Origin: a virus
Virus genome (UHGV): UHGV-0049167
DNA: 64,000 nucleotides
Strand: one strand, 5' to 3'
In this document: positions 1 to 64,000 of the stretch, one piece after another
How the letters are laid out: the number at the start of each line of letters is the position of its first letter
How positions within the stretch are numbered: position 1 is the stretch's first letter
Program-made: the position numbers and the translations under genes
The notes under the pieces: generated by a model
Database searches by the model: none
What the model was told of the DNA's origin: nothing
The model's input: the letters and a program-made list of their open reading frames with translations, nothing else

Positions 1-22
1 GATACGCGACGCGTCCCTTGCC

Positions 23-1144
23 GTGATAAGCCCCAAGACAATAAGCCTTTTCAAGAAAAAGGCGGCATCATTCATACAATATGATTTAACAGATACAGAT
101 ATGAGCAATCCGGAAAAGATAGAGCATGTGCTGCGTACGTTCGGCATACTCACGCAGGTGGCTCACGAGATGCAGGGTCATTCCTCGTGCACCTATCTGC
201 TTGAGGCGAGCGCGGGAGTGAAAATCAGCCAGATTTCGAAATACAGGCTCGATATAGCCAATGCCCTCAATGTGCCATCAGTGAGAATAGGTGACAACCT
301 CGTGGTTTACGAGGGCAAGTCATACCTTCCCGTCGAGGCTCCGGTAAAGGGCGGAGGCATCCTGTATTGGGACGTGAAATACCTTGAGGACAAGAACCGC
401 ATACCTCTCGGTGTGGACAATTTCGGAAATGTGATATGTTGGGACATCCACAATCATGCCACACCGCACATGCTTATATGCGGAGCCACAGGCAGCGGAA
501 AATCCGTAAGTATAATAAGTACTGTCGAATACGCCCTTGAGGCAGGCATTAATGACATAACGATATTCGACCCGAAATACGAGTTCTGCGGTTACGCCTC
601 GCGTCCCGGAGTCAAGGTCTACAATGAGATAGAGGACATAGAGGAGCAGATGCGGCTATGCGTCGAAGACATGCAGAGCCGTGCAAGAACCGGAGTCCAT
701 CAGCTTAAACTGATAGTGTTCGACGAGTTCGCGGATGCGGTGGCGTCGGCAAAGTCAGGTGCGGAGCTTGATATAAAGGAAATGGTCGAGGTCGGACAGC
801 GGAAGGGTGATTTCGGCATGCTTGTCCCAAAAATGGAACTGAGGACGACAGGAAGGCTCAAATCGCTCGAGGAGAACCTGAAAATGCTGTTGCAGAAGGG
901 ACGCTCGCTCGGCTTCCGCATAATCGCCGCGACGCAGCGTGCGTCCGCCAATGTCATAACAGGTGACGCGAAGGTTAACTTCCCTGTGCTTGTATGCTTC
1001 CGCGTGCCTAAAGAGATAGACTCGAAGGTCGTCCTTGACGAGCCTGGGGCGGAAACCCTTAATGGCAAGGGCGACGGACTGATAAAAAGTCCCGAATACT
1101 TCGGACTCGTACGTTTCCAAGGATTTTATAAACCAAACCCATAA
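23..1144 (+). CDS. FtsK/SpoIIIE-like P-loop ATPase; possibly 5'-truncated by the window edge
   Basis: 373-aa ORF starting at GTG with no in-frame stop upstream before position 1; Walker A GATGSGKS and Walker B-like LIVFDEF. Confidence 0.6.
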   Translation: MISPKTISLFKKKAASFIQYDLTDTDMSNPEKIEHVLRTFGILTQVAHEMQGHSSCTYLLEASAGVKISQISKYRLDIANALNVPSVRIGDNLVVYEGKSYLPVEAPVKGGGILYWDVKYLEDKNRIPLGVDNFGNVICWDIHNHATPHMLICGATGSGKSVSIISTVEYALEAGINDITIFDPKYEFCGYASRPGVKVYNEIEDIEEQMRLCVEDMQSRARTGVHQLKLIVFDEFADAVASAKSGAELDIKEMVEVGQRKGDFGMLVPKMELRTTGRLKSLEENLKMLLQKGRSLGFRIIAATQRASANVITGDAKVNFPVLVCFRVPKEIDSKVVLDEPGAETLNGKGDGLIKSPEYFGLVRFQGFYKPNP

Positions 1145-1146
1145 GT

Positions 1147-1557
1147 ATGGCAAACACGATAACAGGACGTGTCAGCAAGATAACGTCCGAACAGCAGATA
1201 ACGGGCATGTCGGGCAAGACGTTCACCAAGCGCACGCTTGTCCTCGACGCCTCGCGCTATGACCAGTATACAGGCGAGAAGAAATTCGACAACTATCCGA
1301 GTGTAGAGTTTTCAGGAGAGCTTATGAAAACCCTTGACAGCTTTAAGGAAGGCGATATGGTCGTGGTGTCGTTCGACATCAACGGCAGGGAGGTGAATGA
1401 CGCGCAGACCGGAGATGGCAGGTATTTCAACTCGATACGCGGCTACAGGATAGAGCGTTACGGGAACAGTGAGCGCACACAGGCACAGAGTACAGACAAC
1501 GACCCGCAGGATTCCCTGCATGAGCAAGGGGATGCGGAAGGACAATTACCATTTTAA
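1147..1557 (+). CDS. DUF3127-like small protein (OB-fold-like, conserved in Bacteroidales phages)
   Basis: 136 aa; pattern GMSGKTFTKRTLVLD...YPSVEF...VSFDINGRE...YFNSIRGYRIE resembles DUF3127 family as recalled from memory. Confidence 0.5.
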   Translation: MANTITGRVSKITSEQQITGMSGKTFTKRTLVLDASRYDQYTGEKKFDNYPSVEFSGELMKTLDSFKEGDMVVVSFDINGREVNDAQTGDGRYFNSIRGYRIERYGNSERTQAQSTDNDPQDSLHEQGDAEGQLPF

Positions 1558-1570
1558 AATCAACAACATC

Positions 1571-1981
1571 ATGTATTACGAAATTACAGACCGTGTGACC
1601 CGCATGAAAGATGACGGCACGGAAAAAGAGACAAATGAACGCTATATCACGGACTGCCTTACATTCGCGGAGGCTGAGCGGAAAGGGATGGAGATGTATT
1701 CCGATTACAATCTTGACGGTGACGTTGTGGCTATAAGACGTTCAAATATACGTGAAATCGTCAATGAGAATGAAGAAAAGGAATATTACTTCAGGGCAAC
1801 AATAGCAGACATCTCCGTTGACGAGCATGGAAATGAGAAAGAGCTTAAATATTATGTGCTCATCCGTGCCGACGACCTCTCCGAGGCTACTGCCAAGGCA
1901 AACGAATACATGCGTCAGGGCTTGCAGGATATGCGTCTTGACGGCATCGTAAAGACAAGAATACTTGAACTCTTAAAATAA
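1571..1981 (+). CDS. hypothetical protein
   Basis: ORF table 1469..1981; start moved to first ATG after upstream stop (MYYEITDRV...). Confidence 0.45.
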   Translation: MYYEITDRVTRMKDDGTEKETNERYITDCLTFAEAERKGMEMYSDYNLDGDVVAIRRSNIREIVNENEEKEYYFRATIADISVDEHGNEKELKYYVLIRADDLSEATAKANEYMRQGLQDMRLDGIVKTRILELLK

Positions 1982-1986
1982 CGACT

Positions 1987-2247
1987 ATGACACTGCAAGA
2001 AATCACCGAAACCATAAAGAAATGGCAGGAAGAAACTGGCAGCATATTTATCTTCCTTGCAAAAGATAACACGTCACCTGACGGCAAGAATATGATGTCC
2101 GCTTGCGTAGGTAAAGGCATTGATTTGTCATCCCTTATTGCTGCCGCCATGTCGGAGGACACCGATTTTGAAAGAATCTTCAAAATGGCGTTAACTGGAT
2201 ATGTACTTTACAACGCAACCAAACATTCATGCGGTTCGACGAACTGA
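1987..2247 (+). CDS. hypothetical protein
   Basis: 86-aa ORF, same strand, tightly packed with neighbours. Confidence 0.4.
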   Translation: MTLQEITETIKKWQEETGSIFIFLAKDNTSPDGKNMMSACVGKGIDLSSLIAAAMSEDTDFERIFKMALTGYVLYNATKHSCGSTN

Positions 2248-2630
2248 AACGCCTATACACCGCGCCACGCACATACCGACCGCAGCATCACCACGAGGAC
2301 AGCTTGCAGAAGGCGTGCGTGGCGTGGTTCGACTACACGCACAAGGACATAAGCCTTTACTTGCACCACTCGCCCAACGGCGGCTTCCACAACGCGAGCG
2401 AGGCGGCGAAATTCAAGGCGATGGGCGTGCGTGCCGGTTTCCCTGACCTCGTGCTGCTCGTGCCGAGAGGAAAATGTCCGTTCCTTGCCATAGAATTGAA
2501 ATACGGCAGGAACAGACAGTCAGAGCGGCAGAAAGCCTACCAGGAGGCTCTGGAGGCAATCGGAGCGAGGTACGTGGTAGTGAGGACTCTGATAGAGTTC
2601 CGTAAAACAGTTGAGGACTATTTGGAATGA
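2229..2630 (+). CDS. VRR-NUC domain nuclease
   Basis: 133 aa; FPDLVLLVP...FLAIELKYGRN matches the PD-(D/E)xK core of VRR-NUC proteins. Confidence 0.6.
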   Translation: MRFDELKRLYTAPRTYRPQHHHEDSLQKACVAWFDYTHKDISLYLHHSPNGGFHNASEAAKFKAMGVRAGFPDLVLLVPRGKCPFLAIELKYGRNRQSERQKAYQEALEAIGARYVVVRTLIEFRKTVEDYLE

Positions 2631-2631
2631 C

Positions 2632-3462
2632 ATGATGGACGAAGGATATATAACACTGAGCCGTCGTTTCTTCGCAAGCGAGATATGGAGGACGACCCGG
2701 GCTTTTAACGAGAGCGAAGCGTGGCTCGACTTGATACAGTCGGCACGATTTGAGCCATCGGCGATAACATCGCGCATCGGGTGCTACGAAGTTACGTGGA
2801 CGAGGGGACAATATCCTGCATCCGTAAAGTTCCTCACAAAGAAATGGGGACGTTCCGAAAGGTGGGTGAAATCGTTTCTCGGAAAACTTCGCCGCGCCAA
2901 GATGATAACCACTGACGCGGCGCAGGGGACTACCGTCATAACGCTTGTAAATTTTGACAGATATAACCCTATGCCAAGCCTGCCAGAAGAGGGCGGGCGA
3001 CCTAACCCTGTGACCCAACTAAGCGAACTGACAGACAGTGGGTTACGTGGAATTGCGTCTAACCCCCTGACCCAACCCCGTCCAACCCCCGACCTACAAA
3101 AAAAAGAAAGATATAATATGCTTGAAGATAATAATGCGCGTATGCGTGTGCGCGAGGAAAGCTACGCCGATGAAGTCATGTCGTCACCCCAATGGATTGA
3201 GGACATGCAAAGGCTCTACAGAATACCTCCCGACATGCTCCGAGCCAAGTGCGACGAGTTCATGCTCGACTGCCGGTGCTATGGGCATACACACACAGAC
3301 GCCGACGACTTCAAGCGGCATTTCAACAACTGGCTGCGCGGCAGGCGTGACAGGGATTTAAAAAAACAGAAAGATGCAGACAATACCAAAGGACATGAAG
3401 ATAGACGTCGCGGCTATGAAATCGCGGCTTCTGATGAGAAGGACTACTGCTCCACGTTTTAA
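2632..3462 (+). CDS. putative replication initiation / replisome organizer protein
   Basis: ORF table 2611 is a TTG; first ATG at 2632 directly follows the upstream stop; sits immediately upstream of the DnaC-like loader; no diagnostic motif seen. Confidence 0.35.
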   Translation: MMDEGYITLSRRFFASEIWRTTRAFNESEAWLDLIQSARFEPSAITSRIGCYEVTWTRGQYPASVKFLTKKWGRSERWVKSFLGKLRRAKMITTDAAQGTTVITLVNFDRYNPMPSLPEEGGRPNPVTQLSELTDSGLRGIASNPLTQPRPTPDLQKKERYNMLEDNNARMRVREESYADEVMSSPQWIEDMQRLYRIPPDMLRAKCDEFMLDCRCYGHTHTDADDFKRHFNNWLRGRRDRDLKKQKDADNTKGHEDRRRGYEIAASDEKDYCSTF

Positions 3463-4024
3463 GCTGGACGTCACCACGCGGCAGGCATATGACCTGATTA
3501 CGGCGGCGTATTCAGCCGAAGTGGAGGCACGTAACGGAAAGTTCATCCTTGATGAGCATACAAAAACGCACGTGTGGTATGCGGCTAAGGCTCTGACCAC
3601 GACGGACAAGTTCGGCATAGCCTTCTGCGGCGAGGTGGGCAACGGCAAGACGACGCTAATGTCGGCAATATGCAACCTCACGTCATACCTCATGGGCAAT
3701 GAGGACAGACACTTCAGGAAAATCAAGGCGACAGATATTGCGACGGTTTATGCAAACCGCAGTGATTTCAAGATTCTGTGCAACGATGAGTTCCTTGCCA
3801 TTGATGACATCGGCTGCGAACCGGCGGAAGTTATGTCGTACGGAAACATACTCACACCAACGGTGGAATTGCTTATGGCACGCTACGACATGCAGCTGTA
3901 CACGATGTTCACCACCAACATCATGCCGAAGAAGATAAAGGACCGTTACGGAGAACGGATAGCGGACAGGCTGCGTGAGATGATGTATATTATACCGTTT
4001 ACAAATCAGACGTACCGCCTATGA
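3374..4024 (+). CDS. DnaC/IstB-like AAA+ ATPase (helicase loader)
   Basis: Walker A GEVGNGKTT, Walker B LAIDDIG; start uncertain (89-nt overlap with upstream ORF, internal ATGs at 3395/3416/3434). Confidence 0.6.
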   Translation: MQTIPKDMKIDVAAMKSRLLMRRTTAPRFKLDVTTRQAYDLITAAYSAEVEARNGKFILDEHTKTHVWYAAKALTTTDKFGIAFCGEVGNGKTTLMSAICNLTSYLMGNEDRHFRKIKATDIATVYANRSDFKILCNDEFLAIDDIGCEPAEVMSYGNILTPTVELLMARYDMQLYTMFTTNIMPKKIKDRYGERIADRLREMMYIIPFTNQTYRL

Positions 4025-4251
4025 AGGAAAGTGAAATACGGAAGCTCCGTTCTTTCATGACACATGCGGAGAGTGTCTTTTCCGCATTGTCGAAATACAA
4101 TACGTGTGACCTTGTCTCCATATTGGGACTACGTGCCTATAATGCATGGCGTATAGCACGCTACAAGGAACTGCCGCAAGTGCGCGGATATCTCAAAAAG
4201 AAACAAGAACATGAAAGTCTTAACACAAAACCTATTGAAGACGATGATTAA
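4021..4251 (+). CDS. hypothetical protein
   Basis: 76 aa, ATGA start/stop overlap with DnaC-like gene. Confidence 0.4.
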   Translation: MKESEIRKLRSFMTHAESVFSALSKYNTCDLVSILGLRAYNAWRIARYKELPQVRGYLKKKQEHESLNTKPIEDDD

Positions 4252-4325
4252 TACACATGCTTCATTATTCAGCGGCATCGGCGGAGCCGAGATAGCCGCA
4301 GACAAACGTATCAAACAAAATTTGT

Positions 4326-4838
4326 ATGGAAGAGATTTGGAAAGAAATTCCAGGTTACGAAGGACTTTATCAAGTCAGCAATCTTGGAAATGTACAAAGA
4401 ATAAACGCATCCAATAGGCCATATCTTAATGGGCTTTTAAAACAATGGACAACGAAGGATGGTTATAAAATGGTTTCATTAAGAAATGCAAAAGGGAAAC
4501 GGAAAGGTTTTCTTGTGCATCGGCTTGTGGCTATTTCTTTTGTCAATGGATATAATATTGATTTACAAGTTAATCATAAAAATGAAATAAAATCAGATAA
4601 TCGCGCGGATAATTTAGAATGGGTTACTTGCATGGAAAATCTAAATTATGGCACACGAATACCCCGTGTAGCATTGTCATTAGGCAAGCCTGTTGTTTCT
4701 GTTAAAAATTTGATTTTTGAAAAATATCCAAGCATTAAAGAAGCATCGAGAGTAACAGGCGTGTCGTCTGCTAATATACTTGCTGTACTGAAAGGCAAAC
4801 GCAAACACGCAGGCGGATATGTTTGGTATTACTTGTAG
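4326..4838 (+). CDS. HNH homing endonuclease (NUMOD4 + HNH_3-like)
   Basis: N-terminal EIPGYEGLYQVSNLGNV (NUMOD4-type) followed by HRLVA...VNHKN...NLEW (HNH core); AT-rich gene within a GC-richer module. Confidence 0.7.
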   Translation: MEEIWKEIPGYEGLYQVSNLGNVQRINASNRPYLNGLLKQWTTKDGYKMVSLRNAKGKRKGFLVHRLVAISFVNGYNIDLQVNHKNEIKSDNRADNLEWVTCMENLNYGTRIPRVALSLGKPVVSVKNLIFEKYPSIKEASRVTGVSSANILAVLKGKRKHAGGYVWYYL

Positions 4839-5105
4839 CATATAGCCAGCTGTGGCATACGAGATATTCCGCGCGATAGCGCAAGTAGAAAACGAAAACC
4901 AGGAATCAATATGAAAATCACAATTTATTGGGCAACGGAGAACGCCCGCATAATAGACAATATCCGGCAGCGGTTCGGCATCGTAGAAGGCATGACGGTA
5001 AACGGAGAGAATATCGTCACCGTTACGGATGACGGACTTGCCGAACTGAGAAAATACGAAGCCGACGGCTTCATACAGTTGCGTAACAAATGAAAATTCA
5101 AAACT

Positions 5106-5741
5106 ATGAAAAAAGAGACAGAAACGATTCATGGCTATAAAGGTTTTGACAAAGACCTGAAGTGCCGCGGCTTCCAGTACGAAACCGGCAAGGAGTATTC
5201 AACAGATAAGGCTGTCGCCTGTAATACCGGCTTCCACTATTGTGAGAATCCGATGGATGTGCTAGGATTTTATCCACCGTGCGATGGTTCAGGAAACCCC
5301 AACAGATTCTGTGAGGTGGAAGGCTCCGGTGATTTTGACAAGTCAAAAAGCGACAAACTCTGCTGTACGCATTTGAAAGTCAAGGCAGAGATAGGTCTGA
5401 ACGGTCTTATAAAAGCAGGTGTGCAATTCATATTAAGCCGTGTAAAATGGAAAGACGACAAGGATACCAACACGGGCGACAGGTCAGCCGCCACCAACAC
5501 GGGGAACATGTCAGCCGCAAGTGTTGATGGTAAGGATTCTGTTGCCATAGTGACAGGCAAGGACAGCAAGGCGAAAGGTGCTCTCGGCTGCTGGATAGTC
5601 CTTACGGAACGTGACAGTTGGAACGGTAAAACGTACCCTATAAAGGAGGTCAAGGCGTTCAAGGTAGACGGAGAGACAATAAAGTCCAACACTTGGTATA
5701 AGTTAGTCGACGGTGAGCCTATAGAAGTGAAGGAGGACTGA
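5106..5741 (+). CDS. hypothetical protein
   Basis: 211-aa ORF; N-terminal GYKGFDKDLKCRGFQYE...GFHYCENPMDV signature of a conserved phage family of unknown function. Confidence 0.45.
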   Translation: MKKETETIHGYKGFDKDLKCRGFQYETGKEYSTDKAVACNTGFHYCENPMDVLGFYPPCDGSGNPNRFCEVEGSGDFDKSKSDKLCCTHLKVKAEIGLNGLIKAGVQFILSRVKWKDDKDTNTGDRSAATNTGNMSAASVDGKDSVAIVTGKDSKAKGALGCWIVLTERDSWNGKTYPIKEVKAFKVDGETIKSNTWYKLVDGEPIEVKED

Positions 5742-5905
5742 TTGGCATGACACATACAGTACACTCATCGTCTTCCTTGTGGCTCGTTAAGCTGGCGGCA
5801 TCGTTCGACTTCTGCGACAGGGATGAGAAGCAGATGGTCTACCGAGTCCTTATATCCGCGTGGAAGTGGGGTAGGGATAGTTAGTTAATGTAAATTAAAA
5901 GAATA

Positions 5906-6472
5906 GTGAAAATGAAAAAGACATACAGGATTACGCTGCCGAAAGGCGCGAGAGTGGGAACAATTGACGCTAAAGTTGACAACGGTACACTCAATGTCAC
6001 CGTTGGACTGAGAAAGGGATACATACCGATAGACGGTGAAATAGTTGTTAACGGCATGGATACAATCGCCATCTATGCCGGGACTAATAAGACTGGAGGC
6101 ATTATGACTTACGCAGCACTTCACGGGCAACGTCTTCAAACGGTTGTCAGCGAGGAAGGTTGGGGATATACCTACGATTACCACCCCGCCACCGATGCCG
6201 AGAAGCGACGCCTTTTCGACGCGCTCGCCAAACAGGGCAAGCGGTGGAACGCCGAGAAGAAGTGCATTGAAGACTTGCCGAGGTGGAGGGCGGTTTGTAG
6301 TGGCCTGTATTACATAGTTGATACGGATTTTTTTATCCGTGAAATGAAGGAAAAAGGCGAAAGAACAGACTGCGCATTATATAATGCTGGCAACTACTTC
6401 CGCACCCGTGAGGCAGCCGAAAAGGTAGCCTCGCAGATACGTGACATATTCAAGAACTCAAAGGCTGAATAG
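5906..6472 (+). CDS. hypothetical protein
   Basis: 188-aa ORF. Confidence 0.45.
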   Translation: MKMKKTYRITLPKGARVGTIDAKVDNGTLNVTVGLRKGYIPIDGEIVVNGMDTIAIYAGTNKTGGIMTYAALHGQRLQTVVSEEGWGYTYDYHPATDAEKRRLFDALAKQGKRWNAEKKCIEDLPRWRAVCSGLYYIVDTDFFIREMKEKGERTDCALYNAGNYFRTREAAEKVASQIRDIFKNSKAE

Positions 6473-6474
6473 GT

Positions 6475-7326
6475 ATGGAACGGGAAATAGGAGAGATATT
6501 CGAGTACCGTGGCGAGTGGTATCAATGCATCGGGGCTCAAAAAAACGAAACAGGTAATTTGTGCAAACACTGTGATATGCGCTGTTCTCTTATAAGAAAA
6601 TTCAAGGCATCTGAATGTCGTGCGGATTATCGTTCTGACTGTAGATACGTCATCTTCAAGAAGCTTGAGCATGTAGGCGACCCTTACCCGTTATACGACC
6701 ACATCGTGCAGCGTTACGCAGGAGTGAAATTCCCCGTTGTCCTGACCGGAAAGCGGTTCATCAACTGCAACGCGTTCAACAACACCGTTGACATCGAAGT
6801 TGAACAAGACAAAACAAACAAAGAAGATATGGAAACAAACGAAAAGACAATTACAGTCCCTGAAGGCTGGGAGTTCGACCACCTGGACGAACGAGGCAAC
6901 ATCGTGCTGAAAGAGAAGAAGAAAGAGCTGCCCAAGACGTGGCTGAAATGCCTGTGTAGCATCAATGACGTGGAATTGATAGAAGAAGATAGCGAAGTTT
7001 ATAAATGCCTTATAAGTGAATTGTCCGATGACGGGCGACTGTTTGGCGATAGCGACAGAAACATGTTGCCGCAAGGTCTCGGCAAGTCCATGCTCGCCCT
7101 CTGCCAGCTTCTCGTCTGCCGCAACGCCTGGTGGAAGCAATTGGGGTGGAAGCCTTATTGGACGGATGATAAAATGAAATATTGCATTAGTTACAAAGCA
7201 AATAAGAAAGAAAAGAACTCTTATTGGACGGTGAGCCGGATATTGGCTTTCCCCACCCCCGAAGTCCGCGACCAGTTCTTAGACACATTTGGTGACCTGA
7301 TTGAAGAAGCAAAGGATCTGCTATGA
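6475..7326 (+). CDS. hypothetical Cys-rich protein
   Basis: 283-aa ORF with multiple Cys pairs (CKHCDMRC...). Confidence 0.45.
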   Translation: MEREIGEIFEYRGEWYQCIGAQKNETGNLCKHCDMRCSLIRKFKASECRADYRSDCRYVIFKKLEHVGDPYPLYDHIVQRYAGVKFPVVLTGKRFINCNAFNNTVDIEVEQDKTNKEDMETNEKTITVPEGWEFDHLDERGNIVLKEKKKELPKTWLKCLCSINDVELIEEDSEVYKCLISELSDDGRLFGDSDRNMLPQGLGKSMLALCQLLVCRNAWWKQLGWKPYWTDDKMKYCISYKANKKEKNSYWTVSRILAFPTPEVRDQFLDTFGDLIEEAKDLL

Positions 7327-7529
7327 GTGATTTATTTAGCAATGCTGACACCATTCAGCCGCAAGAATCAACCTTAGAAACGTGCCGCACTTGTATTCAC
7401 CGCCAGCGGTGGGAGTGTGGTAGCAAGGTAATATCCTACTGCCGTGTGCGTAAGAGTAACCGCACTTTCAATGGATTACAGAAAGTGAAGTGCAACCAAC
7501 AGGCGTGTAGCCAATATGTAAAGATATGA
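7323..7529 (+). CDS. hypothetical Cys-rich small protein
   Basis: 68 aa, ATGA overlap with upstream gene. Confidence 0.35.
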   Translation: MSDLFSNADTIQPQESTLETCRTCIHRQRWECGSKVISYCRVRKSNRTFNGLQKVKCNQQACSQYVKI

Positions 7530-7807
7530 AAAGAAGTGAATATAAAGTGGGTGAGTTCCTATATGGAATTCCAACAAGTGAAGAATCTGCGAAATACCAC
7601 CCCGAAAATCAAAGGGTATTCATCCATAACGGATATGTAGATGGTGACGGATACGGCATTTTGATTGGATGGAATGACGGTATAATCAAGAAAAGTACGG
7701 GATGGGGAAACTTCTGTTGGGGTGCGAATGTAAGGAAAGCCACAGATGAAGAAAAGGAGTCTTTTATGAAAGCTTTAATGAATCAAGATGTAATAAGATA
7801 TTACTGA
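7526..7807 (+). CDS. hypothetical protein
   Basis: 93 aa, ATGA overlap with upstream gene. Confidence 0.4.
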   Translation: MKRSEYKVGEFLYGIPTSEESAKYHPENQRVFIHNGYVDGDGYGILIGWNDGIIKKSTGWGNFCWGANVRKATDEEKESFMKALMNQDVIRYY

Positions 7808-7809
7808 TT

Positions 7810-8010
7810 ATGAAACAGAAAGTGACGATGTACCAAGCCGTGTGCGACGGGTGCGGAAGTAAGCATGGCTATGAATTTAGTGAAGGTATGGCAAGGTATA
7901 TGGCGAAGATGTGCGATTGGGAAGAAATCGACGGCAAACTCTACTGCCCCGACTGCGTGGAGTGGGACGAAGAAACCGATAGTTACAAACCTAAAAAGGA
8001 GAAATTATGA
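7810..8010 (+). CDS. hypothetical zinc-ribbon-like protein
   Basis: 66 aa with CDGCGS...CPDC. Confidence 0.4.
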   Translation: MKQKVTMYQAVCDGCGSKHGYEFSEGMARYMAKMCDWEEIDGKLYCPDCVEWDEETDSYKPKKEKL

Positions 8011-8222
8011 ACATAGAAACCGTTAATTTAGTGTTGGAAATTGTAAAGTTAAAAAATCAATTAGATGACTTGCTAAGTGTTTTTGAATTATAATACCCCT
8101 ACCAAAATTACAATTACAAATGATACCGGTATTAGCAGGTCATTTGATGTTGAAATGATAACAGAGCTGAAATCGTATGCTTATGCAAGGGATAAAGAAT
8201 TAGATAAAAAACTTGAAGAATT

Positions 8223-8408
8223 ATGAAGAGCATTTGGATAGCGAGAGATATGTTTGGCGACCTATGCATCTCATCCGAAAAGCCCGTTAGGAACAATGGA
8301 TGTTGGGAGATATGTGATGGTATAGAGATATCAGACTCTGATTGGTTTCCCGACCTCACATGGGATAGCGAGCCAATCGAGTTGGTAATAAAAGAAAAGG
8401 AGGAATAA
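8223..8408 (+). CDS. hypothetical protein
   Basis: 61-aa ORF in AT-rich stretch. Confidence 0.3.
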   Translation: MKSIWIARDMFGDLCISSEKPVRNNGCWEICDGIEISDSDWFPDLTWDSEPIELVIKEKEE

Positions 8409-8419
8409 AAATTGCTTGG

Positions 8420-8608
8420 TTGGCAAAATGTATAGATGAAACTGAATACATCTTTGATAGAGAACCTTATAAAGAGGAAGGTTATTGGTATAATCCTCGT
8501 AGATGGGATGGTGGTACAATTAAGCTGCCAAAAGGAACTATTGAGAAGATTATTGGTAAAGAGTTTAAATGGAATGATAACCCTGTAGAAATAAAAGAGG
8601 ACAAATAA
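8420..8608 (+). CDS. hypothetical protein
   Basis: 62-aa ORF. Confidence 0.3.
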   Translation: MAKCIDETEYIFDREPYKEEGYWYNPRRWDGGTIKLPKGTIEKIIGKEFKWNDNPVEIKEDK

Positions 8609-8913
8609 TGAAATACAGAAAGAAACCGGTTGTTATCGAAGCCGTGCAGTGGGCTGGCAATAACGAAGAAGATATAAAACGCTTTGCACCTGTTGCGGCG
8701 GTGTTCAAGTACATCGTGAGCAACGACAAAAGCACGTCATTGTGCATGGAGAAACCGCAGAGCGGATATATTGAAGCCGTGACATTGGAAATAAACACCT
8801 TGGAGGGCGTGATGCAAGCCTCACTCGGCGATTACATCATCCGTGGCGTGAACGGCGAGTATTACCCATGCAAGCCCGACATCTTCGAGAAAACATATGA
8901 AAAAGCGGAATGA
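8608..8913 (+). CDS. hypothetical protein
   Basis: 101-aa ORF. Confidence 0.4.
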   Translation: MKYRKKPVVIEAVQWAGNNEEDIKRFAPVAAVFKYIVSNDKSTSLCMEKPQSGYIEAVTLEINTLEGVMQASLGDYIIRGVNGEYYPCKPDIFEKTYEKAE

Positions 8914-8915
8914 TA

Positions 8916-9074
8916 ATGAGCAGGAATGAGATAATAATCCTCGTCGGCGTGCTATGTGTGTCGGTTGCCGTATGGCTTATGTATGACTTCGCCTGCTCCT
9001 TGATGACATTTGGCTTGTCTGCAATCCTTTACGGCATTGCAAAAGCCGCAATGCTACGAATGGAGGACACATGA
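8916..9074 (+). CDS. small hydrophobic protein (not in ORF track, under 60 aa)
   Basis: ATG at 8916, 52 codons, MSRNEIIILVGVLCVSVAVWLMYDF... hydrophobic; stop overlaps next start as ATGA. Confidence 0.3.
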   Translation: MSRNEIIILVGVLCVSVAVWLMYDFACSLMTFGLSAILYGIAKAAMLRMEDT

Positions 9075-9208
9075 CCGACTTTGAGCGTGAGGCGTACCAC
9101 AATGAGATTGACTTCCTGCAAGCCGAGGTCGACAGGTACCGCCAGCAGAACAAACAACTGATGGAATTTATATTCAAACTTAAAAACAGAAATAGAAATG
9201 GGATGTGA
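9071..9208 (+). CDS. small coiled-coil protein (not in ORF track, under 60 aa)
   Basis: ATG at 9071, 45 codons (MTDFEREAYHNEIDFLQAEVDRYRQQ...), fills the gap to the next gene. Confidence 0.3.
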   Translation: MTDFEREAYHNEIDFLQAEVDRYRQQNKQLMEFIFKLKNRNRNGM

Positions 9209-9770
9209 CATACATTTACGCCTTGAAAAAAGACTCAAAAAAGAAAAGGTGTGGAACAGATACTACACAGAGAAATGCGAGTGGCAAAATTGCGGAATAA
9301 TCCCTTTTGACAGAACTTGGGGTGACCGGATATATGGTATGTTCGCTGTTTTGGCAAACGTGCGCAATCGATGGAATATCGAGCATATTCCCATACGTGG
9401 ATTGCCGGATGACATCTGCCCTGCCACCTTGGAATGTTATGGTAAACCAATAAAGGATGAAATCAAAGACGCTTATGAAGACGAGAACTTTTATCTTACT
9501 TCCAAAGCAGAAGATTGGGTGAAAGACGGATTGAGCAGATATTACGTAGTGAGAGGGCGCAAGTTCTGCTCTTGCCCAGATTTCCATAGCGCGAACTGGT
9601 GTACGACGCGTGAAATGGAAGATTGCATAAACAAGGTGTTCAAAGACGAAAAAGGAAACTTCAAACCGGAGGCAGAGCCTTATGAATGGCTTGCCCTGCT
9701 CGGCGCGATGAAAGGTTATGAAAGCACCGGCGAATATGAGTGCAGGGCTATTTTTTTGTTTGACAATTAA
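9198..9770 (+). CDS. hypothetical protein
   Basis: 190-aa ORF. Confidence 0.45.
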   Translation: MGCDIHLRLEKRLKKEKVWNRYYTEKCEWQNCGIIPFDRTWGDRIYGMFAVLANVRNRWNIEHIPIRGLPDDICPATLECYGKPIKDEIKDAYEDENFYLTSKAEDWVKDGLSRYYVVRGRKFCSCPDFHSANWCTTREMEDCINKVFKDEKGNFKPEAEPYEWLALLGAMKGYESTGEYECRAIFLFDN

Positions 9771-9783
9771 AAGATTACGTAAA

Positions 9784-10008
9784 ATGGAACAAGACAACGT
9801 TATCGCAAAGGAATGCTCGCACTGCCACCGCACGTTGCCCGTCACGGAGTTCTACAAGAAGAAAGGCACGTCCGACGGTCTGCAATACTACTGCAAGCAG
9901 TGTCAAATTGAGTTTAACAACGCCTACAAATGCAAGAAGAAGGCTTTCGGGGGGGGGGAATCCCGAACTCTCACGCTTCACGCCACGTCAGCTTATGGAG
10001 GAACTTAA
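9784..10008 (+). CDS. zinc-ribbon-like protein interrupted at a G10 tract; the shifted frame stays open to 10069
   Basis: ATG at 9784 (MEQDNVIAKECSHCHR...YYCKQCQ); after the G10 run at 9949..9958 the other frame reads NPELSRFTPRQLMEELKARGYTGELKYVQTINLERL and stops at 10067..10069, overlapping the next ATG. Confidence 0.45.
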   Translation: MEQDNVIAKECSHCHRTLPVTEFYKKKGTSDGLQYYCKQCQIEFNNAYKCKKKAFGGGESRTLTLHATSAYGGT

Positions 10009-10065
10009 AGCCCGCGGCTATACTGGAGAACTGAAATATGTACAAACAATAAATCTTGAAAGATT

Positions 10066-11022
10066 ATGACACAGACCGGCATAATCGTCCTTCCGCATCA
10101 AATCAAAATGAAAGCGTGTGAAATACAACTCGACTACGACACCGTAATGTCAAAGGTAAGCCGCCCGCTTGCAAGGAAGCTGGTACACTCCGTGGAGCTT
10201 TTGCGGAAGTCGGAGAAAATGGCGTTGCGCCTCGACCCCGAAAACGGCTTTTACCTTGCGTTCAGCGGCGGCAAGGACAGCCAATGCCTCTACCATGTCG
10301 CAAAGCTGGCCGGTGTCCGCTTCAAGGCTCACATGAACCTTACGAGCATAGACCCGCCCGAAGTCATCCGCTTCGTCAAGACGCAATACCCCGATGTGGA
10401 GCTAATCAAACCACGGATGAGCATTTACGAAATGGCTAAGAAAAAGCACATCTTGCCTACAAGGATTTTGCGCTGGTGTTGCGCCGAGTTCAAGGAAACG
10501 TCAGGCGTTGGCAAAATAACACTTGTCGGTGTGAGAAAAGAAGAAAGCGCACGGCGAGCCAAACGTGAGGAAATATCCACAGAGATAAAGGGCAAGCGCA
10601 CTGAGGAAACCTTTGACCAATGGAGCGAACATGAGGAGAGCATGGTTGCGTGTGTCGGCGGTAAGGACAAAATCCTTGTATCGCCCATAATCTATTGGAC
10701 GGAGCGCGACGTGTGGGAGTTCCTTAACGTGAACGGCATACCACACTGCGAACTCTACGACGAGGGTTATACACGCATTGGCTGCATCTGTTGCCCTATG
10801 TCGCAACCATGGCAAAAAGCCAAAGAGATTAAACGTTGGCCGCACGTCAAACGCAATTGGATAAAGACAATCCAATGGCTGATAGACAACGGATATATCG
10901 ACCACAATTTCAACGACGCTGAAACAGGCTTTAGGTGGTGGATAAGCGGCAAGGGCTACAAGCAGTTCTACGCCGACGAGTTCCTGCAACAGAAAATTGA
11001 ATTTAAAGACAAAGACCAATGA
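10066..11022 (+). CDS. PAPS reductase-like PP-loop ATP pyrophosphatase family protein
   Basis: 318 aa; PP-loop motif LAFSGGKDSQ near N-terminus; C-terminal Cys cluster GCICCP. Confidence 0.65.
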   Translation: MTQTGIIVLPHQIKMKACEIQLDYDTVMSKVSRPLARKLVHSVELLRKSEKMALRLDPENGFYLAFSGGKDSQCLYHVAKLAGVRFKAHMNLTSIDPPEVIRFVKTQYPDVELIKPRMSIYEMAKKKHILPTRILRWCCAEFKETSGVGKITLVGVRKEESARRAKREEISTEIKGKRTEETFDQWSEHEESMVACVGGKDKILVSPIIYWTERDVWEFLNVNGIPHCELYDEGYTRIGCICCPMSQPWQKAKEIKRWPHVKRNWIKTIQWLIDNGYIDHNFNDAETGFRWWISGKGYKQFYADEFLQQKIEFKDKDQ

Positions 11023-11183
11023 AAGCGAGACATTGCGGCGAGTGCCGCCACTTCAAGAACGAGGACATCAACGGCGACGGCTGGTGCGGGAAGTACGACG
11101 TGGGCAGAAGATGTGGCAATGAGTGTTTGGCAAAGGAAAACAAAGGAAATACAAGGAAAATTTCCTCTAAAATCACAAGATAA
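11019..11183 (+). CDS. small Cys-rich protein (not in ORF track, under 60 aa)
   Basis: ATG at 11019 overlapping upstream stop (ATGA); 54 codons MKARHCGECRHFKNEDINGDGWCGKYD... Confidence 0.3.
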   Translation: MKARHCGECRHFKNEDINGDGWCGKYDVGRRCGNECLAKENKGNTRKISSKITR

Positions 11184-11216
11184 AATGGAGGGAAAGAATA
11201 TTAATACAAATAAGAT

Positions 11217-11579
11217 ATGACAAAAGAACAGATTGAAAAGGCGGCAACAGAAAGCTGTGTTATTGACAACAGCATCTTCAATCCAAAATACGTGCCGTAT
11301 TATGAACATGGGTTTATAGATGGTGCCAACTGGCGCATCAACGCCGTGTGGCACAAGCCGTCGGCCTATGGCGATGAACTGACAAGGAACGTTGAGGTTA
11401 TAGCAAAAACTAAAAGAGGCTATCGCTTTGGGATATTCGACATATTAGGCTGTTTCCACGAATATATAGCGTTTGTAAGCACATCAAATCTTGAATATGC
11501 GCTTTCCGATGTATTGGAATACGCGTATTTGGCTGATTTATTACCCGAAGGAAAGGAGGAAGAAGATGGAAGTCATTAA
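11217..11579 (+). CDS. hypothetical protein
   Basis: 120-aa ORF. Confidence 0.4.
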   Translation: MTKEQIEKAATESCVIDNSIFNPKYVPYYEHGFIDGANWRINAVWHKPSAYGDELTRNVEVIAKTKRGYRFGIFDILGCFHEYIAFVSTSNLEYALSDVLEYAYLADLLPEGKEEEDGSH

Positions 11580-11826
11580 GGTTACCAAAAGAACATACAG
11601 AGTGCTACATGCTGTTGATAAGCCATTTTTGAAATTCGGACAGTTTCGCAGGACGAGAGAAAGTATAGGTCTTCCTGTTCAGAGGCGTTGTTTTAATTGC
11701 AACCGTAAGTTCAAGGATGACGATGATGTCTATTTAGTCATGCTAAAAGGAACTCTCAACAGATTGTTTTGTAAAAGCTGCAATGACAAGGCTTTGAATG
11801 ATTTGAAGAAAGGAGGTCTGCAATGA
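11566..11826 (+). CDS. hypothetical protein
   Basis: ORF table 11491; start moved to ATG at 11566 preceded by GAAAGGAGGAAGAAG (RBS-like). Confidence 0.4.
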   Translation: MEVIKVTKRTYRVLHAVDKPFLKFGQFRRTRESIGLPVQRRCFNCNRKFKDDDDVYLVMLKGTLNRLFCKSCNDKALNDLKKGGLQ

Positions 11827-12572
11827 CAGCATACGTACGACAGGCTACGGCAGTGAGCAGCCAGCGCGCGATGGAGGTGTTCGAGCGTCTCAACTCACTC
11901 GTCAACCTTGTTATAGGAGCCGCCAACACAGTGGCGGGCAAGACAATGTTCGACGCCATAGAGAGAGTACGGAAGACACCGTACTACCGTTTCACTCTGA
12001 AGCGTCACCTCAGGGAAGCGGAGAGGGCGTACTACGCCTATGAGAAACTTCACATCCAGAACTTCGGAGACCGGACGCAGCTCTTCTATGACTATCTTGA
12101 CACAGTGGAGGAGGACATACAGCCGCATGTCGACATCCTGCGCTTCTCCATCAAGTCGCTGCTCGACAAGTACAGGCAGACCGAGACGGAGCTTAAATCC
12201 TATGTCGAGACCGCCCGCAATCTTCTGGCATACGCGGTACATCTTTACGATGTGCAGATAAAGACGGCTGACGAAGCCGCGCCCGGCATTCATTTTGACA
12301 AATACATGAATCCTGCGCGGCTGTCACGCACCCTCTACCATTTTGAGCAGGCTGCTGACATGATATGCAAGACCGAGGACGGGATAACCATAGACCTGAA
12401 CAAGGACGCCAACGCCATGCTCGCCTTCCGTATCATAGAGAAGAAGCTGACGAGCGAGCGTTTCCTAAACCGTGTTGGCTATGAGGCGTTGAAGCTTAAT
12501 CCTGAATGCCGCAAATACATTACCGACGAGGATTGGAACGAGCTTGAAAGCAATTGCACGTCACAGGAATAG
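11823..12572 (+). CDS. hypothetical protein
   Basis: 249 aa, ATGA overlap with upstream gene. Confidence 0.45.
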   Translation: MTAYVRQATAVSSQRAMEVFERLNSLVNLVIGAANTVAGKTMFDAIERVRKTPYYRFTLKRHLREAERAYYAYEKLHIQNFGDRTQLFYDYLDTVEEDIQPHVDILRFSIKSLLDKYRQTETELKSYVETARNLLAYAVHLYDVQIKTADEAAPGIHFDKYMNPARLSRTLYHFEQAADMICKTEDGITIDLNKDANAMLAFRIIEKKLTSERFLNRVGYEALKLNPECRKYITDEDWNELESNCTSQE

Positions 12573-12693
12573 AGGTATTTTTAGCATAAATATTAATTAG
12601 TTAAAAATTTAAATAGTAAGATAATCGCAAGATGTTTGTTCTCATATAACTAATATTGTTTATGAAAAGTAATCGATTTCCCGATATTATGGT

Positions 12694-12701
12694 TATTTTT
12701 G
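12694..12701 (+). promoter_or_regulatory. Bacteroides-type -7 promoter box candidate (TAnnTTTG)
   Basis: TATTTTTG 8 nt upstream of the ATG at 12709, inside a ~135-bp AT-rich ORF-free stretch. Confidence 0.3.
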
Positions 12702-12708
12702 CAAACAA

Positions 12709-13764
12709 ATGAATTTTGCCAAATTTTACGATATAAGTGATTGGGTAGAAAAGCCCTACATCAACACAAAAGGTACCAGGAACAAATGTATTGTCATAGA
12801 CCCAGATAGTGGTATTGAATATTATTTCAAAACCTCTATCCACAAAGGTGCTATGGACTACAAGACTGAGTTCTGGTCAGAAATCATAGCTTCCAAAGTT
12901 GGGCAATATCTGAATTTCAATGTGCTGGATTATAACATAGCCAAACATAAGGATGAAGTCGGTTGCCTCTCTATGTCTATGATAAAAGACGGTGAATGCC
13001 TTACGGAGGGTATAAGTCTACTGACAGGATTCGACAATACTTATCGACCGTCAGACAAAGATTCATATTCACAATACACTTTCCATTTCATTGAAGAGGC
13101 CATAAGCAGTTTCGGATTGTCAAAGAACATTGACGATGTTATCAGGACCATTATCTTTGACTCTATAATAGGGAATAGTGACAGGCATCAAGAAAACTGG
13201 GGGTTCATCACGCCTTTTCAAGAAAAAACATTAACAAGGGAGGAGGCAAAAAGTTTTCTTGGAAGATTGAAAGAGCGCATCAAGAAGATACAGGATTCAT
13301 CGCGTGGCAACAACGGAAACGTTCCTTTAGACGTCCACGTCAAGATACGGATTTTGCAAATTGTCGGTAAATACGCTCCGATATATGACAGTGGATGCTG
13401 TCTCGCACGTGAAAAAAACGAAGGAGCCGTAAGGCAAATGCTTAATGACAAAATAATGTTCGACAGTTTTGTCAACCGTGGGCAGTCTGAAATACGTTGG
13501 GACGAAAGTGGGAGAAAGCTAAACCATTTCGAGTTGATAAAGCGCATAAAAGAAAAATATTACGAAGTCGTTACCGATACAATCAACCAAGTCATCGCCG
13601 TTTATGATGAAAATAAGATACATGACATTGTATTTAACATAGACAAGCGCCTTCCTGACGTACTGAAAGCTGACGAACGTTGGGCTTTGTCTGATGACAG
13701 GAAAGAATTGATATGTAGATTGATTGACGAACGTTTTAACAGACTAAAAAACATTATATTATGA
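12709..13764 (+). CDS. HipA-like Ser/Thr kinase family protein
   Basis: 351 aa; catalytic-loop-like IIGNSDRHQENWGF and downstream APIYDSGCCL fit the HipA C-terminal kinase signature; AT-rich gene. Confidence 0.55.
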   Translation: MNFAKFYDISDWVEKPYINTKGTRNKCIVIDPDSGIEYYFKTSIHKGAMDYKTEFWSEIIASKVGQYLNFNVLDYNIAKHKDEVGCLSMSMIKDGECLTEGISLLTGFDNTYRPSDKDSYSQYTFHFIEEAISSFGLSKNIDDVIRTIIFDSIIGNSDRHQENWGFITPFQEKTLTREEAKSFLGRLKERIKKIQDSSRGNNGNVPLDVHVKIRILQIVGKYAPIYDSGCCLAREKNEGAVRQMLNDKIMFDSFVNRGQSEIRWDESGRKLNHFELIKRIKEKYYEVVTDTINQVIAVYDENKIHDIVFNIDKRLPDVLKADERWALSDDRKELICRLIDERFNRLKNIIL

Positions 13765-14432
13765 AAAGATATATAAGACAAATCTACTTGGTATGGAGAC
13801 GAGGTAGAAACGAAAGAAGAATAAAGGTCGGAAGAATTCTCCGTAATAGTACGGAGGGGGTACGGTTCATGTACATGTCAGAAGGAGTCAAGGAAGCAGT
13901 GGAAAAAGGATTCAATATGTATCCTGATTTTCCAGACCCAGGAAAAGTGTACCATAACAACGTGCTTGAAATATTTTCACAGAGGTTGAACAACACCGAA
14001 CGTTCAGATATACAAAAGTATTATGACTATTGGGAAATAAGCCCTGAGATGAAAGATGACAAATATTATGTGCTTGCCCAAACGCAAGGACTTCTGCCGA
14101 CAGACACATTCGAGTTTCTTGCAGAATATTATCCGGTAAAGGATTTGCGTTTTACCAGCGAAATTTGTGGATTGACAAAAATGCAGCTTCCTAACGGAAC
14201 TTTGAAAGAAGGTGATATGCTAAAATGGAAATTGGAGCCAAGTAATCCTTACGATAAATATGCCGTAAAGTTATATAAGGAGAATAAGGAATTAGGATAT
14301 GTTAAATTAATACACAGTAAGGTTTTCCATGATTCAAAATACAAAAAATTCGCTGTAAAGGTAAAAAGCGTAGAACAGAATGGACATATAAACAGGGTTT
14401 TTGTTTCCGTATCCACTATTAATGTCAGGTAA
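13761..14432 (+). CDS. HIRAN-domain protein
   Basis: 223 aa, ATGA-coupled to the kinase gene; C-terminal LEPSNPYDKYAVKLYKENKELGYV matches the HIRAN core motif. Confidence 0.5.
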   Translation: MKRYIRQIYLVWRRGRNERRIKVGRILRNSTEGVRFMYMSEGVKEAVEKGFNMYPDFPDPGKVYHNNVLEIFSQRLNNTERSDIQKYYDYWEISPEMKDDKYYVLAQTQGLLPTDTFEFLAEYYPVKDLRFTSEICGLTKMQLPNGTLKEGDMLKWKLEPSNPYDKYAVKLYKENKELGYVKLIHSKVFHDSKYKKFAVKVKSVEQNGHINRVFVSVSTINVR

Positions 14433-14523
14433 TTCCACTTTCACGATAAAAAGCATTAAGCCCGATTGCCAAATGTGGCGGTCGGGCTTAATCTATCTAT
14501 AAACATAATTAAGACAAAACAAT

Positions 14524-15078
14524 ATGAACTTAAAGAAACTATCACAAAAAGCTTTTGAGACCGCAAAGGCGCACGGATGGCATGATGAAGAACTTCCTGA
14601 CGAAACTTATTTGATGCTTATCATAACGGAGATAGCCGAAGCTGTACAGGCAGATCGCAATAACAGGCACACGGATATAGACCTTTTCAAAGCATTACTT
14701 GAAACATACGCCAAAGATGATGCTGTATTTAAGTATGAATTTGAGACACATATCAAAAACAACGTCGAGGATGAGCTTAGCGACATAATCATACGCTGTC
14801 TTGACCTTGCCGCGCTACGTAATTGCGACCTTTCCCTTGCAAAGGCTGTGACAGACGACAATATTTTTACAGTGAATGACGAGCTGCCAAAATTCGCTTT
14901 CAGGATGTGCTGGATGCTTACGTATGAAGCTGACACCTTGTGCAGCCGACTGAATTGCTGTATTGCTGGCGTCATCGCATACTGCCATCAAAAAGACATC
15001 GACATCGACTTCTTCGTCGAGCAGAAGATGCGCTATAACAGACTCCGCCCATTTAAGCATGGGAATAAGAAATATTAA
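14524..15078 (+). CDS. MazG-like nucleotide pyrophosphohydrolase family protein
   Basis: 184 aa; AHGWHDEE...LMLIITEIAEAVQADR and EDELSDIIIRCLDLAA resemble the EExxE/ELxD helices of phage MazG-like proteins. Confidence 0.5.
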   Translation: MNLKKLSQKAFETAKAHGWHDEELPDETYLMLIITEIAEAVQADRNNRHTDIDLFKALLETYAKDDAVFKYEFETHIKNNVEDELSDIIIRCLDLAALRNCDLSLAKAVTDDNIFTVNDELPKFAFRMCWMLTYEADTLCSRLNCCIAGVIAYCHQKDIDIDFFVEQKMRYNRLRPFKHGNKKY

Positions 15079-15085
15079 ACATATT

Positions 15086-15469
15086 ATGAAAATGAAAAAT
15101 TTTGATTACAAGACATCTTTTGAGGCTTTCGCCGTAATGGTAACGGCATGGGTTACATTCTTTCTGACTGACGTTTTCCTGCCGGAATGGTTATTCTGGT
15201 TATTCTTCTTGTTATTTGTCCTTATGCTGCTATGGTGCGCCGGTTACAAAAGACCTCATTACTGGTTCTATATCAGACACAGGCAGGACAACAAAAATGA
15301 TGTGGGTGTCCTGAAGACATACAGTCCGTATACCCCGTTTTACGTTTTCGGGGATTCTGACGGAGTAATAAGCCAGAACTGCTTTGAAATCAGTTGTGAT
15401 GACTACGAGAGATTGTTCGTATCTATAAACTCAGAAAAGGAGGAATCTGATGACACAGATGCCAAATGA
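15086..15469 (+). CDS. small membrane protein
   Basis: ORF table 14963; start moved to ATG at 15086 after upstream stop; two hydrophobic helices (AVMVTAWVTFFLTDVFL, LFWLFFLLFVLMLLW). Confidence 0.4.
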   Translation: MKMKNFDYKTSFEAFAVMVTAWVTFFLTDVFLPEWLFWLFFLLFVLMLLWCAGYKRPHYWFYIRHRQDNKNDVGVLKTYSPYTPFYVFGDSDGVISQNCFEISCDDYERLFVSINSEKEESDDTDAK

Positions 15470-15655
15470 TGTATACTCCGCCCGTCTGTTTGCCGAGGCG
15501 GAGCATCTGATTGCCATACATTGTCCGCGCTCGGCACAGGCTCCTGTGCGACGCATAGCAAGGCACGATGCCGATGTTTACGGGTTGGACTATGGGGAAG
15601 CTTTGGTGCGACGGCAGGGAGAGTTCTACGAAAGACTGTTCCCAGATGGCTGATA

Positions 15656-16165
15656 CTACCACTGCCAAAGCCTATAATATACGGATATTCCTATGAAAGG
15701 TGTCGGTTTCATGTCTTTCCCTATACCGTAACCTGCGGCAATACCGACGCCAAGGAGCGGACTTTCCTTGTACCTTGTGACAGTTACAGTCTCGTGTCTC
15801 GGATATACAAATATACTGTCAAGATTCGCGCGGAATCCGCTCACGTATGCGGTATAGGTACTGTCCTTATAGACTTTGGAAGTTATAGGCAGTGTCACCT
15901 TGACGCTGTCGCCTGTATTCCCGCCCTTCTCTTCGTATATCGTGTCTTTGCGGCAAGTCACGGGCAACGTCTCCGTAACATACCGTATCACCGTACTGTC
16001 TTTGGGTACAGGATTCAAGAACGGAATGGTGTCTATATATGTAGTCCGTACTGTGTCCTGATTCGTTGTTTTCTTTCCGGCATTACTGCACTGGAGTATG
16101 TTGACGCATAATGATGCGGTCAACAACACCGATACTACCACAAGCAATCCTTTAAATCTTCCCAT
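15656..16165 (-). CDS. putative lipoprotein
   Basis: 169 aa; signal peptide with Cys at LTASLC; last gene of the minus-strand cassette. Confidence 0.45.
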   Translation of the reverse strand: MGRFKGLLVVVSVLLTASLCVNILQCSNAGKKTTNQDTVRTTYIDTIPFLNPVPKDSTVIRYVTETLPVTCRKDTIYEEKGGNTGDSVKVTLPITSKVYKDSTYTAYVSGFRANLDSIFVYPRHETVTVTRYKESPLLGVGIAAGYGIGKDMKPTPFIGISVYYRLWQW

Positions 16166-16184
16166 GTTCTTTCATTTTTTATTA

Positions 16185-16222
16185 AACAAAAAGCGGCAAC
16201 CCTTGATATGTGGGTCACCGCC
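16185..16222 (-). terminator. intrinsic terminator candidate downstream of the XRE/ImmA gene
   Basis: imperfect GC stem (GCGGCAACCC / GGGTCACCGC) followed on the minus strand by a T5 run. Confidence 0.35.
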
Positions 16223-16247
16223 TGTGTTGTATCAAAATAGATAATTG

Positions 16248-17303
16248 TTATATTAGTGGCTTTAATGATATTATCCTAGCAGATTTGCCGAATATCTTTA
16301 TCAAGACATCCTCGGGCAAGCCTGTGCTTTCCGAAATCATGCTGATTGAATACCCCAATGTGTCCGATACCAGCCTATATGCCTGCTCAAAGACGGTAGG
16401 GCTGTCAATAGGCACTTCGTAAGGTTCTTTCTTATTCCAATGACGTCTGCTGAACTCCATTCTCATAGACTTGTACTTCTCACTTGCAATGGCGTTTATG
16501 TTTTTTGCCTTTTCCAAAAGTGATGCCATGGAAACAAGCCAATACCGTTTCAGCTCAGGGAACTGTCCGAGTCTGACATTGTGCAAGGCGTTTCTGACAA
16601 CTTGGGAGGGGAGAAGGAACTCCGATGCAAAAGCGTTCGCCTCTTTCTCCTTGTCTCTAATGCTGAATACCGGGAAACTTGGGCACTCGTGCATCAGTAT
16701 GTGTCCCAGCTCATGTGCAAGCGTAAACCTTACCCTGTCGTTGCTTCTGTTCCTGTTCACGATGATAAGATGATTGCCTGCGTCAGTTATCAGGGAAACC
16801 CCGTCAAACTCGTCGTTAGGACTGTCCCACATGTAAATGAATACCCCGTTTCGCTCAAGGAATTTGCAAATATCGGATATAGGCGACATGCCGAGCCTGT
16901 ATTTGTTCCTTATGTGCCCGGCAAGTTCCTCCGGGCTTATGCCGTTGTCCATGTCGTAGTATCCAAATGAATAGTCAGGTATCTCGACAAATTCACTAAG
17001 CCAATCAAAACAATACGCAATCAGGGATATTGTCCTGTCTATCTCGTTGCGTGTCTTTACGGTTATGGTAGCCTTTTTCCTGTAATGCTTGCTGTCTACC
17101 TTGTTCACAATATTCATGTCAAGGAATTTCATCGGGAAATCAAGCGTGGACATAATCAAACCAAGCATGTTGTCAGACAGCCCGCCAAACCCCTTTTCGT
17201 ATTTTGACAGGTTGGATTGCGACAGCCCTTTGACTTTTGCCGCGAGTGCGGTTTGCGTGAATCCCCTGTATTCCCTTGCGAATGTAAGCTGCTCACATTT
17301 CAT
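16248..17303 (-). CDS. XRE-family HTH fused to ImmA/IrrE (M78) zinc metallopeptidase domain
   Basis: 351 aa; N-terminal HTH (LTFAREYRGFTQTALAAKVKGLSQSNLSKYEKG); HEXXH in FTLAHELGHILMHE. Confidence 0.7.
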   Translation of the reverse strand: MKCEQLTFAREYRGFTQTALAAKVKGLSQSNLSKYEKGFGGLSDNMLGLIMSTLDFPMKFLDMNIVNKVDSKHYRKKATITVKTRNEIDRTISLIAYCFDWLSEFVEIPDYSFGYYDMDNGISPEELAGHIRNKYRLGMSPISDICKFLERNGVFIYMWDSPNDEFDGVSLITDAGNHLIIVNRNRSNDRVRFTLAHELGHILMHECPSFPVFSIRDKEKEANAFASEFLLPSQVVRNALHNVRLGQFPELKRYWLVSMASLLEKAKNINAIASEKYKSMRMEFSRRHWNKKEPYEVPIDSPTVFEQAYRLVSDTLGYSISMISESTGLPEDVLIKIFGKSARIISLKPLI

Positions 17304-17352
17304 AAGACATTGCTTTTATAGTTCTTTTTTTAACAGACGGTGTGCCCTGCTG

Positions 17353-17946
17353 TTATTCTGCTTTCTTTTCTCCTGTCTCTTTCTTTTTCAGGCGGACAAC
17401 AATCTCCTGCGTGTCTGTATTGGCAACCGGTACATTCACACCGTCTTCCATATAGGAAGTCCATTGAACCCCATCGTCATACAAGACAATTCTCGGGTTT
17501 ACGAGCTGCCCGAAACCGTCCTTTGTATATCCGAAAATCAATATCGGCTCTTCCTTGCCTTCATCGCCTTGGAAAAGCGGTAATTGGTATTGGTTGACAA
17601 TCGAATCTGAAAGTATTGTCGGAATGTAAGACGGCTTGTCATTCTTGTTCAATTTCTTGATGAGCATGAGCACACCGTTCCATCTGAATATTATCCTTCC
17701 GTATTTGCCTTTGTTCCAGTTCTCGGGAAATGTGAGAATGAAACTCTCTGTTATTTTTGCGTTAAGCAAAGGACCTACAAGCCTTGTCCTTGCTTCAGGT
17801 ATGGTCATATTTACTTCTTCATTGTAATTTGCCAAACCTGCGTAATACGCCTTGAAGATGTCCTCATAACAATCTTTTAGCAGTTCCAACGCTTCTTTTT
17901 TCGTGATGCGTTTTCGTTTCTTAAAATTATTATTTATATTTGCCAT
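17353..17946 (-). CDS. hypothetical protein, upstream partner of the XRE/ImmA gene
   Basis: ORF table start 17970 is GTG; first ATG at 17946 (MANINNNFKK...); same strand, 46-nt gap to the ImmA gene. Confidence 0.45.
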   Translation of the reverse strand: MANINNNFKKRKRITKKEALELLKDCYEDIFKAYYAGLANYNEEVNMTIPEARTRLVGPLLNAKITESFILTFPENWNKGKYGRIIFRWNGVLMLIKKLNKNDKPSYIPTILSDSIVNQYQLPLFQGDEGKEEPILIFGYTKDGFGQLVNPRIVLYDDGVQWTSYMEDGVNVPVANTDTQEIVVRLKKKETGEKKAE

Positions 17947-18165
17947 ATAATTTAAATTTAAGACGGGCACACCGTCTGTAATTTCAGCCCTTATTGCCGT
18001 AAGGGCTTCTTATATGGTGCAAAGATATATAATTTCCCCAAATAATTGTATATAATTTTTCGAAAATATTGTATATTTAACGGCAACCCACAATGTCAAA
18101 GAACGCCTTTACGACGGTTGCAAATTCCGCAACCGTCGTCAGTTATTTCCATTTTGGAAACGAGC

Positions 18166-18759
18166 TCACACTTTCCCCAAGTACGCCATGATGCCTTCCA
18201 CGTGCAGCTCCACAATGGTTCGCTTGCCTTTCTCGCTCAGCAGATAGTCCACGTCCTCCCGGTTGTCCTGAAAAAGGTTTTCAGTCAGGACTGCGGGACA
18301 ATTTGTGTCACGGCATATTGCGAGATTCTGTGTCCAATATGGCTCATCCTGTGAGTATCTTCGGACTTTCAGTCCTTGTGTCTCTGCCGCGTCAATCAGA
18401 CGGCAGGCGAGCTCTTTGCTCTTCTTTGAAGCGTTGCGCGAGACATAAGCCGACCATCCTCTGGCGTCATGCCATTTGCCGTCGGCACCAGCCGCGTTAC
18501 AGTGTATTGAGACAAGTATCGCTTTCTTTCCTGTCGCGGCATAAATCCTGTTTGCCCTTTCGCACCGCTCTTTCAGGCTGATGTCGTTTTCCTCGGGCAC
18601 AATGCGCTGCGCGTCATATCCACGTGCCTTGAGTTCCCTTTCAAGACGCACTGCAATCTCACGGGCGTATGCGTATTCGAGCAGGCGTCCGTCAGGCGAC
18701 CGTTTCCCTGCGGTGTCCTTTCCGTGTCCCGCATCAAGTATAACTTTAAAATTTTCCAT
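18166..18759 (-). CDS. N-acetylmuramoyl-L-alanine amidase (Amidase_3 family) endolysin
   Basis: 197 aa; VILDAGHGKDTAGKRSPDG and SIHCNA motifs typical of Amidase_3; adjacent to holin-like genes. Confidence 0.8.
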   Translation of the reverse strand: MENFKVILDAGHGKDTAGKRSPDGRLLEYAYAREIAVRLERELKARGYDAQRIVPEENDISLKERCERANRIYAATGKKAILVSIHCNAAGADGKWHDARGWSAYVSRNASKKSKELACRLIDAAETQGLKVRRYSQDEPYWTQNLAICRDTNCPAVLTENLFQDNREDVDYLLSEKGKRTIVELHVEGIMAYLGKV

Positions 18760-18789
18760 GATTTATAATGTTGTAAAATGCGTTTATCG

Positions 18790-19398
18790 TCATATCTGGT
18801 CTGTCATTCTGTGATAAAAGTCCAATTTTATATTGTCATATACTGCGCTGACGTTGGTGTAGGCTCTTCCGTTGTTCGCACCGTTCTCATTGTACAGCTC
18901 TCCCTCTATTACTTTCGCCACCCATTCTGTCCATTCCGGATTACAGTACTCCGAGAGCTTTTTCCCACGGTAATGGAAATTGTCGAACTTGCTGTTCCTG
19001 TCCTCATACATGTTGCTCAGCAGGGTGCGTATCTTAGCCTTTGTCCTTTCCTTGTCGGCTATATGGTTCTCCTCCCTTATTTTCTTCAGGAGTCTGCATA
19101 CTTTCTCCACCGCAAGGTCAAAGAACGCTCCGGATATGTTCTTTATCCGCAGTTGTGTCTCAGGCATCAGTCCCTCCGCTATCGTCACCATGACGTGGTT
19201 GTTGTTTTCCAGCTTTCCGTTAAGCTCGCGCAGCTCGTCAGTGTAGGATATTATGTTGCTTATCGCTGATTTGAACCAGCGGAAACATGCAATCATCAGA
19301 CCTGAGGCGAGCAGCAGGAACACCGCGCAGATGACCATCATTATTCCATAGTCGCTTATGCCTTTTGCGACCTCCAATGTGCTTTGTACCTCGTTCAT
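18790..19398 (-). CDS. membrane-anchored protein of the lysis cassette
   Basis: ORF table start 19479 overlaps holin by 85 nt; ATG at 19398 gives ATGA coupling with holin stop; N-terminal TM helix (GIMMVICAVFLLLASGLMIACF). Confidence 0.45.
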   Translation of the reverse strand: MNEVQSTLEVAKGISDYGIMMVICAVFLLLASGLMIACFRWFKSAISNIISYTDELRELNGKLENNNHVMVTIAEGLMPETQLRIKNISGAFFDLAVEKVCRLLKKIREENHIADKERTKAKIRTLLSNMYEDRNSKFDNFHYRGKKLSEYCNPEWTEWVAKVIEGELYNENGANNGRAYTNVSAVYDNIKLDFYHRMTDQI

Positions 19399-19628
19399 AT
19401 CATCATCCTTATGCATTGTCCCACAACTGTTCCGACTGTTGTCAGCCCGAAGTCTGTCCAGTCCCATTTGCCGCCCCATTGCCTGTCTTTCAGTTCAAGG
19501 GCTGCCGCAACGCCTATGCCTGCGTATGCCGCACAGTATATATCATCCGCTCCCATACCGATAATCAGACCGCCAAGCAGATGCTTCCATCGGTTGCTTG
19601 TCTTAAACCACATTATAATCTTGTTCAT
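19395..19628 (-). CDS. holin-like small membrane protein
   Basis: ORF table start 19721; ATG at 19628 (MNKIIMWFK...); hydrophobic segments LLGGLIIGMGA and GLTTVGTVVG. Confidence 0.45.
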   Translation of the reverse strand: MNKIIMWFKTSNRWKHLLGGLIIGMGADDIYCAAYAGIGVAAALELKDRQWGGKWDWTDFGLTTVGTVVGQCIRMMI

Positions 19629-19710
19629 TCTCCCTTGTTTTTTTATTCGTACATACATCAAGTCAAATGATAGGGCAGGGCATATGAGTCCCTGCCCTGG
19701 ATGCCGGGAA

Positions 19711-19974
19711 TCAAACCACAAGCATCGCCACTACTCCAATGACAGCTCCCGCGAGCCACCACAGCAGGTTCTTCCACTTGTACGTGTCCTCCGTGGTGAC
19801 ATGTCTCACCACCTCGGCGAACGCTCCGAAGAGCATAGGTGTGATGATTCCCATTATCCACGCGTTGACGCTGCCGAGGCTCTGTTCCTGCCACATGTAC
19901 AGCATTGCGATTACCAGTCCTGCCACGAAGCCGAACCATCTGTTTGTCACGAATCTGATAACTTTTTCCTTCAT
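19711..19974 (-). CDS. holin-like small membrane protein
   Basis: 87 aa with three hydrophobic helices (FGFVAGLVIAMLY, IMGIITPMLFGAF, WWLAGAVIGVVAMLVV). Confidence 0.5.
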   Translation of the reverse strand: MKEKVIRFVTNRWFGFVAGLVIAMLYMWQEQSLGSVNAWIMGIITPMLFGAFAEVVRHVTTEDTYKWKNLLWWLAGAVIGVVAMLVV

Positions 19975-19991
19975 AGTCTTTGGTTTTTAAA

Positions 19992-20648
19992 TTAAACAAG
20001 TTCCACATATAATCCCACGAGCTCACTCAGATTGTGAGACATCGGAATCTGACTGTCTCTTGTGCATTTGTATTTTATTTCATCCTGTATGTAATACTTA
20101 CCGTTGAACAACTCCATAGGCGGTGCGTATGGTATCGGGTCGTCCTCCGTGCCCTCATGTTCCTCGTCAATATGTTTCCATATAGATGCGGTTTCCAAAG
20201 ACGGACGCCAATTTGCCTGCGTCTTATGCGTTGTAAGTGCTTCCCAAAGGTCATCGTCACAGTTGTACTTTTCGCCTTTGTTGACGTCAATTCCTTCTTT
20301 CCATTCGGGATAAAACTCCTTAACTTTCAGAGCCTCGTTGTTAGACAGCGACATGGTGTTTATCTGTGCCTTTGTGTCTGCTGTCAATATCTGCATGGAT
20401 AATACCTTTGCAAAGTCCTCATTTGGCTGCACGTAATCTTCTCCGTGTGTCCATGCCTCACTGTTCATAAGTTCCGTGAACTCGGCATTGTCGAACTTAT
20501 ACCTTTTTAAGGCATTAAATTCGTCAATATTCTTTACATACTCTTCGTGCAGCACTACTTGTGTCTTATCCACTGACTGACGCATTGTCGGAATAATCTC
20601 AATTCCGTGCGCCTTTGCTTGTGCTATTGTTGCTATTACAAATTTCAT
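19992..20648 (-). CDS. hypothetical protein
   Basis: 218-aa ORF between tail-fibre-like genes and the lysis cassette. Confidence 0.45.
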   Translation of the reverse strand: MKFVIATIAQAKAHGIEIIPTMRQSVDKTQVVLHEEYVKNIDEFNALKRYKFDNAEFTELMNSEAWTHGEDYVQPNEDFAKVLSMQILTADTKAQINTMSLSNNEALKVKEFYPEWKEGIDVNKGEKYNCDDDLWEALTTHKTQANWRPSLETASIWKHIDEEHEGTEDDPIPYAPPMELFNGKYYIQDEIKYKCTRDSQIPMSHNLSELVGLYVELV

Positions 20649-20653
20649 ATTCT

Positions 20654-21739
20654 TTATTCTGTTGTTTGTTCACTCGGTAATACATAGTCTGCGTCTATAT
20701 ACTTTCTTATAAATGCCTTTATCTGTTGCTCGTCTAATGAGCGGTCAAAGAGGTAGGCGGAGTAGAAAACTATTCTTGCACATAAACCGTTGTTGGCAAC
20801 TCTTACCTTACCGATAGTTACATCGTTTAAATTCTGGCTTTTCAAGCTACCCTTTGATATAGAAATTCCATTATAAGTCGTACTATTTACATATACAATA
20901 TTTTTTTCAACTGACGCAGGCGAATCTAATTCAGTACTTGTTCCAAATAATATTATAGCGTTATTGGGATAATCTGTAGAGTTCGGTGCTCTTTCAAAAC
21001 CTAATATGTTGAAAGACGCATTATTACTATTTTGAAGTGAAATTCCAAATGGCAGTGAGATACCTTTGTATGAATAATTAGTATATTCTCTTACCATTAT
21101 ACATGTAAGTTCGTCAATAGTTCCGACTTGAGTTACTCCGTAATCATCCACGCCGTCAAAGACAAGAGCATCGGGGTATTCGGGGAGGAGTTGAATGGCA
21201 ATATTCTTAAAATTCCCTTTAATAAATGGAGCTCTATTATAAGGACTATCCGACATTGTAGATTGAGGAACTGTATAAATTCCATCATTACGAATTTCTA
21301 TATAATTCCATCCTAAAGAACTTGAACCTAAACAATAATAAATTCGTAAGTGTTCATCGGCATTAAGTCCAATTACTTTTATTTTGTATTCATTCCAAGT
21401 CCAATAGGATGAAATCCTTTCTAAATTAAGTGTCCCTGTAAAATTTTCTATTTTAATAGAAGTTTCAGTAACTTCAAAATTATATGTGTTGTAATTAAGA
21501 TAGTTTTTACCATTTAATTTAGTTCTATATCCCCCATACCCGCTCATTTTGCTAAAAGCAAAGTTATTCAGCGTAATATCATGCCCATTACCCGTCAAAT
21601 CACGCAATACATTTCTATCAGCATCATCATTGCTCTTTCCTGCCGCCGACCATGCCGCGATAAGTCCCGGGTAATTTATGTTGCTGTCGCTCTTTTTAAG
21701 CGCGTTGGCTATCATAAGCCTGCGTCTATATATGCTCAT
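20654..21739 (-). CDS. putative tail fibre / receptor-binding protein
   Basis: 361 aa, Asn/Ser/Tyr-rich, last of a run of co-oriented tail-like genes; assignment by position only. Confidence 0.35.
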   Translation of the reverse strand: MSIYRRRLMIANALKKSDSNINYPGLIAAWSAAGKSNDDADRNVLRDLTGNGHDITLNNFAFSKMSGYGGYRTKLNGKNYLNYNTYNFEVTETSIKIENFTGTLNLERISSYWTWNEYKIKVIGLNADEHLRIYYCLGSSSLGWNYIEIRNDGIYTVPQSTMSDSPYNRAPFIKGNFKNIAIQLLPEYPDALVFDGVDDYGVTQVGTIDELTCIMVREYTNYSYKGISLPFGISLQNSNNASFNILGFERAPNSTDYPNNAIILFGTSTELDSPASVEKNIVYVNSTTYNGISISKGSLKSQNLNDVTIGKVRVANNGLCARIVFYSAYLFDRSLDEQQIKAFIRKYIDADYVLPSEQTTE

Positions 21740-23430
21740 GCCGCACCTCCCATGACTGCTATATTATTGACTATGCTCACTTGATATGTCTTGCTTGCTT
21801 CTATGGTGCTGTCGCCTATCCACTTTACGTCATCGGGCAGCGACAATGTGGTCGGAGTCGCACCGCTTGTGAACTCGAACATGTATTCCTCCCGTATATC
21901 CGTGTCTCCGCTGGCGAATGTAAGTGTGAGGCTTGTCACCTCTCCGAACACATAGAGTATGCCCGGCTTCAGTTCCTGTGTCACCTCGCTGCCCTCAACC
22001 TCCACACGTCCGCGCATATCGTCAATTTCCTTTTTTGTGTAATATCCCGAAAGGTCTGTTGCCGGATAGAACCCACGGCTCATACTCAGACCGTCATCAT
22101 GACCTTCGGTGCACCAATATGCCATCTTGTCCTGTACCGAGTAGAACAGGCGGTTATGATAGCCTGTGTCGTACGCATCAGGGCTATCCCAAAAGCCTGT
22201 TCTATTCCACTCCGAATAAAGCTTCCCTGTCTCTGATTTGTAAGCATAGAAAGCATATCCGGCAGAAGTGCCTGTGAATTCAGCGCAAACACCGTCGAAA
22301 TCATCTCCCGCGTTCTCTCCGTGGGCAATCTCATGTGACAGCTTCGTTGAAATCCATAGCAGCGGAAGCACATGCCTTCTGTTCAAATCACGTACGGGCA
22401 TCGTCCCTCCGCCTCCGAGCAGTATGTCCTCATCGCTCTTGCCCTTGTATGCAAATGTCTTGCTCCATTCGGGAATAGAATCTGGATAGTCATTGCCCAA
22501 GGAAAGACTGACGCGCTTTTTGATATATTGAGGCTGGTCTCCATTAAAATCAACCATCCCCCTGCAGAAGGAAATTGTATAATGATTGTGATGGTCAATT
22601 GCATGCTGGTCAAGAAAATCTATAAACAGATGTTCCCTTGGGTCAATCTGTCCATAAAGCCGATGCACTCCGGAAAGAACTCTTATGTCGCTTACGTCAA
22701 ATCTGTAGTCTCCAGCATAAGGTAAATCTCCAAAAATTACATTATCCCCGTAACTTTCATCTTTGTTGTATGCCAATCTCGGTAGATATAAGGCATAGTT
22801 TTCTTTTAGACATTCTTCTGCTGTGGCAGGATATGATAAGTCAGTGCTCTTTAATGCAATTCCTATCATGCCATCGTATCCACGAAGCCAAACCGGATGA
22901 CCCTTGACAAGTATCTTCTTTTTCAAGGCATCGGTGTCTCGCATATCAATCACCTCATGCCCTCCACCCGTAATAAGAGCCGCCCATTCCTCTTCCGAGC
23001 CTTCATACCCGTGCAGCACGGCTATCTCATAGGCGGACAGACCGTTGCCCGGCACACTGATGTCCATGTCAAGCTCGATGTTCACGGTGCCGGTCTCCAC
23101 ACCCTCGTCGCTGCTTATTGACACAAGCTCGAAGGCGCATGCCTCATCCACGGTGTTGCGGTTGTTGTCGCCCCAATCCTCGGTAAGTGTCACCGTATAC
23201 GCGCCTGTCCACTGCTGCTGTGTGCCCGTCCATCCTGCTATCAGCTCCTCTCCTGACTGTACTACAGGAAGGCTCACGCTGCCGAGAATGTTGCGCAGCA
23301 TAAGACCTATTTTCTTTCCCTCGAGGTTCTCTGCACCGCCACGGCGTGTAAGCCTTATGCGCAGAATGATGTCGTTTCCTATTCTTATACGTCTCATGGT
23401 CTGTCTCCTTTCTTTACTGTTCCGGCTCAC
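21736..23430 (-). CDS. putative tail/baseplate protein
   Basis: 564 aa, ATGA overlap with downstream gene; contains an HEIAH (HExxH-like) motif of uncertain meaning. Confidence 0.4.
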   Translation of the reverse strand: MSRNSKERRQTMRRIRIGNDIILRIRLTRRGGAENLEGKKIGLMLRNILGSVSLPVVQSGEELIAGWTGTQQQWTGAYTVTLTEDWGDNNRNTVDEACAFELVSISSDEGVETGTVNIELDMDISVPGNGLSAYEIAVLHGYEGSEEEWAALITGGGHEVIDMRDTDALKKKILVKGHPVWLRGYDGMIGIALKSTDLSYPATAEECLKENYALYLPRLAYNKDESYGDNVIFGDLPYAGDYRFDVSDIRVLSGVHRLYGQIDPREHLFIDFLDQHAIDHHNHYTISFCRGMVDFNGDQPQYIKKRVSLSLGNDYPDSIPEWSKTFAYKGKSDEDILLGGGGTMPVRDLNRRHVLPLLWISTKLSHEIAHGENAGDDFDGVCAEFTGTSAGYAFYAYKSETGKLYSEWNRTGFWDSPDAYDTGYHNRLFYSVQDKMAYWCTEGHDDGLSMSRGFYPATDLSGYYTKKEIDDMRGRVEVEGSEVTQELKPGILYVFGEVTSLTLTFASGDTDIREEYMFEFTSGATPTTLSLPDDVKWIGDSTIEASKTYQVSIVNNIAVMGGAA

Positions 23431-24823
23431 CGTAGCCGTTTATATCTGTGTCTGCCTCTATATATGCTCTGAAACCGTTCGCTTCCTGCGGTTCCTGAAG
23501 ATGATACACAAGACCTCCTGTTCCAAGCGTGTATGCTCCGGCAGGCACTGTTGTTTTGCAGTAGAATCCCTTCATTGTGACCCCATTATATGTCACCGGC
23601 AGCGGTTCCGTCTCCCATTGTGAGACATTGGCTATGATATACTCGGAAGCGGGACTGTCACCGCCCGGTTTAAAAAGATACGGCTTGCCAGCCTCAATTG
23701 ATGTGACTTTGGTAAAGTGCAAGGTTTTCCCTTCTATTGAAGTATATTCCGAAACCTCCGTCCCTTCACCGAATACGCCCGCTATGTCCGTCACGTTGAA
23801 CGGCAGGCACAAAGAGTGCCAGACACCCGCACCGAACGTCCTTTTAAGCGTAACGGACACTGTCAGCCCGAGCTTTGCGCAGCTCTCTATCACGGTCTGA
23901 TTATAATGTCCGTCAGACGACTGGTCAAGAGTGACGGCAGAGAGTGGGGTGGAGGAGGCTGTCAGTCCGGCAATGTTCTCCGGAGGATATGTGAAATACC
24001 ATCGGAAACCTTTCATCGTGTTCACGCTCACGTTTGAATGGTACAGCTGTCCCGAGCTGAACAGATAGCATCCCTCGGGCAGAGCGTATATCTTGCCGTA
24101 TGAAGGATGGAACTTAAGTGAGCCGTAAGCAGGCTCAGGCGCGGCAGACACGACAGAGTCTATGTCCTCGAACACATACACACTGTCTGATGGCGGGTCA
24201 GCTGTCGGGACGACGACATAGCATTGTCCGGCATCCATGCCGTCCGTCACTTCGGTAAGCCGCAGGTTCGGGTCGTCTGTCAGACCTCCGTATGCGTAAA
24301 CTTTTGTCCCCTCACCGAACGCAGCCGCAATCTGTGCGGTGCTTAAAGAGAACGGCAGTACGAACGTGTTGTAGATGTCCTTCTTGACACCGCTTCGTTT
24401 TACCTTTACCGTCAGTCCGGTGCCTTCCACCGCGTTTACGGGTGTCTCGGACTCCTCGTCAAGAATCAGCTCGGATGTGCTGTCACGCACGCACGCCTTA
24501 TCCGGCAGGCTCTCGCATTCAAGGCGCATCCGCAGCCCTTTGTCAATTTCCAGCATATGGAGCATGACGCTTCCTTCGCGCCTCTCGTATCTCGACCAAG
24601 TATGCGTCACGGTCATTCCCATGCCCGGCAGTCCCGCATACAGTGTGATACCGCTTTCCGGCTCACCGTCTATCTGTAATATTCCCTCACCGCCATGTGT
24701 CCATTCCGCATGCCACATTCCTCCGGTTTTGGAAAAGTTCAATGTTGTCAATGTCATATACTGTCCTCCTGTTTTTTTATCATAAATATATGTTTCCGTT
24801 CGTGTCCGTGTCATCATCGTCAA
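23414..24823 (-). CDS. putative tail protein
   Basis: 469 aa, immediately downstream of the giant fibre gene. Confidence 0.4.
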   Translation of the reverse strand: MTMMTRTRTETYIYDKKTGGQYMTLTTLNFSKTGGMWHAEWTHGGEGILQIDGEPESGITLYAGLPGMGMTVTHTWSRYERREGSVMLHMLEIDKGLRMRLECESLPDKACVRDSTSELILDEESETPVNAVEGTGLTVKVKRSGVKKDIYNTFVLPFSLSTAQIAAAFGEGTKVYAYGGLTDDPNLRLTEVTDGMDAGQCYVVVPTADPPSDSVYVFEDIDSVVSAAPEPAYGSLKFHPSYGKIYALPEGCYLFSSGQLYHSNVSVNTMKGFRWYFTYPPENIAGLTASSTPLSAVTLDQSSDGHYNQTVIESCAKLGLTVSVTLKRTFGAGVWHSLCLPFNVTDIAGVFGEGTEVSEYTSIEGKTLHFTKVTSIEAGKPYLFKPGGDSPASEYIIANVSQWETEPLPVTYNGVTMKGFYCKTTVPAGAYTLGTGGLVYHLQEPQEANGFRAYIEADTDINGYGEPEQ

Positions 24824-27800
24824 TGCGATTAATCTGTATCATCTGCACCCTGTCATAATTCATGTATACGGCTGTTGTCGTTATCATGCTGCCGTAGTAT
24901 ACGGTGCCGCTTCCCGGTTGTACGATTCCGATGTTCGAGAATCTGTATACATTGCGCGAGCACCATTGTCTGGAGAAATCCACCTTTTCCGCATAGTCAT
25001 CCTCATATCGCGTATAGTCCATTGGCGGTGTGTCCATAGGCGAGCCTATCATGAACGATTCCGGATTGTCCTGCGCCCACATTCCTGTGACAGCCTGTGC
25101 CGTGGTCACATTACCCTGCTCCATGAACCATCTGCCGTTCGCGGCTCTTGCAATCTCCGGAGTGGAGGCGTAGTCACCGCTGAGATATGTGTCGTTTACG
25201 CGCCCTGCAAGATACATGTACAAAGGTGTTTTCGTGTACACATGACCATATTGGAATATGGTGTTCATTATCTGTTTGTTGCCAACGATGTCGCCTACGG
25301 TGGAGAATGTGGCCCCTGTCAGCTGCAGGCGTCCGTATTTGCTGCTGGTCTCCCACCGTTCTTCCGAGACATCCTTGCCGGACAGTCCCCACGGTCCGAG
25401 GTCATAAAGGAACGTACCGTCATTGTCATAATAGGACAGTACCATGTATGAGCCGTTATATCCCATTTTGATGTTGGTCACACCGTTAGGGTTCTTTACC
25501 TCAATCAGTCCTCCCTTTATCTCCACATGCCCCTGTCCTTCGTCCATCGTGCGGAGCATCACACCTGTAAGGGTGCCCGCCTCGTCGATTGTGGTGACTG
25601 TCTCGCCGGAGTTGTTCTGTATCTCGAAGTTGTCGGCAGTGACCTTTATGCGCTTGTGTTCAATGTCTATCCCTGTCGCCTGCAGCTCGTCGCGCGTGAT
25701 TGTCTCCGAACGCCAGTCGGTCGCCTCGCTGCCTTTCTCCAGCTTCACTCCGCATATCCAGACCTCTCCCTGTGCAGAACTGTCCGGCATGAGCCGTGCC
25801 GCTATCAGGCTCTTCCCTCCGCTTACGTCATTGCGAGTGCTCCATGTCACCTGATAACGGTTCCATCCGCTTTCAAGCGTGAACTGCACGAATCCGTCTG
25901 TCACACCTGTCTGGTTCTTCGTCCCCGGACTTGTGACCCAGTCGGTGCAGTTCGGATAGAAGTACGAGCCGATGCTGCCTGTGCCGCGCGCCCAGAATGA
26001 GAGCGTATACTGTACGCCCGGCTCGGGCACCACGTTGCGCCATGTGATGACGTCCTTGTATGATGTCCCGGCTTCGTTCACACCGTGTGCCACGCTTATT
26101 TTTTCTCCGTAAGGTGTCGTGTATGCTCCTGCCTCTACGGTATCCTGTACGGTGCATTGGCTGAAGTCCGATGTTCCTGGAAGAAGATTCGGTCTTTTAA
26201 GCCTGTCCTCCGCGCTGAGTCCCCAGTCTGTCGCGTCCGCACCTGTCTCTATCTTGGGACGCGACACGGACGAGTATCCTGATGATATGCCCTGTATATA
26301 CAGGTTACACTGCTCTACCGACGCCACAGCCTTGTCCTGTATCCTGTGTGTGGAGCTTATGCGTCCCTCGAACGTGTCCGTGGATGTTATCTGCCTCCAT
26401 GTCCCGAGATACTGCGTACTGCCGTCGGCATACCGTATCATGGGCTCCATGCCGATACGTCTGTTGCCTGATGCTGCCGGAACCGCAGATACGGTCTTGA
26501 CAAGACATGATACGGTTATTGTCTTTCCGCGCAGGCTTGACACATCCCCGATTGTGTAGACCTTGTTCCCGTTCCCTGTCAGGAATATGTCAGGAGTGGT
26601 CACCATGTTTCCGTCCTTTGCCCCAAGATAGCCGACTTTAAGGCTTATGCTGTCCGTCTCAGCCTTAATCTGCGATGAGAGTGCCATGGACGATACAGTG
26701 AAGGACAGGCGGCAGCTCACACTGCGGGTCTCCCCGCCCAGCGTTGCCTGTGCCGTAATCTGTACCCATCCCGCTCCGTATGGCACCGAACCTCCCCAGT
26801 CTGCCGTATATGTCCCTATTGCGGTTATTGTAACCTGTGCCCCGTTGCGTGACGCAAGACAGTGCATAGGCTCTATGGCGGTAATTGTGACAGTCATCTC
26901 GCGCGTGCCGAGCCATGCGCGCAGACGTGATGTCGCATCCTGCATGCTCACCACACCGTCACTGTCAGCCTCCAATGTTATGGCGGCAGGGTCAAGTGCC
27001 CATGAGAAGCCGTCCTGCCCGTCCGTGCCGGGTTCACCGTCACTTCCGTCCGCTCCGTCCTCACCGCGTATCCGTGTCCACTTATATGAGGTAACGCTTG
27101 TCGGGTCATATGAGTTGAAGTCTACGCATTGCCCGAGCCACGCGCCCGGTGTCTCACCGTTGTTTGCTGTGAACGTCTTTCCCCCGTCGTCGGAATATTT
27201 GATGTGAAGGTAGCTTGTCTTTCCGTCCGTACCGTTGGTTCCCGGTATTCCCTGCTCCCCATCATACCCTTGGAAGCGTGACCACGTGTAGTCCGAAGGG
27301 TCGTCGCTGTCTGCCTCCGTGAAGTCAACGTATGTGCCGATGTAGAGGTTGGGAACTTCTGACATTGGAGTCCCGTTGGAGTTTGCCGAGTATTTAACAT
27401 GGAAATATGTCGTACGACCGTCCTCTCCTGCGGGTCCCGGAACGCCCTGCTCCCCCTTGTCTCCTTTTTCTCCGGTATCACCCTTTATCTTTGACCATTT
27501 ATAATCGGACGGTGTTCCGCTGTCTGTAGGATTCGTGTCTGTAAGGACTCCAATCCAGTCACCGCTGTCCTCTCCGTTGTTTCCGGTAAAGGTGACGCCT
27601 CCGTCGTTAGAGTATTTGATATGGAGATAATATGTCGTGCCGTCAGTCCCATTCACGCCCGGCAAGCCCTGTTCTCCCTGTATGCCTTCAAATCTTGACC
27701 AAGTGTAGTCAGATGCATCAGTACTGTCTGTTTCTGTAAAATCGACGTAAGTACCTATGTATTTGTCAGGCGTCTCGGTCATGGGCGTACCGCTCGCGTT

Positions 27801-30800
27801 CGCAGAATACTTTATGTGGAAGTAGCTTGTACGTCCGTCCGCACCGGGTGTTCCGGGTATGCCTTGCTCGCCTTGCGGTCCTTGTAATCCTTGAAGCCCC
27901 TGCTCGCCTCTATCACCTTTGTCTCCTTTGTCGCCCTTTATCTTCAACCAAGTGTATTCTGACGAGTCTGTGCTGTCGTCAGCGTTGGTGTCTGTCATGA
28001 CGCCAATCCACGCGCCCGGTGTCTCACCGTTGTTTGCTGTGAACGTCTTTCCCCCATCATCGGAGTATTTGATGTGAAGATAATATGTAAGCCCGTCCAC
28101 ACCGTTGGTTCCCGGTATTCCCTGCTCCCCATCATACCCTTGGAAGCGTGACCACGTGTAGTCCGAAGGGTCGTCGCTGTCTGCCTCCGTGAAGTCAACG
28201 TATGTGCCGATGTAGAGGTTGGGTGTCTCGGTCATGGGATTTCCGTTCTCGTTTGAAGAATATTTCACATGGAAGTATGTGGTCTTTCCGTCATGACCGG
28301 GTGCCCCGTCTTTACCGGCTACACCGGGAATACCCTGCTCTCCTTGCGGACCCTGCGGTCCCTGTATGTTTCCGGCATTCACCCACTTGTCACCGTCCCA
28401 CACCCATAAGTCTCCGTCTATGAGCCATGCGTCACCGACCGCGTTGCCGTCCTGCGGGAGTTCGGAAGAGTCATTCTTCGAACCTTTCAGATTGAATGAA
28501 GTCCCGTCCTCTCCACGGAATTTGCTCCATGTATAGTCGGAAGGATTGTCGCTTTCCTGTGCGCTCTCTTTGTTTACGGCTATGCCTATATATTTTGTCG
28601 TGTCTGAAGGGGTCTGATACATAGGCTCACCGTCCGGACTGTCAGAGTAGGCAATCCATGTATAGAGAGTCTCACCGTCCTCGCCCTTTGCTCCCGGCAC
28701 TCCGTCCTCGCCTTTTATCTCTGACCAGGTATAGTCCGATGGATTGTCGCTTTCCTGTGCGGTATTCTTGTTATATGCGAATCCAATGTATTTCTTTCCG
28801 GAAGGGTCGTTGGATATGCCTCCTCCTTCAGCGGTGTCGGAATATCTTATCCATGTGTAAAGTGTCTTCCCGTCCTCACCGGACGGTCCTGGTACACCCT
28901 GTGGTCCCATGTCACCTTTCTCACCCTGCTGTCCGTCCATACCTCTGAAACGTGCCCATGTATAATCAGAGGGGACATCGCTCGCTGTAGGGTTAAAATC
29001 CACGCGTGTACCGATAAATACATCCGGAGTCTCACTCATGGGCACACCGTCAGGATTCGGTGAATATCTTATGTGAAAATATGTGGTTTTCCCGTCTGCT
29101 CCGTCTTCTCCAGCCGGACCCTGTATTTTTCCTGCGTTTGCCCATGCGCTGCCGTCCCATACCCACAGATAGCCGTTCACGAGATACGCGTCTCCTGTGC
29201 TGTTCCCTGTTGGCGGCAGCATGCTCTCGTCATCAACGCTTCCCTTCACAGTGAATGACGTGCCGTCCTTTCCGTCAGTACCTTTAATCCTTGACCATGC
29301 ATAGTCGCTGTAGACGAGAGCCACGTCGCTCTCCGTGCGGTCTGTGCATATGCCGAGCATGAGCCAGTCTTTTGCCGTGCTCTGGGATTTGTCCTTTGTC
29401 CAGTCGTCCGGACCGTTTCCCCATGCAAGGTGCGTGTAGCTGACAAGACCGGAAGTGTCCACATCCAGCTCGCCTCTTATCTTATTGCCGTTAGCCGCGA
29501 ACCATGTCGTGCGGTACTGGCTTAGAGAAAAACTTGTGATTCCGTTGTATTGCGCGAATGACGGACTCTCCAGCTCGGTATCCGGAGTGGAGTGGGCGGC
29601 TATTATTATCGCATGGCTGCGCGCTGTGTCGTCACCACGGTGTCCGCACAGACAAACGCTGTCACCCTCTGCAGGCTCAAGGCTGTCAGCCGCGCACGTG
29701 GCTTCAGACACTTCAATCCAATGGCACTTTCTGTCCTCACCGTCAATGTTCCGTGTTCCGCTCCCTGTTGCCGTGACAAGTCTCCACCATAGTCTGTTTC
29801 CTGCATCATATGATGTCCCCTCGGCAAGATTGGATGTCATTGCCAGAGCCTGGTCTCCGACCTTCCACATGTTCTGCACGGCTCTGCCGTCGCTGTCCTC
29901 CGCCAGCCACCACAGACGCCATGCTCCGCTTATTCTTTCGACAGAGCGTACCGTGCAGTTAGCAGCGGACAGTATCAGTTGACCTCCGACGCTGTTCAGC
30001 TCATCTATGACAAGCTCGAAGAAATGTGCCCTTCCTGTCACGGTCAGCGTTTTCATTGTGGCTTCGTCGGCAAGAAGTTTCTTCAGCCGTGCGGTACCGT
30101 CCGCATCTATGCCGTAGTCTCCGTCTCCCACAAGCAGCCCTTTGAGGAATGTTATAATATCCAAGGCTGTGTCCGGACTGTCTTTCCGCAGAAAATACTT
30201 CGCGCATTGTGCTAAAATGTCACCACGCATGCCATAAGTCAGGGATGTAAGTATCTCTGTTTTTATGGAATCGAGCTGTGCTCTGAATGAGGATTGAGAC
30301 ACGGTCAGGGTGTCTGTTAAATCCACACTTATTTCATAAAGTATGCTATCATCGGCTTTACAAGTATAGTTGCTGACATACAGAAGATGCTCTTCTTGAT
30401 TATATCTTACTGTCAGACGTGTATTTTCATTCAGCAATGAGGTGAAGTCCTCATTTAATGCCAGATATACACGGGAAAATTTTATTGAATATGTGAATTT
30501 CTCATCATTATTCCCTTTCATGTAAGCAATAAGAGCCGCATCCAGTCTTTTTTCCGCTTCCCGTATGTAGGATTCAGGAAGAGAAATGCCAGTTATGACA
30601 AATGTATCGCCTATTGACGGACGATATCCTTGTGCCGCGTTCGGCATAATGACACCAAAGGTATCTGTTTCTTTTTTTACGGCTATCCATACTTCATATT
30701 CGCTGGTGTCCTGCTGGCGTGAAACGTAACTGTTTGTATCACGTGAAGGCAGGATATAGTCTCCTTCATATTTGTCCGCATTAGAACTGTTGACCTTGCG

Positions 30801-32942
30801 AAGATTGCCTTGTGCGTCTGTCATGACAGGGTTATAGAATTTGTATCTGTCACCATCGGCATACTTGTCCACCCCGATAACGAAACGGCATGCGGCGCAG
30901 TTGCCGCTTGTCATCTCTATTGCAGCCTCTTCGCTTTCTAATGCATGCTCAAAAATATTGAAGCCTCCACTTCCGTTATATACATGTAGTTTTATATAGA
31001 AATATGAATGAAGGTATTCGTCACTATTGTCTTTAAGGACATCGCTATCATCCGTATCAAACCGTATGTCAGCTATTTCACCTATCAACTGACCTTGAAT
31101 GTTTTTTATCCCTTTTATTGTCGGGACTATATCTTCAAATGAAGTCGTCCCTTCGTGAGGGTTCAATTCATTGTATACATTATTAAATATATATTTATTT
31201 CCTGATTCATCTTCATCTTCATATGTATTATTGACTGCATTATAGTAGCGTTCCGCTCCTCCACTTTCTCTGTATATAGAGGGCATCAGGCTCTGAGAGG
31301 GAGTTATCCACTCTCTTCCTGTAATATTAATTATGGCTGGTGTGTGGTCACCGCTGTCCTCCACAACATTCCATTCACCGCCTGAGAAATCCAAATGCGA
31401 AGGCGCATACGGAACATTGTTTACATCAGACAGCGTTATTCCGCTTTTACTGTATGCGATGTTATTCCCATCTCCATATGAGAAATAATACAGTTCTCCG
31501 CCACTTTTCTGATATGTTATGGATGATTTTGCATTTAACGTCATTCCTATAGTCGCCTGGCTGTTGGTCGCTCCGCTTCCTGAGAAAATGGCGTAAGCAG
31601 TCCCTTTAATCACAACTTGAAACCATCCGCTGGCATGGAAGGTATATTCATAGTCCTTCCAACCTGACAATATTTCTATTTTATCACTTATAGAATCATC
31701 CTCATTCGGATTATAGTCGTCTCTCCATATTCCAATACTTATTGTATTTTTAAGGTTTCTGTCCCCTCCGTAGCTATTTGACGATACTTTCTGCCATGAA
31801 AGTGATAAATCTGCGTCACCGCTGATTTTTCTGAAAGTCAAAAAGGATTCATTGAAAACAAACCGAAGTTTGTCTCCCTCTTGTGCATTTATTTTCAGTC
31901 TGAAAGATATCGTGATATAGGTGTTGCCTATACCTGTTCCAAAATAGAATATGTCTGTAGCCTCCCTGTTGCTTATTACTGTGGGGCTATATGCATTATA
32001 AAAAGGAGCAGTCTGTCCGATGTCTGCGCTGGCATCCGTGTTTGACACCTTTTTAAGTCTATATGCGGTATATGGGGAACTGTTGTATTTTAGTATCTCA
32101 TTTAAGGAGATATCTGCTACTTCAGATTTGTCAATGTTCTCTGTGTCGAAACTCGCGTTGCCCTCCGCACTCATGTTTGGATAGTACCATGGCAAATTTT
32201 TTGTGCCTCCAGTACCGGTTATCCTCGTGATAATCCTGTAATTGGCATTTGTTTTCTGAATAGACAACAGAGCATTGTCATTACCATATTCTATCGGAGT
32301 TGTTATTACATTCTCTGTATATCCTACGTGGCAGGTCTTCCCTGTCCAATAATAGGCGAGTCCATATACATTATATATATCCTGTAGAGCCTCTGCAATG
32401 AACTTGTCTTCTATACTGACATCTTTGCCCTCAGAAGTTATGCCTTCGTCAATGACAATATGGAAACCTTCTTGTTTGTCTTTATTATATAGACCGCTGT
32501 AAATCAATGAATCGTTGAGCCGGGCAACAAACTCGTGTACATCACCGAAGAAATGTACTTTAGATGTGTTGCTTCTGTATCGGTCTTTATATTGGGCTTC
32601 AGTATCTTCTGTTACCACATCAAGGAAATACACGTTTTCAAGTATCTCCCTTTCACTTACAAATGTGACCTCATGTTTGTATGTTATCTCAGAATTGTCT
32701 TTGGATGATGACGGCTTTTGCCTTATATAATACTTCTCTCCGCCAAATTCTATATACTCGTTTAATGTCCATTCATTGTCAAGACATCTTGGGAATTTCA
32801 ATGTAGCCGTGAAGGTCGGTGCGCCGCCCATGCGTTGTGCGTCATAGGTGTATGTACCTATGACCGCTTTTTCTGTAGACGAAGGAAAATATTCTTTCAC
32901 TCCGTTTGTGTCACGCATTATGTATAAGCTCTTCTTCTCCAT
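24780..32942 (-). CDS. giant tail-fibre-like protein with collagen-like Gly-X-Y tracts and tandem repeated modules
   Basis: single 2720-aa ORF; repeated modules of the form GKTTYFH(I/V)KYS...DPSDYTWSRF...G-X-Y triplets...TYYLHIKYSDDGGKTFTANNGETPGAW; DNA-level direct repeat about 870 bp apart. Confidence 0.7.
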   Translation of the reverse strand: MEKKSLYIMRDTNGVKEYFPSSTEKAVIGTYTYDAQRMGGAPTFTATLKFPRCLDNEWTLNEYIEFGGEKYYIRQKPSSSKDNSEITYKHEVTFVSEREILENVYFLDVVTEDTEAQYKDRYRSNTSKVHFFGDVHEFVARLNDSLIYSGLYNKDKQEGFHIVIDEGITSEGKDVSIEDKFIAEALQDIYNVYGLAYYWTGKTCHVGYTENVITTPIEYGNDNALLSIQKTNANYRIITRITGTGGTKNLPWYYPNMSAEGNASFDTENIDKSEVADISLNEILKYNSSPYTAYRLKKVSNTDASADIGQTAPFYNAYSPTVISNREATDIFYFGTGIGNTYITISFRLKINAQEGDKLRFVFNESFLTFRKISGDADLSLSWQKVSSNSYGGDRNLKNTISIGIWRDDYNPNEDDSISDKIEILSGWKDYEYTFHASGWFQVVIKGTAYAIFSGSGATNSQATIGMTLNAKSSITYQKSGGELYYFSYGDGNNIAYSKSGITLSDVNNVPYAPSHLDFSGGEWNVVEDSGDHTPAIINITGREWITPSQSLMPSIYRESGGAERYYNAVNNTYEDEDESGNKYIFNNVYNELNPHEGTTSFEDIVPTIKGIKNIQGQLIGEIADIRFDTDDSDVLKDNSDEYLHSYFYIKLHVYNGSGGFNIFEHALESEEAAIEMTSGNCAACRFVIGVDKYADGDRYKFYNPVMTDAQGNLRKVNSSNADKYEGDYILPSRDTNSYVSRQQDTSEYEVWIAVKKETDTFGVIMPNAAQGYRPSIGDTFVITGISLPESYIREAEKRLDAALIAYMKGNNDEKFTYSIKFSRVYLALNEDFTSLLNENTRLTVRYNQEEHLLYVSNYTCKADDSILYEISVDLTDTLTVSQSSFRAQLDSIKTEILTSLTYGMRGDILAQCAKYFLRKDSPDTALDIITFLKGLLVGDGDYGIDADGTARLKKLLADEATMKTLTVTGRAHFFELVIDELNSVGGQLILSAANCTVRSVERISGAWRLWWLAEDSDGRAVQNMWKVGDQALAMTSNLAEGTSYDAGNRLWWRLVTATGSGTRNIDGEDRKCHWIEVSEATCAADSLEPAEGDSVCLCGHRGDDTARSHAIIIAAHSTPDTELESPSFAQYNGITSFSLSQYRTTWFAANGNKIRGELDVDTSGLVSYTHLAWGNGPDDWTKDKSQSTAKDWLMLGICTDRTESDVALVYSDYAWSRIKGTDGKDGTSFTVKGSVDDESMLPPTGNSTGDAYLVNGYLWVWDGSAWANAGKIQGPAGEDGADGKTTYFHIRYSPNPDGVPMSETPDVFIGTRVDFNPTASDVPSDYTWARFRGMDGQQGEKGDMGPQGVPGPSGEDGKTLYTWIRYSDTAEGGGISNDPSGKKYIGFAYNKNTAQESDNPSDYTWSEIKGEDGVPGAKGEDGETLYTWIAYSDSPDGEPMYQTPSDTTKYIGIAVNKESAQESDNPSDYTWSKFRGEDGTSFNLKGSKNDSSELPQDGNAVGDAWLIDGDLWVWDGDKWVNAGNIQGPQGPQGEQGIPGVAGKDGAPGHDGKTTYFHVKYSSNENGNPMTETPNLYIGTYVDFTEADSDDPSDYTWSRFQGYDGEQGIPGTNGVDGLTYYLHIKYSDDGGKTFTANNGETPGAWIGVMTDTNADDSTDSSEYTWLKIKGDKGDKGDRGEQGLQGLQGPQGEQGIPGTPGADGRTSYFHIKYSANASGTPMTETPDKYIGTYVDFTETDSTDASDYTWSRFEGIQGEQGLPGVNGTDGTTYYLHIKYSNDGGVTFTGNNGEDSGDWIGVLTDTNPTDSGTPSDYKWSKIKGDTGEKGDKGEQGVPGPAGEDGRTTYFHVKYSANSNGTPMSEVPNLYIGTYVDFTEADSDDPSDYTWSRFQGYDGEQGIPGTNGTDGKTSYLHIKYSDDGGKTFTANNGETPGAWLGQCVDFNSYDPTSVTSYKWTRIRGEDGADGSDGEPGTDGQDGFSWALDPAAITLEADSDGVVSMQDATSRLRAWLGTREMTVTITAIEPMHCLASRNGAQVTITAIGTYTADWGGSVPYGAGWVQITAQATLGGETRSVSCRLSFTVSSMALSSQIKAETDSISLKVGYLGAKDGNMVTTPDIFLTGNGNKVYTIGDVSSLRGKTITVSCLVKTVSAVPAASGNRRIGMEPMIRYADGSTQYLGTWRQITSTDTFEGRISSTHRIQDKAVASVEQCNLYIQGISSGYSSVSRPKIETGADATDWGLSAEDRLKRPNLLPGTSDFSQCTVQDTVEAGAYTTPYGEKISVAHGVNEAGTSYKDVITWRNVVPEPGVQYTLSFWARGTGSIGSYFYPNCTDWVTSPGTKNQTGVTDGFVQFTLESGWNRYQVTWSTRNDVSGGKSLIAARLMPDSSAQGEVWICGVKLEKGSEATDWRSETITRDELQATGIDIEHKRIKVTADNFEIQNNSGETVTTIDEAGTLTGVMLRTMDEGQGHVEIKGGLIEVKNPNGVTNIKMGYNGSYMVLSYYDNDGTFLYDLGPWGLSGKDVSEERWETSSKYGRLQLTGATFSTVGDIVGNKQIMNTIFQYGHVYTKTPLYMYLAGRVNDTYLSGDYASTPEIARAANGRWFMEQGNVTTAQAVTGMWAQDNPESFMIGSPMDTPPMDYTRYEDDYAEKVDFSRQWCSRNVYRFSNIGIVQPGSGTVYYGSMITTTAVYMNYDRVQMIQINRIDDDDTDTNGNIYL
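27138..28230 (-). repeat. two direct-repeat copies (about 220 bp each, about 870 bp apart) inside the giant gene; coordinates approximate
   Basis: near-identical DNA starting CCACGCGCCCGGTGTCTCACCGTTGTTTGCTGTGAACGTCTTTCCCCC at about 27138 and 28008, and again ACCGTTGGTTCCCGGTATTCCCTGCTCCCCATCATACCC... in both copies. Confidence 0.6.
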
Positions 32943-34426
32943 CAGGCTACATTGTTTATAGGTGCATTTTTGTTTGTGCCATCCGTAGTCTTGTTCCGTT
33001 TTGACTCTTCAGCCAATCTCATTTCCTCATCAGGAGTGGAAACGGTATTTTTTTCAATTCCCGTCTTAGTGGAAATGATACCGGATCCTTTCAGAGTGCA
33101 AAGCATCTGGTTATAAGTATTCTCATCGAACGGCTGCCACATTTTAAACTTGCAGGATATTTTCATTCTGGCAAATTCTGTTACCGCATTCGGATTCTCA
33201 CCTTTATTTACAAGTTCTTTAGCCAGTCCTTCCTTGAAAAGTCTCGCATGTTTATCCGCAAAATTCTGCCATTCTATTACGTTTTGAGCCGCACCTTCTA
33301 TATCGAAAGAACGTGTTATTTGCATTGCCAGACCGGAGATGTCCCCGCTTGACTTAACATCCTTGGGAAGGATGAATGTTACGGATGCTCCTATCTGAAT
33401 CTTGTCAAGAATGTCTTGCATCGCATTAAGCATTCCTTCATTTGTAGGTGGAGAGAGGAACTTTGCGTCTCCCTTGCCGTCAATCGATGCGTCTTGAAGC
33501 ATAATTGAACCTGCTATTTGACGGGCGTCTTCCTTAAAACGCCCTTTGAGATATAAAATCCCCCATCCATGACGCTTTTCTATTACAGTAAAGATGTTGT
33601 AAATAATCTCAAATGTTTCTATCAGATTCTGGACGTTGTTCCATGCGACATCACCGCGCTTTGTTATAAGCGGTATCTCACTGAAGCCGTGAGCCTCTTG
33701 GCTCTCTATATGCCAACCGTCAACGTTCGTCAGACGGTACAGGTTCGTGTCGTCGTATGCGTCTATGTGCTGCACGTTGTCACCGTCGGCATAATATACA
33801 CATTCCATCACCCGGTCACCGTTGTCGTCGTTGTGTGATATGATGACATATCCGTCCTCGTATGATATTATCCGCCCCCTGATTTCACCTTTATAGTTGA
33901 AATACATCAGAAGTCCGATGTCGCCAAGTCCCATCTGCCCGTATACAGCCTTTGTCCCCAATCCGTCCTGATTGCGCTCTGTCCAATGCCATTTCAGGTC
34001 AGCAAAGTTTTTTTTCAATGTTTCGGAAGGATTGCTGTCATGCAATGTAAATACTCTGGGATTGCCGCATAATGCAAGTGTCTTTTTTTGTCTTATTCTT
34101 TCTTGAAAGGCAAGAGCGGTACGCTTGAACTTTATTTCATAGAATGCTCCGTCATTGGCTTTGACACAAATTGACGGCATATTTTCGTCAAAAAGTACCT
34201 CATGGCTGTCCGGGTCAAGTTCTTTCATGAACTTGTCCTGTGTGACAATGGTCTTCATTACGTTTGGAAGCACAGCCCGACGTAAGGCGGACACATTCTC
34301 TTCCGCCCCACAGTTGTTGTCGTACACGGAATATGTACTGCTGCCTCTTGTAAACGGCTTCTTCATCAGCATTTCTTCCGGATGAGACAACAGCCATTCT
34401 ACAATTTCCTTACGTGTTCTGTTCAT
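32942..34426 (-). CDS. hypothetical structural protein (portal candidate)
   Basis: 494 aa, ATGA-coupled to upstream gene, two genes downstream of TerL; no diagnostic motif read. Confidence 0.3.
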   Translation of the reverse strand: MNRTRKEIVEWLLSHPEEMLMKKPFTRGSSTYSVYDNNCGAEENVSALRRAVLPNVMKTIVTQDKFMKELDPDSHEVLFDENMPSICVKANDGAFYEIKFKRTALAFQERIRQKKTLALCGNPRVFTLHDSNPSETLKKNFADLKWHWTERNQDGLGTKAVYGQMGLGDIGLLMYFNYKGEIRGRIISYEDGYVIISHNDDNGDRVMECVYYADGDNVQHIDAYDDTNLYRLTNVDGWHIESQEAHGFSEIPLITKRGDVAWNNVQNLIETFEIIYNIFTVIEKRHGWGILYLKGRFKEDARQIAGSIMLQDASIDGKGDAKFLSPPTNEGMLNAMQDILDKIQIGASVTFILPKDVKSSGDISGLAMQITRSFDIEGAAQNVIEWQNFADKHARLFKEGLAKELVNKGENPNAVTEFARMKISCKFKMWQPFDENTYNQMLCTLKGSGIISTKTGIEKNTVSTPDEEMRLAEESKRNKTTDGTNKNAPINNVA

Positions 34427-34959
34427 ACTGCGCTTCCTTTGTCTTTAAGTCCGTAATACTTCATGCACGCTTCTTTTGTCGGCATATAGGTACACTCTCT
34501 GTTGGTGTGTGGACATATAATGTCATGTTTCTGAGGCACGACTATTATGCGTTTTTGCGTCTGGCTGGCTTCCATCTCAAACTTATCGTTTAGTTTCACG
34601 CGGATGTCTGCCTCCATTTTCACAGCGTCCTTCGCGTCAATCTTCTTACTTTCGGCAAGAACCTTTATCTCTTTCAGCAAACGTATAAGTTCCGTCTTGT
34701 TCTGCTCACGTGTTATAAGTTCTTCGTTTACCGAGCCTATGCCGAAAGGTTCAAGCAAATCCCGTAATTTTATCATCCTCGGAGCACGATAGTGTGCTTC
34801 AGCATCCGTTGCAGTCCTGCCGTACGCCATTTTGTACGCCACAGATTTATCGGCGAACGTATCGCACAGCACAGCAAAGGCTATGTCTTTATCACTCACT
34901 GTAGCCCACTCCTGCCGTGCGCTTTTGAGTATAACCTTTATGTCGTCTTTCTTTATCAT
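34423..34959 (-). CDS. hypothetical protein
   Basis: 178 aa between TerL and portal candidate. Confidence 0.4.
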   Translation of the reverse strand: MIKKDDIKVILKSARQEWATVSDKDIAFAVLCDTFADKSVAYKMAYGRTATDAEAHYRAPRMIKLRDLLEPFGIGSVNEELITREQNKTELIRLLKEIKVLAESKKIDAKDAVKMEADIRVKLNDKFEMEASQTQKRIIVVPQKHDIICPHTNRECTYMPTKEACMKYYGLKDKGSAV

Positions 34960-34974
34960 GAAGTTTTGTATATT

Positions 34975-36597
34975 TTAACTCCACAATGTGGAGTCATATA
35001 TGCTACGTCTGACGTATGTTTTACTCTCAACTTCTTCATCCCTCCCTCTCGAGAAACCTTCTTCTATCTCTGTCCCGTATTCGAGATTTACACATGGATA
35101 CATCCTTATAGCACAGGGGTCCAACAAGTCCATTGAACGTCCGTACCCAAGCCGTAAGTTCATCTGTTTCTTGTTCATAAGTCTTTTCTTTCCTGAAGGC
35201 ATGTCGATAAATCTTACGACAGCGCACTCATCCTGAAACTCATTCTCTACTGTAACTCTGAACTTCAGGTTCTGATGTGTGTATGTGGATTGCGCTACGT
35301 TATCTGCAAAAGTGATTTGCCCTCTGTTTATCATGTTTACAAGGCGGAGATAACACAGGTCTTTCATCGTCGCTGCCGTCAGGTAGTATAACCCCATTGG
35401 CTTTGTTGATGAGAGGTAAGCTATTGCGTCCGGTATGTAGTCATTGAAATACCGTCCTGCGGTGCCGTCAAATATTATGTGGCTATCCGGAGTCTCGTTT
35501 TTATCCGCGAAAATTTTTACTCTTTGCGCGTTCTCTTTAGGAGTTGTGTGGCTTACTATTAGTATGTCGGTGACATGGAAACCGTTCCATGCCAATGCCA
35601 CCATGTTGTCTGTACCATAATCAGCCAAGTCCACAGTTACCCACCTGTCTCCGTTAACGGCAGGGGCTGCCATAAAACAGTCTCTTGCCTTGTCGCTTGG
35701 TATCGGTATGTCTACGTCCTCGTCGGGGTCAGCGTTGAAGTTCCCAAGCATTGACAGTGCCATATTGCCACCTGAAGCGGCAACGCTGCCTATATAGCCA
35801 GGGTTGCGTTCCATCAAGTCTTTATTTTGTGACACCATGCCCTGATAGAACACGAACGATTTTATCAGGTGTTCATAAGAAAAATTGCCGTTTAACCTTT
35901 TTAATTTGTTTTCTATGTCTATGCGGCATTTCCGATAGACTTCCTCTTTCGTGTCACCCCAGACGACATCCTTAACCGTAGCCCCGTTTATGTAAAAATA
36001 TCTTACAACACCGTCACGTTCGGGATTTACATAGCCGTCTAATCCTACATACCAGTCAAGGAATGTTCTCGACCAATGGCTGCGCTTCGGGTTGAACGTG
36101 GCAAAGAATTTCCCGGTAAACGTCTTGCTCTGCCCACGGTTACGGGTCATCACGTATGTGAACGCCTCCCATGACATCTCGGTCAACTCGTCTATGGCTA
36201 TCGCGTCATACTCCCATCCTTTTGCACGCTCTCGCAACTTATCCATATTGGAGTCGTCGATGTACGTCAAATCGCAGAACGTGCCGATGGGGAAGCTGAT
36301 GCGCGGGCTGTCCGACTCGCGTACCTTTATATAGTCAGTACCGAACACTTGCTTGAATTTCTCCACGAAACCGCCGCCCGCCTTTTGGTTGCCAAGGCTT
36401 CGGCGGCTTATCAGGCATCGGAAATCAGGGTCGGTCATCAGTGGCTCGGCAAAGGCAAGAAGCAAGCCCAGCGACTTGCCGCCACCCGCTGCACCGCCGC
36501 CGAACACCACGTCTACATTGGTGCTGGCGAACATATGCTGGAATGGAGAATTCGGTTTCCAAGTAATGTCCTTTATGTTACTTTGACTGTCTGACAT
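34975..36597 (-). CDS. terL: terminase large subunit
   Basis: 540 aa; Walker A VVFGGGAAGGGKS, Walker B AIAIDELTE, C-terminal nuclease-like DLADYGTDNMVALAW. Confidence 0.85.
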   Translation of the reverse strand: MSDSQSNIKDITWKPNSPFQHMFASTNVDVVFGGGAAGGGKSLGLLLAFAEPLMTDPDFRCLISRRSLGNQKAGGGFVEKFKQVFGTDYIKVRESDSPRISFPIGTFCDLTYIDDSNMDKLRERAKGWEYDAIAIDELTEMSWEAFTYVMTRNRGQSKTFTGKFFATFNPKRSHWSRTFLDWYVGLDGYVNPERDGVVRYFYINGATVKDVVWGDTKEEVYRKCRIDIENKLKRLNGNFSYEHLIKSFVFYQGMVSQNKDLMERNPGYIGSVAASGGNMALSMLGNFNADPDEDVDIPIPSDKARDCFMAAPAVNGDRWVTVDLADYGTDNMVALAWNGFHVTDILIVSHTTPKENAQRVKIFADKNETPDSHIIFDGTAGRYFNDYIPDAIAYLSSTKPMGLYYLTAATMKDLCYLRLVNMINRGQITFADNVAQSTYTHQNLKFRVTVENEFQDECAVVRFIDMPSGKKRLMNKKQMNLRLGYGRSMDLLDPCAIRMYPCVNLEYGTEIEEGFSRGRDEEVESKTYVRRSIYDSTLWS

Positions 36598-36648
36598 ATT
36601 GCAAATATACTTTATGTCTATTTAGATAATGCTTTGATTTTCAACAAT

Positions 36649-36666
36649 ATTGGACATATGTCCAAT
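36649..36666. promoter_or_regulatory. perfect palindrome ATTGGACATATGTCCAAT in divergent intergenic region (operator candidate)
   Basis: 18-bp perfect inverted repeat read in the 147-bp gap between terL (minus) and the capsid module (plus). Confidence 0.45.
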
Positions 36667-36744
36667 TATAAGCTTTAATGATTTCATCTAAACGACTAAC
36701 AATCATAAATTTGCATCATGAGTTAACATTAAAACACTATATAT

Positions 36745-37392
36745 ATGAAGTTTACGAGCGAACAGCTAACAGAAGCACTGAAAGCTAAACTCACGCCCAA
36801 CGGCAAAAAACTTGCGATGAGCGAGAGGACACTGAAAGCCAATGTGGAAAGGCTCTACAAAAGGCTGGAGAAAAGTGATGACGAAACCGAACTTGATGAT
36901 GTTGTCAAAGAGTATCTTCCTGATTTCGAAGAGATTGACGGCAACGTCCGCAAGGATAATTCCGATTTCGTGAACACTTGGAAAAAGGAACATCCCGACA
37001 CAAAACAAGATGACAAACGCGATGACAAACGCGATGACAAGCAAGGCGACCGGCTCGACACGCTTCTGCAAGAAATTAAGGAACTGAAGGCTGAGCGTGA
37101 GAAAGACAAGGCTGAGAAGGTCGCCAAGGAGAAACGTGCGGAATTGTTGTCCATGTTCAAGGAAAAGGGCATTGAGGATGAGGATTGGGCAGCCTCATAT
37201 CTAAAGAAACTCAACGTCAACGCTGATACAGACACCGAAGCTGAGACAAACGATGCTCTCACGCTTTACAATAAGTCGAAATCGCACGTTGACACCAGTG
37301 GAACACCGCGACGAGCCGGAGGCGGCGCGACAGATCCGAAAGATGAGTTTGCCGATGTGGTTGACATTCTCAAAAGTGAAAGACGGATGTAA
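36745..37392 (+). CDS. putative scaffolding protein
   Basis: 215 aa, highly charged, KRDDKRDDKQ repeats and coiled-coil-like Lys/Glu heptads; first gene of capsid module. Confidence 0.4.
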   Translation: MKFTSEQLTEALKAKLTPNGKKLAMSERTLKANVERLYKRLEKSDDETELDDVVKEYLPDFEEIDGNVRKDNSDFVNTWKKEHPDTKQDDKRDDKRDDKQGDRLDTLLQEIKELKAEREKDKAEKVAKEKRAELLSMFKEKGIEDEDWAASYLKKLNVNADTDTEAETNDALTLYNKSKSHVDTSGTPRRAGGGATDPKDEFADVVDILKSERRM

Positions 37393-37421
37393 TATTTAAC
37401 AAAAAAAACTACAAGGAAACA

Positions 37422-38174
37422 ATGGAAAATTTCTATTCGCAGATTTTGCAGAACAGTGGCGTGTTTTTGGGACGCACATTGGTTCAGGCGCATGGAAGCA
37501 TAGGCGGGCATCGTCATGTTTTCGTAAAATGGCAGGGTAGCGGAAAGGACGGCTTGATATTCCCCACGGTAGGTGGAATATTGAAAAATCCGTTCAAGGG
37601 TAACGCTAAGATATATGCCGGTGACCTGATTGAGTATAATCCCGGCATAGTCGATGATAAGGGAGCGACATTGAAAGTTTTGAAAACTTATGAAGTCGCA
37701 AAAGAAGACTCTTCAGGCACTGGAACTACCGTTTATCTCGTTCGTGACGGGTATCATCACATTCCATTCGTTGGTGACAACATCATGGTTGCGCCTTCAT
37801 CCATAGATGGTACGGGAACCGGTGTGACAGTCACTGCTGTTGAAAAGACGACGGAAGGTGGAGCTGATGTATGGAAACTTACTGTCAGTGCTGCTGTCGG
37901 TACTTTGACAAAAGGTCAGGTGCTTGTGGAGGCTGCTGCTGCGGGCGCATCGCAAAAGGCGATGGTCACCAATCCCAATGCATATGCACCGTGTGATTTT
38001 GATTTCATATTTGACCCGGCATCAGGCGATGATGATTTCGAGGGAGCGCGCTACATGATGACCCCCTGCATCGCAAACGAGGACACCAAACTTTACATCA
38101 ACAAGATGTCACCTCTGCCCGACACAATCAAGTCACTTAACCGTAGTCGGGTAGAAGGATGGTTTAACCTGTAA
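37422..38174 (+). CDS. hypothetical head protein
   Basis: 250 aa between scaffold-like and capsid-like genes. Confidence 0.4.
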   Translation: MENFYSQILQNSGVFLGRTLVQAHGSIGGHRHVFVKWQGSGKDGLIFPTVGGILKNPFKGNAKIYAGDLIEYNPGIVDDKGATLKVLKTYEVAKEDSSGTGTTVYLVRDGYHHIPFVGDNIMVAPSSIDGTGTGVTVTAVEKTTEGGADVWKLTVSAAVGTLTKGQVLVEAAAAGASQKAMVTNPNAYAPCDFDFIFDPASGDDDFEGARYMMTPCIANEDTKLYINKMSPLPDTIKSLNRSRVEGWFNL

Positions 38175-38195
38175 AAACAAGAGGAGGACAATACG

Positions 38196-39374
38196 ATGAA
38201 ATTTGACTTTAATAGTTCAAGATACGCCAAATTCTTTTCCGACAAGAGTAACAGGCGTTTCTTGCAGACATTCATTGATACGGAAGGTATCCTTTATACA
38301 AATTATGGTTGGTATCTGACGCAGGGACGACGAGCCTCTGCACCGACGCCTACTGATAACAGTGGTGTAGCCACGTTCACGGTCAAAGCCCGTAAGGCTG
38401 AAGCCGCTCCGCTTATGGACATGCGTGCTCCACTTGGTGACAGCAACCAGATGGATAAGGAAGGTCTGAGTTTCTACAGCGCGACCATTCCCGATTTCAT
38501 CGCCCCAGGTTTTGTGGAGACTGCCATGGAACGTGAGTACCGCATCCGTCAGTTTGAACTGTTCGGTAACGATGCAGACATCGTAGCACAGTGGGTACAT
38601 GAAGTACAGATGCAGAAAGATTCTGCTGATGCCACTATGAATTATATGACCGCGCAACTTATGACCACAGGAAAGATAGATTACAGTACTATCGGACGTG
38701 GCATTAAAGCTCCGTTACATAAGGCAGACATCCCTGCGGAGAATTTTGTCAAGGCGGGTGAGAAAATATGGACTGCGGCTGACTGTAAGCTGCTTGAGCA
38801 AATGAAGAACATAGAGGACGCATACCGTGAGAAGCGCAACTATACCGGTGCGCTCGTTTGGCAGGTACCGCGTAAGATGTACTTTGAGATTATTCTCGAA
38901 AATGCACAGGTTAAAGAACTTATCGCAGACTATAAAAAGAATCCACTGGCTTATCAGGCTACTACTGAAGGTCAGTCGTTCACAGAAGTCGCTTTCCGGC
39001 AGGCTGTAATAGACTATCAGGGTGTTTCGCCTATTGAGGTCGTTACTGAGAAAGAGCGTAACAAAACTCACACATCAGACACTTTCATCCATGGATGGAA
39101 AGAGAACGTGGCGGTGCTTCGTCCAGCCGGAGACGCTGTCGAGTTTGAGTACACTGAAAATCTTGACCAGATAATGTTCAAGAAATATGGCTCCAAGGCT
39201 ATAACCAAGGTGTTTGCCCAGACAAACAACGGGTTGGCTACCCTTGTGAATACGACACTTAACAATGGACAATATCAGGAATGGCATACAGACCTGATGA
39301 TGTCAGCATGTCCGGCTCTCATCGAGTTCCCTGACCATCTGATTGTAGACACATCAACAGCCGACACGGAATAA
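38196..39374 (+). CDS. putative major capsid protein
   Basis: 392 aa; size and position (after scaffold-like gene, before connector-sized genes); no motif-level proof. Confidence 0.45.
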   Translation: MKFDFNSSRYAKFFSDKSNRRFLQTFIDTEGILYTNYGWYLTQGRRASAPTPTDNSGVATFTVKARKAEAAPLMDMRAPLGDSNQMDKEGLSFYSATIPDFIAPGFVETAMEREYRIRQFELFGNDADIVAQWVHEVQMQKDSADATMNYMTAQLMTTGKIDYSTIGRGIKAPLHKADIPAENFVKAGEKIWTAADCKLLEQMKNIEDAYREKRNYTGALVWQVPRKMYFEIILENAQVKELIADYKKNPLAYQATTEGQSFTEVAFRQAVIDYQGVSPIEVVTEKERNKTHTSDTFIHGWKENVAVLRPAGDAVEFEYTENLDQIMFKKYGSKAITKVFAQTNNGLATLVNTTLNNGQYQEWHTDLMMSACPALIEFPDHLIVDTSTADTE

Positions 39375-39400
39375 CGCCGTGTCGTGCCAACAATACGCTT

Positions 39401-39784
39401 ATGGATTGCAAATTCAATATAATCGAGGAGCTCAGCGGTCTTACGAGATTTGTCTTTGACAAGGCTCTGCTTGTGCGTATCGCGCGCGAGTGTGGTGTCT
39501 TGAATATAACAAACCCGATAGATTTCACAAAAGACAGGAAGGAGGCATGTGAGATACTTCTGCTGAAGTCTGTCATTCTCGGACCGTACATGACAGCAAG
39601 CTCTACTAATCAGCATGGTGCGTGGACAAAGACCGTAGGAGCGGAACAGCTTGACTCAAATGCGATTGACCGTATTTTGTCCCGTCTCAGGTTTCTGTGC
39701 AAGAAACATGGAGACAACGATACCCTCGAAGAAGTCGAGTCACAGCTCGGTTATATGGAATGGATAAATGAGGAGGAGTGCTGA
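39401..39784 (+). CDS. putative head-tail connector protein
   Basis: 127 aa, first of four small co-directional genes between capsid and tail tube. Confidence 0.35.
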   Translation: MDCKFNIIEELSGLTRFVFDKALLVRIARECGVLNITNPIDFTKDRKEACEILLLKSVILGPYMTASSTNQHGAWTKTVGAEQLDSNAIDRILSRLRFLCKKHGDNDTLEEVESQLGYMEWINEEEC

Positions 39785-40146
39785 TGTTCACAGACCGCAA
39801 TTCTCATATAGAATTCGAATACAAGGGAACATTCTACCGCATAGACGACTACAAGAGTCCGGACGGTGACCTCATAGACAGCAACCAGAATGAGGAAGAG
39901 ACCGTGATACTTGAAACAATGTGTGACATACAGGAGACGCGCAAAGCGTTTGCCACTGATGTAATCAAGAAAGAATACACGGTTTACTTCCCTTTTAAAG
40001 CAGATGACGGACTGCCTCCGGCATTAAAGCCTGGAATTTATTTCCGGTCAGAAATGTACGGAATGGCTATCGACGGTATGGTGACAGGTGTATATCCGAC
40101 TCAGATGGGAGGATGCACGGCTTATATCACAGGCTCTGACGTATGA
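39778..40146 (+). CDS. putative head-tail connector protein
   Basis: 122 aa, overlaps upstream stop. Confidence 0.35.
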   Translation: MLMFTDRNSHIEFEYKGTFYRIDDYKSPDGDLIDSNQNEEETVILETMCDIQETRKAFATDVIKKEYTVYFPFKADDGLPPALKPGIYFRSEMYGMAIDGMVTGVYPTQMGGCTAYITGSDV

Positions 40147-40156
40147 CACGCGAGGT

Positions 40157-40606
40157 ATGGCAAAGACTCTGAAACAACAGGCTACAGAACAATTGATATC
40201 GCAGTTGGCGAATGAAGGTGTCCGTATACTCCGACAATGTGTGGAACAGCGTGACTACACACACCGCTCATATAACCTCTACGATAGCTATGGCTACGGG
40301 GTCTATATGAGTGGCAAACTGCAACGCTACGGCTTTCTCGGTACGCAAAAAGCTTCAGACCCTCGCGAATGGTATGGAGAAAATGTCCGGGGGCGCGAAG
40401 AGATACTTGAATTCCTGACCTCCGGTTATAAGCCATCACAGAATATCGAGCTTGTCATTGCGGCAGCGATGCCTTACGCATCCGTATTGGAAAGCGGCAA
40501 GGGACTGAGGCATAAATATAAGGTCATATCAATGTCGTACGACATGTTGAGAGACATAGCTCAAAAATACAACGGAACTGTAAAGACGATAACAGGAAAT
40601 GGATGA
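40157..40606 (+). CDS. putative head-tail connector protein
   Basis: ORF table 40088; start moved to ATG at 40157 after upstream stop. Confidence 0.35.
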   Translation: MAKTLKQQATEQLISQLANEGVRILRQCVEQRDYTHRSYNLYDSYGYGVYMSGKLQRYGFLGTQKASDPREWYGENVRGREEILEFLTSGYKPSQNIELVIAAAMPYASVLESGKGLRHKYKVISMSYDMLRDIAQKYNGTVKTITGNG

Positions 40607-40994
40607 AAAGGCAAAAAGAATTTCGCGCATAGAGAATTTCTTTTCCATGCTGCTTACAGGCAAAGGAATATCTGACCACATATTTGTTGGCGACTTGCCG
40701 CCTACTACGGGAAGAAGCTGGCAGAATATGGTTCTCGTAGATGTTAACAGGCATACAGATTACGACTCGCATGCTTCCGGTTCTGCATCCATATTCCTTT
40801 ACGCACGCCCGAAAGGCACGGGACCGGTGAAGAATGTCGCCATGCTTGACAGTATGGAGGAAGCCTTGAACGTGACCATAAAAGAAGCACAGGACAACAG
40901 TTATGTGATAAGCGAGAACTGGCGTGACTCGGGCTATGACAACGACCGCAACTTCCACTATAACATTGTGAACGTGAGCGTATTAATAAGATAA
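40599..40994 (+). CDS. putative head-tail connector / tail completion protein
   Basis: 131-aa ORF. Confidence 0.35.
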   Translation: MDEKAKRISRIENFFSMLLTGKGISDHIFVGDLPPTTGRSWQNMVLVDVNRHTDYDSHASGSASIFLYARPKGTGPVKNVAMLDSMEEALNVTIKEAQDNSYVISENWRDSGYDNDRNFHYNIVNVSVLIR

Positions 40995-41033
40995 CAGGAT
41001 AACAACACAAAATTAAAGAAAGGAAATAATATC

Positions 41034-41636
41034 ATGGCAACAGTAAAGAAAACAGGAGCTACATCTGTAAAGGTGGCAAAGCCTAAATTCATTTTCGCTA
41101 CTCTGTTGACTAAAGGCAGTGGTGGAGAATATGAAAAAAGTGATACTACATACCAGTTCGAACATGTATTGCGTGACAGCACATCGCTGACGCAGGACGA
41201 GAACACGACCAACGCCATTGAGAACGAAGTCTCTGACGAGGCTATCATGCAGAATGTGACACTTGGCGCATGGCAGTTCACATCCACTATTGAGGATATT
41301 CAGAAAGACCTCGTAAAGGATATGTGTGGCTTCACGGTTGATGGGGAGAAAGCTTATGCACCGGCTTCATACACGGAAAGGTTTGCGGAAGTCGCAGTCG
41401 TGCTTGACGCAGGAACGGACGCTGAAGGAGAGCAGAAGTATGTCGCATATGTCGTTCCGAAACTGCAACTCAATACCAGACTGATTCTTGAGTCTCTTAG
41501 TACAAGCATGGCTGGATTCACCCTTGCCGGAACAGCACAGTCTACAGAAATGACAATCACAGGGAGCAAGACTGTAAGCTCTCCGATGTACATTGATATG
41601 GACTATACTCTGCCGACGGCAGGTGTCGGTGGATAA
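41034..41636 (+). CDS. putative major tail (tube) protein
   Basis: 200 aa, Thr/Ser/Ala-rich, positioned before the chaperone pair and tape measure gene. Confidence 0.45.
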   Translation: MATVKKTGATSVKVAKPKFIFATLLTKGSGGEYEKSDTTYQFEHVLRDSTSLTQDENTTNAIENEVSDEAIMQNVTLGAWQFTSTIEDIQKDLVKDMCGFTVDGEKAYAPASYTERFAEVAVVLDAGTDAEGEQKYVAYVVPKLQLNTRLILESLSTSMAGFTLAGTAQSTEMTITGSKTVSSPMYIDMDYTLPTAGVGG

Positions 41637-41733
41637 CAGGAGCGGTTTGATTGGTTTTCAGGGATAACAATTATTATTTGGCAGGGGCGGCGGCAGACAT
41701 TACCGCCGCCCTTTTCGATAAAATCACAACTAT

Positions 41734-42249
41734 ATGAAAAACGACAGCAAAGGTAAGGTCACGCCTCAGACACCGCTCTCAGATGAAGCCATGGAGGCTC
41801 TTGTGCGGCTGATGAACGACAGTCCCACGGTGAAAAAGCTCCATGGTACGGAATGGGAGATACATGCGCTGAAACCCGGTGCTCAGTGGCTGATAGCAGA
41901 GGAAGCGTGCAAGATTGTTAAGAAAGAAAAGATGTCAATGGGTGACGTGATAAAGGAAATGGCAGGAAATATCCCGTCGGTCGCGCGTATACTCACAATA
42001 GCACTGCTCAACGATAAGGATAGAATCAACAGCGACGAATACAATAAGGTCTACGACACGCTTCTTTGGGGAGATTACAGGCAAAGGGATTGGGCTGAAT
42101 TGCTTTTCGAGATTATAAAGCTTATGGAAGTGGATTTTTTCTTCGCGAATACCAATGCGGTTCAGACGTTGAGAGAGACGACGCTCGGAAGAAAGATGAC
42201 GGAGGAGGAACAAGAATCATCCCGTCACGCACGGAATGGGGTCAAATGA
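41734..42249 (+). CDS. putative tail assembly chaperone
   Basis: 171 aa directly upstream of tape measure gene. Confidence 0.4.
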   Translation: MKNDSKGKVTPQTPLSDEAMEALVRLMNDSPTVKKLHGTEWEIHALKPGAQWLIAEEACKIVKKEKMSMGDVIKEMAGNIPSVARILTIALLNDKDRINSDEYNKVYDTLLWGDYRQRDWAELLFEIIKLMEVDFFFANTNAVQTLRETTLGRKMTEEEQESSRHARNGVK

Positions 42250-42449
42250 TTGATTTCCTACGTGCCAACCCGTGGTGTTCGCGTGAAGAATATTTATGGA
42301 GTATGACTGTATCGCAGATACGGCTTGCATCTCTTGATTTCTCTCATGTGGAATATATGGACAAAGGCGACAGCAGCCAGCATACTATAAACATCGAGAG
42401 TGCTGATGACCTGAAAAACCTTAGTGACCTCGGTTTCCCAATAATTTGA
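42246..42449 (+). CDS. putative tail assembly protein (second chaperone-position gene)
   Basis: 67 aa, ATGA overlap with upstream gene. Confidence 0.3.
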   Translation: MIDFLRANPWCSREEYLWSMTVSQIRLASLDFSHVEYMDKGDSSQHTINIESADDLKNLSDLGFPII

Positions 42450-42473
42450 TAACCAATAAAAAGAGACATATTT

Positions 42474-45400
42474 ATGAGCGGAGAAATTGGAAGCGCACTT
42501 GTAATACCTGAAAGCGTACTTGACTCATTTAAAGATGCTGATGAATGGTTGGCAAAATTACAAAAGAGGATTTATGATACCGGTGATATTTCCGGAAGGT
42601 CTTTTGGTAAAATGGTAAATGGGACAACCCGTTTTTCCTCGGTGCTTGACGCTGTCATACAAAAGCTGAAGGAAGTGGAGAAATCGTCGGTAAACGCCTC
42701 TACGGCATTTAATGCCATGAGCGGGGCAAAATTCGGGAATGCGGCAACGCAGGCGGAGAAGCTGAACACAAGTATAGTGAGAGCAGCGGAAAACATAGAG
42801 AGGCTCACATCTGCTACAAGAGACAGACAAGGCGATTCCGGACTGAAGAACATCAGTGTTACATTAGATGCTCTATGGAAAAAATTAAAAGATACCCGCG
42901 TAGAGCTGGAGCTGTATTGGAAGTATATATCTACAGGTAAAAAGGACAATGTCGAATTTGGGCAAAAGGGACTTAATGAAGCATCCAAGACTGCTGATGC
43001 GCTTATGCGACAAATCACTGCTCTTGACGCTGCCTATAAACAGCTACGGAGGAGTTCAGCCAACGTAAATGACATGAAAGGGCAGACGCTCGCGGACATG
43101 CGACAGTCTGACATTTTGAGGAAAATGTCAGAATATTACCGTGATATGGAACGGTCGTCTGCTGCTGCGGCAAAAGAAGCCGAGAAGAGAGCCAGGTCGG
43201 AGGAAAAAGCGGCAAAAGCCCAATCTAAAATATACCAGCAACAGAACTATGCCCGTAATACCACATATGCGGGAGCGTTAAGCTTTGCTGAGGACGCAAA
43301 TACGATAAACCGACGTACCCAAGCCATTAAATACTTGCAGGAGGCTCGCGCAGCACTGTCTGCCACAGACAGTGAGTATGCATCCAAGCTTCGTACCCTT
43401 AATGACCGTATCAAGCAGTTGAATGCCGCAAATAACGAGGCTATAGCGGGAAGCAAAAACCTTGTGAACGAGCATCGTCGTCTGTTCGATATAACCGGGC
43501 AGCTGTCACGGTCGTTTGCGCTCCTGTTTTCAGTGTCGCAGATACGTGGATATATTGCAAATGTCGCTACGGTACGTGGGGAGTTCGAGATGTCACAACG
43601 CTCACTTGAAGCGATACTGCAAAACAAGACACAGGCTGACGAAATTTTTGCCAAGACGGTTGAACTTGCCGTTAAATCGCCTTTTCGCATAAAGGACTTG
43701 GTTCAGTATACACGGCAGCTTGCCGCCTACCGTATAGAATCAGACAAACTGTTTGATACCACCAAACGCCTTGCTGATGTCTCTGCAGGTCTTGGCGTGG
43801 ATATGCAGAGACTTATTCTTGCTTACGGACAGGTAAAGGCTGCCGCATATCTGCGCGGTTCGGAAGTACGCCAGTTCACGGAGGCAGGTGTGAATATGTA
43901 CGGGGAACTGCAACGTTATTTTCAGGAGGTCAAAGGTGAGGCATATACCACAGCGCAAATTGTTGACATGATAAGCAAGCGCATGGTGACGTTCCAAGAC
44001 GTGGAAGCTGTCTTTGAGAGAATGACAAGTGACGGAGGCATCTTCTTCAACATGCAGGAGATACAGGCTGAAACCTTGCAGGGCAAGATAAGCAATTTCC
44101 AGGACTCTCTTGATGTCATGTTAAATTCCATAGGCAAGGCAAACGAAGGTCTCTTGAAGGGTGCGATAGATGGAGCGACGGCATTGCTTGAACATTGGGA
44201 GGAACTTGTGGACGTCGGCAAGGCACTTGCAGCCATACTTCTTACAATCAAAGCACGTTCAATGTTCCTGAACTCGACGTTGGGAATCGCTTTTACACAA
44301 GCAGACACAAAAGGTCTCGCGCGTTACAAAGCCTTGTTTGTCAACGCTTTCACCAGCATGGGAAATGCTGTAAAATCTTTTGGGACAATCGCAAAAACAT
44401 CTCTTGTCGGACTCGGAATTTTTGCTGCCATCGAATTGATAACAACCGCAATAGGTAAATGGAGCGATTATAATAAAAAAGTCAAGGAGGCGCAGGAAGA
44501 TACCATAAAGACAAGAGAAGAAATAAGGAAAATATCAAGTGCTTATAATGACCTCGCGGATACGGCAACAACCGCTGACACAAAGGATTTGCAGAAAAAC
44601 ATTGACAAACGTAGGATTGCCCTGCAAAGGCTCATTGACAGCGCGGCGAAAGACGGTCTGGTATTAAAGATAAACGTGGAGGAGGTAAAAGATGAGGATT
44701 TAAACAAGACGTTTGACAGTGTAGAGAAGAAATATAAGGATTTCGTTGATGAACTGGAGATAATCAGGCGGAACTATGCCGAGAGTAACAGAAAATTGGT
44801 CTTTGATGGAATTGACGATGACCGTGAAGATTACAAAAACGCTGTTCTTGACTTTCTTTCACAATCGTCCAAAATAGAAACAGCCGTTGCTATAGTGAAT
44901 GCCAATTATGACAAGGCAACGGCAGCCACAAAGAAATATTTTGACGAGATAAGGGCAGGGCAGAAAGCCGGCGAATCGAACCTTGATTATATGCGGCGAA
45001 TGGCAGCAGCCTTGCAGCAAATGAATGTGCATTTAGGAGGAAATATTTATGCAACTCCAGGATGGCTGGACGGAGTGGAGGGGATGGTAGACATTGTGGA
45101 CACCTACAATTCTGTAGAGAAAGCCGGGGCTGCGTTGGAGAAAGAGTACGAGAAAGTGTTCGGGGACTTGCGTGATAAATACAAAAACGACCCGATTAAG
45201 ATAAAAGCCGCTATTGATAAGGTCGCAGCTGAAGAGGATTGGAGCCAATATGACCGGGAGTTGGCTTACAGACATTTTGGAATCAATGTCAAGATAAACA
45301 AGGACACTATGGAGCAGGAGGTATCGTGGGTTGATGACTACCTCTCGAATTTCTTTGCCAAGAAAAAGTACGGAGTCAGCCTTGTTGTAAAGGAAGTCAC

Positions 45401-48221
45401 GGATGGAAAGGCTCTTAGCGAATTTCTTAAGAAGGGTGACGACGCAGCGAAAGCGGCTAAGAACTGGCAAGAGCTTGAAAGACGAATATCGGCTGTTGGT
45501 AAGAATGTCAAGCAAATTAAGGTTGATGACTCTATAAGAAAATTGTTTAAGGCTGGAGATATAAGGCTAAGTGGAGAAACAATAGATGTTTCGACATTAA
45601 AAGACGTAATCGCTGAATACAAGAAAGCCGCGACTGAAACGTCTGAAAGTCTTGGTGTTGACCCTTTTTCTAAAGAAAATGCCAAGAGTGCCAAGTCTGC
45701 CGCCAAGCAGCAGCGTGACATCCTTCAGGAGCAGATTTCTCTTCTGAAAGAGATGATGGAGGTGTATGAGAAACTGACGCCTATGATTAGCGATGAAAAC
45801 GCGGCAAAGAGAGTCCTGGAAGAATACCGTGACGACCTTCAGTATGTGAAGATGGACAAGAGTATCATAGACTCGTTCGTGCCGACTAAAGAAGGTATGA
45901 TAAAAGCCTTGAATCAGCTTTTGCCAACGATAACGGACTTCAAGAAAAAGGCTGAGGTGATGAAGCTGATAAGCAAGTATGAGATAGAAATCGACTCTGA
46001 CGAATTGAAAAAGCAGCTTGATGGTGCCGAGAAGGAAGCTGACCGCATATTCTCCAATCTCGACCTATTTAGAAAGCTGAAGGAGCAAGGGCTTGACGAC
46101 GGTGCAATACAGCGTATGTTCGGCAATCTGACAATGAGTTTTGAGGATGCGAGGAAACAGCTTGACTCCCTGTATGCCGACAAGCAGGGCGGGGATTGGA
46201 CTAAGCAGAAAGAAGAGCAGTTCGATAAGCTCACGAAGAAAATCAACGATTTCAACCTTGCACAGACTCAGGACATCCTAAAGGATTACGGCAAACAGCT
46301 TGACGAACGCCTGAAACTTGACCTGTGGTATATCAATGAGCGCGCAAAAATTGAGAATAAAGAGCTGAAGTTTACGCCAGAGCAACGTGAAGAATATATA
46401 CAAGCCCTTGACAGGCAAAAAGCAGAAAAAGCAGCAAATCTTGAATGGGAGCAGTTTAAGAATACCGAAACATACATTGAGATGTTCAACAATCTCGACA
46501 ATGTGTCCTCACACATGTTGGAGCGCATGAGAGAGAAGCTTGAAGCCCTTAAAAGTTCTCTGAAAGGTCTGTCCCCTGAACAGCTTAAAGTCATTCAGGA
46601 ACAGATAAACAAAATCGACGATGAGATACTGGAACGCAATCCGTTGAAAGATTTTGGTAAAAATCTCAATCAATTTTCCAATGCTTCAAAAAGTATAAAA
46701 GAACTTGAAAAAACATATGATGTTGAGAAGCAAAAACTTGAAGAACTTGAAGACAAACTCGATGAAGCGGCTGAACACGTCAACAAGTTAAACGAGGCAT
46801 ATGCAAAACTCTCCGACAGTGACAAGCGAGGTGATGCTGGGACAGAACTCAATAATGAGATAAATGACGCGAAAAGGCAATACGACGAAATAAATAAAAA
46901 GGTTAATGAGCAGGAGAAAAACGTTGCCAATGTCACGAAAGAACTCAATAAGTGGCAAAGAATGCTCAAAACTCTTGGAGGGCAGTTTGAGTATATCGGT
47001 TCATGGTTCGGTGCCATTTCATCAGGAGTAACCGAAATATCCGCCAACCTTGAAAACGTTTTCGGCACAATGTCTGACGGCATCCGTGACACAATCGAGA
47101 GCATTTCCGATATTGCAGGAGGATTGGGACAGACTGCCAGCGGCATAGGGCAACTTGTCGCGCCAGGTGGATTGCTCAACCCCTCGGCATGGGTAAGCAC
47201 CATTGGCGGTATTACTAAGACCATAGGCTCATTATTCAATATCGGAGACAAGAAAAAAGAACGTCAGATAAAAAGACTGACAGAGCAGGTCGAGAGCCTC
47301 CAACATGCCTATGAAAACCTTGAACAAGAACAGTCTGATGCATGGAGCATTACAGAACTTGATAAATACACGGAGAAGCTGAAGGATAATCTCGAAATGC
47401 AAAATGCCAACCTGCGTGCTATGATTGCTGCGGAGGAGGACAAGAAGAAAAAGGATAAGGACCGCATAAAGGAGTGGCGGGAACAGATAGAGGAAAATGA
47501 GAAAGCAATAAAAAAGGCACAAGACACATTGCAGGAGGAAATTGGAGGATTCGGCTCAAAGGCAAATTATAAGTCTGCGGCACAAGCTTTTGCGGACGCA
47601 TGGGTTGACGCATTCAATGAAGGTTCTGACACACTCGCTGCACTTGAAAGCCAATTGGATGAGGTGTTTGATAATTTGTTAAAAAAACAAGTCAGCTATC
47701 GTGTGGCAGACAATATTATCAACAGTTTGTTGAAGCCTCTTGACGATGCGCTTGTGAATTATGACGGTTCATCGTCTTCATTGCAAAGTCTGAGACAATC
47801 ATTGGAGAAAATACGCGAGGAATCTCCAGAAACGCTTAAAGCGTTTGACGAAGCCATGAAATCAATCGCAGATATCCTCGGGTTTAAATTTGGTGCCGGT
47901 GCGGATTCTGAATCAAGCCTTTCTGCCCTGCAGCAGGGCATACAAGGAGTAACGGAACAAACGGCTGAAGCCCTTGAAGCTTTGCTTAACTCTATTCGCT
48001 TCTTTGTCGCGAAACAGACTGAGGACATAGCTGCCATCCGAGCCTTGTTGTCGGGCAGTCAGTCCATCGACATGTCCTCAACCGACAATCCGATGGTTAC
48101 CATACTGCGTGAACAGGCAGGGTATTTAAGAAGTATGTTATCTATAATGACTGATATGTGGAACCAAGCCTTTGCTCCGGGACATCCCAAAGGCGGCAGA
48201 GGATTAAAGGTTTTCATGTAG
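42474..48221 (+). CDS. tail tape measure protein
   Basis: 1915 aa, long coiled-coil-rich Ala/Lys/Glu/Gln sequence with central hydrophobic stretch, downstream of tail tube and chaperone genes. Confidence 0.75.
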   Translation: MSGEIGSALVIPESVLDSFKDADEWLAKLQKRIYDTGDISGRSFGKMVNGTTRFSSVLDAVIQKLKEVEKSSVNASTAFNAMSGAKFGNAATQAEKLNTSIVRAAENIERLTSATRDRQGDSGLKNISVTLDALWKKLKDTRVELELYWKYISTGKKDNVEFGQKGLNEASKTADALMRQITALDAAYKQLRRSSANVNDMKGQTLADMRQSDILRKMSEYYRDMERSSAAAAKEAEKRARSEEKAAKAQSKIYQQQNYARNTTYAGALSFAEDANTINRRTQAIKYLQEARAALSATDSEYASKLRTLNDRIKQLNAANNEAIAGSKNLVNEHRRLFDITGQLSRSFALLFSVSQIRGYIANVATVRGEFEMSQRSLEAILQNKTQADEIFAKTVELAVKSPFRIKDLVQYTRQLAAYRIESDKLFDTTKRLADVSAGLGVDMQRLILAYGQVKAAAYLRGSEVRQFTEAGVNMYGELQRYFQEVKGEAYTTAQIVDMISKRMVTFQDVEAVFERMTSDGGIFFNMQEIQAETLQGKISNFQDSLDVMLNSIGKANEGLLKGAIDGATALLEHWEELVDVGKALAAILLTIKARSMFLNSTLGIAFTQADTKGLARYKALFVNAFTSMGNAVKSFGTIAKTSLVGLGIFAAIELITTAIGKWSDYNKKVKEAQEDTIKTREEIRKISSAYNDLADTATTADTKDLQKNIDKRRIALQRLIDSAAKDGLVLKINVEEVKDEDLNKTFDSVEKKYKDFVDELEIIRRNYAESNRKLVFDGIDDDREDYKNAVLDFLSQSSKIETAVAIVNANYDKATAATKKYFDEIRAGQKAGESNLDYMRRMAAALQQMNVHLGGNIYATPGWLDGVEGMVDIVDTYNSVEKAGAALEKEYEKVFGDLRDKYKNDPIKIKAAIDKVAAEEDWSQYDRELAYRHFGINVKINKDTMEQEVSWVDDYLSNFFAKKKYGVSLVVKEVTDGKALSEFLKKGDDAAKAAKNWQELERRISAVGKNVKQIKVDDSIRKLFKAGDIRLSGETIDVSTLKDVIAEYKKAATETSESLGVDPFSKENAKSAKSAAKQQRDILQEQISLLKEMMEVYEKLTPMISDENAAKRVLEEYRDDLQYVKMDKSIIDSFVPTKEGMIKALNQLLPTITDFKKKAEVMKLISKYEIEIDSDELKKQLDGAEKEADRIFSNLDLFRKLKEQGLDDGAIQRMFGNLTMSFEDARKQLDSLYADKQGGDWTKQKEEQFDKLTKKINDFNLAQTQDILKDYGKQLDERLKLDLWYINERAKIENKELKFTPEQREEYIQALDRQKAEKAANLEWEQFKNTETYIEMFNNLDNVSSHMLERMREKLEALKSSLKGLSPEQLKVIQEQINKIDDEILERNPLKDFGKNLNQFSNASKSIKELEKTYDVEKQKLEELEDKLDEAAEHVNKLNEAYAKLSDSDKRGDAGTELNNEINDAKRQYDEINKKVNEQEKNVANVTKELNKWQRMLKTLGGQFEYIGSWFGAISSGVTEISANLENVFGTMSDGIRDTIESISDIAGGLGQTASGIGQLVAPGGLLNPSAWVSTIGGITKTIGSLFNIGDKKKERQIKRLTEQVESLQHAYENLEQEQSDAWSITELDKYTEKLKDNLEMQNANLRAMIAAEEDKKKKDKDRIKEWREQIEENEKAIKKAQDTLQEEIGGFGSKANYKSAAQAFADAWVDAFNEGSDTLAALESQLDEVFDNLLKKQVSYRVADNIINSLLKPLDDALVNYDGSSSSLQSLRQSLEKIREESPETLKAFDEAMKSIADILGFKFGAGADSESSLSALQQGIQGVTEQTAEALEALLNSIRFFVAKQTEDIAAIRALLSGSQSIDMSSTDNPMVTILREQAGYLRSMLSIMTDMWNQAFAPGHPKGGRGLKVFM

Positions 48222-48275
48222 ACTCTATACTCATACGCTGGGCAAGAGTATAAAAAGCCCCGGCACCTGAAAGTT

Positions 48276-48623
48276 TTGTCGCCAAACAAACCTTATAATA
48301 CGATAATGCCTACCGTAGAAGTGCCGAGGCGTATGACTCCGACCTACGATAGGCATTATTATTTAAATAAGATTTGTTTGGCATCTGCAAATTTAAAAAA
48401 ATTTTTTGATATGACAAGATTTTCAGGGAAGAATAGACGAGAAAGTACAATAATTCGTGATAACAATGTTCATAAGCTGTATCACGATTTATGTTTAGAG
48501 CTTGGCAATGTGTCAACAGTTGTCTCAAAGCAATATATTTATGAACGGATAAGCGAAAAAATTGGACTGGGACGGCAAACTATAGCATTTATCCTTAACC
48601 ACACAAAACCAACAAAAAAATAG
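48276..48623 (+). CDS. hypothetical protein (AT-rich, doubtful)
   Basis: 115-aa ORF in AT-rich gap after the tape measure gene. Confidence 0.25.
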   Translation: MSPNKPYNTIMPTVEVPRRMTPTYDRHYYLNKICLASANLKKFFDMTRFSGKNRRESTIIRDNNVHKLYHDLCLELGNVSTVVSKQYIYERISEKIGLGRQTIAFILNHTKPTKK

Positions 48624-48759
48624 TATTTAATAATTACCGTTTTTAAGGTATTTGTTGTGTTTTTATCGGTAAGTAACTTTTCATTTAGGTTTAGGTTTTT
48701 GCGAACTTTGCTGCACGGTTAATATTGACCGCAACAACACAACAAACAATCTGAACTTT

Positions 48760-49713
48760 ATGGAAAGAACTTATGTTTTTAACAGTGACGGCAACTCCGG
48801 AGGCGCGCGTTATGACATCAATGCTATGCTTCCCGGAATGCTGAATAGGGGAATTGACCCTGGTGTGCTGGCACTGATGAATGGCAACGGTGGCTTCGGT
48901 GGGCAAAACGGAATCTGGGGAGTGATTTATCTTGCAATCGTTGCAAGTATCTTCGGGTGGAACAACGGAGGCTTCGGAGGTTTCGGCTCACGTGGCGGCA
49001 ACGGACTGCCAGCGGAACTCGCAGGCAACGCGGGACGCGAACTGCTGATGCAAGCAATCCAAGGCAACGCGAGTGCAATCAACCAAATCGCGTCAACGCT
49101 CAACTGCTCGAGCCAGCAAATCGAGAGTGCACTGTGCAACATCCAGAACAGCATTGGACTGACCGGAACACAGATTATCAACGCCATTCAGAGCGGTGAC
49201 AACGGTATCGTAAACCAGCTGTCAACCTGCTGCTGCAACATCCTTCAGGCAGTGGAGCGTCAGGGCTACGAAAGCCGCCTGGCAACATGCGAGCAGACGC
49301 ACACGCTCGTAGACACCGCGAACAACAACGCCCTCTCGCTCCGTGACGGCGCAACGGCCAACACCAACGCCATACTCGCGAAGCTCGACGCGATGCAGAA
49401 CCAGGCGCTGCAGGACAAAATCGCAGCCCTCACGGCAGAGAAGGCAACGCTCCAGAGCGAAATCTCACAGCGCAACCAGAACGCCACTATCCTCAACGCC
49501 GTAGGCCAGCAAATCGCACCTTTGGCAGCAGGACTGCAGACACTCCAGAGCGACGTCGACGGTATCAAATGCAAGTTGCCCAACACCGTACCTGTACAAT
49601 GGCCTAATATAGTCGGTGTAAACACAGACTTATACAAGGCTGCCGCAGTGGGTGCCGCCGCAGGCCAGTACGCAGGTTATGGATGCGGATACACGCCGAC
49701 GTTTTGGAACTAA
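48760..49713 (+). CDS. Gly-rich structural protein (tail-associated)
   Basis: 317 aa, Gly-rich N-terminus (NGNGGFGGQNG...GGFGGFGSRGGNG) then Gln/Ala-rich coiled-coil-like region. Confidence 0.45.
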   Translation: MERTYVFNSDGNSGGARYDINAMLPGMLNRGIDPGVLALMNGNGGFGGQNGIWGVIYLAIVASIFGWNNGGFGGFGSRGGNGLPAELAGNAGRELLMQAIQGNASAINQIASTLNCSSQQIESALCNIQNSIGLTGTQIINAIQSGDNGIVNQLSTCCCNILQAVERQGYESRLATCEQTHTLVDTANNNALSLRDGATANTNAILAKLDAMQNQALQDKIAALTAEKATLQSEISQRNQNATILNAVGQQIAPLAAGLQTLQSDVDGIKCKLPNTVPVQWPNIVGVNTDLYKAAAVGAAAGQYAGYGCGYTPTFWN

Positions 49714-49732
49714 GCAAGGAAAGGAGGCTACC

Positions 49733-50158
49733 ATGTGGGAATTTTTCTTAGGACTTCCTTTCAACTTCCCCGCGCTCGGGCGAAACAACTACAACACCAT
49801 ACCGAGCGCAGGGGTCACCGTCGGCACCGACGCGGTTACGATAGAACTGCCCGCGCACTCGCTCTACAGGCGCAACTACGTAGGCTCGTTCTACCTCAAC
49901 CTACGCACGGCCATCCCTACGGGAACGACCACAACGCTGCCCGTCAACATCAGCTCCAACGGAGTGTCGCTCCCCCTTATGGAAACCGAGGGCACGCCAG
50001 TGACGGTGGCCAACATCACCGGGGCGGGCATCTACGAAATCCACTACAACCGCTACACCAACGAGCTGTATCTCGTGAACGCAGGTTACAGACAGGCTGC
50101 TGCTGCGGCAGCTACACAGGAAGCGGCTACGGCAGACTTTGACAAATTCAGAAAATAA
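49733..50158 (+). CDS. hypothetical structural protein
   Basis: ORF table 49652; start moved to ATG at 49733 preceded by AAGGAGG. Confidence 0.45.
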   Translation: MWEFFLGLPFNFPALGRNNYNTIPSAGVTVGTDAVTIELPAHSLYRRNYVGSFYLNLRTAIPTGTTTTLPVNISSNGVSLPLMETEGTPVTVANITGAGIYEIHYNRYTNELYLVNAGYRQAAAAAATQEAATADFDKFRK

Positions 50159-50179
50159 CAATATTAAAGCAACACAAGG

Positions 50180-50710
50180 ATGTTTCAGAATCTACGAGAA
50201 AATTCGCAGTTGTTCATACTGCATAAGGACGGCAATCCATATTTAGAATATGGTACAGTGTCAAGCGTTACAGCTCCCAAGCCAAAATATCCGGTGTCTC
50301 CGGCTCCTATGGGGACATTCCCGCAGATGGAGATGGTGGTGGACATTATGGTGAACATAGGCGGGCAGGTAGTCCCGCTTAAGGACTTGAAAGCTAACGC
50401 CGACATAGACGACAACGGTACGGTAGTGGTATCATGCTCAAAAGACGCGATTAACAGTGAGGTGTCCATGATGAGACAAAAGAGTATGGATATTCTTAGC
50501 AGTACAGATTATCACAAGAATGTCATGGCATGCTGTGACAAGATGCTGAATGACCTTAATCCTGAAATAGCTGCCAAGCGTAAGCAGGATGAAGAGATTA
50601 GAGGCATGAAGGAGCAGATGAATACCATAGTGAAAAGTATGAATATGCTTGCCGAGCAGAACAGGCAGCTGATGGAACAGCTCGGAGTTTCTGATACATC
50701 GCAAAAATAA
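50180..50710 (+). CDS. hypothetical protein
   Basis: 176-aa ORF. Confidence 0.4.
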   Translation: MFQNLRENSQLFILHKDGNPYLEYGTVSSVTAPKPKYPVSPAPMGTFPQMEMVVDIMVNIGGQVVPLKDLKANADIDDNGTVVVSCSKDAINSEVSMMRQKSMDILSSTDYHKNVMACCDKMLNDLNPEIAAKRKQDEEIRGMKEQMNTIVKSMNMLAEQNRQLMEQLGVSDTSQK

Positions 50711-50717
50711 ATAAACT

Positions 50718-51005
50718 ATGGGAATGTGGACAATAATGGAGGAAGGACGTGACGGATACGGTCGCGACTTCGGAATGAGAGGCGGTGAGTCTGAACAGGC
50801 CTACAGACAGGGATTTGAGGATGGCTGCCGCCACGGTTACAAGAAGGCAATGATGGAGGCTCATGAAGATATAGGCTTCCGTAACGGACGTTCTTATGGC
50901 GGTGGGTCATACGGCAATCGTATGTCGGGCTACCAGCCCGAGGATACGTGGTCTGATGACATGGGCGAACGCCGTCATCGTAGGGCTAACGGACAGTTCT
51001 ATTAA
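50718..51005 (+). CDS. hypothetical protein
   Basis: 95 aa, Gly/Arg-rich. Confidence 0.35.
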   Translation: MGMWTIMEEGRDGYGRDFGMRGGESEQAYRQGFEDGCRHGYKKAMMEAHEDIGFRNGRSYGGGSYGNRMSGYQPEDTWSDDMGERRHRRANGQFY

Positions 51006-51066
51006 AAAACAGGACGAAGAGTGAGGAAATGAAATCTTCACTCTTCATTTTTCATTCTTAAAATAA

Positions 51067-51489
51067 ATGATTATGCAAAGACTTGACACATATGATGAGA
51101 TGCCGGAAGGAATGAGGCGATATCTATCTCAGTACGGATGGCATTTTTCAAAAAAACTCTGTGAATGTGCCATAAAAGACATGCGCACACTCAACAAGGT
51201 CACAGGCAAGAAAGAGCCGATGGAGATTATTTCCAAGGAAACAGTGGAAGATCTGTTGAAAAAATATAACTTGAATGTTGATAATTGTAAGGGTTATGAT
51301 GCCGTCTACGTATGGCATATGGCAAAGGCGGATTATTTTAAAAGCTCTGTTGTTGACGAGGCTCATCTGGCGTTGTTCGTGAAAGATTATCTGGACGATA
51401 CCGATGGTTACGACGGCGTGGCTCTTACACGCTATCTTGCTGACTGTATCGGAAACGGGACTCCTGTCGAATGGGAAGATGTATTATGA
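51067..51489 (+). CDS. hypothetical protein
   Basis: 140-aa ORF. Confidence 0.4.
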   Translation: MIMQRLDTYDEMPEGMRRYLSQYGWHFSKKLCECAIKDMRTLNKVTGKKEPMEIISKETVEDLLKKYNLNVDNCKGYDAVYVWHMAKADYFKSSVVDEAHLALFVKDYLDDTDGYDGVALTRYLADCIGNGTPVEWEDVL

Positions 51490-51914
51490 TTGTACAGGAT
51501 TTCGGTTTGCCAGACTATGACTGGAGGATTAGGGTATACTATGCTGTGACGACTTATTGGACAGATGTCATAGTTAATGACCTCATGCGTATCGGTTGTG
51601 GGGGATGTGAGTTGCGTGATGCTTATATGAGTCTCAGACGCGGAGAACTTGATACCGAACTTACATATTCCAACCGAAGCACGCATGAGAGCATCATGGT
51701 TATCGGTCTAACATCATCAGCCGCGCAGTTCCAGAACTCACTCGACCATGAGAAAGGGCATCTCATCAAACATATATCTGTCGCCTTCGGTCTTGACCCT
51801 TATGGTGAAGAGCAACAGTATTTAAGCGGGGAAATAGGGCAGAGGATGTTTCCCGTTGCCCGGAAGTTCCTTTGTGAGCATTGCAGGAGAAAACTTTATG
51901 AAGAAAGATATTGA
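51486..51914 (+). CDS. hypothetical protein (contains HEKGH motif)
   Basis: ORF table 51471; ATG at 51486 gives ATGA coupling; HExxH-like HEKGHLIKH of uncertain significance. Confidence 0.4.
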   Translation: MIVQDFGLPDYDWRIRVYYAVTTYWTDVIVNDLMRIGCGGCELRDAYMSLRRGELDTELTYSNRSTHESIMVIGLTSSAAQFQNSLDHEKGHLIKHISVAFGLDPYGEEQQYLSGEIGQRMFPVARKFLCEHCRRKLYEERY

Positions 51915-52018
51915 CATATTGATAGAAAAAGCGGACGGCATGAAGTACTGCGACTTCTGCCGCTTGCTCTTCGTCCTCTATTGGAACTTAGGTACGGAAT
52001 AAGAGGATTTCCCTAAAA

Positions 52019-52543
52019 TTACAATCCCTTTCTCCTCCCATACTCACATATCAGCAAGGCGTCGCACTTGTTGTCGTCATCGTCCTTGCATCTCTCTGTC
52101 CTACGGAAGTCTATGCGGGGGAAAAGACGCTTTCCCGCGTTCAGCGAGGTTTTTTTTGTATCAATCCTCCTGAGGGTCTTCCCGTTTGTACATTTCGACT
52201 TATACTCCTTATCTTGATTAATCCATATCTCACCCTGCCATATCTTAGGCTGAACAAGATGGTATGGAATACCCAATGCTGTAAGAATCCCTATAAGTAT
52301 TCCATTGATTTTTCCAAATGCGAATGTAGATTTTGCAGACGAGCCTAATATTGCATGTACTTCTTCCATACAGCATACGACGTTACAGTCGCTTGCAAAA
52401 ATTATACCTTTAAGAAAGTCCACAATCTTTGCATATCCGGCATCCTTTATCGAAAGGAAGTCTTTCATCCCGTTCGCATACATTACGGCTATGAACCCTG
52501 CACTTCCAGGGTCTATCCCTATATAAACTCTTCCGCTATCCAT
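52019..52543 (-). CDS. RuvC-like Holliday junction resolvase
   Basis: 174 aa; N-terminal VYIGIDPGSAGFIAVMY matches the RuvC-fold first catalytic motif. Confidence 0.6.
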   Translation of the reverse strand: MDSGRVYIGIDPGSAGFIAVMYANGMKDFLSIKDAGYAKIVDFLKGIIFASDCNVVCCMEEVHAILGSSAKSTFAFGKINGILIGILTALGIPYHLVQPKIWQGEIWINQDKEYKSKCTNGKTLRRIDTKKTSLNAGKRLFPRIDFRRTERCKDDDDNKCDALLICEYGRRKGL

Positions 52544-52572
52544 TCGTCAGTATTTTGTGTTGTATAGTGTTT

Positions 52573-53058
52573 TTACAGTGTATTCTGCTCATTGACCTCA
52601 TTTTTCTTATTATTCCCGTCAGCCTTGCCTTTATCGACCTTAATCTCAACAAACTCTCCTTTTCCGAGCCTCGCCCTGTTTATGCAATCGCCAATCCATT
52701 GCAACAGGTAAGACAAATGTTCGTTGTGCCCTCCATATTCTCGTGCCAATGGCAATACGTTCATAAAAGCGTCAAATACGTGTGAAGCCTCATGGCAGAT
52801 ATTACCCATTGTCATGTTTGTCTTGCCTTTGAAAACCACCAGTTCGCCATACTTGCCGTCCGCTTTCGAACATACTTCTGTAAAAGTCGTTGCAAAACAG
52901 TCCTTGTCATCCCATTTAATCTCATCTCCGTCATGCTCCGTGAAGCAACTCTGTATCTCCGCCCCTGTGGCCTGTGGCATCACCCACAGCTTTCTCGGAT
53001 ATATCACCGGGTCGTATTCATAATAGCCTTTCTTCATACTTTTTCCTTTACACACCAC
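52573..53058 (-). CDS. hypothetical protein
   Basis: 161-aa ORF. Confidence 0.4.
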   Translation of the reverse strand: MVCKGKSMKKGYYEYDPVIYPRKLWVMPQATGAEIQSCFTEHDGDEIKWDDKDCFATTFTEVCSKADGKYGELVVFKGKTNMTMGNICHEASHVFDAFMNVLPLAREYGGHNEHLSYLLQWIGDCINRARLGKGEFVEIKVDKGKADGNNKKNEVNEQNTL

Positions 53059-53095
53059 TTAAATTTGTTCCATAATCCTTCTTTCATAAGCAATA

Positions 53096-53308
53096 TCATT
53101 TGTTTGTCGTTTGTTTCCCTATATGATACATCGAACATACCTTGCATTGGTAAATCCCATACCCTTGCAGCCCCTTGGCCTCTATAAACGCCTCGGCCTC
53201 GTCCTTGCTCCGAAAGCCGCGCTTCGCCACGCCGCGCTTGTTATAATGGCACCTGCGGCTCGGCTTCCGCTCAAACGGCTGCTTGCATATATGTAGCTTT
53301 ATCGCCAT
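53096..53308 (-). CDS. hypothetical small basic protein
   Basis: 70 aa, Cys pairs (CKQP...CKVCSMYH). Confidence 0.3.
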   Translation of the reverse strand: MAIKLHICKQPFERKPSRRCHYNKRGVAKRGFRSKDEAEAFIEAKGLQGYGIYQCKVCSMYHIGKQTTNK

Positions 53309-53368
53309 TCCGATTTAATAAGAACGGTGCAAGCTCAAAGCCCACACCGCCTTAATTTTACTTCCACG

Positions 53369-53797
53369 TCAGACTGGTTTGTTAGAAAGCTGGCTCATAC
53401 GCTCGTCAAGTACATCAAGGTAGCCTTGCATAATACCCTCCTGCTTAGAAAGCAGCTTCCTTTGGTACTCATCAGTAACCGTCTCCAAGAATTTCGGAGA
53501 CTCTATGAACGAACGTAGCTTAGTGAGCTTGTCATGCAGTTCCGTACGCTCGATATAAAGACGGTCAAGAAACGTGTCAGCGCGCTTGTACGCTTTGTCA
53601 AACGGTTCAGCAGGCGACCAGCTTTCATAACCGTCTTGATAGCGGACATGATAACCAGCGTTTGACTTCTCGTTTTCGTTAGGCACTCGGCCTGCTTGCA
53701 GCAATCCTTTCTCGTAAGCCTCGCCCATAGTCATAGGTTCGGCTTCAATCTGTTTTGTTCCGATGTACTTTTTCATAATTATTTGTTTTATATCCAA
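53369..53797 (-). CDS. hypothetical protein
   Basis: 142-aa ORF. Confidence 0.4.
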   Translation of the reverse strand: MDIKQIIMKKYIGTKQIEAEPMTMGEAYEKGLLQAGRVPNENEKSNAGYHVRYQDGYESWSPAEPFDKAYKRADTFLDRLYIERTELHDKLTKLRSFIESPKFLETVTDEYQRKLLSKQEGIMQGYLDVLDERMSQLSNKPV

Positions 53798-54357
53798 TGT
53801 ATAGTTGGTGTTCCATTAAATCCTTTTTCAAATACAAACCAAGCGTAGCATACAGCTCCGTTCCCGTACCTCTCAAAGTCGCCGTTCTTCGCGCAGCTCA
53901 CCCTCTTCGAGAACACCCATATCCTGCTCGGCGGCGTCCTCTCAAACAGCTTTCTGCGCTCCTGACCCTCTAAAAACGTCAGCTTCAGCAGCATGGCAAC
54001 CTTGCGGCCATCGCCGACACACTCAAGAGCCTTATCCACGAAACGCTGCGCGTATTTATACGGTGGATTGGTAACGATGTCGCCTTCCCATTCCTCCGCA
54101 CAAGAGAGAAAATCCATCCTCTCATTGCCAATCCTGTCTATTATGTCGCTCTTCCGCACCTCGTAACCGTGCTTTTCCAGCACTCCCGATATGTGTCCCA
54201 GCCCTACGCACGGCTCCCATATCATGCGGTCAAAGTCCTCCACCGCGAGCAATGCCTCGACCGCCTTCGGGTCTGTTACGTACAAGTCCTCCGGCTGGCG
54301 TTCTTCTTTTGTGTGGTTGCTCGCCCCCAAAGGGGCAAATACGCATTTGTCACTCAT
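53788..54357 (-). CDS. small DNA methyltransferase (NPPY-type, N6-adenine or N4-cytosine)
   Basis: 189 aa; SAM-binding-like EPCVGLGHI and catalytic DIVTNPPYK; no adjacent restriction endonuclease recognised. Confidence 0.65.
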
Positions 54358-54881
54358 GCACCTGCTGTATATGTTCCTGTTATTGGAGCCGTAGTGCTGT
54401 CTGAAAGATGGGCTGTGCTTGTTATCTCCGCCCCATTGATATTCAATTCGATAGATGTTATTTTTGCACCAGTTTCACCTTTCGCACCGGTTGCTCCCTG
54501 CGCGCCTGTGTCCCCTTTGTCTCCCTTTGCACCTTGCTCTCCGGCAGGACCTTGTGCGCCAACGGCACCTTTGGGAATTGAGAATTTTATTTTATACTTT
54601 GGATTTCCGCTTCCGTCGTTGCCATTTGCTACGACTTGGACTGCCGCACTTTCACCTGCTTCAAGCGTATTCACATCGCCAGTCTCAAAAACAGGCGTCT
54701 TGCCGTCGGCTCCTTTGGCTCCCGTAGGACCTTGCGCACCTGCATCACCTTTCATACCTTTAAAAAGCGATGCTTTCGCTTTATACGTCGTCTGCCCGTC
54801 AGACAACGGAATAACCTCGTTCCCTGAAAGTGAGCCTTTTTCAGTCAGCTCGCTTATTTTCTTTCCACCTTTACTTTCCAT
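54354..54881 (-). CDS. collagen-like (Gly-X-Y) repeat protein
   Basis: ORF table start 54917; ATG at 54881 preceded by AAGGAGG; runs of [17 protein letters not shown] and [36 protein letters not shown]. Confidence 0.5.
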
Positions 54882-54904
54882 TTTTACCTCCTTTTTTATT
54901 TTTA

Positions 54905-55288
54905 TTATTCCAAACACAATTCATAGCCGTCATCGGCCAACAGGCTGCTCCCGTCATCGGCTAAGACACGCAGGTCGTTGTCAATGGGAATGTCCTTAGC
55001 CTCGCCGCCAAGTTCCATGACCTTGCAAGCCGTCACCGGGCTTGAACTTTGTATGGTTACCTCCATACCGGCCACGCCTTCTATTCGTACTATCACCGAT
55101 TCATTCTCGTAATAGCCCTTTGGCAAGTAAACCGGGGCGGGGCGTAAGCCTCCAATGCTCTTGTAAACATACAGCCCACCTTTTCTTGAACGTACTATAT
55201 GTACGTCAATGGTATCCGCATCGGGGCTTAACGTACATTTGTACGCCCCTTCTCCTGTCCTTACAAATTCTGTTGTCGTCATTGCCAT
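54905..55288 (-). CDS. hypothetical protein
   Basis: 127-aa ORF. Confidence 0.4.
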
Positions 55289-55794
55289 ATTTTTATTATC
55301 TTATTCGGCTCGTCAGGCTTCGCAATCTCCTCAACCGTGACGTCGCCGCTATATTTGACATCGTTATACCCACCATACACGTAAACGTAGCATTTGCCGA
55401 CGCAGTTAATCCGAACGTTACTCCTGCCACACACGTATATTTTGCACACAGAGCCTTCGGGAACAAGGAGTGACGTGTTGCACCCGACAAGCAAATTCAA
55501 CGTCGCTGGCTGAAAAATATCGCCTCCGTAGTCAACATACAGCTTCGATGTATAACCGCCCTTGTCACGTACATAATTGTTGTTCATGTAGTCACCGAAG
55601 TTGCCAAGGATGTATCTCTTGGACAATCCCCATCCCTCGGCTATCGACTTTGCCATGAACTCGACTCCATTGGCGTCCAAAGCCATGTCGACAAGGTCTT
55701 TCTTTCCCTTAGCCTCGTTCCACTTGACCTTGTATCCGTCGCACAGCCCGAGCATTACAGCATTGCGTTTCAGCGTCAAAAGCTCATTATTCAT
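55279..55794 (-). CDS. hypothetical protein
   Basis: 171-aa ORF. Confidence 0.4.
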   Translation of the reverse strand: MNNELLTLKRNAVMLGLCDGYKVKWNEAKGKKDLVDMALDANGVEFMAKSIAEGWGLSKRYILGNFGDYMNNNYVRDKGGYTSKLYVDYGGDIFQPATLNLLVGCNTSLLVPEGSVCKIYVCGRSNVRINCVGKCYVYVYGGYNDVKYSGDVTVEEIAKPDEPNKIIKIWQ

Positions 55795-56140
55795 TGTTAA
55801 TCTCTAATTTTTCATTTATGTATTTGTCGACTTCCCTGTATATCACATCCGTGAAAACCATCAGCCGTACTTTCCTCACTTTCTTTATTACTGATGAAAC
55901 ATTCATGCCTGCCCTTTGTGCTATGACAGAATATGGCAGACCGTATCTGTCATGCAAGAGTCGGAAACAGAAATGTCTTGCGGTCGCGACAGGCAGCGGG
56001 ATATTGCCTTTTTTGTTGTATAATACGTTCACAGATACGTGTGCTGCTTCTGGACGCAGTTCCATGAAGATTCGGTTTACAGCCTCGCATACAAGAGTCT
56101 CCGCATTGGTGATAAGTGTCTCATTATACATATGTATCAT
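55787..56140 (-). CDS. putative helix-turn-helix DNA-binding protein
   Basis: 117 aa; RHFCFRLLHDRYGLPYSVIAQRAG loosely resembles a DnaA-C-terminal-type HTH; weak. Confidence 0.3.
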   Translation of the reverse strand: MIHMYNETLITNAETLVCEAVNRIFMELRPEAAHVSVNVLYNKKGNIPLPVATARHFCFRLLHDRYGLPYSVIAQRAGMNVSSVIKKVRKVRLMVFTDVIYREVDKYINEKLEINNE

Positions 56141-56553
56141 AATTGTCTTTTTCTTAAATCATCCTCTCCGAGAAGGGGGAAGTTGACTGGATACACAAAA
56201 CCCAATATGGTTCCTCTGTATCTGTCCCCCTCACGCCCAAGCCCCTCGCGAACCATTTGTCTCCAATTATCACCTGGGATATATGGTATCACTATACGCC
56301 TCTGTTCTTTCCACATGGCAATCTTGGTAAGTTCAGGATTCTTGGGCTTGCGAGCTATGAGTGTCAACATAGGGTGTGGAAGCTGATGCTGGTGTAATGA
56401 TGTCTTATGTATGCCATTCTGCAGGTAAGGGATGAATATGCCTCTCCTGCGCACACCGCTGGCATCATCAGCCTCCACCTCCCTCCAGTCACGGAAATTG
56501 GTCAAGTCCAGCCAAATCTTGAAATCATCGGATAGGGTGAAAAAATCGTCCAT
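56137..56553 (-). CDS. hypothetical protein
   Basis: 138-aa ORF. Confidence 0.4.
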   Translation of the reverse strand: MDDFFTLSDDFKIWLDLTNFRDWREVEADDASGVRRRGIFIPYLQNGIHKTSLHQHQLPHPMLTLIARKPKNPELTKIAMWKEQRRIVIPYIPGDNWRQMVREGLGREGDRYRGTILGFVYPVNFPLLGEDDLRKRQL

Positions 56554-56556
56554 GGC

Positions 56557-57087
56557 TCATTTCCCTTTCTCAGTCAGGGCGTCAATCGCCTCATCGAGTA
56601 TCTTTGCTTTCTCACCTTGCTCAAACTCTTCTTTCGGGTCTTCCTCTCTTACGGGAGCCGCCATGGATTCTTCGAGACGCGCCTGCATCTTTGCAAGCCA
56701 TTCCATGTATTCCAAAGAATACTTAGTCGCTCTTTCCTCATCAATAAAAGATGTGAGAGGTGCCATCAGGTTGGACTGTGTCATGATAACCATAGCCTCA
56801 AGTATTTCGCCCTTTGTGCGTCCATTTTCATCGAATGGCTCGCCTTCATGACCGTCATACGCTTTCTTGACATCAATCAGGTTGTCGAGCCATGCATAGA
56901 GACTCTTAGGATGCGCCTTACCGTCAAGCCCAATGGCGTATGGCGTGACCCATATGTGGAATCCTGTGTATGTCTTGAACATTATGCCCGATTTTGTCCT
57001 GATAAGCTCAAAACCTCCGAAATGAACTCTCTCCGTCACATGACTGGATGATATTTTAAACTCATAACTTTTCGCTGTCCTTGCCAT
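56557..57087 (-). CDS. hypothetical protein
   Basis: 176-aa ORF. Confidence 0.4.
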   Translation of the reverse strand: MARTAKSYEFKISSSHVTERVHFGGFELIRTKSGIMFKTYTGFHIWVTPYAIGLDGKAHPKSLYAWLDNLIDVKKAYDGHEGEPFDENGRTKGEILEAMVIMTQSNLMAPLTSFIDEERATKYSLEYMEWLAKMQARLEESMAAPVREEDPKEEFEQGEKAKILDEAIDALTEKGK

Positions 57088-57093
57088 ATGTTG

Positions 57094-57687
57094 TTATCTT
57101 TTGGTTTTCTTCGTCCTTTTAGTTCCCTTATAATCGGTCGCAGACATTATGGTTCTCATTTCCTCCGGTCCCTCCTCAGTATGCATTATCTCAGCCCCTT
57201 CGGGCGGAGACGTTTCCATACTTTCCTTAGCCGCATGTTCCATAGCGTCGGCAGCGATGTCCGCCGGATTGTTCTCCAACTGTAACATTATACCCATCTC
57301 CCTCGACAGCATCTCCAGCTTGTCTGAGTCAGCGGACATTATCTCTTCCTCCCGCCCATTACCGAAAAATGACGATAACGAACGTCTTTGTGCGTCCACG
57401 CTCTTATATACATGCATGAAGCGTTTTTCATCAAAATAAATGTATGGATGGATTGATACGATACCGACAATCTGTGACATCAGACCGAAATCTTTTGTAT
57501 ACCTTATGACTCCGTCGGCTCTACGCTCTGCGAGAGCATAACTCTGGGTCATATTACGTTTCCTTACAAGTACTATCGCCTTTATCCAAAAGCCCATTCC
57601 TTCCTTGTATGCCTTAGGTAACTCCCTGCATGCTGTGGCTTCCAACGCGGATTTAAGTGACTGTTCTTTTATATCCATATATACCAT
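57094..57687 (-). CDS. hypothetical protein
   Basis: 197-aa ORF. Confidence 0.4.
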   Translation of the reverse strand: MVYMDIKEQSLKSALEATACRELPKAYKEGMGFWIKAIVLVRKRNMTQSYALAERRADGVIRYTKDFGLMSQIVGIVSIHPYIYFDEKRFMHVYKSVDAQRRSLSSFFGNGREEEIMSADSDKLEMLSREMGIMLQLENNPADIAADAMEHAAKESMETSPPEGAEIMHTEEGPEEMRTIMSATDYKGTKRTKKTKR

Positions 57688-57695
57688 TGTTTTTG

Positions 57696-58238
57696 TTATT
57701 CATCTCCTGAGAGGTAGTCCTCTATCGTCGTGTCGCTTACGCTAAACGTGCAGCCGTACACGTTCTTGAACTTAAATGGAACCTCCATGTATATTATGCC
57801 CTTCAGGGTGTCTGTGACAGGCTCACTCTTGTCCGACAGATACATCAACACCTTGCGCTGTCTTGCAGTGTCCCTGTATATGACGAGACCGCCGCTTACA
57901 TACTCAACAAAATTGTCATATACCTCACCGGCGGCTTTTATAGCTGCCTGCCTCGATTCTTCATTCGTGACATCACGTCCCAATGGGTCAAAAAAGTATA
58001 GGGTCAGCGTTATGTCTGTCTGCTCATATACCGACAACGGTGACACGTAAACTCTCGCCTTGTCACTCTCTGCATATGTCTCCGTATATATGCCTTTCTG
58101 AACGCCATAGGCGCGCAATCCTGTACACGACTTATACCTAAGCCCCTTGAAATGCTCCTCCAAGTCTACTTCATTGCCAAGTGACCAACCCGATTCTGAC
58201 TGAACAGCCTTCTTTATGTAAAAATGGTATTGAGGCAT
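57696..58238 (-). CDS. hypothetical protein (first gene of minus-strand early module)
   Basis: 180-aa ORF starting next to the ORF-free region. Confidence 0.4.
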   Translation of the reverse strand: MPQYHFYIKKAVQSESGWSLGNEVDLEEHFKGLRYKSCTGLRAYGVQKGIYTETYAESDKARVYVSPLSVYEQTDITLTLYFFDPLGRDVTNEESRQAAIKAAGEVYDNFVEYVSGGLVIYRDTARQRKVLMYLSDKSEPVTDTLKGIIYMEVPFKFKNVYGCTFSVSDTTIEDYLSGDE

Positions 58239-58340
58239 GTATACATTGTTTAATTAGACTACCCAAATATATACATTTACAATGCTTATACATTATTTTT
58301 TGCTGAAAATCAAACGTTTTTGTCATACAAGAACGCCCTT

Positions 58341-58361
58341 GTGTTGCATTTGTGTTGCATT
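58341..58361. repeat. tandem direct repeat GTGTTGCATT x2
   Basis: GTGTTGCATT-T-GTGTTGCATT read directly. Confidence 0.5.
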
Positions 58362-58460
58362 CTCGCTATTCCCTCCATCATAATTGATGGACTTGTGAAT
58401 TAAAAAAAAATAAAAAAAATTTGAGAATGGGTGGCATATGTTCGAACCTTGCCCTATAGC

Positions 58461-58468
58461 GGGGGGGG
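58461..58468. repeat. homopolymeric G8 tract in non-coding DNA
   Basis: AGCGGGGGGGGATACC read directly. Confidence 0.6.
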
Positions 58469-58644
58469 ATACCCTTTATATAAGAGTACGGATACCCACA
58501 AACGTGTAATATTTCGTTATGTCGCTTTTGTGCGCTGCTTTCACGTATGCAAATACACGTGTTTATTTATATGCCTTTAATCGTGCATTATTTGCGTGCA
58601 TAACGTCCGTATGTATGCAAATACGTAAATGTACCATATCTTTA

Positions 58645-58685
58645 TTAACGCGTATATATAAATATATTTATATAGTACGCGTTAA
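58645..58685. promoter_or_regulatory. 41-bp near-perfect palindrome (TTAACGCGTA arms around an AT-rich self-complementary core)
   Basis: TTAACGCGTATATATAAATATATTTATATAGTACGCGTTAA; outer 10-bp arms are exact reverse complements. Confidence 0.5.
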
Positions 58686-59062
58686 CTAAAGATATAAAAT
58701 CTTTTCGCGAATGCTCCGTACATTGCCTTTAAACAGTCCATAATAACACACACATTGCAACAACTGCAAAGCCGTGCGTTAACAGCCCGCCAATACATGG
58801 AGCGATAAGGGGCACACGCGCGTAACTTAAAGGCGTCAGAAGGCACGCAAACCGTGTTACTGCAAAGGTTTTAAGGTGTTTGTACTCTTATTTTGCATTA
58901 ACTGTAATACCTTGATTGTCAATGTGTTAAAGTGTTGTTTATTACATGAAAATAAACGGGATATAATTTTGTCATTTCAATATTTATTACTACATTTGCA
59001 ATGTAAGAGGTACGGAGAGAAACCCAAAGGCTTACAAGCGTTCTTTTTGGATATTGGGCAAT

Positions 59063-59097
59063 AAAAAAGCCCCTGCAAAGTCGCAATTTGCAGGGGC
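59063..59097 (-). terminator. intrinsic terminator (minus-strand orientation)
   Basis: 10-11 bp perfect stem CCCCTGCAAA / TTTGCAGGGG with 7-nt loop; A6 on the plus side gives a T-run after the stem on the minus strand. Confidence 0.55.
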
Positions 59098-59609
59098 GGC
59101 GCAAACGCAAAAGCGCTGCGAGTTCATCTACTGAACGGGCACAAAGTTAGTGATTTACTTTTGATTGTACAAGAAAAAGCGAAAGTAAATTCAATTTCCA
59201 AAGAAAAAAGAATGAGACGAGCAAAGGACCCGAAAAGGTCGAGCCATATAAACAACGTGCGAAAGTAATGCACTGGTACGGGCTTTACACCTACACAAAC
59301 AGCCCCCGAAAGCCGTTGAGGTGAACACGGCAAAGGAAGTCGCAATACTTCCGGGCGTTCATTGAAAAGGTATGATTTTGCGAATAACCCGCCAATGTGG
59401 GTCGCTAATAGCGAGGCGGTCTATATTGGTGTATGATACAGGGTGCCGAATGGGAAATGTAGTGCGGTAGTGTAGCGGCAATCGGTTTGCGCTGCACGAG
59501 TTGCTAATAGGCCGGTAGGACGGAAACAAACAAATTACCGTGTGAGAGAGAGAAACGCGCCGGGGTTGTGTATCCGGGGCGGAACTGTTTGGACGGCTTG
59601 CACGGAACG

Positions 59610-59643
59610 AAAAAACCGCCTGCAATAATGCAGACGGAGGCGG
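59610..59643 (-). terminator. intrinsic terminator candidate (minus-strand orientation)
   Basis: stem CCGCCT / AGGCGG enclosing an internal CTGCA-ATAA-TGCAG hairpin; A6 upstream on plus gives T6 after the stem on minus. Confidence 0.45.
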
Positions 59644-59768
59644 ACGGCCTTAACCGTCCAAATTCAAAAGCGTACTTATATGCGAATTTATTTTGTGTTT
59701 AAGTTGTGGCGTATTCGGTTACTCTTTATTGAGTTCCGAATAACTCTATTTAGATAATAGAGCCACGG

Positions 59769-59818
59769 CGCGGCGGTAATGTTAACGGCATTTGCCGCCG
59801 CGTTTCGCTTTTGTTCTG
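59769..59818 (+). terminator. intrinsic terminator candidate (plus-strand orientation)
   Basis: 8-bp GC stem CGCGGCGG / CCGCCGCG followed by TTTCGCTTTTGTTCTG. Confidence 0.45.
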
Positions 59819-60555
59819 CAAATATAGAGTTTATTTCTTTCGGTTGTTCCTTCTGTTAGGAATAATTAAGTAAAAACTCAGTAAAGCCGTAAGACGAAAG
59901 AAGCGATGTAAGGTTATGAAGAGACTGAGCTGTTTGAGGTAAGCCGTAAATGTATTACTGAGAAATTGAATATTTGTTCAAAATTAATCGATATTATAAA
60001 TCTTATCAGCTGCATCTATATCTTGACCATCATATTATGCAATATTTGTATAAGGCAAGCCGTGCTTGGCAAACCGTGAGTAAGCTCGACTGAATACGTA
60101 TTTAAAATCGAGGCAGCGACAGACATACCCGTCAATGTCTGGACTGATATGCAGTCGGCATGCGGTATTCAGACTGTATGGTACAGCATAATACTTAATG
60201 CATTATTTGACAATATACGCAAGACAGTTGCTATGCTTTGATTTTCAATGGTCAAGAAATTCCACTGTCAATGACTTTCAACGTTGTACGGTTCTTATTT
60301 CCCAAAAGATTTAACCCGAATCGGTCATCAGACTTCATCCTTATTTCGCACTGCTGTCAGCCAGATTATATTCAGCTTTTATCGGAAATATAGCGGGCTG
60401 CACCGGAAAAAAGCTGGAGGCAAGATTACGGCAGCAGTGCGGAATTGTAGTTATTTTGAATACTCCGACCTACGTTGGTAACTTGCGGAAATGATAGAGC
60501 GTTTCAAAAAGAGAGTGGAGAAGAAAATAAACGACAACTTTTAAAACATGCAACC

Positions 60556-60798
60556 ATGACACAGAAAAAAGCATTAAACCAATTAGAGGAATATTGCAGG
60601 GTGAACAATATGCACCTTATAAATTCAACCTTTATAAAAGGTGCGTACGCTCTTGTAATTCACGACGCACCTGGCGAATGGGTGCAGGGTGTGGCAAACA
60701 TGCCTTGCCGCCGTTTGAGCGGATATTTAACCCCGAAAGAGCTGCTTTTGTGGCTTGACGGCTATCATGCAGGACTTCAGGCGAACAAAAACAAATAA
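60556..60798 (+). CDS. hypothetical protein
   Basis: ORF table 60475; internal ATG at 60556 (MTQKKALNQLEEY...) preferred. Confidence 0.3.
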   Translation: MTQKKALNQLEEYCRVNNMHLINSTFIKGAYALVIHDAPGEWVQGVANMPCRRLSGYLTPKELLLWLDGYHAGLQANKNK

Positions 60799-60970
60799 AC
60801 TACGGAGACAGGGAAGGAACTTTACTCCTACAAAGTCGTAAAAAGGGGTGGCAAGTACATTATAATTTCACCATACGACGGGCGGAAGATAGGAACGCTT
60901 CAATAAATTCACTTATTTTGTGGATTATGTAAAATAAAAGAATTATATTTGCACCAGCAAAGACAACGCT

Positions 60971-61288
60971 ATGCTAATCGAATTTTACAAAGACTACCTG
61001 CGCGAACTATTTGTGCAAGGTCGGACGAACGACAAGAAACACCGCTATCAACCCGAAATAATAAAAGGTTACAAAAAGTGCGTGATGTTCTTAAAACGAG
61101 CAAACAACGTGGAGCAACTTTACCCTATCCACTCCTTGAACTGCGAAGTTTTACAGGGCGACAAAAAGGGTGTTTCATCCGTGCGAATAAACAGGCAATA
61201 CCGACTTGAATTTACAGTAAGGGATATTTTAGGCGAGCAAATTGTCACAGTGTGCCGTCTATTGGAAATAAGCAACCACTACAAATAA
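60971..61288 (+). CDS. higB: HigB-like toxin (RelE/ParE superfamily)
   Basis: 105 aa; LQGDKKGVSSVRINRQYRLEFTV...VTVCRLLEISNHYK matches the HigB pattern; immediately upstream of a HigA-like HTH gene. Confidence 0.7.
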   Translation: MLIEFYKDYLRELFVQGRTNDKKHRYQPEIIKGYKKCVMFLKRANNVEQLYPIHSLNCEVLQGDKKGVSSVRINRQYRLEFTVRDILGEQIVTVCRLLEISNHYK

Positions 61289-61296
61289 ATACAAAT

Positions 61297-61632
61297 ATGG
61301 AAACAGCAAAGAGAATTTACAGACCTGACGAGTTGCAGCCGTCCGAGCCTATACATCCGGGCGAAATGCTGAAAGACGAATTGCAAGCCCGTGGAATGTC
61401 GCAAAAGAAATTCGCCGCCATAATAGGAATGCCTTACACGGCTTTTAACGAGATTATAAACGGCAAGCGGCCTATAACTACCGACACGGCGTTAAGGATA
61501 GAGGCTGCAACAGGGATAGCCGCAAACATTTGGCGCGGTCTTCAATCTGACTACGACATAATGGCGGCACGACGAAACAACAAACTCACCGCCATACTTG
61601 ACAACATACGTAAGGCGGTGGCGGTGCTTTAA
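61297..61632 (+). CDS. higA: HigA-like antitoxin (XRE-type HTH)
   Basis: ATG at 61297; HPGEMLKDELQARGMSQKKFAAIIGMPYTAFNEIINGKRPITTDTALRIEAATG is a HigA-type HTH. Confidence 0.7.
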   Translation: METAKRIYRPDELQPSEPIHPGEMLKDELQARGMSQKKFAAIIGMPYTAFNEIINGKRPITTDTALRIEAATGIAANIWRGLQSDYDIMAARRNNKLTAILDNIRKAVAVL

Positions 61633-61851
61633 CATCTTATTATCATCCGCAAATTACGCCCGTACAAAGGTTTAAGCCTTTGCACGGGCTTTTAACAAAA
61701 AAAACGAAATGTAAAAAAGATACATCTCGTTTTAATGATTTTATATTATTTCCCGAAAAAATCGGAATGCAGCAAGAATGCTCACATTCCGAACTTACAG
61801 ACACCTTACAAACGGTGTTCTAATGGCAATACAACAGCATTCAAGTCGTGT

Positions 61852-62412
61852 TCAGACAGTTTTATTGTTTTCCGTCTGTTTCTTATAAAGCATAATGTCT
61901 GTGTATTTGGAAGAGTAATTCATGTGTGCGTTGAACTCCACTTTTTCACAATTTTTGAAAGGGTGTCCGAGTGTCCTGTTTTCACCAAGCCATTCGCAAA
62001 GTTCAATTATCGATGACTTGTTGGATGTGAAATGGACAAAAGGTTTGTTCCTTAGCACGTTCAATACGTCCAAATAGTCGGAAAACCGCCAGTACATCTT
62101 ATACGTACCTACATCCGTTGACAGATAAGGCAGGTCTACAATGAACACCACGCCCGGAACATTCTTGTACGTCATATACAGTTCCTTGTAGTCACATGAC
62201 GTTACGGTCAGACCTTCCAGGTAATCGGGGCACGGCTGATAGTCCGTCTTGCGTATGTTGTTGTAAAGTATTTCCTTGCGCATGGCTTCAAGGCTCGTGG
62301 CATACTTCATCGAGAACATCAGTGCCGATGATACGGTGATATAGTCCTCTTTTAGTACCTTTTCGTACCGTTTGGTACACACTTTTAAACCTATTTTTAT
62401 TGCCAAAAACAA
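61852..62412 (-). CDS. hypothetical protein; true start probably downstream of the tabulated TTG
   Basis: tabulated start lies inside the T-run of the adjacent terminator; next ATG about 62319; DLPY tetrapeptide weakly reminiscent of methyltransferase motif IV but no SAM-binding motif seen. Confidence 0.3.
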   Translation of the reverse strand: MFLAIKIGLKVCTKRYEKVLKEDYITVSSALMFSMKYATSLEAMRKEILYNNIRKTDYQPCPDYLEGLTVTSCDYKELYMTYKNVPGVVFIVDLPYLSTDVGTYKMYWRFSDYLDVLNVLRNKPFVHFTSNKSSIIELCEWLGENRTLGHPFKNCEKVEFNAHMNYSSKYTDIMLYKKQTENNKTV

Positions 62413-62440
62413 CAGAAAAAGGCGACTTTTTAGGGTCGCC
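62405..62440 (-). terminator. intrinsic terminator downstream of the tRNA fragment (minus-strand orientation)
   Basis: stem GGCGAC / GTCGCC with 8-nt loop, followed on the minus strand by TTTTTCTGTTGTTTTT. Confidence 0.55.
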
Positions 62441-62478
62441 TTTGCTCGTAAATATCTGATTTTAAGCAGTTTAACTTT

Positions 62479-62515
62479 TGGAGCGGCAAACGGGATTCGA
62501 ACCCGCGACCCCCAG
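62479..62515 (-). tRNA. tRNA 3'-terminal fragment only (T-arm, acceptor 3' strand, CCA); att-core-like remnant, not a complete gene
   Basis: minus-strand reading GTCGCGGGTTCGAATCCCGTTTGCCGCTCCA has the GGTTCGAATCC T-loop and terminal CCA; no complementary 5' acceptor strand or D/anticodon arms upstream. Confidence 0.5.
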
Positions 62516-62792
62516 CTTGGGAAACTTTATGATAATTGTATAACTCATTTATTTTCAGAAGTTTAACGTTTTTATAAATTTTTGGTCGCAGCTTAATCGC
62601 AGGTCGCAGTTTTGTTAGCTTGAAATGACGGAATTGGGCTTATAGTTGGGAATGTTAATTACAACGCTGGAGTACAGAATTGCATAAACATTCCAATTCT
62701 TCAATATCAGGGCTTGCACCTGTATCAAATTTGTTGTCGTCTGTGCTTATATTGTAGATTGCCAATTCTACGAAAGTAAGCAACCTGTCAAC

Positions 62793-62993
62793 TTATGGCA
62801 GGTCTGCTGGCTGGCAACTGTTCCATTCTTGCTTGAGACGCTCTTTTATCAGTTTCAAGCGTGCCACCGCCTCTGTGCCGCTTAGGACCTCACATTCCGT
62901 AACGCATTCTGAAATACTATATTTTTTGTTTTGCATATTCTGTTTTGTTATATTTTGTATATATTTGTGGCTGACTTTAGTCAACGGTATCAA
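62793..62993 (-). CDS. hypothetical small protein
   Basis: 66-aa ORF. Confidence 0.3.
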   Translation of the reverse strand: MIPLTKVSHKYIQNITKQNMQNKKYSISECVTECEVLSGTEAVARLKLIKERLKQEWNSCQPADLP

Positions 62994-63381
62994 TTACAGT
63001 GAGACTTAATGTCATTTCGGTGTTGGCAATTTTTCTCCGTCCATCTTTCCATGAAATAAGCAGGGTGGCGGTAGTCCTGTCATTATCATAAAGGCTTACG
63101 GGATGGTCAAAGAAAGTCCCCTGCGCAAGAGTTGGGATGACGAGCGTGTTGTTTGCGGTATGCAGATTGATGCACCTGCTGTCATTGCAGGTGACAGTTA
63201 CAGAAGTGGCACAATGATTTCCGTCATTCCTTACCCGCATGACGAAACTCCTGCCTGACTTCAAAAGGCGAACGGATATTGACGCAGACCTGCTTTTCGC
63301 AAATGCCATGTAAGCGTTGTAAACGCCGGTTATAGCCGCTATTGTTGATGCTATTATTGTTATGTAATCTTTTAAATCCAT
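62977..63381 (-). CDS. hypothetical protein
   Basis: 134-aa ORF. Confidence 0.4.
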   Translation of the reverse strand: MDLKDYITIIASTIAAITGVYNAYMAFAKSRSASISVRLLKSGRSFVMRVRNDGNHCATSVTVTCNDSRCINLHTANNTLVIPTLAQGTFFDHPVSLYDNDRTTATLLISWKDGRRKIANTEMTLSLTVIDTVD

Positions 63382-63588
63382 AAGTTATGAAATTAAGAAT
63401 TAAAGAGTTTTTGAGAATTTTCCTTATTGGTGACGAATGGGGTGAGGACAAGGACGGTAACCGCCACATCTATACGGATGAGTATATATTCCGTGTCCAC
63501 CTAATCGCGCAGGGCATTGCCATTGGTTTACTCGGATTTGCGCTCGTCTTGCACATTCTTGGGTGACGCCAGCCCTCGACGATGATTT

Positions 63589-63981
63589 TCAATCACGCTC
63601 GAACTGCGCCTGTAAGTTCTTTTCGCAGCAATTTGAAATACCACTCATCTGCGCAGGTTTCCTGTACTTTGAGTCGTTCTCTTTATATTGATTATATATT
63701 TCGGTTATTCGTTTATCGTATTTCCATAAATTATTGAACAATTCCATAAAACCAGCTAATTCTGAATCATAATTCACATAATCGTGTTCTGAAAGTTCGT
63801 TAACCATCCATGAAACGGAACTTACAAATCCAGCAACATCAATATCGTTGTTGTTGAATTTTGCTATTTGGATGAACCTTTTTGCCATGTTACTGAAAAG
63901 AGGTAGAACTTTATCCCATTCTTTTGTATGTGCAAACGATTTGGCAAAAGTCATTTCTTCTAAAATAAAATGCCTGTTCAT
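63589..63981 (-). CDS. hypothetical protein
   Basis: 130-aa ORF near the window edge. Confidence 0.4.
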   Translation of the reverse strand: MNRHFILEEMTFAKSFAHTKEWDKVLPLFSNMAKRFIQIAKFNNNDIDVAGFVSSVSWMVNELSEHDYVNYDSELAGFMELFNNLWKYDKRITEIYNQYKENDSKYRKPAQMSGISNCCEKNLQAQFERD

Positions 63982-64000
63982 ATCGTTTCTGATTTCATCA

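Follow-up and report, generated by a model that had tools for sequence, protein, structure and literature searches.

In the com-mom pair of phage Mu, the gene of a small zinc-finger translational activator overlaps a DNA-modification gene. Hypermutable poly-G tracts were reportedly described in Campylobacter phages by Sorensen et al. in 2021; these tracts are said to lie in receptor-binding and structural genes of lytic phages, and their switching is said to have been measured experimentally. In the contingency loci agt of phage T2 and rIIA of phage T4, homopolymers mutate reversibly by polymerase slippage, and such repeats are present in excess in regulatory and hypothetical genes (Gomez, Barrick & Waters, bioRxiv 10.1101/2025.10.21.683753). 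The phase variation for which the Bacteroidales are mainly known is invertase-driven rather than repeat-driven.

Phage contingency loci have already been described as a class, and the case of a Bacteroidales phage is new: our search of the literature found no report of homopolymer contingency loci for Bacteroidales phages, and the LoVEphage paper mentions neither frameshifts nor homopolymers. Here we analyse a run of ten G in the virus genome UHGV-0049167, using the whole stretch of 64,000 nucleotides (hereafter, the window). We consider it likely that this run is a hypermutable homopolymer of the contingency type, located in the stretch for the glycine linker of a short gene that a Bacteroidales phage has in its early region, and that the window carries the OFF (out-of-frame) allele of this gene. 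The unusual aspects of the locus are that a tract, of either G or C, is found again and again at one and the same linker within a protein family, and that it adjoins an exchangeable, translationally coupled enzyme gene.

Results

Anatomy of the locus

The window comes from a new tailed phage that infects Bacteroidales, with genes for TerL (34975..36597, minus strand), a portal and a major head protein. This TerL shares only 28% identity with the LoVEphage TerL, and megablast of positions 9000..11200 against GenBank phages yielded no match. A 75%-identical relative of the zinc-ribbon gene that contains the run sits in a Prevotella MAG. In the window, this gene belongs to a plus-strand early operon and is surrounded by genes for DnaD-like and DnaC-like helicase loaders, an HNH endonuclease and a pyrophosphatase.

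The ten G, embedded in TTC-G10-AATCCC, separate two reading frames. Translated from the ATG at 9784, the ORF encodes MEQDNVIAKECSHCHRTLPVTEFYKKKGTSDGLQYYCKQCQIEFNNAYKCKKKAFGGG, with three Gly codons supplied by G10, and then continues out of frame for 16 codons before the stop codon at 10006..10008. Past the tract, the +1 frame reads NPELSRFTPRQLMEELKARGYTGELKYVQTINLERL over 36 codons and closes with a TGA at 10067..10069, which overlaps the ATG at 10066 of a PAPS-reductase-like gene (ATGA). The features of the locus are the following:

9784..10008, plus strand: OFF-state ORF of 74 aa, with a four-Cys zinc ribbon and a basic helix, then the 16-codon out-of-frame tail past the tract
9814..9903, plus strand: zinc-ribbon core CxxC...DG...CxxC, codons 11-40, with residues that are invariant in alignments
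9949..9958, plus strand: G10 homopolymer within the Gly linker between the domains; the gene is ON (in frame) with G9 and OFF (out of frame) with G10 or G8
9959..10069, plus strand: +1-frame segment with the conserved C-terminal motif and stop, intact and without secondary damage
10066..11022, plus strand: PAPS-reductase-like gene of 318 aa (Pfam PF01507, E 2e-21; phrog_424, E 2e-38), the ATG of which overlaps the ON-frame stop

The original prediction had described a zinc-ribbon ORF split by G10 and a 36-codon +1 frame that ends in an ATGA overlap with the PAPS-reductase-like start, and had reasoned that both halves would form one ORF if the run were G9 or G12; the letters and the frames bear out each of these points. 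It had also taken the ATGA coupling to be recurrent in this genome, and stop/start overlaps are indeed common in the operon (8910/8913, 9071/9074, 11019/11022 and 13761/13764).

Family and domains of the intact gene

A search with the hand-fused 94-aa protein as the query returned 106 homologues, most of which have the full-length, two-domain form. The closest 18 clusters (72-96% identity) are full-length and carry ...AFGGGNPELSRFTPRQL.... Because the homologues are mostly an uninterrupted two-domain protein, we take the fused 94-aa form to be the intact gene; the comparison with orthologues, which had been suggested as a check, thus came out in favour of an uninterrupted ORF, and fusion is the norm in this family. 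The list of homologues also holds truncated or split products that are broken exactly at the Gly tract, including the 74-aa form as in the window (P0020), a product of the third frame (P0019), further broken products (P0033, P0054, P0060 and P0066) and, from other lineages, pieces that consist of the C-terminal part only (P0097-P0104). The exact 74-aa product of the window (P0107) is present in public assemblies.

In family alignments, C11, C14, D31, G32, C37 and C40 of the ribbon are invariant, as are P67, R68, Q69, L70, E73, L74, R77 and G78 beyond the linker, and T66 is nearly so. An AF2 model, made for the full-length homologue P0001 (96% identical) from a 41-sequence alignment, comprises a zinc ribbon at residues 8-37 (pLDDT >90), a basic helix at residues 38-54, a Gly linker of low confidence and a helix at residues 67-76. 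PHROG matches of the ribbon are to the N-terminal zinc ribbons of Lar-like, EndoVII (endonuclease VII) and HNH families; despite these matches, no nuclease domain is present in the zinc-ribbon protein. When the fused protein was scanned against Pfam and NCBIfam, only sub-threshold zinc-ribbon noise appeared and no family covered the whole protein, and a Foldseek comparison of the AF2 model to the PDB returned nothing significant, the top match being the zinc ribbon of Hpy99I (E 0.26). A translational activator similar to Mu Com was considered as a candidate and rejected, with no Com family among Pfam matches at E up to 1 and no NCBIfam match.

When the 36-aa C-terminal segment was searched separately, 133 cluster representatives were found, and the top matches, 300-700 aa long, repeat the motif 5-9 times in tandem (...KQLFEEIKAKGYQGTLKAVKIFL...) and score weak Trans_reg_C, HTH and winged-helix Pfam matches. 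Because the motif repeats in proteins with weak HTH matches, we read the C-terminus as a putative minimal HTH-like DNA-binding element, which is presumably needed for function. Given that a zinc ribbon and a basic helix are joined, via Gly-Gly-Gly, to this conserved HTH-like motif, the product of the intact gene is probably a small DNA-binding regulator.

Tract length in near-identical genomes

Tract length is polymorphic among contigs that are nearly identical to the window:

L007 (ULPR01050941.1): 2762 nt, with 0 mismatches and 1 gap vs. the window; G9, in frame
L230 (Logan assembly of ERR321544): 3225 nt, 100% identical to the window; G10
L004: 98.3% identical to the window, without a gap; G10
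L005: 98.7% identical to the window, the tract being the sole gap; G8
L006: 96.9% identical to the window; GGAGGGGGT, in frame

The +1-frame segment of the window (9959..10069) is identical to that of the ON contig L007. In the protein collection, three distinct truncated products are of the G10 type (P0107, P0020 and P0108, the last of which comes from a 127-kb contig) and one is of the G8 type (P0019), alongside seven in-frame ON variants. In the wider lineage (72-90% identity), G8T is ON in L222-L226, and G10 (L227) and G7T (L228 and L093) are OFF, with the tract as the sole gap relative to the nearest ON relative; L229, in which G7 is followed by a single A, is OFF via a 2-nt gap at the tract junction.

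As a control for noisy assemblies, every variant was aligned to its nearest relative and all gaps were listed. Four loci (L018, L083, L085 and L015) had many 1-nt indels in short homopolymers elsewhere, and for this reason their tract lengths were ignored. The tract was the sole frameshifting indel in the window as well as in L004, L005, L007, L227, L228, L093, L204, L218/L219, L209 and L136, and the gaps of L115 were confined to the two LoVEphage tracts described below. Several of these clean loci are SPAdes contigs, including L093, the contig name of which gives a coverage of 26. The gap listing therefore indicates that the variation clusters at the tract instead of reflecting assembly noise in general, where lengths are those read from assembled contigs and read error specific to the tract is not separable.

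Given that L007 differs from the window by G9 alone, the window might contain a sequencing or assembly miscall of a gene that is in truth G9 and intact. Homopolymers are the commonest site of indel errors, which concentrate in long G runs, and homopolymer noise is clear in some public relatives. We nevertheless find a miscall improbable: G10 was seen again in L230, an independent assembly from Logan without a single difference from the window, and in two further strain backgrounds (L004 and P0108), no other indel distinguishes the window from L007, L004 or L005, and a comparable OFF allele occurs in the SPAdes contig L093 at its assembler-reported coverage. An artefact would be expected to appear as a state that is not reproduced, or to be accompanied by other homopolymer indels in the contig; at the level of assemblies, G10 is reproduced and unaccompanied.

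The same comparisons bear on programmed recoding, under which G10 would be the designed state and the full protein would be produced via +1 ribosomal frameshifting or transcriptional slippage. The out-of-frame layout is not conserved, with most orthologues, including the contig that is otherwise identical to the window, in frame, and the OFF alleles are spread over the two other frames (G8 and G10); on these two grounds, we reject programmed frameshifting as the designed mode and rate recoding as very improbable, although GGG-GGG-GGG-G permits re-pairing of tRNA-Gly in the +1 frame and the downstream frame is fully intact and ends at the conserved ATGA junction. Furthermore, the shift site is followed by GAA, neither a stop codon nor a rare one, Rfam yielded no match, and the fold of 9985..10125, which starts about 27 nt past the tract and is the sole region folded on this strand, has z = +1.05. 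Of the three options that the original prediction had left standing, a slipped-strand switch is the best supported, with length differing between 98-100% identical contigs and in several divergent lineages; the programmed frameshift falls away, and an assembly error is less likely.

Recurrence of linker runs and their rarity elsewhere

The DNA of more than 150 relatives was gathered from metagenomes, IMG/VR, GTDB genomes and GenBank phages, amounting to about 125 non-redundant loci in 21 clusters (75% identity of the domain cores). Within the linker, measured from the second CxxC to the FTPRQL motif (roughly 80 nt), a G or C run of at least 7 is present in 7 of the 21 clusters. The position of the run shifts slightly between clusters, and it is poly-G (Gly) in most of them and poly-C (Pro) in a Muribaculaceae lineage; a prophage of Paramuribaculum intestinale DSM 100749, for instance, has C12. 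Runs of at least 7 occur at 3.2 per kb in linkers vs. 0.031 per kb in 356 kb of flanks, a density that is about 100-fold higher in the linker. Comparison of loci with and without a tract shows that 20 tract-bearing loci are OFF and 24 are ON (about 45% OFF), whereas tract-less loci comprise 4 OFF and 77 ON (5%; Fisher p = 1e-7); without the noisy assemblies, the tract-bearing loci are 18 OFF and 23 ON.

In the LoVEphage lineage, G7 and G10 are ON, and G8, G9 and G11 are OFF; the gene is out of frame in the reference genome of LoVEphage (MW660583) and in frame in BI-TP1, an induced cultured prophage. A second variable run, a poly-C tract with C9 and C8 forms, is located at the 5' end of the LoVEphage C5 DNA methyltransferase gene, just past the start codon. 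In the OFF alleles examined, the C-terminal frame retains the motif and the motif-to-stop length of ON relatives, with no secondary decay. Loss of the downstream frame in relatives, which had been named as an outcome that would speak against the prediction, did not occur, the C-terminal motif being kept across them.

In the window, 2 runs of at least 6 G or C were observed (the G10 and a G8 at 58461..58468), compared to 10.5 expected analytically under a first-order Markov model, and the number of runs of at least 10 expected under this model is 0.023. A further long run in the window is an A9 at 58402..58410. GGG accounts for 15% of the Gly codons of the phage, the zinc-ribbon gene never uses it at its three remaining conserved Gly positions, and the other Gly-Gly-Gly tripeptides in the phage are written with mixed codons (8 of 8). 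The G10 run is a statistical outlier and not a chance feature. The locus thus displays an intragenic run of slippage-prone length (at least 7-8 G or C; here, G10), a length that differs between near-identical genomes together with the frame (also in the LoVEphage and poly-C lineages), and over-representation relative to the genomic background, three of the properties by which homopolymer contingency loci are recognised.

The same slippage could also operate without selection, at a neutral mutational hotspot in a tolerant linker, in which case OFF alleles would be ordinary loss-of-function mutants of an accessory gene that can be spared, prophages being especially tolerant of them. The length and sequence of the linker vary across the family, in-frame variants (G7/G10 and GGA insertions) are tolerated, and the downstream partners are variable and mostly without assigned function, all of which agree with neutrality. 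So do the synonymous changes that the tract Gly codons carry in lineage A, that of the window (GGA in L006 and GGT in several contigs); in this lineage, conservation at the synonymous sites of the three tract Gly codons does not clearly exceed that at synonymous sites elsewhere. Because these sites give no clear signal, selection for the run is argued from its recurrence across lineages, in 7 of the 21 clusters, with either base and at differing linker positions, which a neutral hotspot would not readily explain. Neutrality is further at odds with the strong avoidance of G or C runs of at least 6 in the rest of this genome, the roughly 100-fold rarity of such runs in the flanks of relatives, the lack of secondary decay in every OFF allele examined, and the location of the LoVEphage methyltransferase run at the 5' end of its gene, a classic phase-variable layout. 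On balance, we regard the neutral hotspot as unlikely, albeit a less remote alternative than a miscall, and favour a contingency-type homopolymer.

The gene downstream of the tract

The downstream gene contains a PAPS_reduct domain (PF01507 above the gathering score), and the NCBIfam equivalogs compared to its protein (CysH, DndC and others) were all far under their cut-offs. A dedicated PAPS-reductase partner of the zinc-ribbon protein was considered and dropped, tblastn having found the PAPS gene downstream in the closest relatives only. In close relatives, the same junction can be followed by a gene for a radical SAM protein of 313 aa or by a small ORF of 34 aa; the downstream gene of LoVEphage encodes an HxsC-like radical SAM protein, and the genes that follow in other lineages show no relation and for the most part match no Pfam family. 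In the lineage of the window, the TTATGA stop/start junction is retained whatever gene follows. The PAPS gene is followed by an ORF for a 54-aa Cys-rich protein (11019..11183), the homologue of which in L092 lies directly 3' of the zinc-ribbon gene; because of this adjacency, the PAPS-reductase-like gene looks like variable cargo inserted at the ATGA junction. The cargo enzymes (PAPS-reductase-like and radical SAM) are possibly the products of DNA-modification or anti-defence genes.

No terminator was found between the OFF stop and the next start. An RNA hairpin that would occlude the PAPS-reductase start was sought in the 9985..10125 fold, which contains weak stems only (z = +1.05), and obligatory coupling is therefore unsupported by structure.

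Discussion

Under the mechanism that we propose, slipped-strand mispairing during DNA replication would add or remove G's at the tract. A length of 9 (or 6 or 12) would yield the full 94-aa protein, with its stop overlapping the next start (ATGA), so that ribosomes would be delivered there. A length of 10 or 8 would yield a product with the zinc ribbon only, devoid of the HTH-like C-terminal motif; translation of G10 and G8 alleles would end 58 or 32 nt ahead of the downstream start, and translation of the cargo would probably be reduced in the OFF state. Such slippage would proceed at a high and reversible rate; the intact C-terminal frames in OFF alleles are consistent with reversibility, but do not prove it.

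The recurrence of the run suggests that the tract may be kept by selection as a form of bet-hedging. In a broader and more tentative reading, which we hold to be possible, gut Bacteroidales phages and prophages, among them the LoVEphage group with its high prevalence, might have repeatedly evolved G or C switches, in the linker of the regulator and at the start of the LoVEphage methyltransferase gene, that serve bet-hedging and gate coupled cargo enzymes. If the tract switches, populations of gut Bacteroidales phages would be ON/OFF mixtures with respect to an early DNA-binding protein and probably also to the coupled enzyme. Repeat-driven phase variation would then exist on the phage side of a system the host side of which is best known for invertase-driven variation.

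For annotation, the two halves are better treated as one phase-variable gene. Public records, including MW660583, split or truncate the gene and label it 'hypothetical', 'Lar-like' or 'HNH endonuclease'. Cultured test systems are available within the family, namely, BI-TP1 (Bacteroides intestinalis, strain BG4) and PV4-TP1 (Phocaeicola vulgatus, strain BM8).

Comparison with known systems

The poly-G tracts of Campylobacter phages resemble the present locus in that a G homopolymer lies within a phage ORF, its length shifts the frame, and ON and OFF subpopulations result. Here, however, it interrupts the linker region of an early gene for a small, predicted DNA-binding protein, the carriers are Bacteroidales phages and prophages, the evidence is comparative, and expression of a translationally coupled gene further downstream may depend on the tract as well. 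The com-mom pair of Mu shares with this locus a gene for a small four-Cys protein just upstream of, and overlapping, the start of a gene for an enzyme that maybe acts on nucleic acid; given that a start-occluding hairpin is not supported here and that the downstream gene varies, the resemblance is an analogy only.

As at the T2 and T4 contingency loci, short homopolymers are found here in non-structural phage genes, but those of T2 and T4 are A runs of 6-9, present in hundreds per genome in AT-rich coliphages (bioRxiv 10.1101/2025.10.21.683753), whereas the window has one long G/C run although its genome avoids such runs elsewhere, and the run recurs at the same place across a protein family. 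Among bacteria, phase-variable genes and phasevarions have homopolymer or short-repeat tracts in the mod and surface genes of Neisseria, Haemophilus, Helicobacter and Campylobacter, in which, as here, an intragenic G or C run of at least 7 toggles the frame between near-identical genomes (PMC8355987, PMC5084427); in the present case, the carrier is a phage and the gene encodes a small zinc-ribbon protein.

Exchange of genes downstream of the Zn-ribbon gene

The gene directly 3' of the Zn-ribbon gene varies among the loci that we compared (window 10066..11183 and the relatives' loci L222, L225, L227, L223 and L092), where it is PAPS-reductase-like, encodes a 313-aa radical SAM protein or is a 34-aa ORF. 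The TTATGA junction, in which the Zn-ribbon stop overlaps the start of the next gene, is kept while the downstream gene changes. In L092, the first gene after the Zn-ribbon gene is a homologue (50% over 40 aa) of a 54-aa Cys-rich ORF of the window (11019..11183). Since the downstream gene is exchangeable, TTATGA is conserved and the homologue of 11019..11183 directly follows the Zn-ribbon gene in L092, comparison of these sequences points to the junction acting as a cargo insertion hotspot.

The C-terminal motif in other proteins

The 36-aa C-terminal motif of the Zn-ribbon protein was found again as 5-9 tandem repeats of ~65 aa each (for example, ...SPKQLFEEIKAKGYQGTLKAVKIFL...) in the proteins P0115-P0131 (240-690 aa). 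Pfam searches of these proteins gave weak HTH/Trans_reg_C matches and nothing stronger, and they constitute an uncharacterised repeat protein family. P0077, a 67-aa protein from an NCBI/ENA contig of 8.3 kb, has the N-terminus MKKIMFNDKLGLTQAVLEGRKTQTRR, which looks ASCH-type, followed by RRLSGGGNPEL... and then by the C-terminal motif, with the part upstream of the tract in the +1 frame; recombination or a deletion at the tract may have produced this fusion.

Homopolymers in other genes and in relatives

The LoVEphage lineage carries a second homopolymer, of C8, C9 or C10, in a C5 cytosine DNA methyltransferase gene located two genes 3' of the Zn-ribbon gene. This poly-C tract lies 6 codons 3' of the ATGATG start, at the following loci:

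L087:3817
L090:3816
L091:3814
further loci: L088, L089, L114, L115, L117, L214 (MW660583, the reference genome) and L216 (BI-TP1, an induced cultured prophage)

The start is in frame with motif I (FSCFACGGGS) only at C9 (L090 and L114), 8 of the 10 loci being out of frame, and public annotations take a later ATG as the start. The gene looks like a phase-variable phage methyltransferase.

In relatives, a few more long G runs fall within other ORFs of the flanking DNA; these runs could represent further contingency tracts of the phages:

L017:2439, G9, within a 369-aa ORF
L111:5365, G8, within a 750-aa ORF
L047:1917, G7, within an ORF

Four public contigs of relatives show many 1-nt indels at short homopolymers compared to close relatives, namely L018 and L083 (VOFG/VOFH contigs) and L085 and L015 (SPAdes contigs with a reported coverage of ~0.8). 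Assemblies made from long reads or at very low coverage typically show this pattern, and these contigs were considered unsuitable for tract-length calls.

In the window, the sole long G/C run besides the G10 tract is a G8 run. The surrounding AT-rich region (58239..58700) has no listed ORF of at least 150 aa:

58402..58410, A9, next to the G8 run
58412..58419, A8, next to the G8 run
58461..58468, G8

A block of short repeats (ATGCAAATAC...) comes after the G8 run, and the AT-rich region could be regulatory or origin-like.

Lifestyle of the phage

Another ORF of the window has PHROG matches:

16248..17303, minus strand, 351-aa protein

Its product matches phrog_2439 'transcriptional regulator' (E = 2e-74) and also phrog_87 'metallo-protease'. 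The protein resembles ImmA/IrrE-type lysogeny-switch proteins. The ORF runs opposite to the early operon, suggesting that the phage is temperate.

Follow-up and report, generated by a model that had tools for sequence, protein, structure and literature searches.

A gut-phage PP-loop protein related to the catalytic domain of BrxP is a candidate accessory counter-defence gene

The window analysed here is the whole 64,000-nt stretch of the virus genome UHGV-0049167, in which a gene for a PAPS-reductase-like protein is placed in a variable region of small accessory genes that follows the replication genes (Table 1). It comes after genes for an FtsK-like protein, a single-stranded DNA-binding protein (SSB), DnaD-like and DnaC-like loaders, and an HNH endonuclease, which bears out the replication-module location proposed in a preliminary description of this DNA, and it is flanked by small ORFs along with zinc-ribbon, HipA_C-like, and HIRAN genes. 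Megablast returned no cultured close relative of the phage. The sole match of its capsid protein was Bacteroides phage C3_41T2LP (a B. uniformis phage; 29%), and the closest cellular copies of the PAPS-reductase-like protein were those of Rikenella and Marinilabiliaceae, which together make Bacteroidales the likely host. A "PAPS reductase" of Bacteroides salyersiae phage BS-TP4 sits at the same module position and was rejected as an orthologue, since it belongs to another subfamily in which a single Cys replaces the CC pair described below.

The ORF was found at the coordinates given in the preliminary description and carries the SGGKDS and GCICCP motifs named there, while its start was probably set too far upstream. 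With few exceptions, the close homologues have lengths of 302-306 aa (one of them 97% identical) and span 94-96% of the 318-aa query, and translation therefore probably begins at Met-15 (position 10108) and not at 10066; the homologue in a sister phage (L006) also begins at the Met equivalent to Met-15. With this start, the ATGA overlap that seemed to couple the gene to the ORF before it disappears. Residue numbers below are counted from Met-15, such that C229 corresponds to C243 in the 318-aa numbering.

Table 1 Features of the window discussed in the text (residues counted from Met-15)
Feature	Position	Strand	Description and basis
Upstream zinc-ribbon gene	9718..10069	+	+1 frame change at the G10 run 9949..9958; PHROG matches, frame analysis
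Longest ORF of the PAPS-reductase-like protein	10066..11022	+	318 aa, stop included; ORF list, Pfam PF01507, PHROG 424
Probable true CDS	10108..11022	+	304 aa from Met-15 (MKACEIQ...); homologue lengths and sister-phage start
Canonical PP-loop SGGKDS (S53-S58)	10264..10281	+	ATP alpha-beta pyrophosphatase signature; invariant in 66 homologues, also in the BrxP PAPS domain
Cys-Cys pair C124/C125 in RWCCAEFKE	10477..10482	+	First half of the predicted [4Fe-4S] site; invariant in 66 homologues
GCICCP, with C226/C229 as CxxC	10780..10797	+	Second half of the predicted [4Fe-4S] site; invariant
C-terminal helical extension (~residues 234-293)	10807..10986	+	AF2 model; basic/aromatic-rich, no Cys
Cys-rich small ORF	11019..11183	+	54 aa, 5 Cys; ATG 11019..11021 overlaps TGA 11020..11022
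N6-adenine DNA methyltransferase-like ORF	53788..54357		PHROG 799, E 1.8e-63; EPCVGLG and TNPPYK motifs

Assignment to the PAPS-reductase-like PP-loop family was upheld by the SGGKDS motif and by Pfam PF01507 (PAPS_reduct), whose 175-position profile matched over positions 4-173 at 77.1 bits (E 2.2e-21; gathering cutoff 22.5 bits), well above what chance would give, and the PHROG 424 ("PAPS reductase") profile matched residues 41-274 (E 1.8e-38, 133.7 bits). The AF2 model (pLDDT 92.3, pTM 0.89) has a Rossmann-like alpha/beta fold of the type known from PAPS reductase, CysD, and FAD synthase. The family is very common in phages, as a sequence search with the window protein gave 5443 homologues at E <= 1e-5, with 3583 representatives (50% identity) at E <= 0.001, and it ranges over phages of Bacteroidales and Clostridia as well as archaeal viruses. 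A cultured carrier is Bacteroides phage BF8P1/BF10P1, whose family member is 29% identical. The window protein is a further member of the large, already recognised phage family PHROG 424 and no new kind of system. Domain fusions were discarded as a clue to function, since PAPS_reduct was the sole Pfam domain in the longer family members scanned (n=10, 360-521 aa).

Conservation was judged over 66 diverse homologues of bacterial phages and prophages that share 31-52% identity with the query, and in all 66 S53-S58, C124, C125, K129, R143, S147, R150, Y217, R223, G225, C226, C229, and P230 were invariant. The C-terminal GCICCP cluster noted earlier does exist, though it is only half of a conserved CC...GCxxC arrangement whose WCC pair had been overlooked; the pair is kept in almost every family representative and is invariant in BrxP, while the middle Cys of CICC (C228) is lineage-specific and varies (CIGC, CILC, CIMC, and others). 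Relatives from archaeal viruses retain both the PP-loop and CC...GCxxC. By profile alignment, C124/C125 correspond to the cluster ligands Cys139/Cys140 (CCGIRK) and C226/C229 to the cluster ligands Cys228/Cys231 (IGCEPC) of the Pseudomonas aeruginosa APS reductase 2goy, the latter two aligning also to R.GC..CP of BrxP, and the protein is predicted to bind a [4Fe-4S] cluster through CC...CxxC. The ~75 residues that follow the CxxC are helical and free of Cys (AF2 helices H234-243, H245-260, H271-280, and H284-293; pLDDT >90 over most of the stretch), partly align with the BrxP segment following its CxxC, and stand where APS/PAPS reductases carry their catalytic ECGLH tail.

Taken at face value, the Pfam and PHROG names ("phosphoadenosine phosphosulfate reductase") and the like-named relatives in JGI and NCBI would make this an auxiliary metabolic gene, i.e., a genuine APS/PAPS reductase (CysH) boosting assimilatory sulfate reduction of the host during infection. 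Gut virome studies routinely report and interpret such genes as sulfur-metabolism genes, and the CC...CxxC motif is indeed that of bacterial APS reductases. Nevertheless, we consider this reading hardly credible. In APS/PAPS reductases, the C-terminal Cys of the ECGLH motif is catalytic and forms the thiosulfonate intermediate, whereas the window protein has no Cys after C229 and none is conserved there in the family. The P. aeruginosa CysH 2goy, a [4Fe-4S] APS reductase, carries a degenerate SFSGAED where the phage protein has the full ATP-pyrophosphatase SGGKDS loop, and an unrelated helical extension stands in for the catalytic Cys tail. Given the missing catalytic Cys and the canonical PP-loop, the protein is not CysH. 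Curated models for CysH, APS and PAPS reductases, and CysD scored 22-47 bits against cutoffs of 154-554 (e.g., TIGR00434, 47.3 vs 165.1; NF002537, 44 vs 154; TIGR02055, 40 vs 235.3; TIGR02057, 40.1 vs 254.2), and no further sulfate-assimilation genes lie nearby. The absent Cys, the sub-cutoff models, and the invariant complete loop led us to reject a role in sulfate assimilation, and the case that the preliminary description had named as contrary to its own proposal, a housekeeping sulfate-assimilation enzyme without DNA-modification relatives, does not apply.

The characterised relatives rank, by closeness, as BrxP, SspD, and DndC, and by profile comparison the catalytic domain of BrxP is the closest. 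BrxP was the sole match of the window protein in a PADLOC search (1.8e-17, profile positions 134-352 of 779), and when the family profile was compared by hhalign with PAPS domains taken from 23 proteins of BrxP size, the probability was 100% (E 2.1e-43; 31% identity over 196 columns); three of these 23 were scanned and all were full-length BrxP (E 1e-221 to 1e-277). Both proteins come from gut Bacteroidota settings and have in common FSGGKDS, P..RWCC..K, GVR.EES.R, PI..W, and Y..G..R.GC..CP. However, BrxP of BREX type 4 is a protein of ~750-850 aa that combines PAPS and alpha+beta domains with a Cys-rich ferredoxin-like region and DUF4007, whereas the phage protein (304 aa) is the PAPS domain alone, is virus-encoded outside a defence island, and has no brxC, brxZ (PglZ), or brxL neighbours. 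Recent capture from a host BrxP was rejected, given identities to BrxP proteins of only 23-31% and a family that covers Bacteroidales and Clostridia phages and archaeal viruses. DndC and SspD, the PAPS-reductase-like subunits that insert sulfur in the Dnd and Ssp phosphorothioation systems, share the fold class, the PP-loop, and the Fe-S cysteines with the phage protein, whose gene lacks the dndD/dndE or sspB/sspC neighbours of their loci. The SspD and DndC PADLOC models did not match the window protein at E <= 0.1, and the DndC equivalog TIGR03183 fell far short of its 290.4-bit cutoff (16.3 bits); both PADLOC models match relatives of the window protein weakly (one SspD match at 4.6e-07). 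One archaeal relative (n=1) has its PAPS-reductase domain fused to an SspA/DndA cysteine desulfurase. Because the catalytic Cys is missing, the ATP-pyrophosphatase loop is complete, and BrxP is closest, these comparisons at the sequence level show that the sulfur-metabolism annotation is wrong for the clade of the window protein.

The preliminary description had joined the enzyme into one system with the Cys-rich ORF, the zinc-ribbon gene, and the small methyltransferase, and this grouping did not survive, as two of them are lineage-specific neighbours and the third is distant. The ATGA overlap with the Cys-rich ORF was confirmed from the sequence. By tblastn, a homologue of this ORF occurs in one of 27 loci, that of the near-identical sister phage L006 (87% identity, 5/5 Cys kept, 6 synonymous vs 7 nonsynonymous codon differences); it probably is a real small metal-binding protein, and its match to Pfam HIPIP reached 18.6 bits, under the 22-bit cutoff. 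Across the 45 family loci inspected, the ORF after the gene is almost never the same, with Cys-free proteins, methylases, radical SAM proteins, and helicases all occurring there, and we thus rejected the 54-aa protein as a dedicated partner or Fe-S donor. The zinc-ribbon gene, with PHROG matches to Lar-like, endonuclease VII, and HNH N-terminal zinc ribbons, has homologues among the 27 loci searched only in L009, where it lies 2 kb downstream, and weakly in L002, and was rejected as a partner for lack of synteny. The methyltransferase ORF does look like an N6-adenine DNA methyltransferase, but it lies 43 kb from the PAPS-reductase-like gene, beside tail-fibre genes. Among relatives, at least 9 of 31 dereplicated loci have a DNA methylase no more than four genes away on either side, with 9/124 at adjacent positions and 6/121 at 3-4 genes away (Fisher p = 0.60), the baseline being genes 3-4 positions off in the same loci; tight operonic coupling was therefore rejected, leaving only an apparent module-level co-location.

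All known phosphorothioation (PT) systems depend on an ATPase (DndD/SspC/BrxC) together with a subunit that recognises DNA (DndE/SspB/DUF4007). Neither of these, nor a desulfurase, is encoded beside the gene in the window, and when the Pfam families of 245 neighbouring proteins from 31 loci were ranked by frequency, the top 25 included no PT partner family. The PHROG 424/PF01507 phage "PAPS reductases", of which the window protein is one, include IbrA/IbrB-type pairs with ParB-like proteins, and some relatives adjoin ParB_N-fused N6/N4 methylases, whereas the window ORFs scanned around the gene include no ParB-like gene. A Pfam scan detected no DUF3440 domain in the window protein, and IbrA-like proteins of Flavobacterium phages matched it only at E ~0.03.

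Phage PAPS-reductase domains have appeared in a counter-defence setting before. In a Vibrio phage, a PAPS::Dam gene together with one neighbouring gene gave resistance to host Dnd (Piel et al. 2022; preprint 10.1101/2021.05.05.442762), the protein being p0018 of phage 44E38.1, a fusion of a PAPS domain to a Dam methylase that escapes DndFGH restriction, although the contributions of the PAPS domain, the fused Dam domain, and the co-transferred gene to this anti-Dnd effect were not told apart. Like the window protein, p0018 is a phage PAPS-reductase-domain protein of an accessory region associated with DNA methylation, and it is the only phage PAPS-domain example with a phenotype; unlike it, the window protein stands alone and is not fused to Dam. 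No Vibrio phage protein matched the window protein at E <= 1e-5, such that p0018 is not close. PAPS reductases have also been found in Aca-regulated putative anti-defence operons (PMC13551039). JSS1_004, considered as the Dnd-evading phage PAPS reductase, was dropped as it is actually a kinase/shutoff protein. On the host side, BrxP and BrxC produce phosphorothioate in Bacteroides, and PT-based immunity is enriched in the gut; as a counterpoint, PT was absent from a Bacteroides strain that has a PAPS-reductase gene beside an ATPase and lacks dndD (PMC12914056).

Taken together, the relatives make an accessory role in counter-defence or DNA modification probable for the gene. Our main reading, to which we assign a probability of about one half, is that it encodes a stand-alone phage [4Fe-4S] ATP pyrophosphatase of the DndC/SspD/BrxP branch that would act on nucleic acid in an accessory counter-defence role. 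Such an enzyme would adenylate a substrate oxygen (ATP -> AMP + PPi), and may use its cluster to transfer sulfur, which has been proposed for DndC/SspD/BrxP and demonstrated in TtuA-type thiolases, with the host IscS/SufS as the presumed source of sulfur. The substrate would be nucleic acid, most likely DNA, and the targets of counter-defence may be the modification-sensing Dnd, Ssp, or BREX type 4 systems present in gut Bacteroidota. With no partner ATPase or DNA-recognition subunit nearby, the enzyme would either borrow host partners, act alone on another target, or interfere with host complexes.

The preliminary suggestion that the phage modifies its DNA holds insofar as the nearest characterised relatives are phosphorothioation enzymes; modification of the phage's own DNA is what we infer only, and PT partners are absent from the flanks and the recurrent neighbours. 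It is a possible, if somewhat doubtful, extension of the main reading that a minimal BrxP-type Fe-S sulfurtransferase marks the phage's own DNA with a phosphorothioate or another sulfur/adenylyl mark. Sulfur would then come via the host IscS/SufS, perhaps with a host PT partner ATPase as well, and gut Bacteroidales phages might pass as "self" to BREX type 4, Ssp, and Dnd. If true, this would mark the first case of a DNA backbone modification encoded by a phage, and the "PAPS reductase AMGs" that number thousands in gut viromes would be counter-defence genes. A counter-defence role, if true, would in itself offer a directly testable explanation of how Bacteroidales phages cope with immunity based on PT.

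The same chemistry might be directed elsewhere, with an Fe-S PP-loop enzyme modifying RNA (e.g., by tRNA thiolation), a nucleotide, or a small molecule and thereby tuning translation or metabolism in infection. The structural neighbours include the [4Fe-4S] tRNA thiolases TtuA and NcsA along with LarE, TilS, and QueC, the best NCBIfam matches were archaeal PRK13795-type proteins, and neither the window flanks nor the recurrent neighbours in the 31 loci revealed a DNA-recognition partner. Furthermore, one archaeal-virus homologue carries the annotation of a PUA-PAPS reductase fusion, and several relatives have an ASCH-domain gene immediately upstream; PUA domains bind RNA and ASCH domains are often RNA-associated, such that the PUA fusions annotated among archaeal-virus relatives hint towards RNA. 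We nonetheless judge such a function unlikely, as the profile similarity to BrxP (E 2e-43) far exceeds that to TtuA-type proteins (E ~0.008 in a PDB profile search), and TtuA-type thiolases have three Cys cluster ligands where this family keeps four Cys. The sole phenotype of a phage PAPS-domain protein is also evasion of a DNA-modification-based defence.

Finally, the protein is exactly the BrxP catalytic domain minus DUF4007 and the ferredoxin-like parts, it has no partners of its own, and it is encoded in a variable accessory region, all of which would suit a non-catalytic decoy or poison, in which the lone PAPS domain binds host BrxC/SspC/DndD or a cysteine desulfurase and so disables or misdirects PT defence. 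This appears improbable, since the PP-loop, the Arg/Ser of GVRxEESxxR, and the four Cys are invariant even in the distant bacterial-virus homologues, as one would expect if the enzyme is active, and the archaeal-virus relatives also keep the PP-loop and CC...GCxxC. The family is, moreover, deep, with an identity to BrxP proteins that speaks against recent derivation from a host BrxP.

The preliminary description had reported an ORF with SGGKDS, GCICCP, and a PAPS-reductase-like fold, and this was borne out by matches to Pfam PF01507 (77.1 bits, cutoff 22.5) and PHROG 424 (E 1.8e-38), which sequence comparison places far above chance. Searching a 5.8-billion-protein collection at E ≤ 1e-5 recovered 5443 homologues; 3583 representatives at 50% identity were found at E ≤ 0.001. 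Because the close homologues, one of them 97% identical, are 302–306 aa long, the true start is probably Met-15 at 10108, from which residues are counted here (+14 in the 318-aa numbering). The gene lies in a phage accessory region of small, poorly conserved genes, with a replication module upstream; the host is a probable member of the Bacteroidales. The first gene of that module encodes an FtsK/SpoIIIE/HerA-like ATPase, which is unusual beside SSB and helicase loaders.

Features discussed in the text, with coordinates in the window unless another locus is named
Feature	Coordinates	Strand	Remarks
FtsK-like gene	23..1144	+	Pfam FtsK_SpoIIIE and FtsK_alpha; PHROG 1358
SSB	1147..1557		replication module
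DnaD-like	2611..3462		replication module
DnaC-like	3374..4024		replication module
HNH endonuclease	4326..4838		replication module
Zinc-ribbon gene, split	9718..10069		upstream of the enzyme; +1 frame change at G10 run 9949..9958
PAPS-reductase-like ORF	10066..11022	+	318 aa; SGGKDS and GCICCP
WCC	10477..10482		other half of predicted four-Cys site, besides GCICCP
Cys-rich ORF	11019..11183	+	54 aa, five Cys; its ATG overlaps the enzyme's TGA stop
HipA_C-like kinase-fold gene	12709..13764	+	Pfam 22.2 bits, under cutoff
HIRAN-domain gene	13761..14432	+	Pfam 29.9 bits, over cutoff
Small NPPY methylase	53788..54357	-	189 aa; EPCVGLG, TNPPYK; PHROG 799 'DNA methyltransferase' E 1.8e-63; Pfam Dam sub-threshold
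ASCH/radical-SAM-like entries in relatives	L010 3070..3996; L016, L018, L019, L021 about 2506..3423; L017 3452..3982
Archaeal PAPS::cysteine desulfurase fusion	L050 4164..6956; also L051		L050 is a Methanomicrobiales MAG

Across 150 representatives, almost every full-length protein combined SGGKDS with a CC pair and, 80–125 residues further on, a CxxC, and the middle Cys of CICC was variable (G, L, M, F, and others). Alignment of 66 sequences, with members 31–52% identical to the query, revealed S53–S58, P117, C124, C125, K129, G141, R143, S147, R150, Y217, R223, G225, C226, C229, and P230 as invariant, and all nucleotide-binding residues of the PP-loop ATP-pyrophosphatase fold are conserved without exception. 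In a profile search of PDB sequences, the CC aligned with CCGIRK (residues 139/140) and the GCxxC with IGCEPC (residues 228/231) of 2goy, the Pseudomonas aeruginosa APS reductase, at the four positions that ligate its [4Fe-4S] cluster. So GCICCP, previously read as a C-terminal Cys cluster, is indeed present but would form only one half of a predicted four-Cys iron-sulfur site; that reading overlooked the WCC pair and included a middle Cys that is not conserved. No solved structure is closer to the enzyme, so structure confirms its class, not its substrate.

A C-terminal catalytic cysteine is the defining feature of APS/PAPS reductases. The window enzyme has no Cys downstream of C229 and the 66-sequence alignment has none conserved there, and therefore this nucleophile is missing; its PP-loop holds the complete ATP-pyrophosphatase motif, whereas that of 2goy is degenerate (SFSGAED). 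Curated CysH, APS-reductase, PAPS-reductase, and CysD models all scored 22–47 bits against cutoffs of 154–554. These results agree with the earlier view that the protein is no housekeeping enzyme and make true sulfate assimilation highly improbable; virome papers continue to label such phage proteins sulfur-metabolism genes.

BrxP, the BREX type 4 phosphorothioation (PT) enzyme, was the only PADLOC model matching the window enzyme (1.8e-17, model positions 134–352 of 779), and family members scored in the order BrxP > SspD > DndC; the DndC equivalog reached 16 bits (cutoff 290). Scanning a single genome for each species revealed two groups of cellular relatives. The first (32–55% identity; Rikenella, Marinilabiliaceae, Lachnospiraceae, and other gut or rumen taxa) presumably represents prophages, while the second comprises proteins of 530–940 aa (23–31% identity) in which SGGKDS and CC...GCxxC are likewise present, three of them full-length BrxP by PADLOC (E 1e-221 to 1e-277). 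Among these larger proteins PADLOC also identified a 931-aa Methanomicrobiales protein in which a BrxP-type PAPS domain is joined to a full SspA/DndA-type cysteine desulfurase, a fusion that ties this clade directly to sulfur mobilisation. When the phage family was compared, profile against profile, with PAPS domains from 23 BrxP-sized proteins, the probability was 100% (E 2.1e-43, 31% identity over 196 columns), with all invariant motifs in common. By these comparisons, the window protein is a stand-alone BrxP-type catalytic domain, homologous to a PT-installing one, although not BrxP itself, from which architecture and neighbourhood both differ; we consider the enzyme class very likely.

The supporting cast of neighbouring genes proposed earlier fared less well than the fold. 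The Cys-rich ORF exists as described, but tblastn found it in one of 27 loci only, the sister phage L006 (enzyme 92% identical), and the ORF downstream differs nearly every time in the other family loci, which speaks against a partner role. It is probably a real gene, because the L006 copy retains 5/5 Cys with six synonymous and seven nonsynonymous codon differences. The zinc-ribbon gene is no better as a partner: among the 27 loci its only homologues are one in L009, lying 2 kb downstream there, and a weak one in L002. Its N-terminal part has matches in PHROGs labelled Lar-like restriction alleviation, endonuclease VII, and HNH. Deletion of one G, or insertion of two, yields a single 116-aa protein ending ...FTPRQLMEELKARGYTGELKYVQTINLERL. 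Because the homologue in the divergent phage L009 (4150..4520) shares a G10 run (at 4366) and an identical frame offset, the sequences suggest programmed slippage or phase variation, not random error, the alternative being a homopolymer assembly artefact shared by both. The small methylase sits among tail genes, distant from the replication module, flanked by a crAss001_48-like gene (53369..53797) on one side and a collagen-repeat tail-fibre-like gene (54354..54917) on the other.

Certain genes do recur next to the enzyme in relatives. They encode DNA methylases of the N6/N4 type, some carrying an N-terminal ParB domain, and of the C5 type, as well as an ASCH plus zinc-ribbon protein and a protein resembling radical-SAM enzymes, which has a CX3CX2C motif and a Pfam score of 27.2 bits, slightly under the cutoff of 29.5. 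Several relatives have the ASCH plus zinc-ribbon protein directly before the PAPS-like gene and a 305-aa radical-SAM-like protein upstream of ASCH; in another, L025, the gene immediately downstream encodes a radical-SAM-like protein (CSFGCDYC). The radical-SAM-like/ASCH arrangement may be a recurrent modification cassette, absent from the window. In 31 loci dereplicated at 90% identity, positions ±1–2 (124 proteins) held five C5 methylases, four N6/N4 methylases, and three radical-SAM proteins, and positions ±3–4 (121 proteins) four N6/N4 and two C5 methylases; in at least 9/31 loci a methylase occurs no more than four genes from the enzyme. The methylase excess at ±1–2 was not significant (Fisher p = 0.60, no genome-wide background), and therefore the link is one of a shared module, not operonic coupling.

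We propose that the enzyme would adenylate, and so activate, a substrate oxygen, that its predicted cluster would serve sulfur transfer, that the substrate would be DNA, and that the role would be counter-defence against modification-sensing systems; to the DNA/counter-defence role we assign a probability of about 0.45–0.5. In Bacteroides salyersiae, DNA phosphorothioation depends on BrxP together with BrxC, and in B. thetaiotaomicron the two are sufficient, and gut genomes are enriched in BREX type 4; a Bacteroides isolate with a PAPS-reductase gene beside an ATPase, without dndD, had no PT (PMC12914056). In a Vibrio podovirus, an N-terminal PAPS domain is fused to Dam (Piel et al. 2022; preprint 10.1101/2021.05.05.442762), and this gene plus one adjacent gene, put into a sister phage, conferred resistance to host Dnd (same preprint); that protein, however, is not close to the window enzyme (no Vibrio match at E ≤ 1e-5). 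A 2026 survey located PAPS reductases within operons under Aca control and suggested that they act in anti-defence (PMC13551039), and a review of Thermus phages said such proteins need investigation. The window gene is an additional member of this large, already flagged family, not a new kind of system.

The main weakness of the DNA/counter-defence reading is that no ATPase or DNA-recognition partner is encoded nearby. DndD/SspC/BrxC-type ATPases, DndE, and cysteine desulfurase were not among the 25 most frequent neighbour families of each census, and longer family members have no Pfam domain beyond PAPS_reduct. This leaves room for an RNA or small-molecule substrate, which we consider unlikely, for a decoy, which is less likely still given the invariance of the catalytic residues, and for true sulfate assimilation, which is highly improbable.

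The cultured Bacteroides phage BS-TP4 infects B. salyersiae, the species where BREX type 4 phosphorothioation was demonstrated, and would be a convenient experimental system. Its 290-aa 'PAPS reductase' (L108 3503..4375) occupies the same module position, after a DnaC-like loader and a DNA methyltransferase, but belongs to a different subfamily, with a single Cys (RRFCT) for CC and with additional C-terminal Cys.

Just downstream of the accessory region, the overlapping HipA_C-like and HIRAN genes, without relatives in the 27 related loci (tblastn), match separate halves of a single 547-position PHROG (26212), as though one fused protein had been divided into two. Very large ORFs are present at two places in the structural part of the genome, encoding 2720 aa (24780..32942, -) and 1915 aa (42474..48221, +).

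Follow-up and report, generated by a model that had tools for sequence, protein, structure and literature searches.

The closest described counterpart of the locus reported here is hipIN, an architecture described and classed as a toxin-antitoxin (TA) module by Gerdes et al. (2021; PMC8262856). It is bicistronic, with the kinase gene first and no hipB. [quoted passage not shown] A DNA-end sensor that triggers the kinase, leading to abortive infection, was already proposed in that study. The published HipI subclades, part of main clade XI, comprise Actinobacteria, Firmicutes and Proteobacteria/Cyanobacteria, with none from the Bacteroidota, and their kinases are 279–321 aa in size (PMC8262856). 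In PADLOC, adjacent genes for a HipA-like protein (A) and a HIRAN protein (B) are listed as PDC-M03, with the status of a phage-defence candidate only. In HipL, a monocistronic gene encodes all three domains as a single chain, with the kinase first, followed by the HipS-like domain and then HIRAN. The tricistronic hipB-hipS-hipT systems (HipBST) of E. coli O127 and Legionella encode HipB, a stand-alone HipS antitoxin upstream of the kinase, and the HipT kinase, which targets TrpS, while the canonical hipBA of E. coli K-12 pairs the kinase with the HTH antitoxin HipB. In actinobacterial diDNase-HIRAN-HipA clusters, a deoxydinucleotide-specific nuclease is found beside a hipIN-like pair (PMC11706625). 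Apart from Gerdes et al. (2021) and the paper on the diDNase, hipIN, HipL, PDC-M03 and HIRAN kinases were found mentioned only in annotations, with no experimental work on them in the literature searched.

The gene pair analysed here is a hipIN-type, putative TA module (PADLOC candidate PDC-M03) and a new phage-borne member of this described family. Its two genes are coupled by an ATGA overlap, form part of the lowest-GC stretch of the window (the whole 64-kb stretch of viral DNA that was analysed) and have their own predicted promoter box and hairpin. The locus matches the hipIN architecture (PMC8262856). In the preliminary description it was considered a plausible uncharacterised defence or takeover module. 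The first part of this view stands, in that no experimental test was found, but the cassette is not a new kind of system, as the hipIN family had been predicted earlier and is also listed as PDC-M03. The pair differs from published hipIN in its Bacteroidota origin, its location on a phage, the larger size of its kinase and a variable insertion of ~45–50 aa, and from PDC-M03 in being phage-encoded rather than part of a host defence locus. HipL encodes as one polypeptide what is here divided over two ORFs, while HipBST differs in having three genes, including hipB, and a HipS that is neither downstream of the kinase nor fused to HIRAN. Canonical hipBA is set apart by its HipB, by the N-subdomain-1 of its kinase, by gene order and regulation, and by the lack of significant sequence similarity.

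The kinase and its HipS-like/HIRAN partner

The features of the locus, with positions in the window, are as follows.

12580..14522, no strand assigned: inserted cassette of 1,943 bp, comprising hipI and hipN with their own promoter region and the hairpin
12573..12708, + strand: AT-rich, ORF-free upstream region, GC 0.22
12694..12701, + strand: TATTTTTG, predicted -7-type promoter box of Bacteroidota (TAnnTTTG), located 7 nt 5′ of the ATG
12709..13764, + strand: hipI, short HipA-superfamily Ser/Thr kinase of 351 aa, putative toxin
12766..12786, + strand: Gly-rich (ATP) loop T20-K-G-T-R-N-K26 near the N-terminus of HipI
13180..13197, + strand: catalytic motif D158-R-H-Q-E-N163
13222..13368, + strand: family-variable insertion of ~45–50 aa that separates the catalytic from the Mg-binding motif and consists of one helix and a subsequent disordered stretch
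13375..13395, + strand: Mg2+-binding motif A-P-I-Y-D227-S-G
13761..13764, + strand: ATGA start/stop overlap of 4 nt, translational coupling
13761..14432, + strand: hipN, 223 aa
13761..14135, + strand: N-terminal domain of HipN (aa 1–125), HipS/HipA N-subdomain-1-like, putatively kinase-neutralising
14136..14432, + strand: C-terminal HIRAN domain of HipN (aa about 126–220), with the motif N162-P-Y-D165 at 14244..14255
14455..14492, + strand: hairpin 3′ of hipN, with 17-nt arms (14455–14471 and 14476–14492) and a 4-nt loop
14524..15078, + strand: MazG-like pyrophosphatase, resident phage gene (phrog_9236 pyrophosphatase; e-value: 1e-49)

Both ORFs and their overlap lie where the preliminary description had placed them, and its motifs were likewise recovered, with IIGNSDRHQENWGF at aa 153–166 and APIYDSGCCL at aa 223–232 of ORF1. 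The identity of both proteins rests on fold and profile, and the structure models of both are confident. HipI matches the PADLOC PDC-M03A HMM (PDLC04340; e-value: 8.1e-60) and adopts a HipA-superfamily kinase fold. The proposed HipA-like kinase is upheld by these two lines of evidence, since the Pfam HipA_C match falls below threshold (22.2 versus 30.5 bits; e-value: 1.3e-4). The sequence similarity of HipI to HipA is very remote, with no significant alignment of the two over the activation loop region. The assignment to hipIN is one of architecture. No NCBIfam match was obtained for HipI or HipN.

The closest solved structure to HipI is CtkA (JHP0940) of Helicobacter pylori (PDB 3akj). The HipI model shows no N-terminal domain ahead of the kinase core, which starts at the Gly-rich loop (residues 20–26). 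In an alignment of 55 homologues T20, G22, T23, R24 and K26 of this loop are invariant, and the low pLDDT of residues 18–21 suggests that the loop is flexible. By analogy to HipA and HipT, autophosphorylation may take place at T20 and T23. D158, R159, H160, Q161 and N163 of the catalytic motif and I225, Y226, D227 and G229 of the Mg2+-binding motif are also invariant among the 55 homologues. The two motifs align with D155-R-H-N-G-N and A-P-I-F-D179-C-G of CtkA, respectively, and the former is in register with D309-G-H-A-K-N314 of HipA, albeit in a weak hhalign alignment (e-value: 0.08). The insertion between them, which accounts for the larger size of HipI relative to the published kinases, has pLDDT values below 50 at residues 197–216, lacks a consensus in the family alignment and does not align to CtkA, which is without the insertion at 172–220. 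CtkA is a proinflammatory kinase that is translocated into host cells. To our knowledge no HIRAN or HipS partner has been reported for it, and we know of no description of it as a TA toxin.

HipN matches the PADLOC PDC-M03B HMM (PDLC04349; e-value: 1.5e-30), and the proposed HIRAN domain, which includes LEPSNPYDKYAVKLY (aa 158–172), was confirmed by a Pfam HIRAN score above threshold (29.9 versus 24.7 bits). The protein comprises a HipS-like N-terminal domain in addition to the C-terminal HIRAN domain. The former escapes detection by sequence: a phmmer search of residues 1–125 against PDB found nothing, Couple_hipA gave no matches in a Pfam scan of all 55 family members and hhalign against the E. 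coli HipA sequence yielded an e-value of 0.11. There is no HipB-type partner, as previously noted, with no + strand ORF of ≥20 aa in the upstream region and no HTH match in HipN. Residue Y72 of HLTF, which we take to be one of the two aromatics that stack on the 3′ base, aligns with Leu143 of HipN.

A 1.9-kb moron and its MazG neighbour

The cassette is an autonomous 1.9-kb moron inserted between the early/replication gene block and the MazG-like gene of a temperate Bacteroidales phage. Nucleotide homology between the window and a near-identical phage (L118) extends up to 12579 and resumes from 14523, with flanks that are 94–99% identical. L118 has ~40 bp in place of the cassette, so that the upstream gene is followed by the MazG-like gene after 56 bp, and this empty site defines the insert as 12580..14522. 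Within this same temperate gut phage, the cassette is present in the window and in L001 and L115–L117 and absent from L118. The temperate lifestyle is judged from relatives: no integrase was found among the ORFs tested within the window, while a 229-kb contig carries the identical kinase, and integrase, resolvase and host genes are found beside relatives. A megablast search of window positions 1–25000 against 50,697 GenBank phages was without match.

Computation bears out the AT-richness that had been judged by eye. The GC content of the block 12573..14523 is 0.368, while the mean of the window is 0.459 (sd 0.038; z -2.4), and no other 1951-bp window of the 64 kb has a lower value. The GC3 values of its two genes are 0.43 and 0.37 and those of the upstream genes 0.63–0.69, and the cassette is AT-richer than its flanks in 13/13 other loci. 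No terminal direct or inverted repeats or target-site duplications were found at the cassette ends. The presence/absence polymorphism, the deviant composition and the cassette's own predicted promoter and terminator elements together sustain the earlier proposal of a separately acquired, separately transcribed moron.

The AT-rich, ORF-free stretch and the TAnnTTTG box are both found where they had been described. The motif by itself was rejected as promoter evidence, as it occurs in the window at chance frequency (55 found versus 45 expected), and only its positional conservation across cassettes was taken into account. In no fewer than seven distinct contexts (L001, the L002 group, the L009 group, L018, L019, L126 and L128), which otherwise share no related upstream sequence, a copy is located ~7–30 nt 5′ of the start codon of the kinase gene, and the TATTTTTG box may thus have promoter activity. 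Its distance of 7 nt to the ATG implies a leaderless or very short-leader mRNA. The hairpin, which had been placed at about 14455..14486, proved real and slightly longer; it was recovered in a repeat scan as an inverted repeat, and its folding energy of -29.1 kcal/mol (z -6.6) was equalled in 0/200 shuffles. It is not called by the terminator scan because it lacks a U-tract. Unrelated hairpins, several with T-runs, are found at the same position in other cassettes, and the hairpin is likely a transcription stop or an RNA-stabilising element. Scans for sigma-70 promoters and intrinsic terminators showed no enrichment relative to shuffles, the consensus models being unsuited to Bacteroidota. Furthermore, an Rfam search of 12300–15300 gave no match and no conserved repeat resembling an operator was detected upstream.

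The MazG-like gene had been considered a possible member of the same block. This was rejected, as the gene is present in the empty-site phage L118 and absent from the 80 bacterial genome loci examined. A MazG-like gene lies 3′ of hipIN in four or more distinct phage backgrounds. Beside hipIN copies with 79–96% identity, MazG is only 34–55% identical, and this far greater divergence between phages argues against co-transfer. The 89% nucleotide homology with L126 stops at 14668, within the gene, indicating that the latter is mosaic, and its 5′ end (14523..14668) served as the right-hand recombination arm. A nucleotide-hydrolysing enzyme directly adjoins a TA pair in the E. coli mazEF-mazG operon, and the diDNase clusters show a comparable arrangement. 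The MazG-like gene described here differs from both in being set apart from hipN by a strong hairpin, in its GC content, in its presence without hipIN in L118 and in not being co-inherited with the pair.

Distribution, proposed function and competing explanations

The neighbourhood of the pair was compared in 80 Bacteroidota species-level loci retained from 154 matches. As expected from the preliminary description, hipI and hipN are conserved neighbours: they are adjacent in 77/80 of these loci, with a gap of within about 9 nt in 70 of the 77, and in all viral loci with room for both, with the same end-to-start geometry. The link is further seen in a natural end-to-end fusion of kinase and partner (P0245; 560 aa) and in phrog_26212, which spans both proteins. 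The kinase is truncated or absent in a few of the genome loci (L034/35, L049, L055 and L086). HipN is better conserved than HipI, and the HipN profile recovers 997 representative clusters at 50% identity. Both genes are under purifying selection, with dN/dS values of about 0.1 (0.12 and 0.08); the comparison with the 79%-identity cassette (L128) was not used for hipI, as synonymous sites are saturated. Elsewhere the pair is found between the lysis genes and integrase at the end of a prophage, or inserted by itself among housekeeping genes, and these contexts are consistent with a mobile gene pair for TA or defence. None of the chromosomal copies examined is in an obvious defence island.

We consider the locus to be best explained as a hipIN-type kinase TA module carried as a moron, of which the most likely benefit is abortive infection or superinfection exclusion, and assign this reading as a whole a probability of roughly 55%. 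[quoted passage not shown] HIRAN would bind free DNA 3′ ends, and may as such act as a DNA-end sensor or tether. Free ends, from incoming or replicating foreign phage DNA or from DNA damage, or the loss of HipN, would release the kinase, which could then arrest growth through phosphorylation of an essential host factor, for which an aminoacyl-tRNA synthetase is the candidate by analogy. The cassette's own promoter would be active in the lysogen, where competing phages would most likely be countered by abortive infection or superinfection exclusion, with prophage stabilisation as a secondary or alternative benefit. Toxicity, neutralisation, DNA-end sensing and defence are what we infer for hipIN. 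Several observations weigh against this explanation. The sequence resemblance to genuine HipA does not reach significance and the closest structure is that of CtkA; the counterpart of HLTF Y72 is a leucine; and the examined chromosomal copies lie outside obvious defence islands. Furthermore, a DNA-end-triggered toxin would also meet the replication and packaging ends of the prophage itself, and no self-protection mechanism of the carrier prophage was identified.

A bolder version, put forward only tentatively, views HipIN in the lysogen as a DNA-end-gated kinase immune sensor, in which HIRAN would capture free 3′ ends of foreign phage DNA that is superinfecting or replicating, the HipS-like clamp on HipI would be released and translation would be shut down in abortive infection, and in which the recurrent position of hipIN immediately 5′ of a MazG-like gene in several unrelated Bacteroidales phages may reflect functional coupling. 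Such coupling could involve nucleotide/alarmone signalling or self-protection of the carrier phage, the parallel being the actinobacterial hipIN-like pair with its dinucleotide nuclease.

The pair may instead be an addiction module that mainly stabilises the prophage or other carrier element, in which loss of the element is followed by decay of a labile HipN and arrest by the kinase; other phages would not be sensed and HIRAN would tether the complex to DNA or aid autoregulation. A toxin gene followed by a translationally coupled partner is classical TA logic, the pair is found in prophages, at whose ends it adjoins integrases, and also inserted on its own between housekeeping genes, and Gerdes et al. 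(PMC8262856) classify it as a TA module. However, HIRAN does not bind operators in a sequence-specific manner and no conserved repeat of operator type lies upstream, HipN shows the stronger conservation of the two proteins, an uncommon situation for a simple labile antidote, and the pair is listed as a defence candidate in PADLOC. We regard addiction as the main function as rather unlikely. Prophage stabilisation and defence are not mutually exclusive.

Less probable still is a kinase for host takeover or self-regulation in the lytic cycle, which would phosphorylate host or phage proteins when the phage itself infects or is induced, comparable to T7 Gp0.7, with its activity timed by HipN to the appearance of phage DNA ends and MazG helping to reset nucleotide/alarmone pools. 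The cassette closes the early/replication block and shares its strand, which would suit such a role, as would the recurrent MazG-like gene downstream and the resemblance to CtkA, which we do not know as a TA toxin. Against this, the near-identical L118 shows that the cassette is dispensable for the lytic cycle, the pair is common at non-phage chromosomal sites without MazG, its own predicted promoter box and hairpin insulate it from the early operon, and MazG and hipIN are not co-transferred. That the cassette is an inactive passenger, whether a decaying remnant or a pseudokinase pair, would fit the subthreshold HipA_C score and the few truncated or absent kinases, but is highly improbable given two intact ORFs, invariant catalytic residues, the low dN/dS, confident models of both proteins and the recurrence of the exact protein in 27 data blocks.

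For annotation, the label 'HIRAN protein' is too narrow for ORF2, and to report the module as a novel system would be incorrect. hipIN/PDC-M03 is widespread, yet no published test of it was found. The occurrence of the same temperate gut phage with and without the cassette, with base-exact insertion boundaries, represents a natural experiment, and lysogens of both variants would discriminate between superinfection exclusion, abortive infection and prophage stabilisation in Bacteroidales.

Insertion of the cassette and its expression signals

The cassette comprises hipI (ORF1), encoding a putative kinase toxin, and hipN (ORF2), encoding its partner, and is followed by a MazG-like gene (ORF3). 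The ORF coordinates and the motifs quoted in the preliminary description are all present as described, as are the TAnnTTTG box and the hairpin.

12694..12701: TAnnTTTG box, TATTTTTG
12709..13764, + strand: ORF1 (hipI), 351 amino acids
13761..14432, + strand: ORF2 (hipN), 223 amino acids, start codon overlapping the ORF1 stop codon (ATGA)
14455-14471 and 14476-14492: arms of a hairpin, -29 kcal/mol, z -6.6
14524..15078, + strand: ORF3, 184 amino acids

The separate acquisition is shown most decisively by an empty site in IMG/VR contig 3300045988_136180 (L118), a near-identical phage sharing 94-99% identity on both flanks, where 56 bp separate the upstream gene from MazG. Homology between the window and L118 ends at 12579 and restarts at 14523, placing the insert at 12580..14522, in almost exact agreement with the preliminary coordinates. 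No terminal repeats were found at the insert ends. The block 12573..14523 has a GC content of 0.368, compared to 0.469 upstream and 0.460 downstream, lower than that of any other 1951-bp window of the 64 kb (window mean 0.459; sd 0.038; z -2.4). The GC3 values of ORF1 (0.43) and ORF2 (0.37) are likewise below those of the two upstream genes (0.63-0.69), bearing out an AT-richness previously judged by eye. The cassette is also more AT-rich than its flanks in 13/13 other loci. Other phages carry it where the early block ends, and it is also found at prophage termini, flanked by lysis genes and integrase, and as an isolated insert amid housekeeping genes.

The 136-bp stretch upstream of ORF1 (GC 0.22) contains neither a + strand ORF of at least 20 amino acids nor an Rfam match. 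The TAnnTTTG motif is not enriched across the window (55 found; 45 expected), and as such the motif alone proves nothing. The box recurs, however, ~7-30 nt 5′ of the kinase ATG across seven or more upstream contexts that are otherwise unrelated, and the cassettes sharing it harbor unrelated hairpins 3′ of hipN, several with T-runs, suggesting that the cassette carries its own expression signals. The hairpin at 14455-14492 was not called by a terminator scan, as it lacks a U-tract.

The window encodes a large terminase, portal, major head protein and tape measure, typical components of a tailed phage, as well as an Amidase_3 endolysin (18166..18759). Relatives are integrated: an identical kinase is found in a 229-kb contig, and one relative carries integrase, resolvase and host genes past the late genes. 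The hipIN pair is a separately acquired, autonomous moron in a temperate phage, and its separate transcription, also proposed in the preliminary description, is predicted from the recurrent sequence signals.

In the corresponding region of relatives, past the late genes, resolvase and integrase genes are found where the window (58238..61252; ~3 kb) has no ORF of at least 120 amino acids on either strand. The 2,720 amino acid product of an ORF at 24780..32942 (- strand), which repeatedly matches PHROGs of the tail-fibre, host-range and collagen-like kinds, is a receptor-binding or tail-fibre protein of unusual size. The close relatives L107 and L117 carry an intein inside a DNA methylase (976..3108) and a NUMOD4/HNH homing-endonuclease gene (4636..5148), respectively, and these selfish inserts in the early region mark the early block as a hotspot for mobile inserts.

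The MazG-like gene and a second candidate moron

ORF3 encodes a MazG-like pyrophosphatase (phrog_9236; e-value: 1e-49), which had been considered a possible member of the cassette. This could not be upheld: MazG is present in the empty-site phage and absent from 80/80 genome loci, the hairpin stands between hipN and MazG, and the MazG GC content (0.43) exceeds that of the cassette. In at least four further phage backgrounds (L126/127, L128, L129 and L130), however, hipIN likewise has a MazG-like gene on its 3′ side, with MazG 34-55% identical, as opposed to 79-96% for hipIN. The 89% nucleotide homology with L126 spans 12618-14668, reaching ~145 nt into MazG, while MazG homology with L118 is patchy (14523-14819: 85%; 14979 onwards: 98.6%). 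We read MazG as a resident mosaic phage gene, the 5′ end of which serves as a recombination arm; the slot directly upstream would then be a recurrent landing site, and looks like a recombination or insertion hotspot. The E. coli mazEF-mazG locus provides a precedent for a functional link between a toxin-antitoxin pair and MazG, and an analogous hipIN-MazG link may exist, although it is not supported by this analysis.

A two-gene unit (16248..17970, - strand) is located between the Amidase_3 endolysin gene and a DUF6808 gene (15656..16165). Its 205 amino acid ORF showed no family match, while the other gene encodes an HTH_3 and Peptidase_M78 protein matching PADLOC RmrA (e-value: 1e-58) and phrog_2439 'transcriptional regulator', with a below cut-off match to the NCBIfam spr1629 repressor/antitoxin. 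In related prophages Amidase_3 directly adjoins DUF6808, and the unit is missing from L115, which carries an identical HipI. This unit probably constitutes another independent moron, which could be RosmerTA-like or encode a regulator of the ImmA/IrrE type.

The HipI kinase and its HipN partner

The HipA-like nature of ORF1 holds at the level of the superfamily. Its match to Pfam HipA_C (22.2 bits) falls under the 30.5-bit threshold, but it matches PADLOC PDC-M03A (e-value: 8e-60) and, in a PDB profile search, the Helicobacter pylori kinase CtkA (e-value: 1.2e-13). Family-invariant residues include T20, G22, T23, R24 and K26, which form a Gly-rich loop at the N-terminus, as well as K41, D158-R-H-Q-x-N163 and I-Y-D227-x-G. 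The counterparts of D158 and D227 in CtkA are D155 and D179, and a weak but in-register alignment pairs D158 and N163 with D309 and N314 of HipA (reference sequence identical to PDB 2wiu_A), the N-subdomain-1 of which has no equivalent in HipI. HipI is apparently a catalytically competent HipA-superfamily kinase. Residues ~172-220 (13222..13368) comprise a family-variable insertion of ~45-50 amino acids between the catalytic and Mg-binding motifs, absent from CtkA, which is modelled as one helix followed by a disordered stretch (pLDDT <50 at 197-216).

The HIRAN assignment of ORF2 is confirmed by an above-threshold Pfam match, shared by 52/55 homologues, and the protein matches PADLOC PDC-M03B (e-value: 1.5e-30). 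HipN N162-P-Y-D-K aligns with the NPYDK motif of HLTF, which forms the 3′-OH pocket. HLTF Y72, which stacks on the 3′ base, is aligned with Leu143. HipS-like similarity is undetectable at the sequence level; hhalign of HipN against HipA gave an E-value of 0.11, with the aligned segment in register with HipA 12-34. HipN is a translationally coupled partner joining a HipS-fold domain to a HIRAN domain.

Conservation of the gene neighborhood corroborates the pairing. The kinase lies directly 5′ of hipN in 77 of 80 Bacteroidota genome loci (retained from 154 hits), two of the three exceptions having no room for it, and among 21 IMG/VR loci with a HipN relative the kinase end coincides with the hipN start in every locus with room. 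Furthermore, phrog_26212 covers both proteins. With the L126 cassette (89% and 96% amino acid identity for hipI and hipN, respectively), dN/dS values are 0.12 for hipI and 0.08 for hipN. Both genes are under purifying selection and strictly co-inherited; a rival explanation would regard hipIN as a dead passenger.

Several loci deviate. HipI is not detectable in L055, despite ~8 kb of room upstream of hipN, and only partial kinase matches are found in L034/L035, L049 and L086; these kinases may have decayed or been replaced. The metagenomic protein P0245 (560 amino acids) is an end-to-end fusion of HipI (1-335; 36% identity) and HipN (335-552; 50%), joined precisely where the HipN start Met lies ('...KKII-M-YPHIK'), as would result from read-through of the ATGA overlap. 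The protein could be a genuine HipL-like fusion, or else an artefact of sequencing or gene calling. HipN, the putative antitoxin, consistently shows higher conservation across Bacteroidota (L027-L106; 48-57% identity to the window protein) than HipI, the putative toxin (33-48%), the reverse of usual type II toxin-antitoxin pairs.

Relation to hipIN systems and proposed function

The hipIN architecture was defined by Gerdes, Baerentsen and Brodersen (2021; PMC8262856) as a short kinase without N-subdomain-1 (HipI) and a downstream protein with a HipS-like N-terminal and HIRAN C-terminal domain (HipN), the fused version being named HipL. These authors hypothesized, by their own account untested, that detection of phage DNA ends by HIRAN switches on the kinase and results in abortive infection. 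In an actinobacterial study, HipA-HIRAN operons adjoin dinucleotide nucleases (PMC11706625). Literature searches for hipIN, HipL, PDC-M03 and HIRAN kinases identified no experimental characterization. The preliminary view of an uncharacterised module therefore holds experimentally, although its kind had already been described; the observation itself is upheld, and its interpretation was right in part. Actinobacteria, Firmicutes and Proteobacteria/Cyanobacteria account for the published HipI subclades, with kinases 279-321 amino acids in length (PMC8262856), whereas the window copy belongs to Bacteroidota, is phage-carried, is longer (351 amino acids) and is structurally closer to CtkA than to HipA. 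The pair is a real, clearly bounded and phage-borne Bacteroidota addition to the predicted hipIN/PDC-M03 kind.

By analogy with HipBST and the proposal of Gerdes et al. (PMC8262856), the HipS-like domain would neutralise the kinase in trans, while HIRAN would bind DNA 3′ ends. HipI could then be released either by DNA ends or once HipN is lost, and would phosphorylate an essential factor and cause growth arrest. Expressed in the lysogen, the cassette may exclude competing phages or stabilise the prophage. Alternatively, hipIN could be a pure addiction module, or HipI a lytic-cycle kinase. The pair is chiefly of value for its natural variants, with and without the cassette, which provide a ready-made system for the first functional test of hipIN/PDC-M03.

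Follow-up and report, generated by a model that had tools for sequence, protein, structure and literature searches.

A probable Rosmer-type toxin-antitoxin cassette with a candidate RNA control layer in the lysis region of a Prevotella/Segatella prophage

Two adjacent genes on the minus strand, at positions 17353-17946 and 16248-17303 of the window (the whole 64,000-nucleotide stretch analysed here), probably form an autonomous two-gene toxin-antitoxin cassette of the Rosmer type, carried as a set of accessory genes (a moron) between an endolysin gene and a DUF6808 lysis gene and provided with an RNA control layer. The upstream gene encodes a putative toxin of 197 aa, RmrT-like by position and a member of a small unannotated family. 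The downstream gene encodes an RmrA-like antitoxin and regulator composed of an XRE helix-turn-helix (HTH), a Zn-peptidase of the M78 (ImmA/IrrE/CapP) type and a C-terminal helical domain. The host element is a Prevotella/Segatella prophage, and the cassette sits inside its lysis region. Rosmer systems combine diverse toxins with an HTH/ImmA-protease antitoxin, often have the toxin gene first, and are also encoded by phages (PMC10440598; bioRxiv 10.1101/2022.05.11.491447; PMC12795458).

An autonomous gene pair in the lysis region

The pair is part of a run of three minus-strand ORFs that a sequence-only reading had treated as a single cassette beside an endolysin. All three ORFs are present (15656-16165, 16248-17303 and 17353-17946), they converge with the plus-strand genes at a meeting point near 15653, and the endolysin is borne out as an Amidase_3 gene (18166-18759) immediately upstream of the 197-aa gene. 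Two details of the upstream ORF have changed: the alignment of its family favours the ATG at 17946 as the start, rather than the GTG at 17970 that had set the end coordinate of the earlier description, and its product is 197 aa long, the 198 of the earlier description including the stop codon. When an 8-kb stretch around the pair was compared to INPHARED phages by megablast, no match was obtained, and a scan of 20 further window ORFs brought up neither an integrase nor a CI-like repressor.

Of the three genes, only the first two travel together. The 197-aa gene lies directly upstream of the RmrA-like gene and on the same strand in 78 of the 78 loci recovered with the toxin, and four further divergent pairs have the same arrangement. 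Across the 78 loci, toxin identities (40-99%) track those of the partners (44-99%). Members of the pair family come mainly from Bacteroidota (Bacteroidales and Flavobacteriia). The pair occupies sites on the S. copri chromosome, in other phages downstream of the lysis genes, and in defence-island loci; Qat-like, PIN, HEPN, HsdR, Mrr and DUF4365 genes are its neighbours at some of these loci. The boundaries of the pair can be read from a sister phage (L080) whose lysis proteins are 93-98% identical to those here. In this phage the pair is precisely deleted, the missing segment extending from the -7 box up to the stop codon of the antitoxin gene, such that the endolysin gene adjoins the DUF6808 gene, and the terminator hairpin is still present. 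With its own promoter repeats, its own terminator and this clean deletion, the pair is an autonomous unit.

The third ORF (15656-16165, minus strand) stands outside the cassette and encodes a membrane protein of the lysis region (Pfam DUF6808, 1e-25). Its 169 residues comprise an N-terminal hydrophobic anchor and a Gly-rich C-terminus with an aromatic last residue. It had been labelled a lipoprotein, a status that we regard as doubtful: there is no canonical lipobox at Cys20 or Cys26, and the candidate Cys is missing in two of the five homologs examined (L086 and L027). The gene is co-stranded with the fusion gene and only 82 nt downstream of it, which favours the earlier proposal of a three-gene module with the membrane protein as second effector. 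However, a terminator lies between the two genes, DUF6808 genes adjoin endolysin genes in seven other phage contigs (L080-L086) in which the pair is absent from the stretch examined, and in most other contexts the DUF6808 gene is not next to the pair, whose downstream neighbour varies. Because DUF6808 travels with endolysins, we assign it to the lysis cassette; the terminator, the endolysin linkage and the retention of the gene in L080 led us to reject it as an effector of the module. A three-gene module is thus extremely improbable, and the functional unit consists of two genes, not three.

The RmrA-like antitoxin and its putative toxin partner

The 351-aa product of the downstream gene has an HTH_3 domain at residues 10-58 and a Peptidase_M78 domain with the motif HELGH at residues 169-265, in agreement with the XRE-HTH/ImmA-type fusion with HEXXH that had been recognised from the sequence. 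Among the aligned fusion proteins the HEXXH is invariant and the HTH recognition region nearly so. When compared to the PADLOC models of RmrA, the Rosmer antitoxin, the protein matched 14 of them full-length (best 1e-58, over residues 3-343 of 351), with scores comparable to those of RmrA-like proteins from Acinetobacter and Gordonia phages. Structure comparison gave a CapP/IrrE-like peptidase core and matched the HTH to those of ImmR, DdrO and CapH. The cutoff of the NCBIfam equivalog model for the spr1629-family repressor/antitoxin (NF052239) was not reached (108.6 bits against 335, E 3.6e-31), and by this profile score the protein is related but not an equivalog. There is also weak similarity to an HTH protein of 393 aa in the PDB (entry 9vzy), and proteins of the fusion type are labelled 'cI-like repressor' in some phage records.

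The partner protein has no match in Pfam, PHROGs or NCBIfam, so that the earlier description of it as unannotatable stands. The PADLOC RmrT models matched neither the window protein nor any of 37 aligned family sequences, and an hhalign comparison of the family with the alignment of recognised RmrT proteins was not significant (probability 2.2%, E 0.021). A single weak link, of 19 bits, was seen with the upstream protein of Acinetobacter phage ABMM1. A PDB sequence search with the toxin profile gave nothing, and a BFVD fold search nothing significant. The fold bears a weak resemblance to that of restriction endonucleases (a possible PD-(D/E)xK-like alpha/beta core, with weak scores), and the conserved acidic residues of that fold are missing. 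When 50 diverse members are compared, K97 and P105 are, besides the initiator Met, the sole residues that never vary, and R84, K98, L99, T110, Q119, G139 and Y140 are conserved in at least 90%; there is no conserved acidic residue among these members and hence no catalytic D...(D/E)xK, indicating that a canonical metal-dependent PD-(D/E)xK active site is absent. A disordered C-terminal tail, V.LK...KKAE, is conserved in the family. The protein is predicted to be a soluble, basic alpha/beta effector that may target nucleic acids and whose family had not been classified before, and it is presumably toxic and neutralised by its partner. The toxin family is new, within a system of known kind, and our literature search found no description of this toxin-antitoxin family.

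The known kind is RosmerTA, which includes RmrTA of Gordonia phage Kita and RipAB of S. pneumoniae (spr1630/spr1629). As in these, the genes form a two-gene, toxin-first operon; the antitoxin joins an XRE HTH to an ImmA-type Zn-metallopeptidase, here with RmrA profiles matched full-length; the toxin is a protein of ~200 aa that has no known domain; and the systems reside in phages and in defence islands. The toxin here differs in falling outside the RmrT models and in not being significantly related to recognised RmrT. Since Rosmer toxins are mutually unrelated, the missing match makes a 'known RmrT' less likely without making a 'Rosmer-type' system less so. Rules of the PADLOC/DefenseFinder kind need both components, and the pair would therefore go uncalled as Rosmer. 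The regulator can also be set against ImmR/ImmA of ICEBs1, DdrO/IrrE of Deinococcus and CapH/CapP of CBASS regulation, in which repressor and protease are separate proteins that control the transcription of an element or regulon; here both are fused in one chain that is coupled to a toxin-like partner.

Operon signals and a long-range helix around the toxin gene

The operon is flanked by its own signals. Upstream lie three ATACAA/TATATC units spaced by ~23 nt (18019-18079, minus strand), a direct repeat that we take to be the promoter and a candidate operator. The third unit contains a Bacteroidetes-type -7 box, TAtcTTTG (18027-18020), and the repeat consensus, AAAATACAAAAnTTTnnnnAAATTATATACAATATTTnnnnnAAATTATATATCTTTGC, holds across 41 unique upstream segments; transcription is predicted to start at ~18010-18015. 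A search for an operator-like inverted repeat upstream of the pair had been suggested; it gave these conserved, 23-nt-spaced direct repeats instead and, unexpectedly, also the long-range RNA helix described below. They may well serve as the operator of the HTH, and their constant sequence fits the near-invariant recognition region of that domain. At the other end, an intrinsic-terminator-like hairpin followed by a U-run (16187-16222, minus strand; dG -22.5 kcal/mol, z -4.6) marks the 3' end of the two-gene operon, confirming the hairpin that had been noticed between the fusion gene and the third ORF. Near the 5' end of the transcript there is a stem-loop, HP1 (17986-18007, minus strand; AGCCCUUA-loop-UAAGGGCU), which covaries between subfamilies, with double changes at four of its eight pairs and arm sequences that differ. 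When leader and intergenic RNA were compared to Rfam 15, the only match was sub-threshold and spurious, to a snoRNA (E 0.26).

A long-range pairing connects the two sides of the toxin gene. Its 5' strand, box5 (ACAGACGGUGUGCCC; 17965-17979, minus strand), ends 18 nt before the toxin AUG, and its 3' strand, box3 (GGGCACACCGUCUGU; 17333-17347, minus strand), starts 5 nt past the stop codon of the toxin and leaves 29 nt up to the AUG of the antitoxin, such that their pairing encloses the toxin ORF in a loop of ~620 nt. In the window the two are exact 15-nt complements, where 0.03 chance matches are expected. The family contains 29 distinct helices with compensatory changes, all at fixed distances from the start and stop codons of the toxin gene; the box sequences differ completely between subfamilies and the length ranges from 11 to 23 nt, with complementarity kept. 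In a 13-sequence alignment, 88.7% of helix cells are paired, as compared to 27-43%, over the structure tested, in slid controls; eight of the 15 pairs show double changes, and the observed covariation score was reached in none of 500 shuffles. Positions that are not Watson-Crick comprise, on the sense strand, 17 G·U and one A·C, a count uncorrected for shared ancestry, ~10 of the G·U events being independent by manual grouping of the earlier tally. The helix is part of the minimum free energy fold of all 20 full-length representative transcripts (mean pair probability 0.58-1.00). When the leader is folded alone, box5 forms a local hairpin instead (HP2, 17961-17977). One divergent locus (L088) has no recognisable box3.

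The genes of this family are 38-70 nt apart, with box3 in the gap, whereas those in the Rosmer operons of four other phages overlap; this leaves no room for box3, and the RNA helix therefore appears specific to this family. Long-range pairing around a toxin ORF or an excised RNA is known from hok fbi-tac, dinQ, timPR, the icaR 5'-3' UTR and the RNase III stem of 16S rRNA, and the type I toxin mRNA switches among these (hok, dinQ, timPR) share with the present operon a local leader structure that is incompatible with the long-range pairing, suggesting a co-transcriptional switch. In contrast to hok, dinQ and timPR, in which small peptide toxins are paired with RNA antitoxins, the antitoxin here is itself a protein, whose gene follows that of the toxin in one mRNA, and the 3' strand of the helix is located in the intercistronic gap rather than at the mRNA 3' end. 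Our literature search found no precedent for such a helix among type II or Rosmer operons, and a conserved RNA helix around the toxin gene is apparently undescribed for this kind of system. We also considered the helix plus a U-run as a terminator. There are at least five T in the 8 nt after box3 in 11 of 29 cases (mean 3.8 against 2.6 expected), and because this enrichment is modest and the window copy has no T-run, termination at the helix stays a minor sub-hypothesis.

Proposed mechanism and its alternatives

The XRE HTH of the RmrA-type antitoxin probably autorepresses the operon at the ATACAA repeats that overlap the -7 box, and either the intact M78 Zn-peptidase or the C-terminal domain is probably responsive to a signal, by analogy with ImmA, IrrE and CapP. 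Infection by another phage would release the toxin and abort the infection, to the benefit of the lysogen, and an anti-phage role of the cassette is probable. On the transcript, HP1 would be followed by box5, folding first into HP2; once the toxin cistron is fully transcribed, box5 would pair with box3 and the toxin ORF would be looped out. We infer that such a switch sets toxin versus antitoxin output in a toxin-first operon, whether an RNase III-type cut removes the toxin cistron, the fold-back governs how the toxin is translated, or termination is controlled.

The boxes might act in DNA rather than RNA, either as paired HTH operators that loop the DNA or as a pair of inverted repeats at which the toxin gene is inverted or exchanged site-specifically. 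They do flank exactly one gene as inverted repeats, and invertible DNA segments are plentiful in Bacteroidales. Toxin swapping between Rosmer systems is also known (PMC10440598). Yet operators would be hard to reconcile with an HTH recognition region that is near-invariant while the boxes differ completely between subfamilies, and we rejected them on these grounds. Site-specific inversion was rejected as well, since a tblastn check found the toxin gene flipped at none of the 78 loci, the four added loci are co-oriented, and the mismatch pattern, dominated by G·U on the sense strand, points to RNA and would not arise from DNA recognition. A helix whose length varies while its complementarity stays argues in the same direction, and we consider action at the DNA level very unlikely.

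Two other alternatives concern the roles of the proteins. The sequence-only reading had offered, as one of its options, that the locus is the phage lysogeny switch; the HTH-M78 fusion would then be the prophage master repressor, cleaving itself on damage signals by means of a built-in ImmA-like protease, with the 197-aa protein as an accessory regulator. The M78 peptidases ImmA, IrrE and CapP indeed cleave XRE repressors after damage signals, and the structural matches to these systems and the 'cI-like repressor' annotation fit such a role. But the pair also resides in defence islands and at many chromosomal sites outside phages, it is dispensable in a close relative, as its precise loss from the sister phage shows, its place is the lysis region, where it has a terminator of its own, rather than a lysogeny module, and the fusion gene is coupled to the 197-aa gene at every locus; a lysogeny switch is highly improbable. 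The roles could instead be reversed, with a toxic Zn-peptidase fusion ('COG2856 toxin / Xre antitoxin') and the 197-aa protein inhibiting it, serving as its substrate or acting as its sensor. The metalloprotease is taken as the toxin in earlier comparative genomics and in some studies (PMC2701414 and PMC10538038), the putative toxin family has no recognisable catalytic residues, and its conserved tail could be a protease substrate or pseudo-substrate. We nevertheless find this unlikely, since the HTH-peptidase protein is the antitoxin in those Rosmer systems that have been tested, an rmrA deletion was unobtainable, and RmrA of phage Kita and RipB both antagonise the toxins encoded upstream of them. 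We thus favour the other earlier option, a regulator-plus-effector exclusion module, in a narrower form: the linkage and the RmrA-like partner support the 197-aa protein as effector, and the "lipoprotein" drops out.

Within the Rosmer-type reading, a more far-reaching proposal can be made, tentatively and with more doubt than confidence: that box5:box3 and the competing HP2 make up a cis-acting RNA switch of a new class, serving operons with protein antitoxins, in which the toxin cistron would be held inert, or marked for excision, until the transcript is complete, much as in the hok fold-back, and that the 197-aa protein represents a new toxin fold family that lacks a canonical nuclease active site. 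Because its action would rest on RNA folding, RNase III and translation in the host, such a switch could itself be the infection-sensing trigger of this Rosmer-type defence.

Rosmer-type systems are widespread, and their triggers and regulation are largely unknown. The family described here offers a compact case from Bacteroidales that abound in the human gut (Segatella copri, Prevotella, Bacteroides) and from prophages of these bacteria, and it adds a toxin family that current defence-finder tools miss. The deletion in the sister phage and the position within the lysis cassette document a hotspot for accessory (moron) and defence genes in Prevotella phages. If functional, the covariation-backed mRNA pairing extends the RNA safety mechanism of type I toxins to protein-antitoxin operons, and would help to explain how operons in which the toxin gene comes first are kept from producing toxin alone.

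A probable Rosmer-type pair with an unclassified family of putative toxins

All three minus-strand ORFs of this Prevotella/Segatella prophage, near-identical copies of which were met in contigs of 121-276 kb and in IMG/VR contigs of 35-62 kb, lie at the coordinates proposed in the sequence-only reading. The central ORF (16248..17303, 351 aa) encodes the expected XRE-HTH/ImmA-type fusion, with HTH_3 at residues 10-58, Peptidase_M78 at residues 169-265 and a HELGH motif. The preceding ORF (17353..17946, minus strand) was correctly placed but encodes 197 rather than 198 residues, and homologs place its start codon at ATG 17946 rather than GTG 17970. Its product was called unannotatable, and Pfam, PHROGs and NCBIfam are indeed blank for it, with a PADLOC hit at chance level only. 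The pair is flanked upstream by an Amidase_3 endolysin (18166..18759) and downstream, past a strong hairpin with a U-run where a terminator-like hairpin had been noted, by a gene for a 169-aa DUF6808/phrog_26448 protein (15656..16165, minus strand).

The fusion protein is matched by 14 PADLOC models (best 1e-58, residues 3-343) for RmrA, the antitoxin of Rosmer (RosmerTA) defence systems, by PHROG 2439 over its full length, and by the NCBIfam spr1629 repressor/antitoxin model, under the equivalog cutoff. Across 35 unique homologs HE[LMT]GH is invariant and the HTH recognition stretch GLSQSNLSK almost so, and a confident AF2 model (pLDDT 88) runs from an XRE HTH through a disordered linker to a metallopeptidase core and a C-terminal helical bundle. 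What defines a Rosmer system is such an HTH-peptidase antitoxin, the toxins paired with it being diverse and often unrelated; the operons are often toxin-first and at times phage-encoded (PMC10440598; bioRxiv 10.1101/2022.05.11.491447; PMC12795458). Judged by sequence, the pair is a Rosmer-type system, a known kind, with an unclassified family of putative toxins.

No model for RmrT, the Rosmer toxin, matches the 197-aa protein, and a profile-profile comparison of its family with recognised RmrT was not significant (probability 2%); we therefore treat it as RmrT-like by position and size but as a new family. When the genes upstream of RmrA-like genes in four distant phages were scanned with PADLOC, those of Lacticaseibacillus R24.2 (218 aa, overlapping) and Escherichia Tritos (204 aa, overlapping) were called RmrT, and those of Acinetobacter ABMM1 (209 aa, overlapping) and Gordonia Howe (206 aa, abutting) gave no hit; the ABMM1 protein scores weakly (19 bits) against the toxin-family profile. 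Among 50 diverse family members, K97 and P105 are the only invariant residues besides the initiator Met, and R84, K98, L99, T110, Q119, G139 and Y140 are conserved in at least 90%. No acidic residue is conserved across this set, which excludes a canonical PD-(D/E)xK active site. It is a basic protein (pI 8.75) that lacks transmembrane segments, and that it targets nucleic acids is no more than a guess. Its last ~25 residues (window ~17353-17430, minus strand) are predicted to be disordered (pLDDT <50) and end with V.LK...KKAE, a family-wide motif that could be a docking or cleavage site for the partner peptidase.

Linkage, contexts and neighbouring genes

Segatella copri, Bacteroides and related gut taxa encode 115 close homologs of the 197-aa protein, every one unannotated and ~195-200 aa long. 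When 1.84 billion representatives were searched exhaustively with a profile, only 107 clusters emerged, all of standalone ~200-aa proteins. Genomes, metagenomes and IMG/VR contigs yielded 77 related loci (toxin identity 40-99%), reaching out to Flavobacteriia such as Rasiella and Maribacter. In every one of them, as in the window, a ~350-aa HTH-M78 gene lies directly 3' of the toxin gene on the same strand, across a gap of 38-70 nt. Toxin and partner identities track each other across loci, and four further divergent HTH-M78 genes (45-47% identity) each have the same toxin family upstream. The flanking genes are completely different between contexts, which include S. copri loci with capsule and glycosyltransferase genes, other phages (immediately downstream of a GH108 endolysin), and sites beside Qat-like genes, PIN toxins, HEPN, HsdR, Mrr and DUF4365 genes and an integrase.

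A sister phage, L080 (IMGVR_UViG_3300045988_126137, locus 3700-4050), lacks the pair, and its DUF6808 gene directly follows the endolysin gene. Its neighbouring lysis-region proteins are 97-98% identical to those of the window, with 93% for the endolysin and 76% for the DUF6808 protein. It retains the promoter repeats on one side and, on the other, the terminator preceded by ~13 nt from the 3' end of the antitoxin gene; everything between the -7 box and the antitoxin stop is gone. L080 is thus a natural, precise deletion that, with the pair's own promoter region and terminator, marks the cassette boundaries; the pair is an autonomous, dispensable insertion in a lysis cassette.

The sequence-only reading allowed for a phage lysogeny switch, which is contradicted both by the non-phage contexts and by the deletion in L080. 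It also grouped three genes, but the DUF6808 gene has no fixed association with the pair, so that a three-gene module is contradicted and the unit is two genes. A reversal of the roles, with the HTH-M78 protein as toxin and the 197-aa protein as antitoxin, is possible but goes against the experimental record of Rosmer systems.

The DUF6808 gene lies directly beside the endolysin gene in six more distant phage contigs (L081-L086), and from L080 to L086 its product consistently adjoins Amidase_3 endolysins, on a side that differs by phage. The earlier label of lipoprotein is doubtful, the Cys residues not being within a canonical lipobox and being missing from some homologs. What is conserved is a hydrophobic anchor at the N-terminus and, at the C-terminus, a Gly-rich segment (GIGxxYxIxSW) that, like an outer-membrane beta-signal, ends in an aromatic residue. 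The protein may be a spanin-like part of the lysis machinery in Bacteroidales phages.

Other genes of the window are also of note. At 12709-14432 (plus strand), a 351-aa HipA_C-like kinase and a 223-aa HIRAN-domain protein match PDC-M03A/B, a PADLOC candidate defence system (8e-60 and 1.5e-30), and form a putative second defence pair in the same accessory region; since a related phage (L079/L021) has no HipA or HIRAN match within the stretch fetched, this region is probably variable. At 60971-61632 (plus strand) lies what is probably a HigBA-type toxin-antitoxin pair, in which the gene for a HigB-like RelE-family toxin (105 aa, PF05015) overlaps that for a 126-aa HTH_3 protein. The plus-strand module converging on the cassette contains a MazG-like pyrophosphatase (14524-15078; phrog_9236, 1e-49) and a PAPS-reductase-like protein (10066-11022; phrog_424, 2e-38), which may have nucleotide-pool or DNA-modification functions. 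There are two giant ORFs, 24780-32942 (minus strand, 2720 aa), in which GC drops sharply from ~0.55 to ~0.40 near 30000, and 42474-48221 (plus strand, 1915 aa).

The leader and a predicted long-range RNA helix around the toxin ORF

Upstream of the toxin gene, 41 unique promoter segments have in common the consensus AAAATACAAAAnTTTnnnnAAATTATATACAATATTTnnnnnAAATTATATATCTTTGC, made up of three ATACAA/TATATC units ~23 nt apart, the last of which forms a Bacteroidetes-type -7 box, TAnnTTTG. As the repeat sequence and the HTH are both constant, the repeats are likely the operator of the HTH. A perfect 11-bp inverted repeat at 18111-18139 (ACGACGGTTGC/GCAACCGTCGT), right after the endolysin stop codon and with a T-run on the opposite strand, is probably the lysis-operon terminator. 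Next after the promoter comes a 5' hairpin, HP1, whose arms covary between subfamilies.

HP1 is followed by box5, ACAGACGGTGTGCCC (17965-17979), which is exactly complementary to box3 (17333-17347) within the 49-nt gap separating the two genes; 0.03 such matches are expected by chance in the whole window. The two boxes are present in every subfamily with different sequences, giving 29 distinct helices, 11-23 nt long. The end of box5 is typically 15-30 nt upstream of the toxin ATG, most often 18-20 nt, and box3 typically starts 4-11 nt past the toxin stop. Chance is implausible as the origin of this long-range clamp because at least 12 unrelated helix sequences share one position. Of the helix cells in an alignment of 13 sequences, 88.7% are paired, versus 27-43% in slid controls over the structure tested; compensatory double changes occur in 8 of the 15 helix pairs, and none of 500 shuffles reached the observed covariation score, statistics in which shared ancestry is not fully corrected for. 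Pairing intermediates are seen, such as U-A in L001, U·G in L002 and C-G in L036.

The boxes might instead act at the DNA level, as operators or as an inverton. This is disfavoured by the invariance of the HTH, by the absence of a flipped locus among the window and the 77 collected loci, and by the non-Watson-Crick positions, which under neutral scoring comprise 17 sense-strand G·U and one A·C (binomial p ~7e-5, uncorrected for phylogeny), a bias that speaks for an RNA duplex of the sense strand rather than a repeat acting in DNA. For that duplex, the mean leader/gap energy is -30.6 kcal/mol for cognate versus -17.1 for non-cognate combinations, and when complete ~700-770-nt transcripts were folded, the helix was in the MFE structure of 20/20 representatives (mean pair probability 0.58-1.00). 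In the leader alone, box5 folds into a local hairpin, HP2, so the folding predicts two mutually exclusive RNA states, HP2 while the transcript is nascent and the clamp once box3 is made.

No Rfam family matches the RNA. One divergent locus, L088, is an exception to the clamp (GCA_031553885.1, 2211-3001): HP1 is present, as is a local hairpin resembling box5 (CTTGG-caacaa-CCAAG), and its gap has no complementary box3. The overlapping-gene Rosmer operons of other phyla have no room for box3. In 11 of the 29 distinct helices (e.g. L014, L064, L067, L071, L024), box3 is followed by at least five Ts in the next 8 nt. With such a T-run the long-range helix looks like a split intrinsic terminator; in the window copy the box is followed by an A-run.

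A model for the pair and its mRNA

By analogy with the families named above, the HTH would autorepress the operon at the ATACAA repeats, and the 197-aa protein would be a growth-arresting effector restrained by the RmrA-like protein. Toxin release would follow from a stress signal or one derived from a phage, acting via the M78 peptidase or the C-terminal domain, and the released toxin would abort superinfection.

The RNA clamp may tune toxin versus antitoxin output in this toxin-first operon, in any of three ways: RNase III-type cleavage of the stem could excise the toxin cistron, much as with the stem flanking 16S rRNA; replacement of HP2 could sequester, or release, the toxin translation-initiation region; or, given the T-runs that follow box3 in some helices, the clamp could control termination. 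That the helix keeps fixed distances to the toxin start (~18 nt) and stop (~5 nt) codons suggests an interplay with ribosomes at initiation and termination. In the literature searched, we found no precedent for a long-range mRNA clamp in protein-antitoxin operons, the closest analogies being the fold-back pairing of hok and the dinQ, timPR and icaR switches. L080, as a natural knockout, would be of use for experiments. What is new in this Rosmer-type system would be the combination of an unclassified toxin family with a long-range mRNA clamp supported by covariation.
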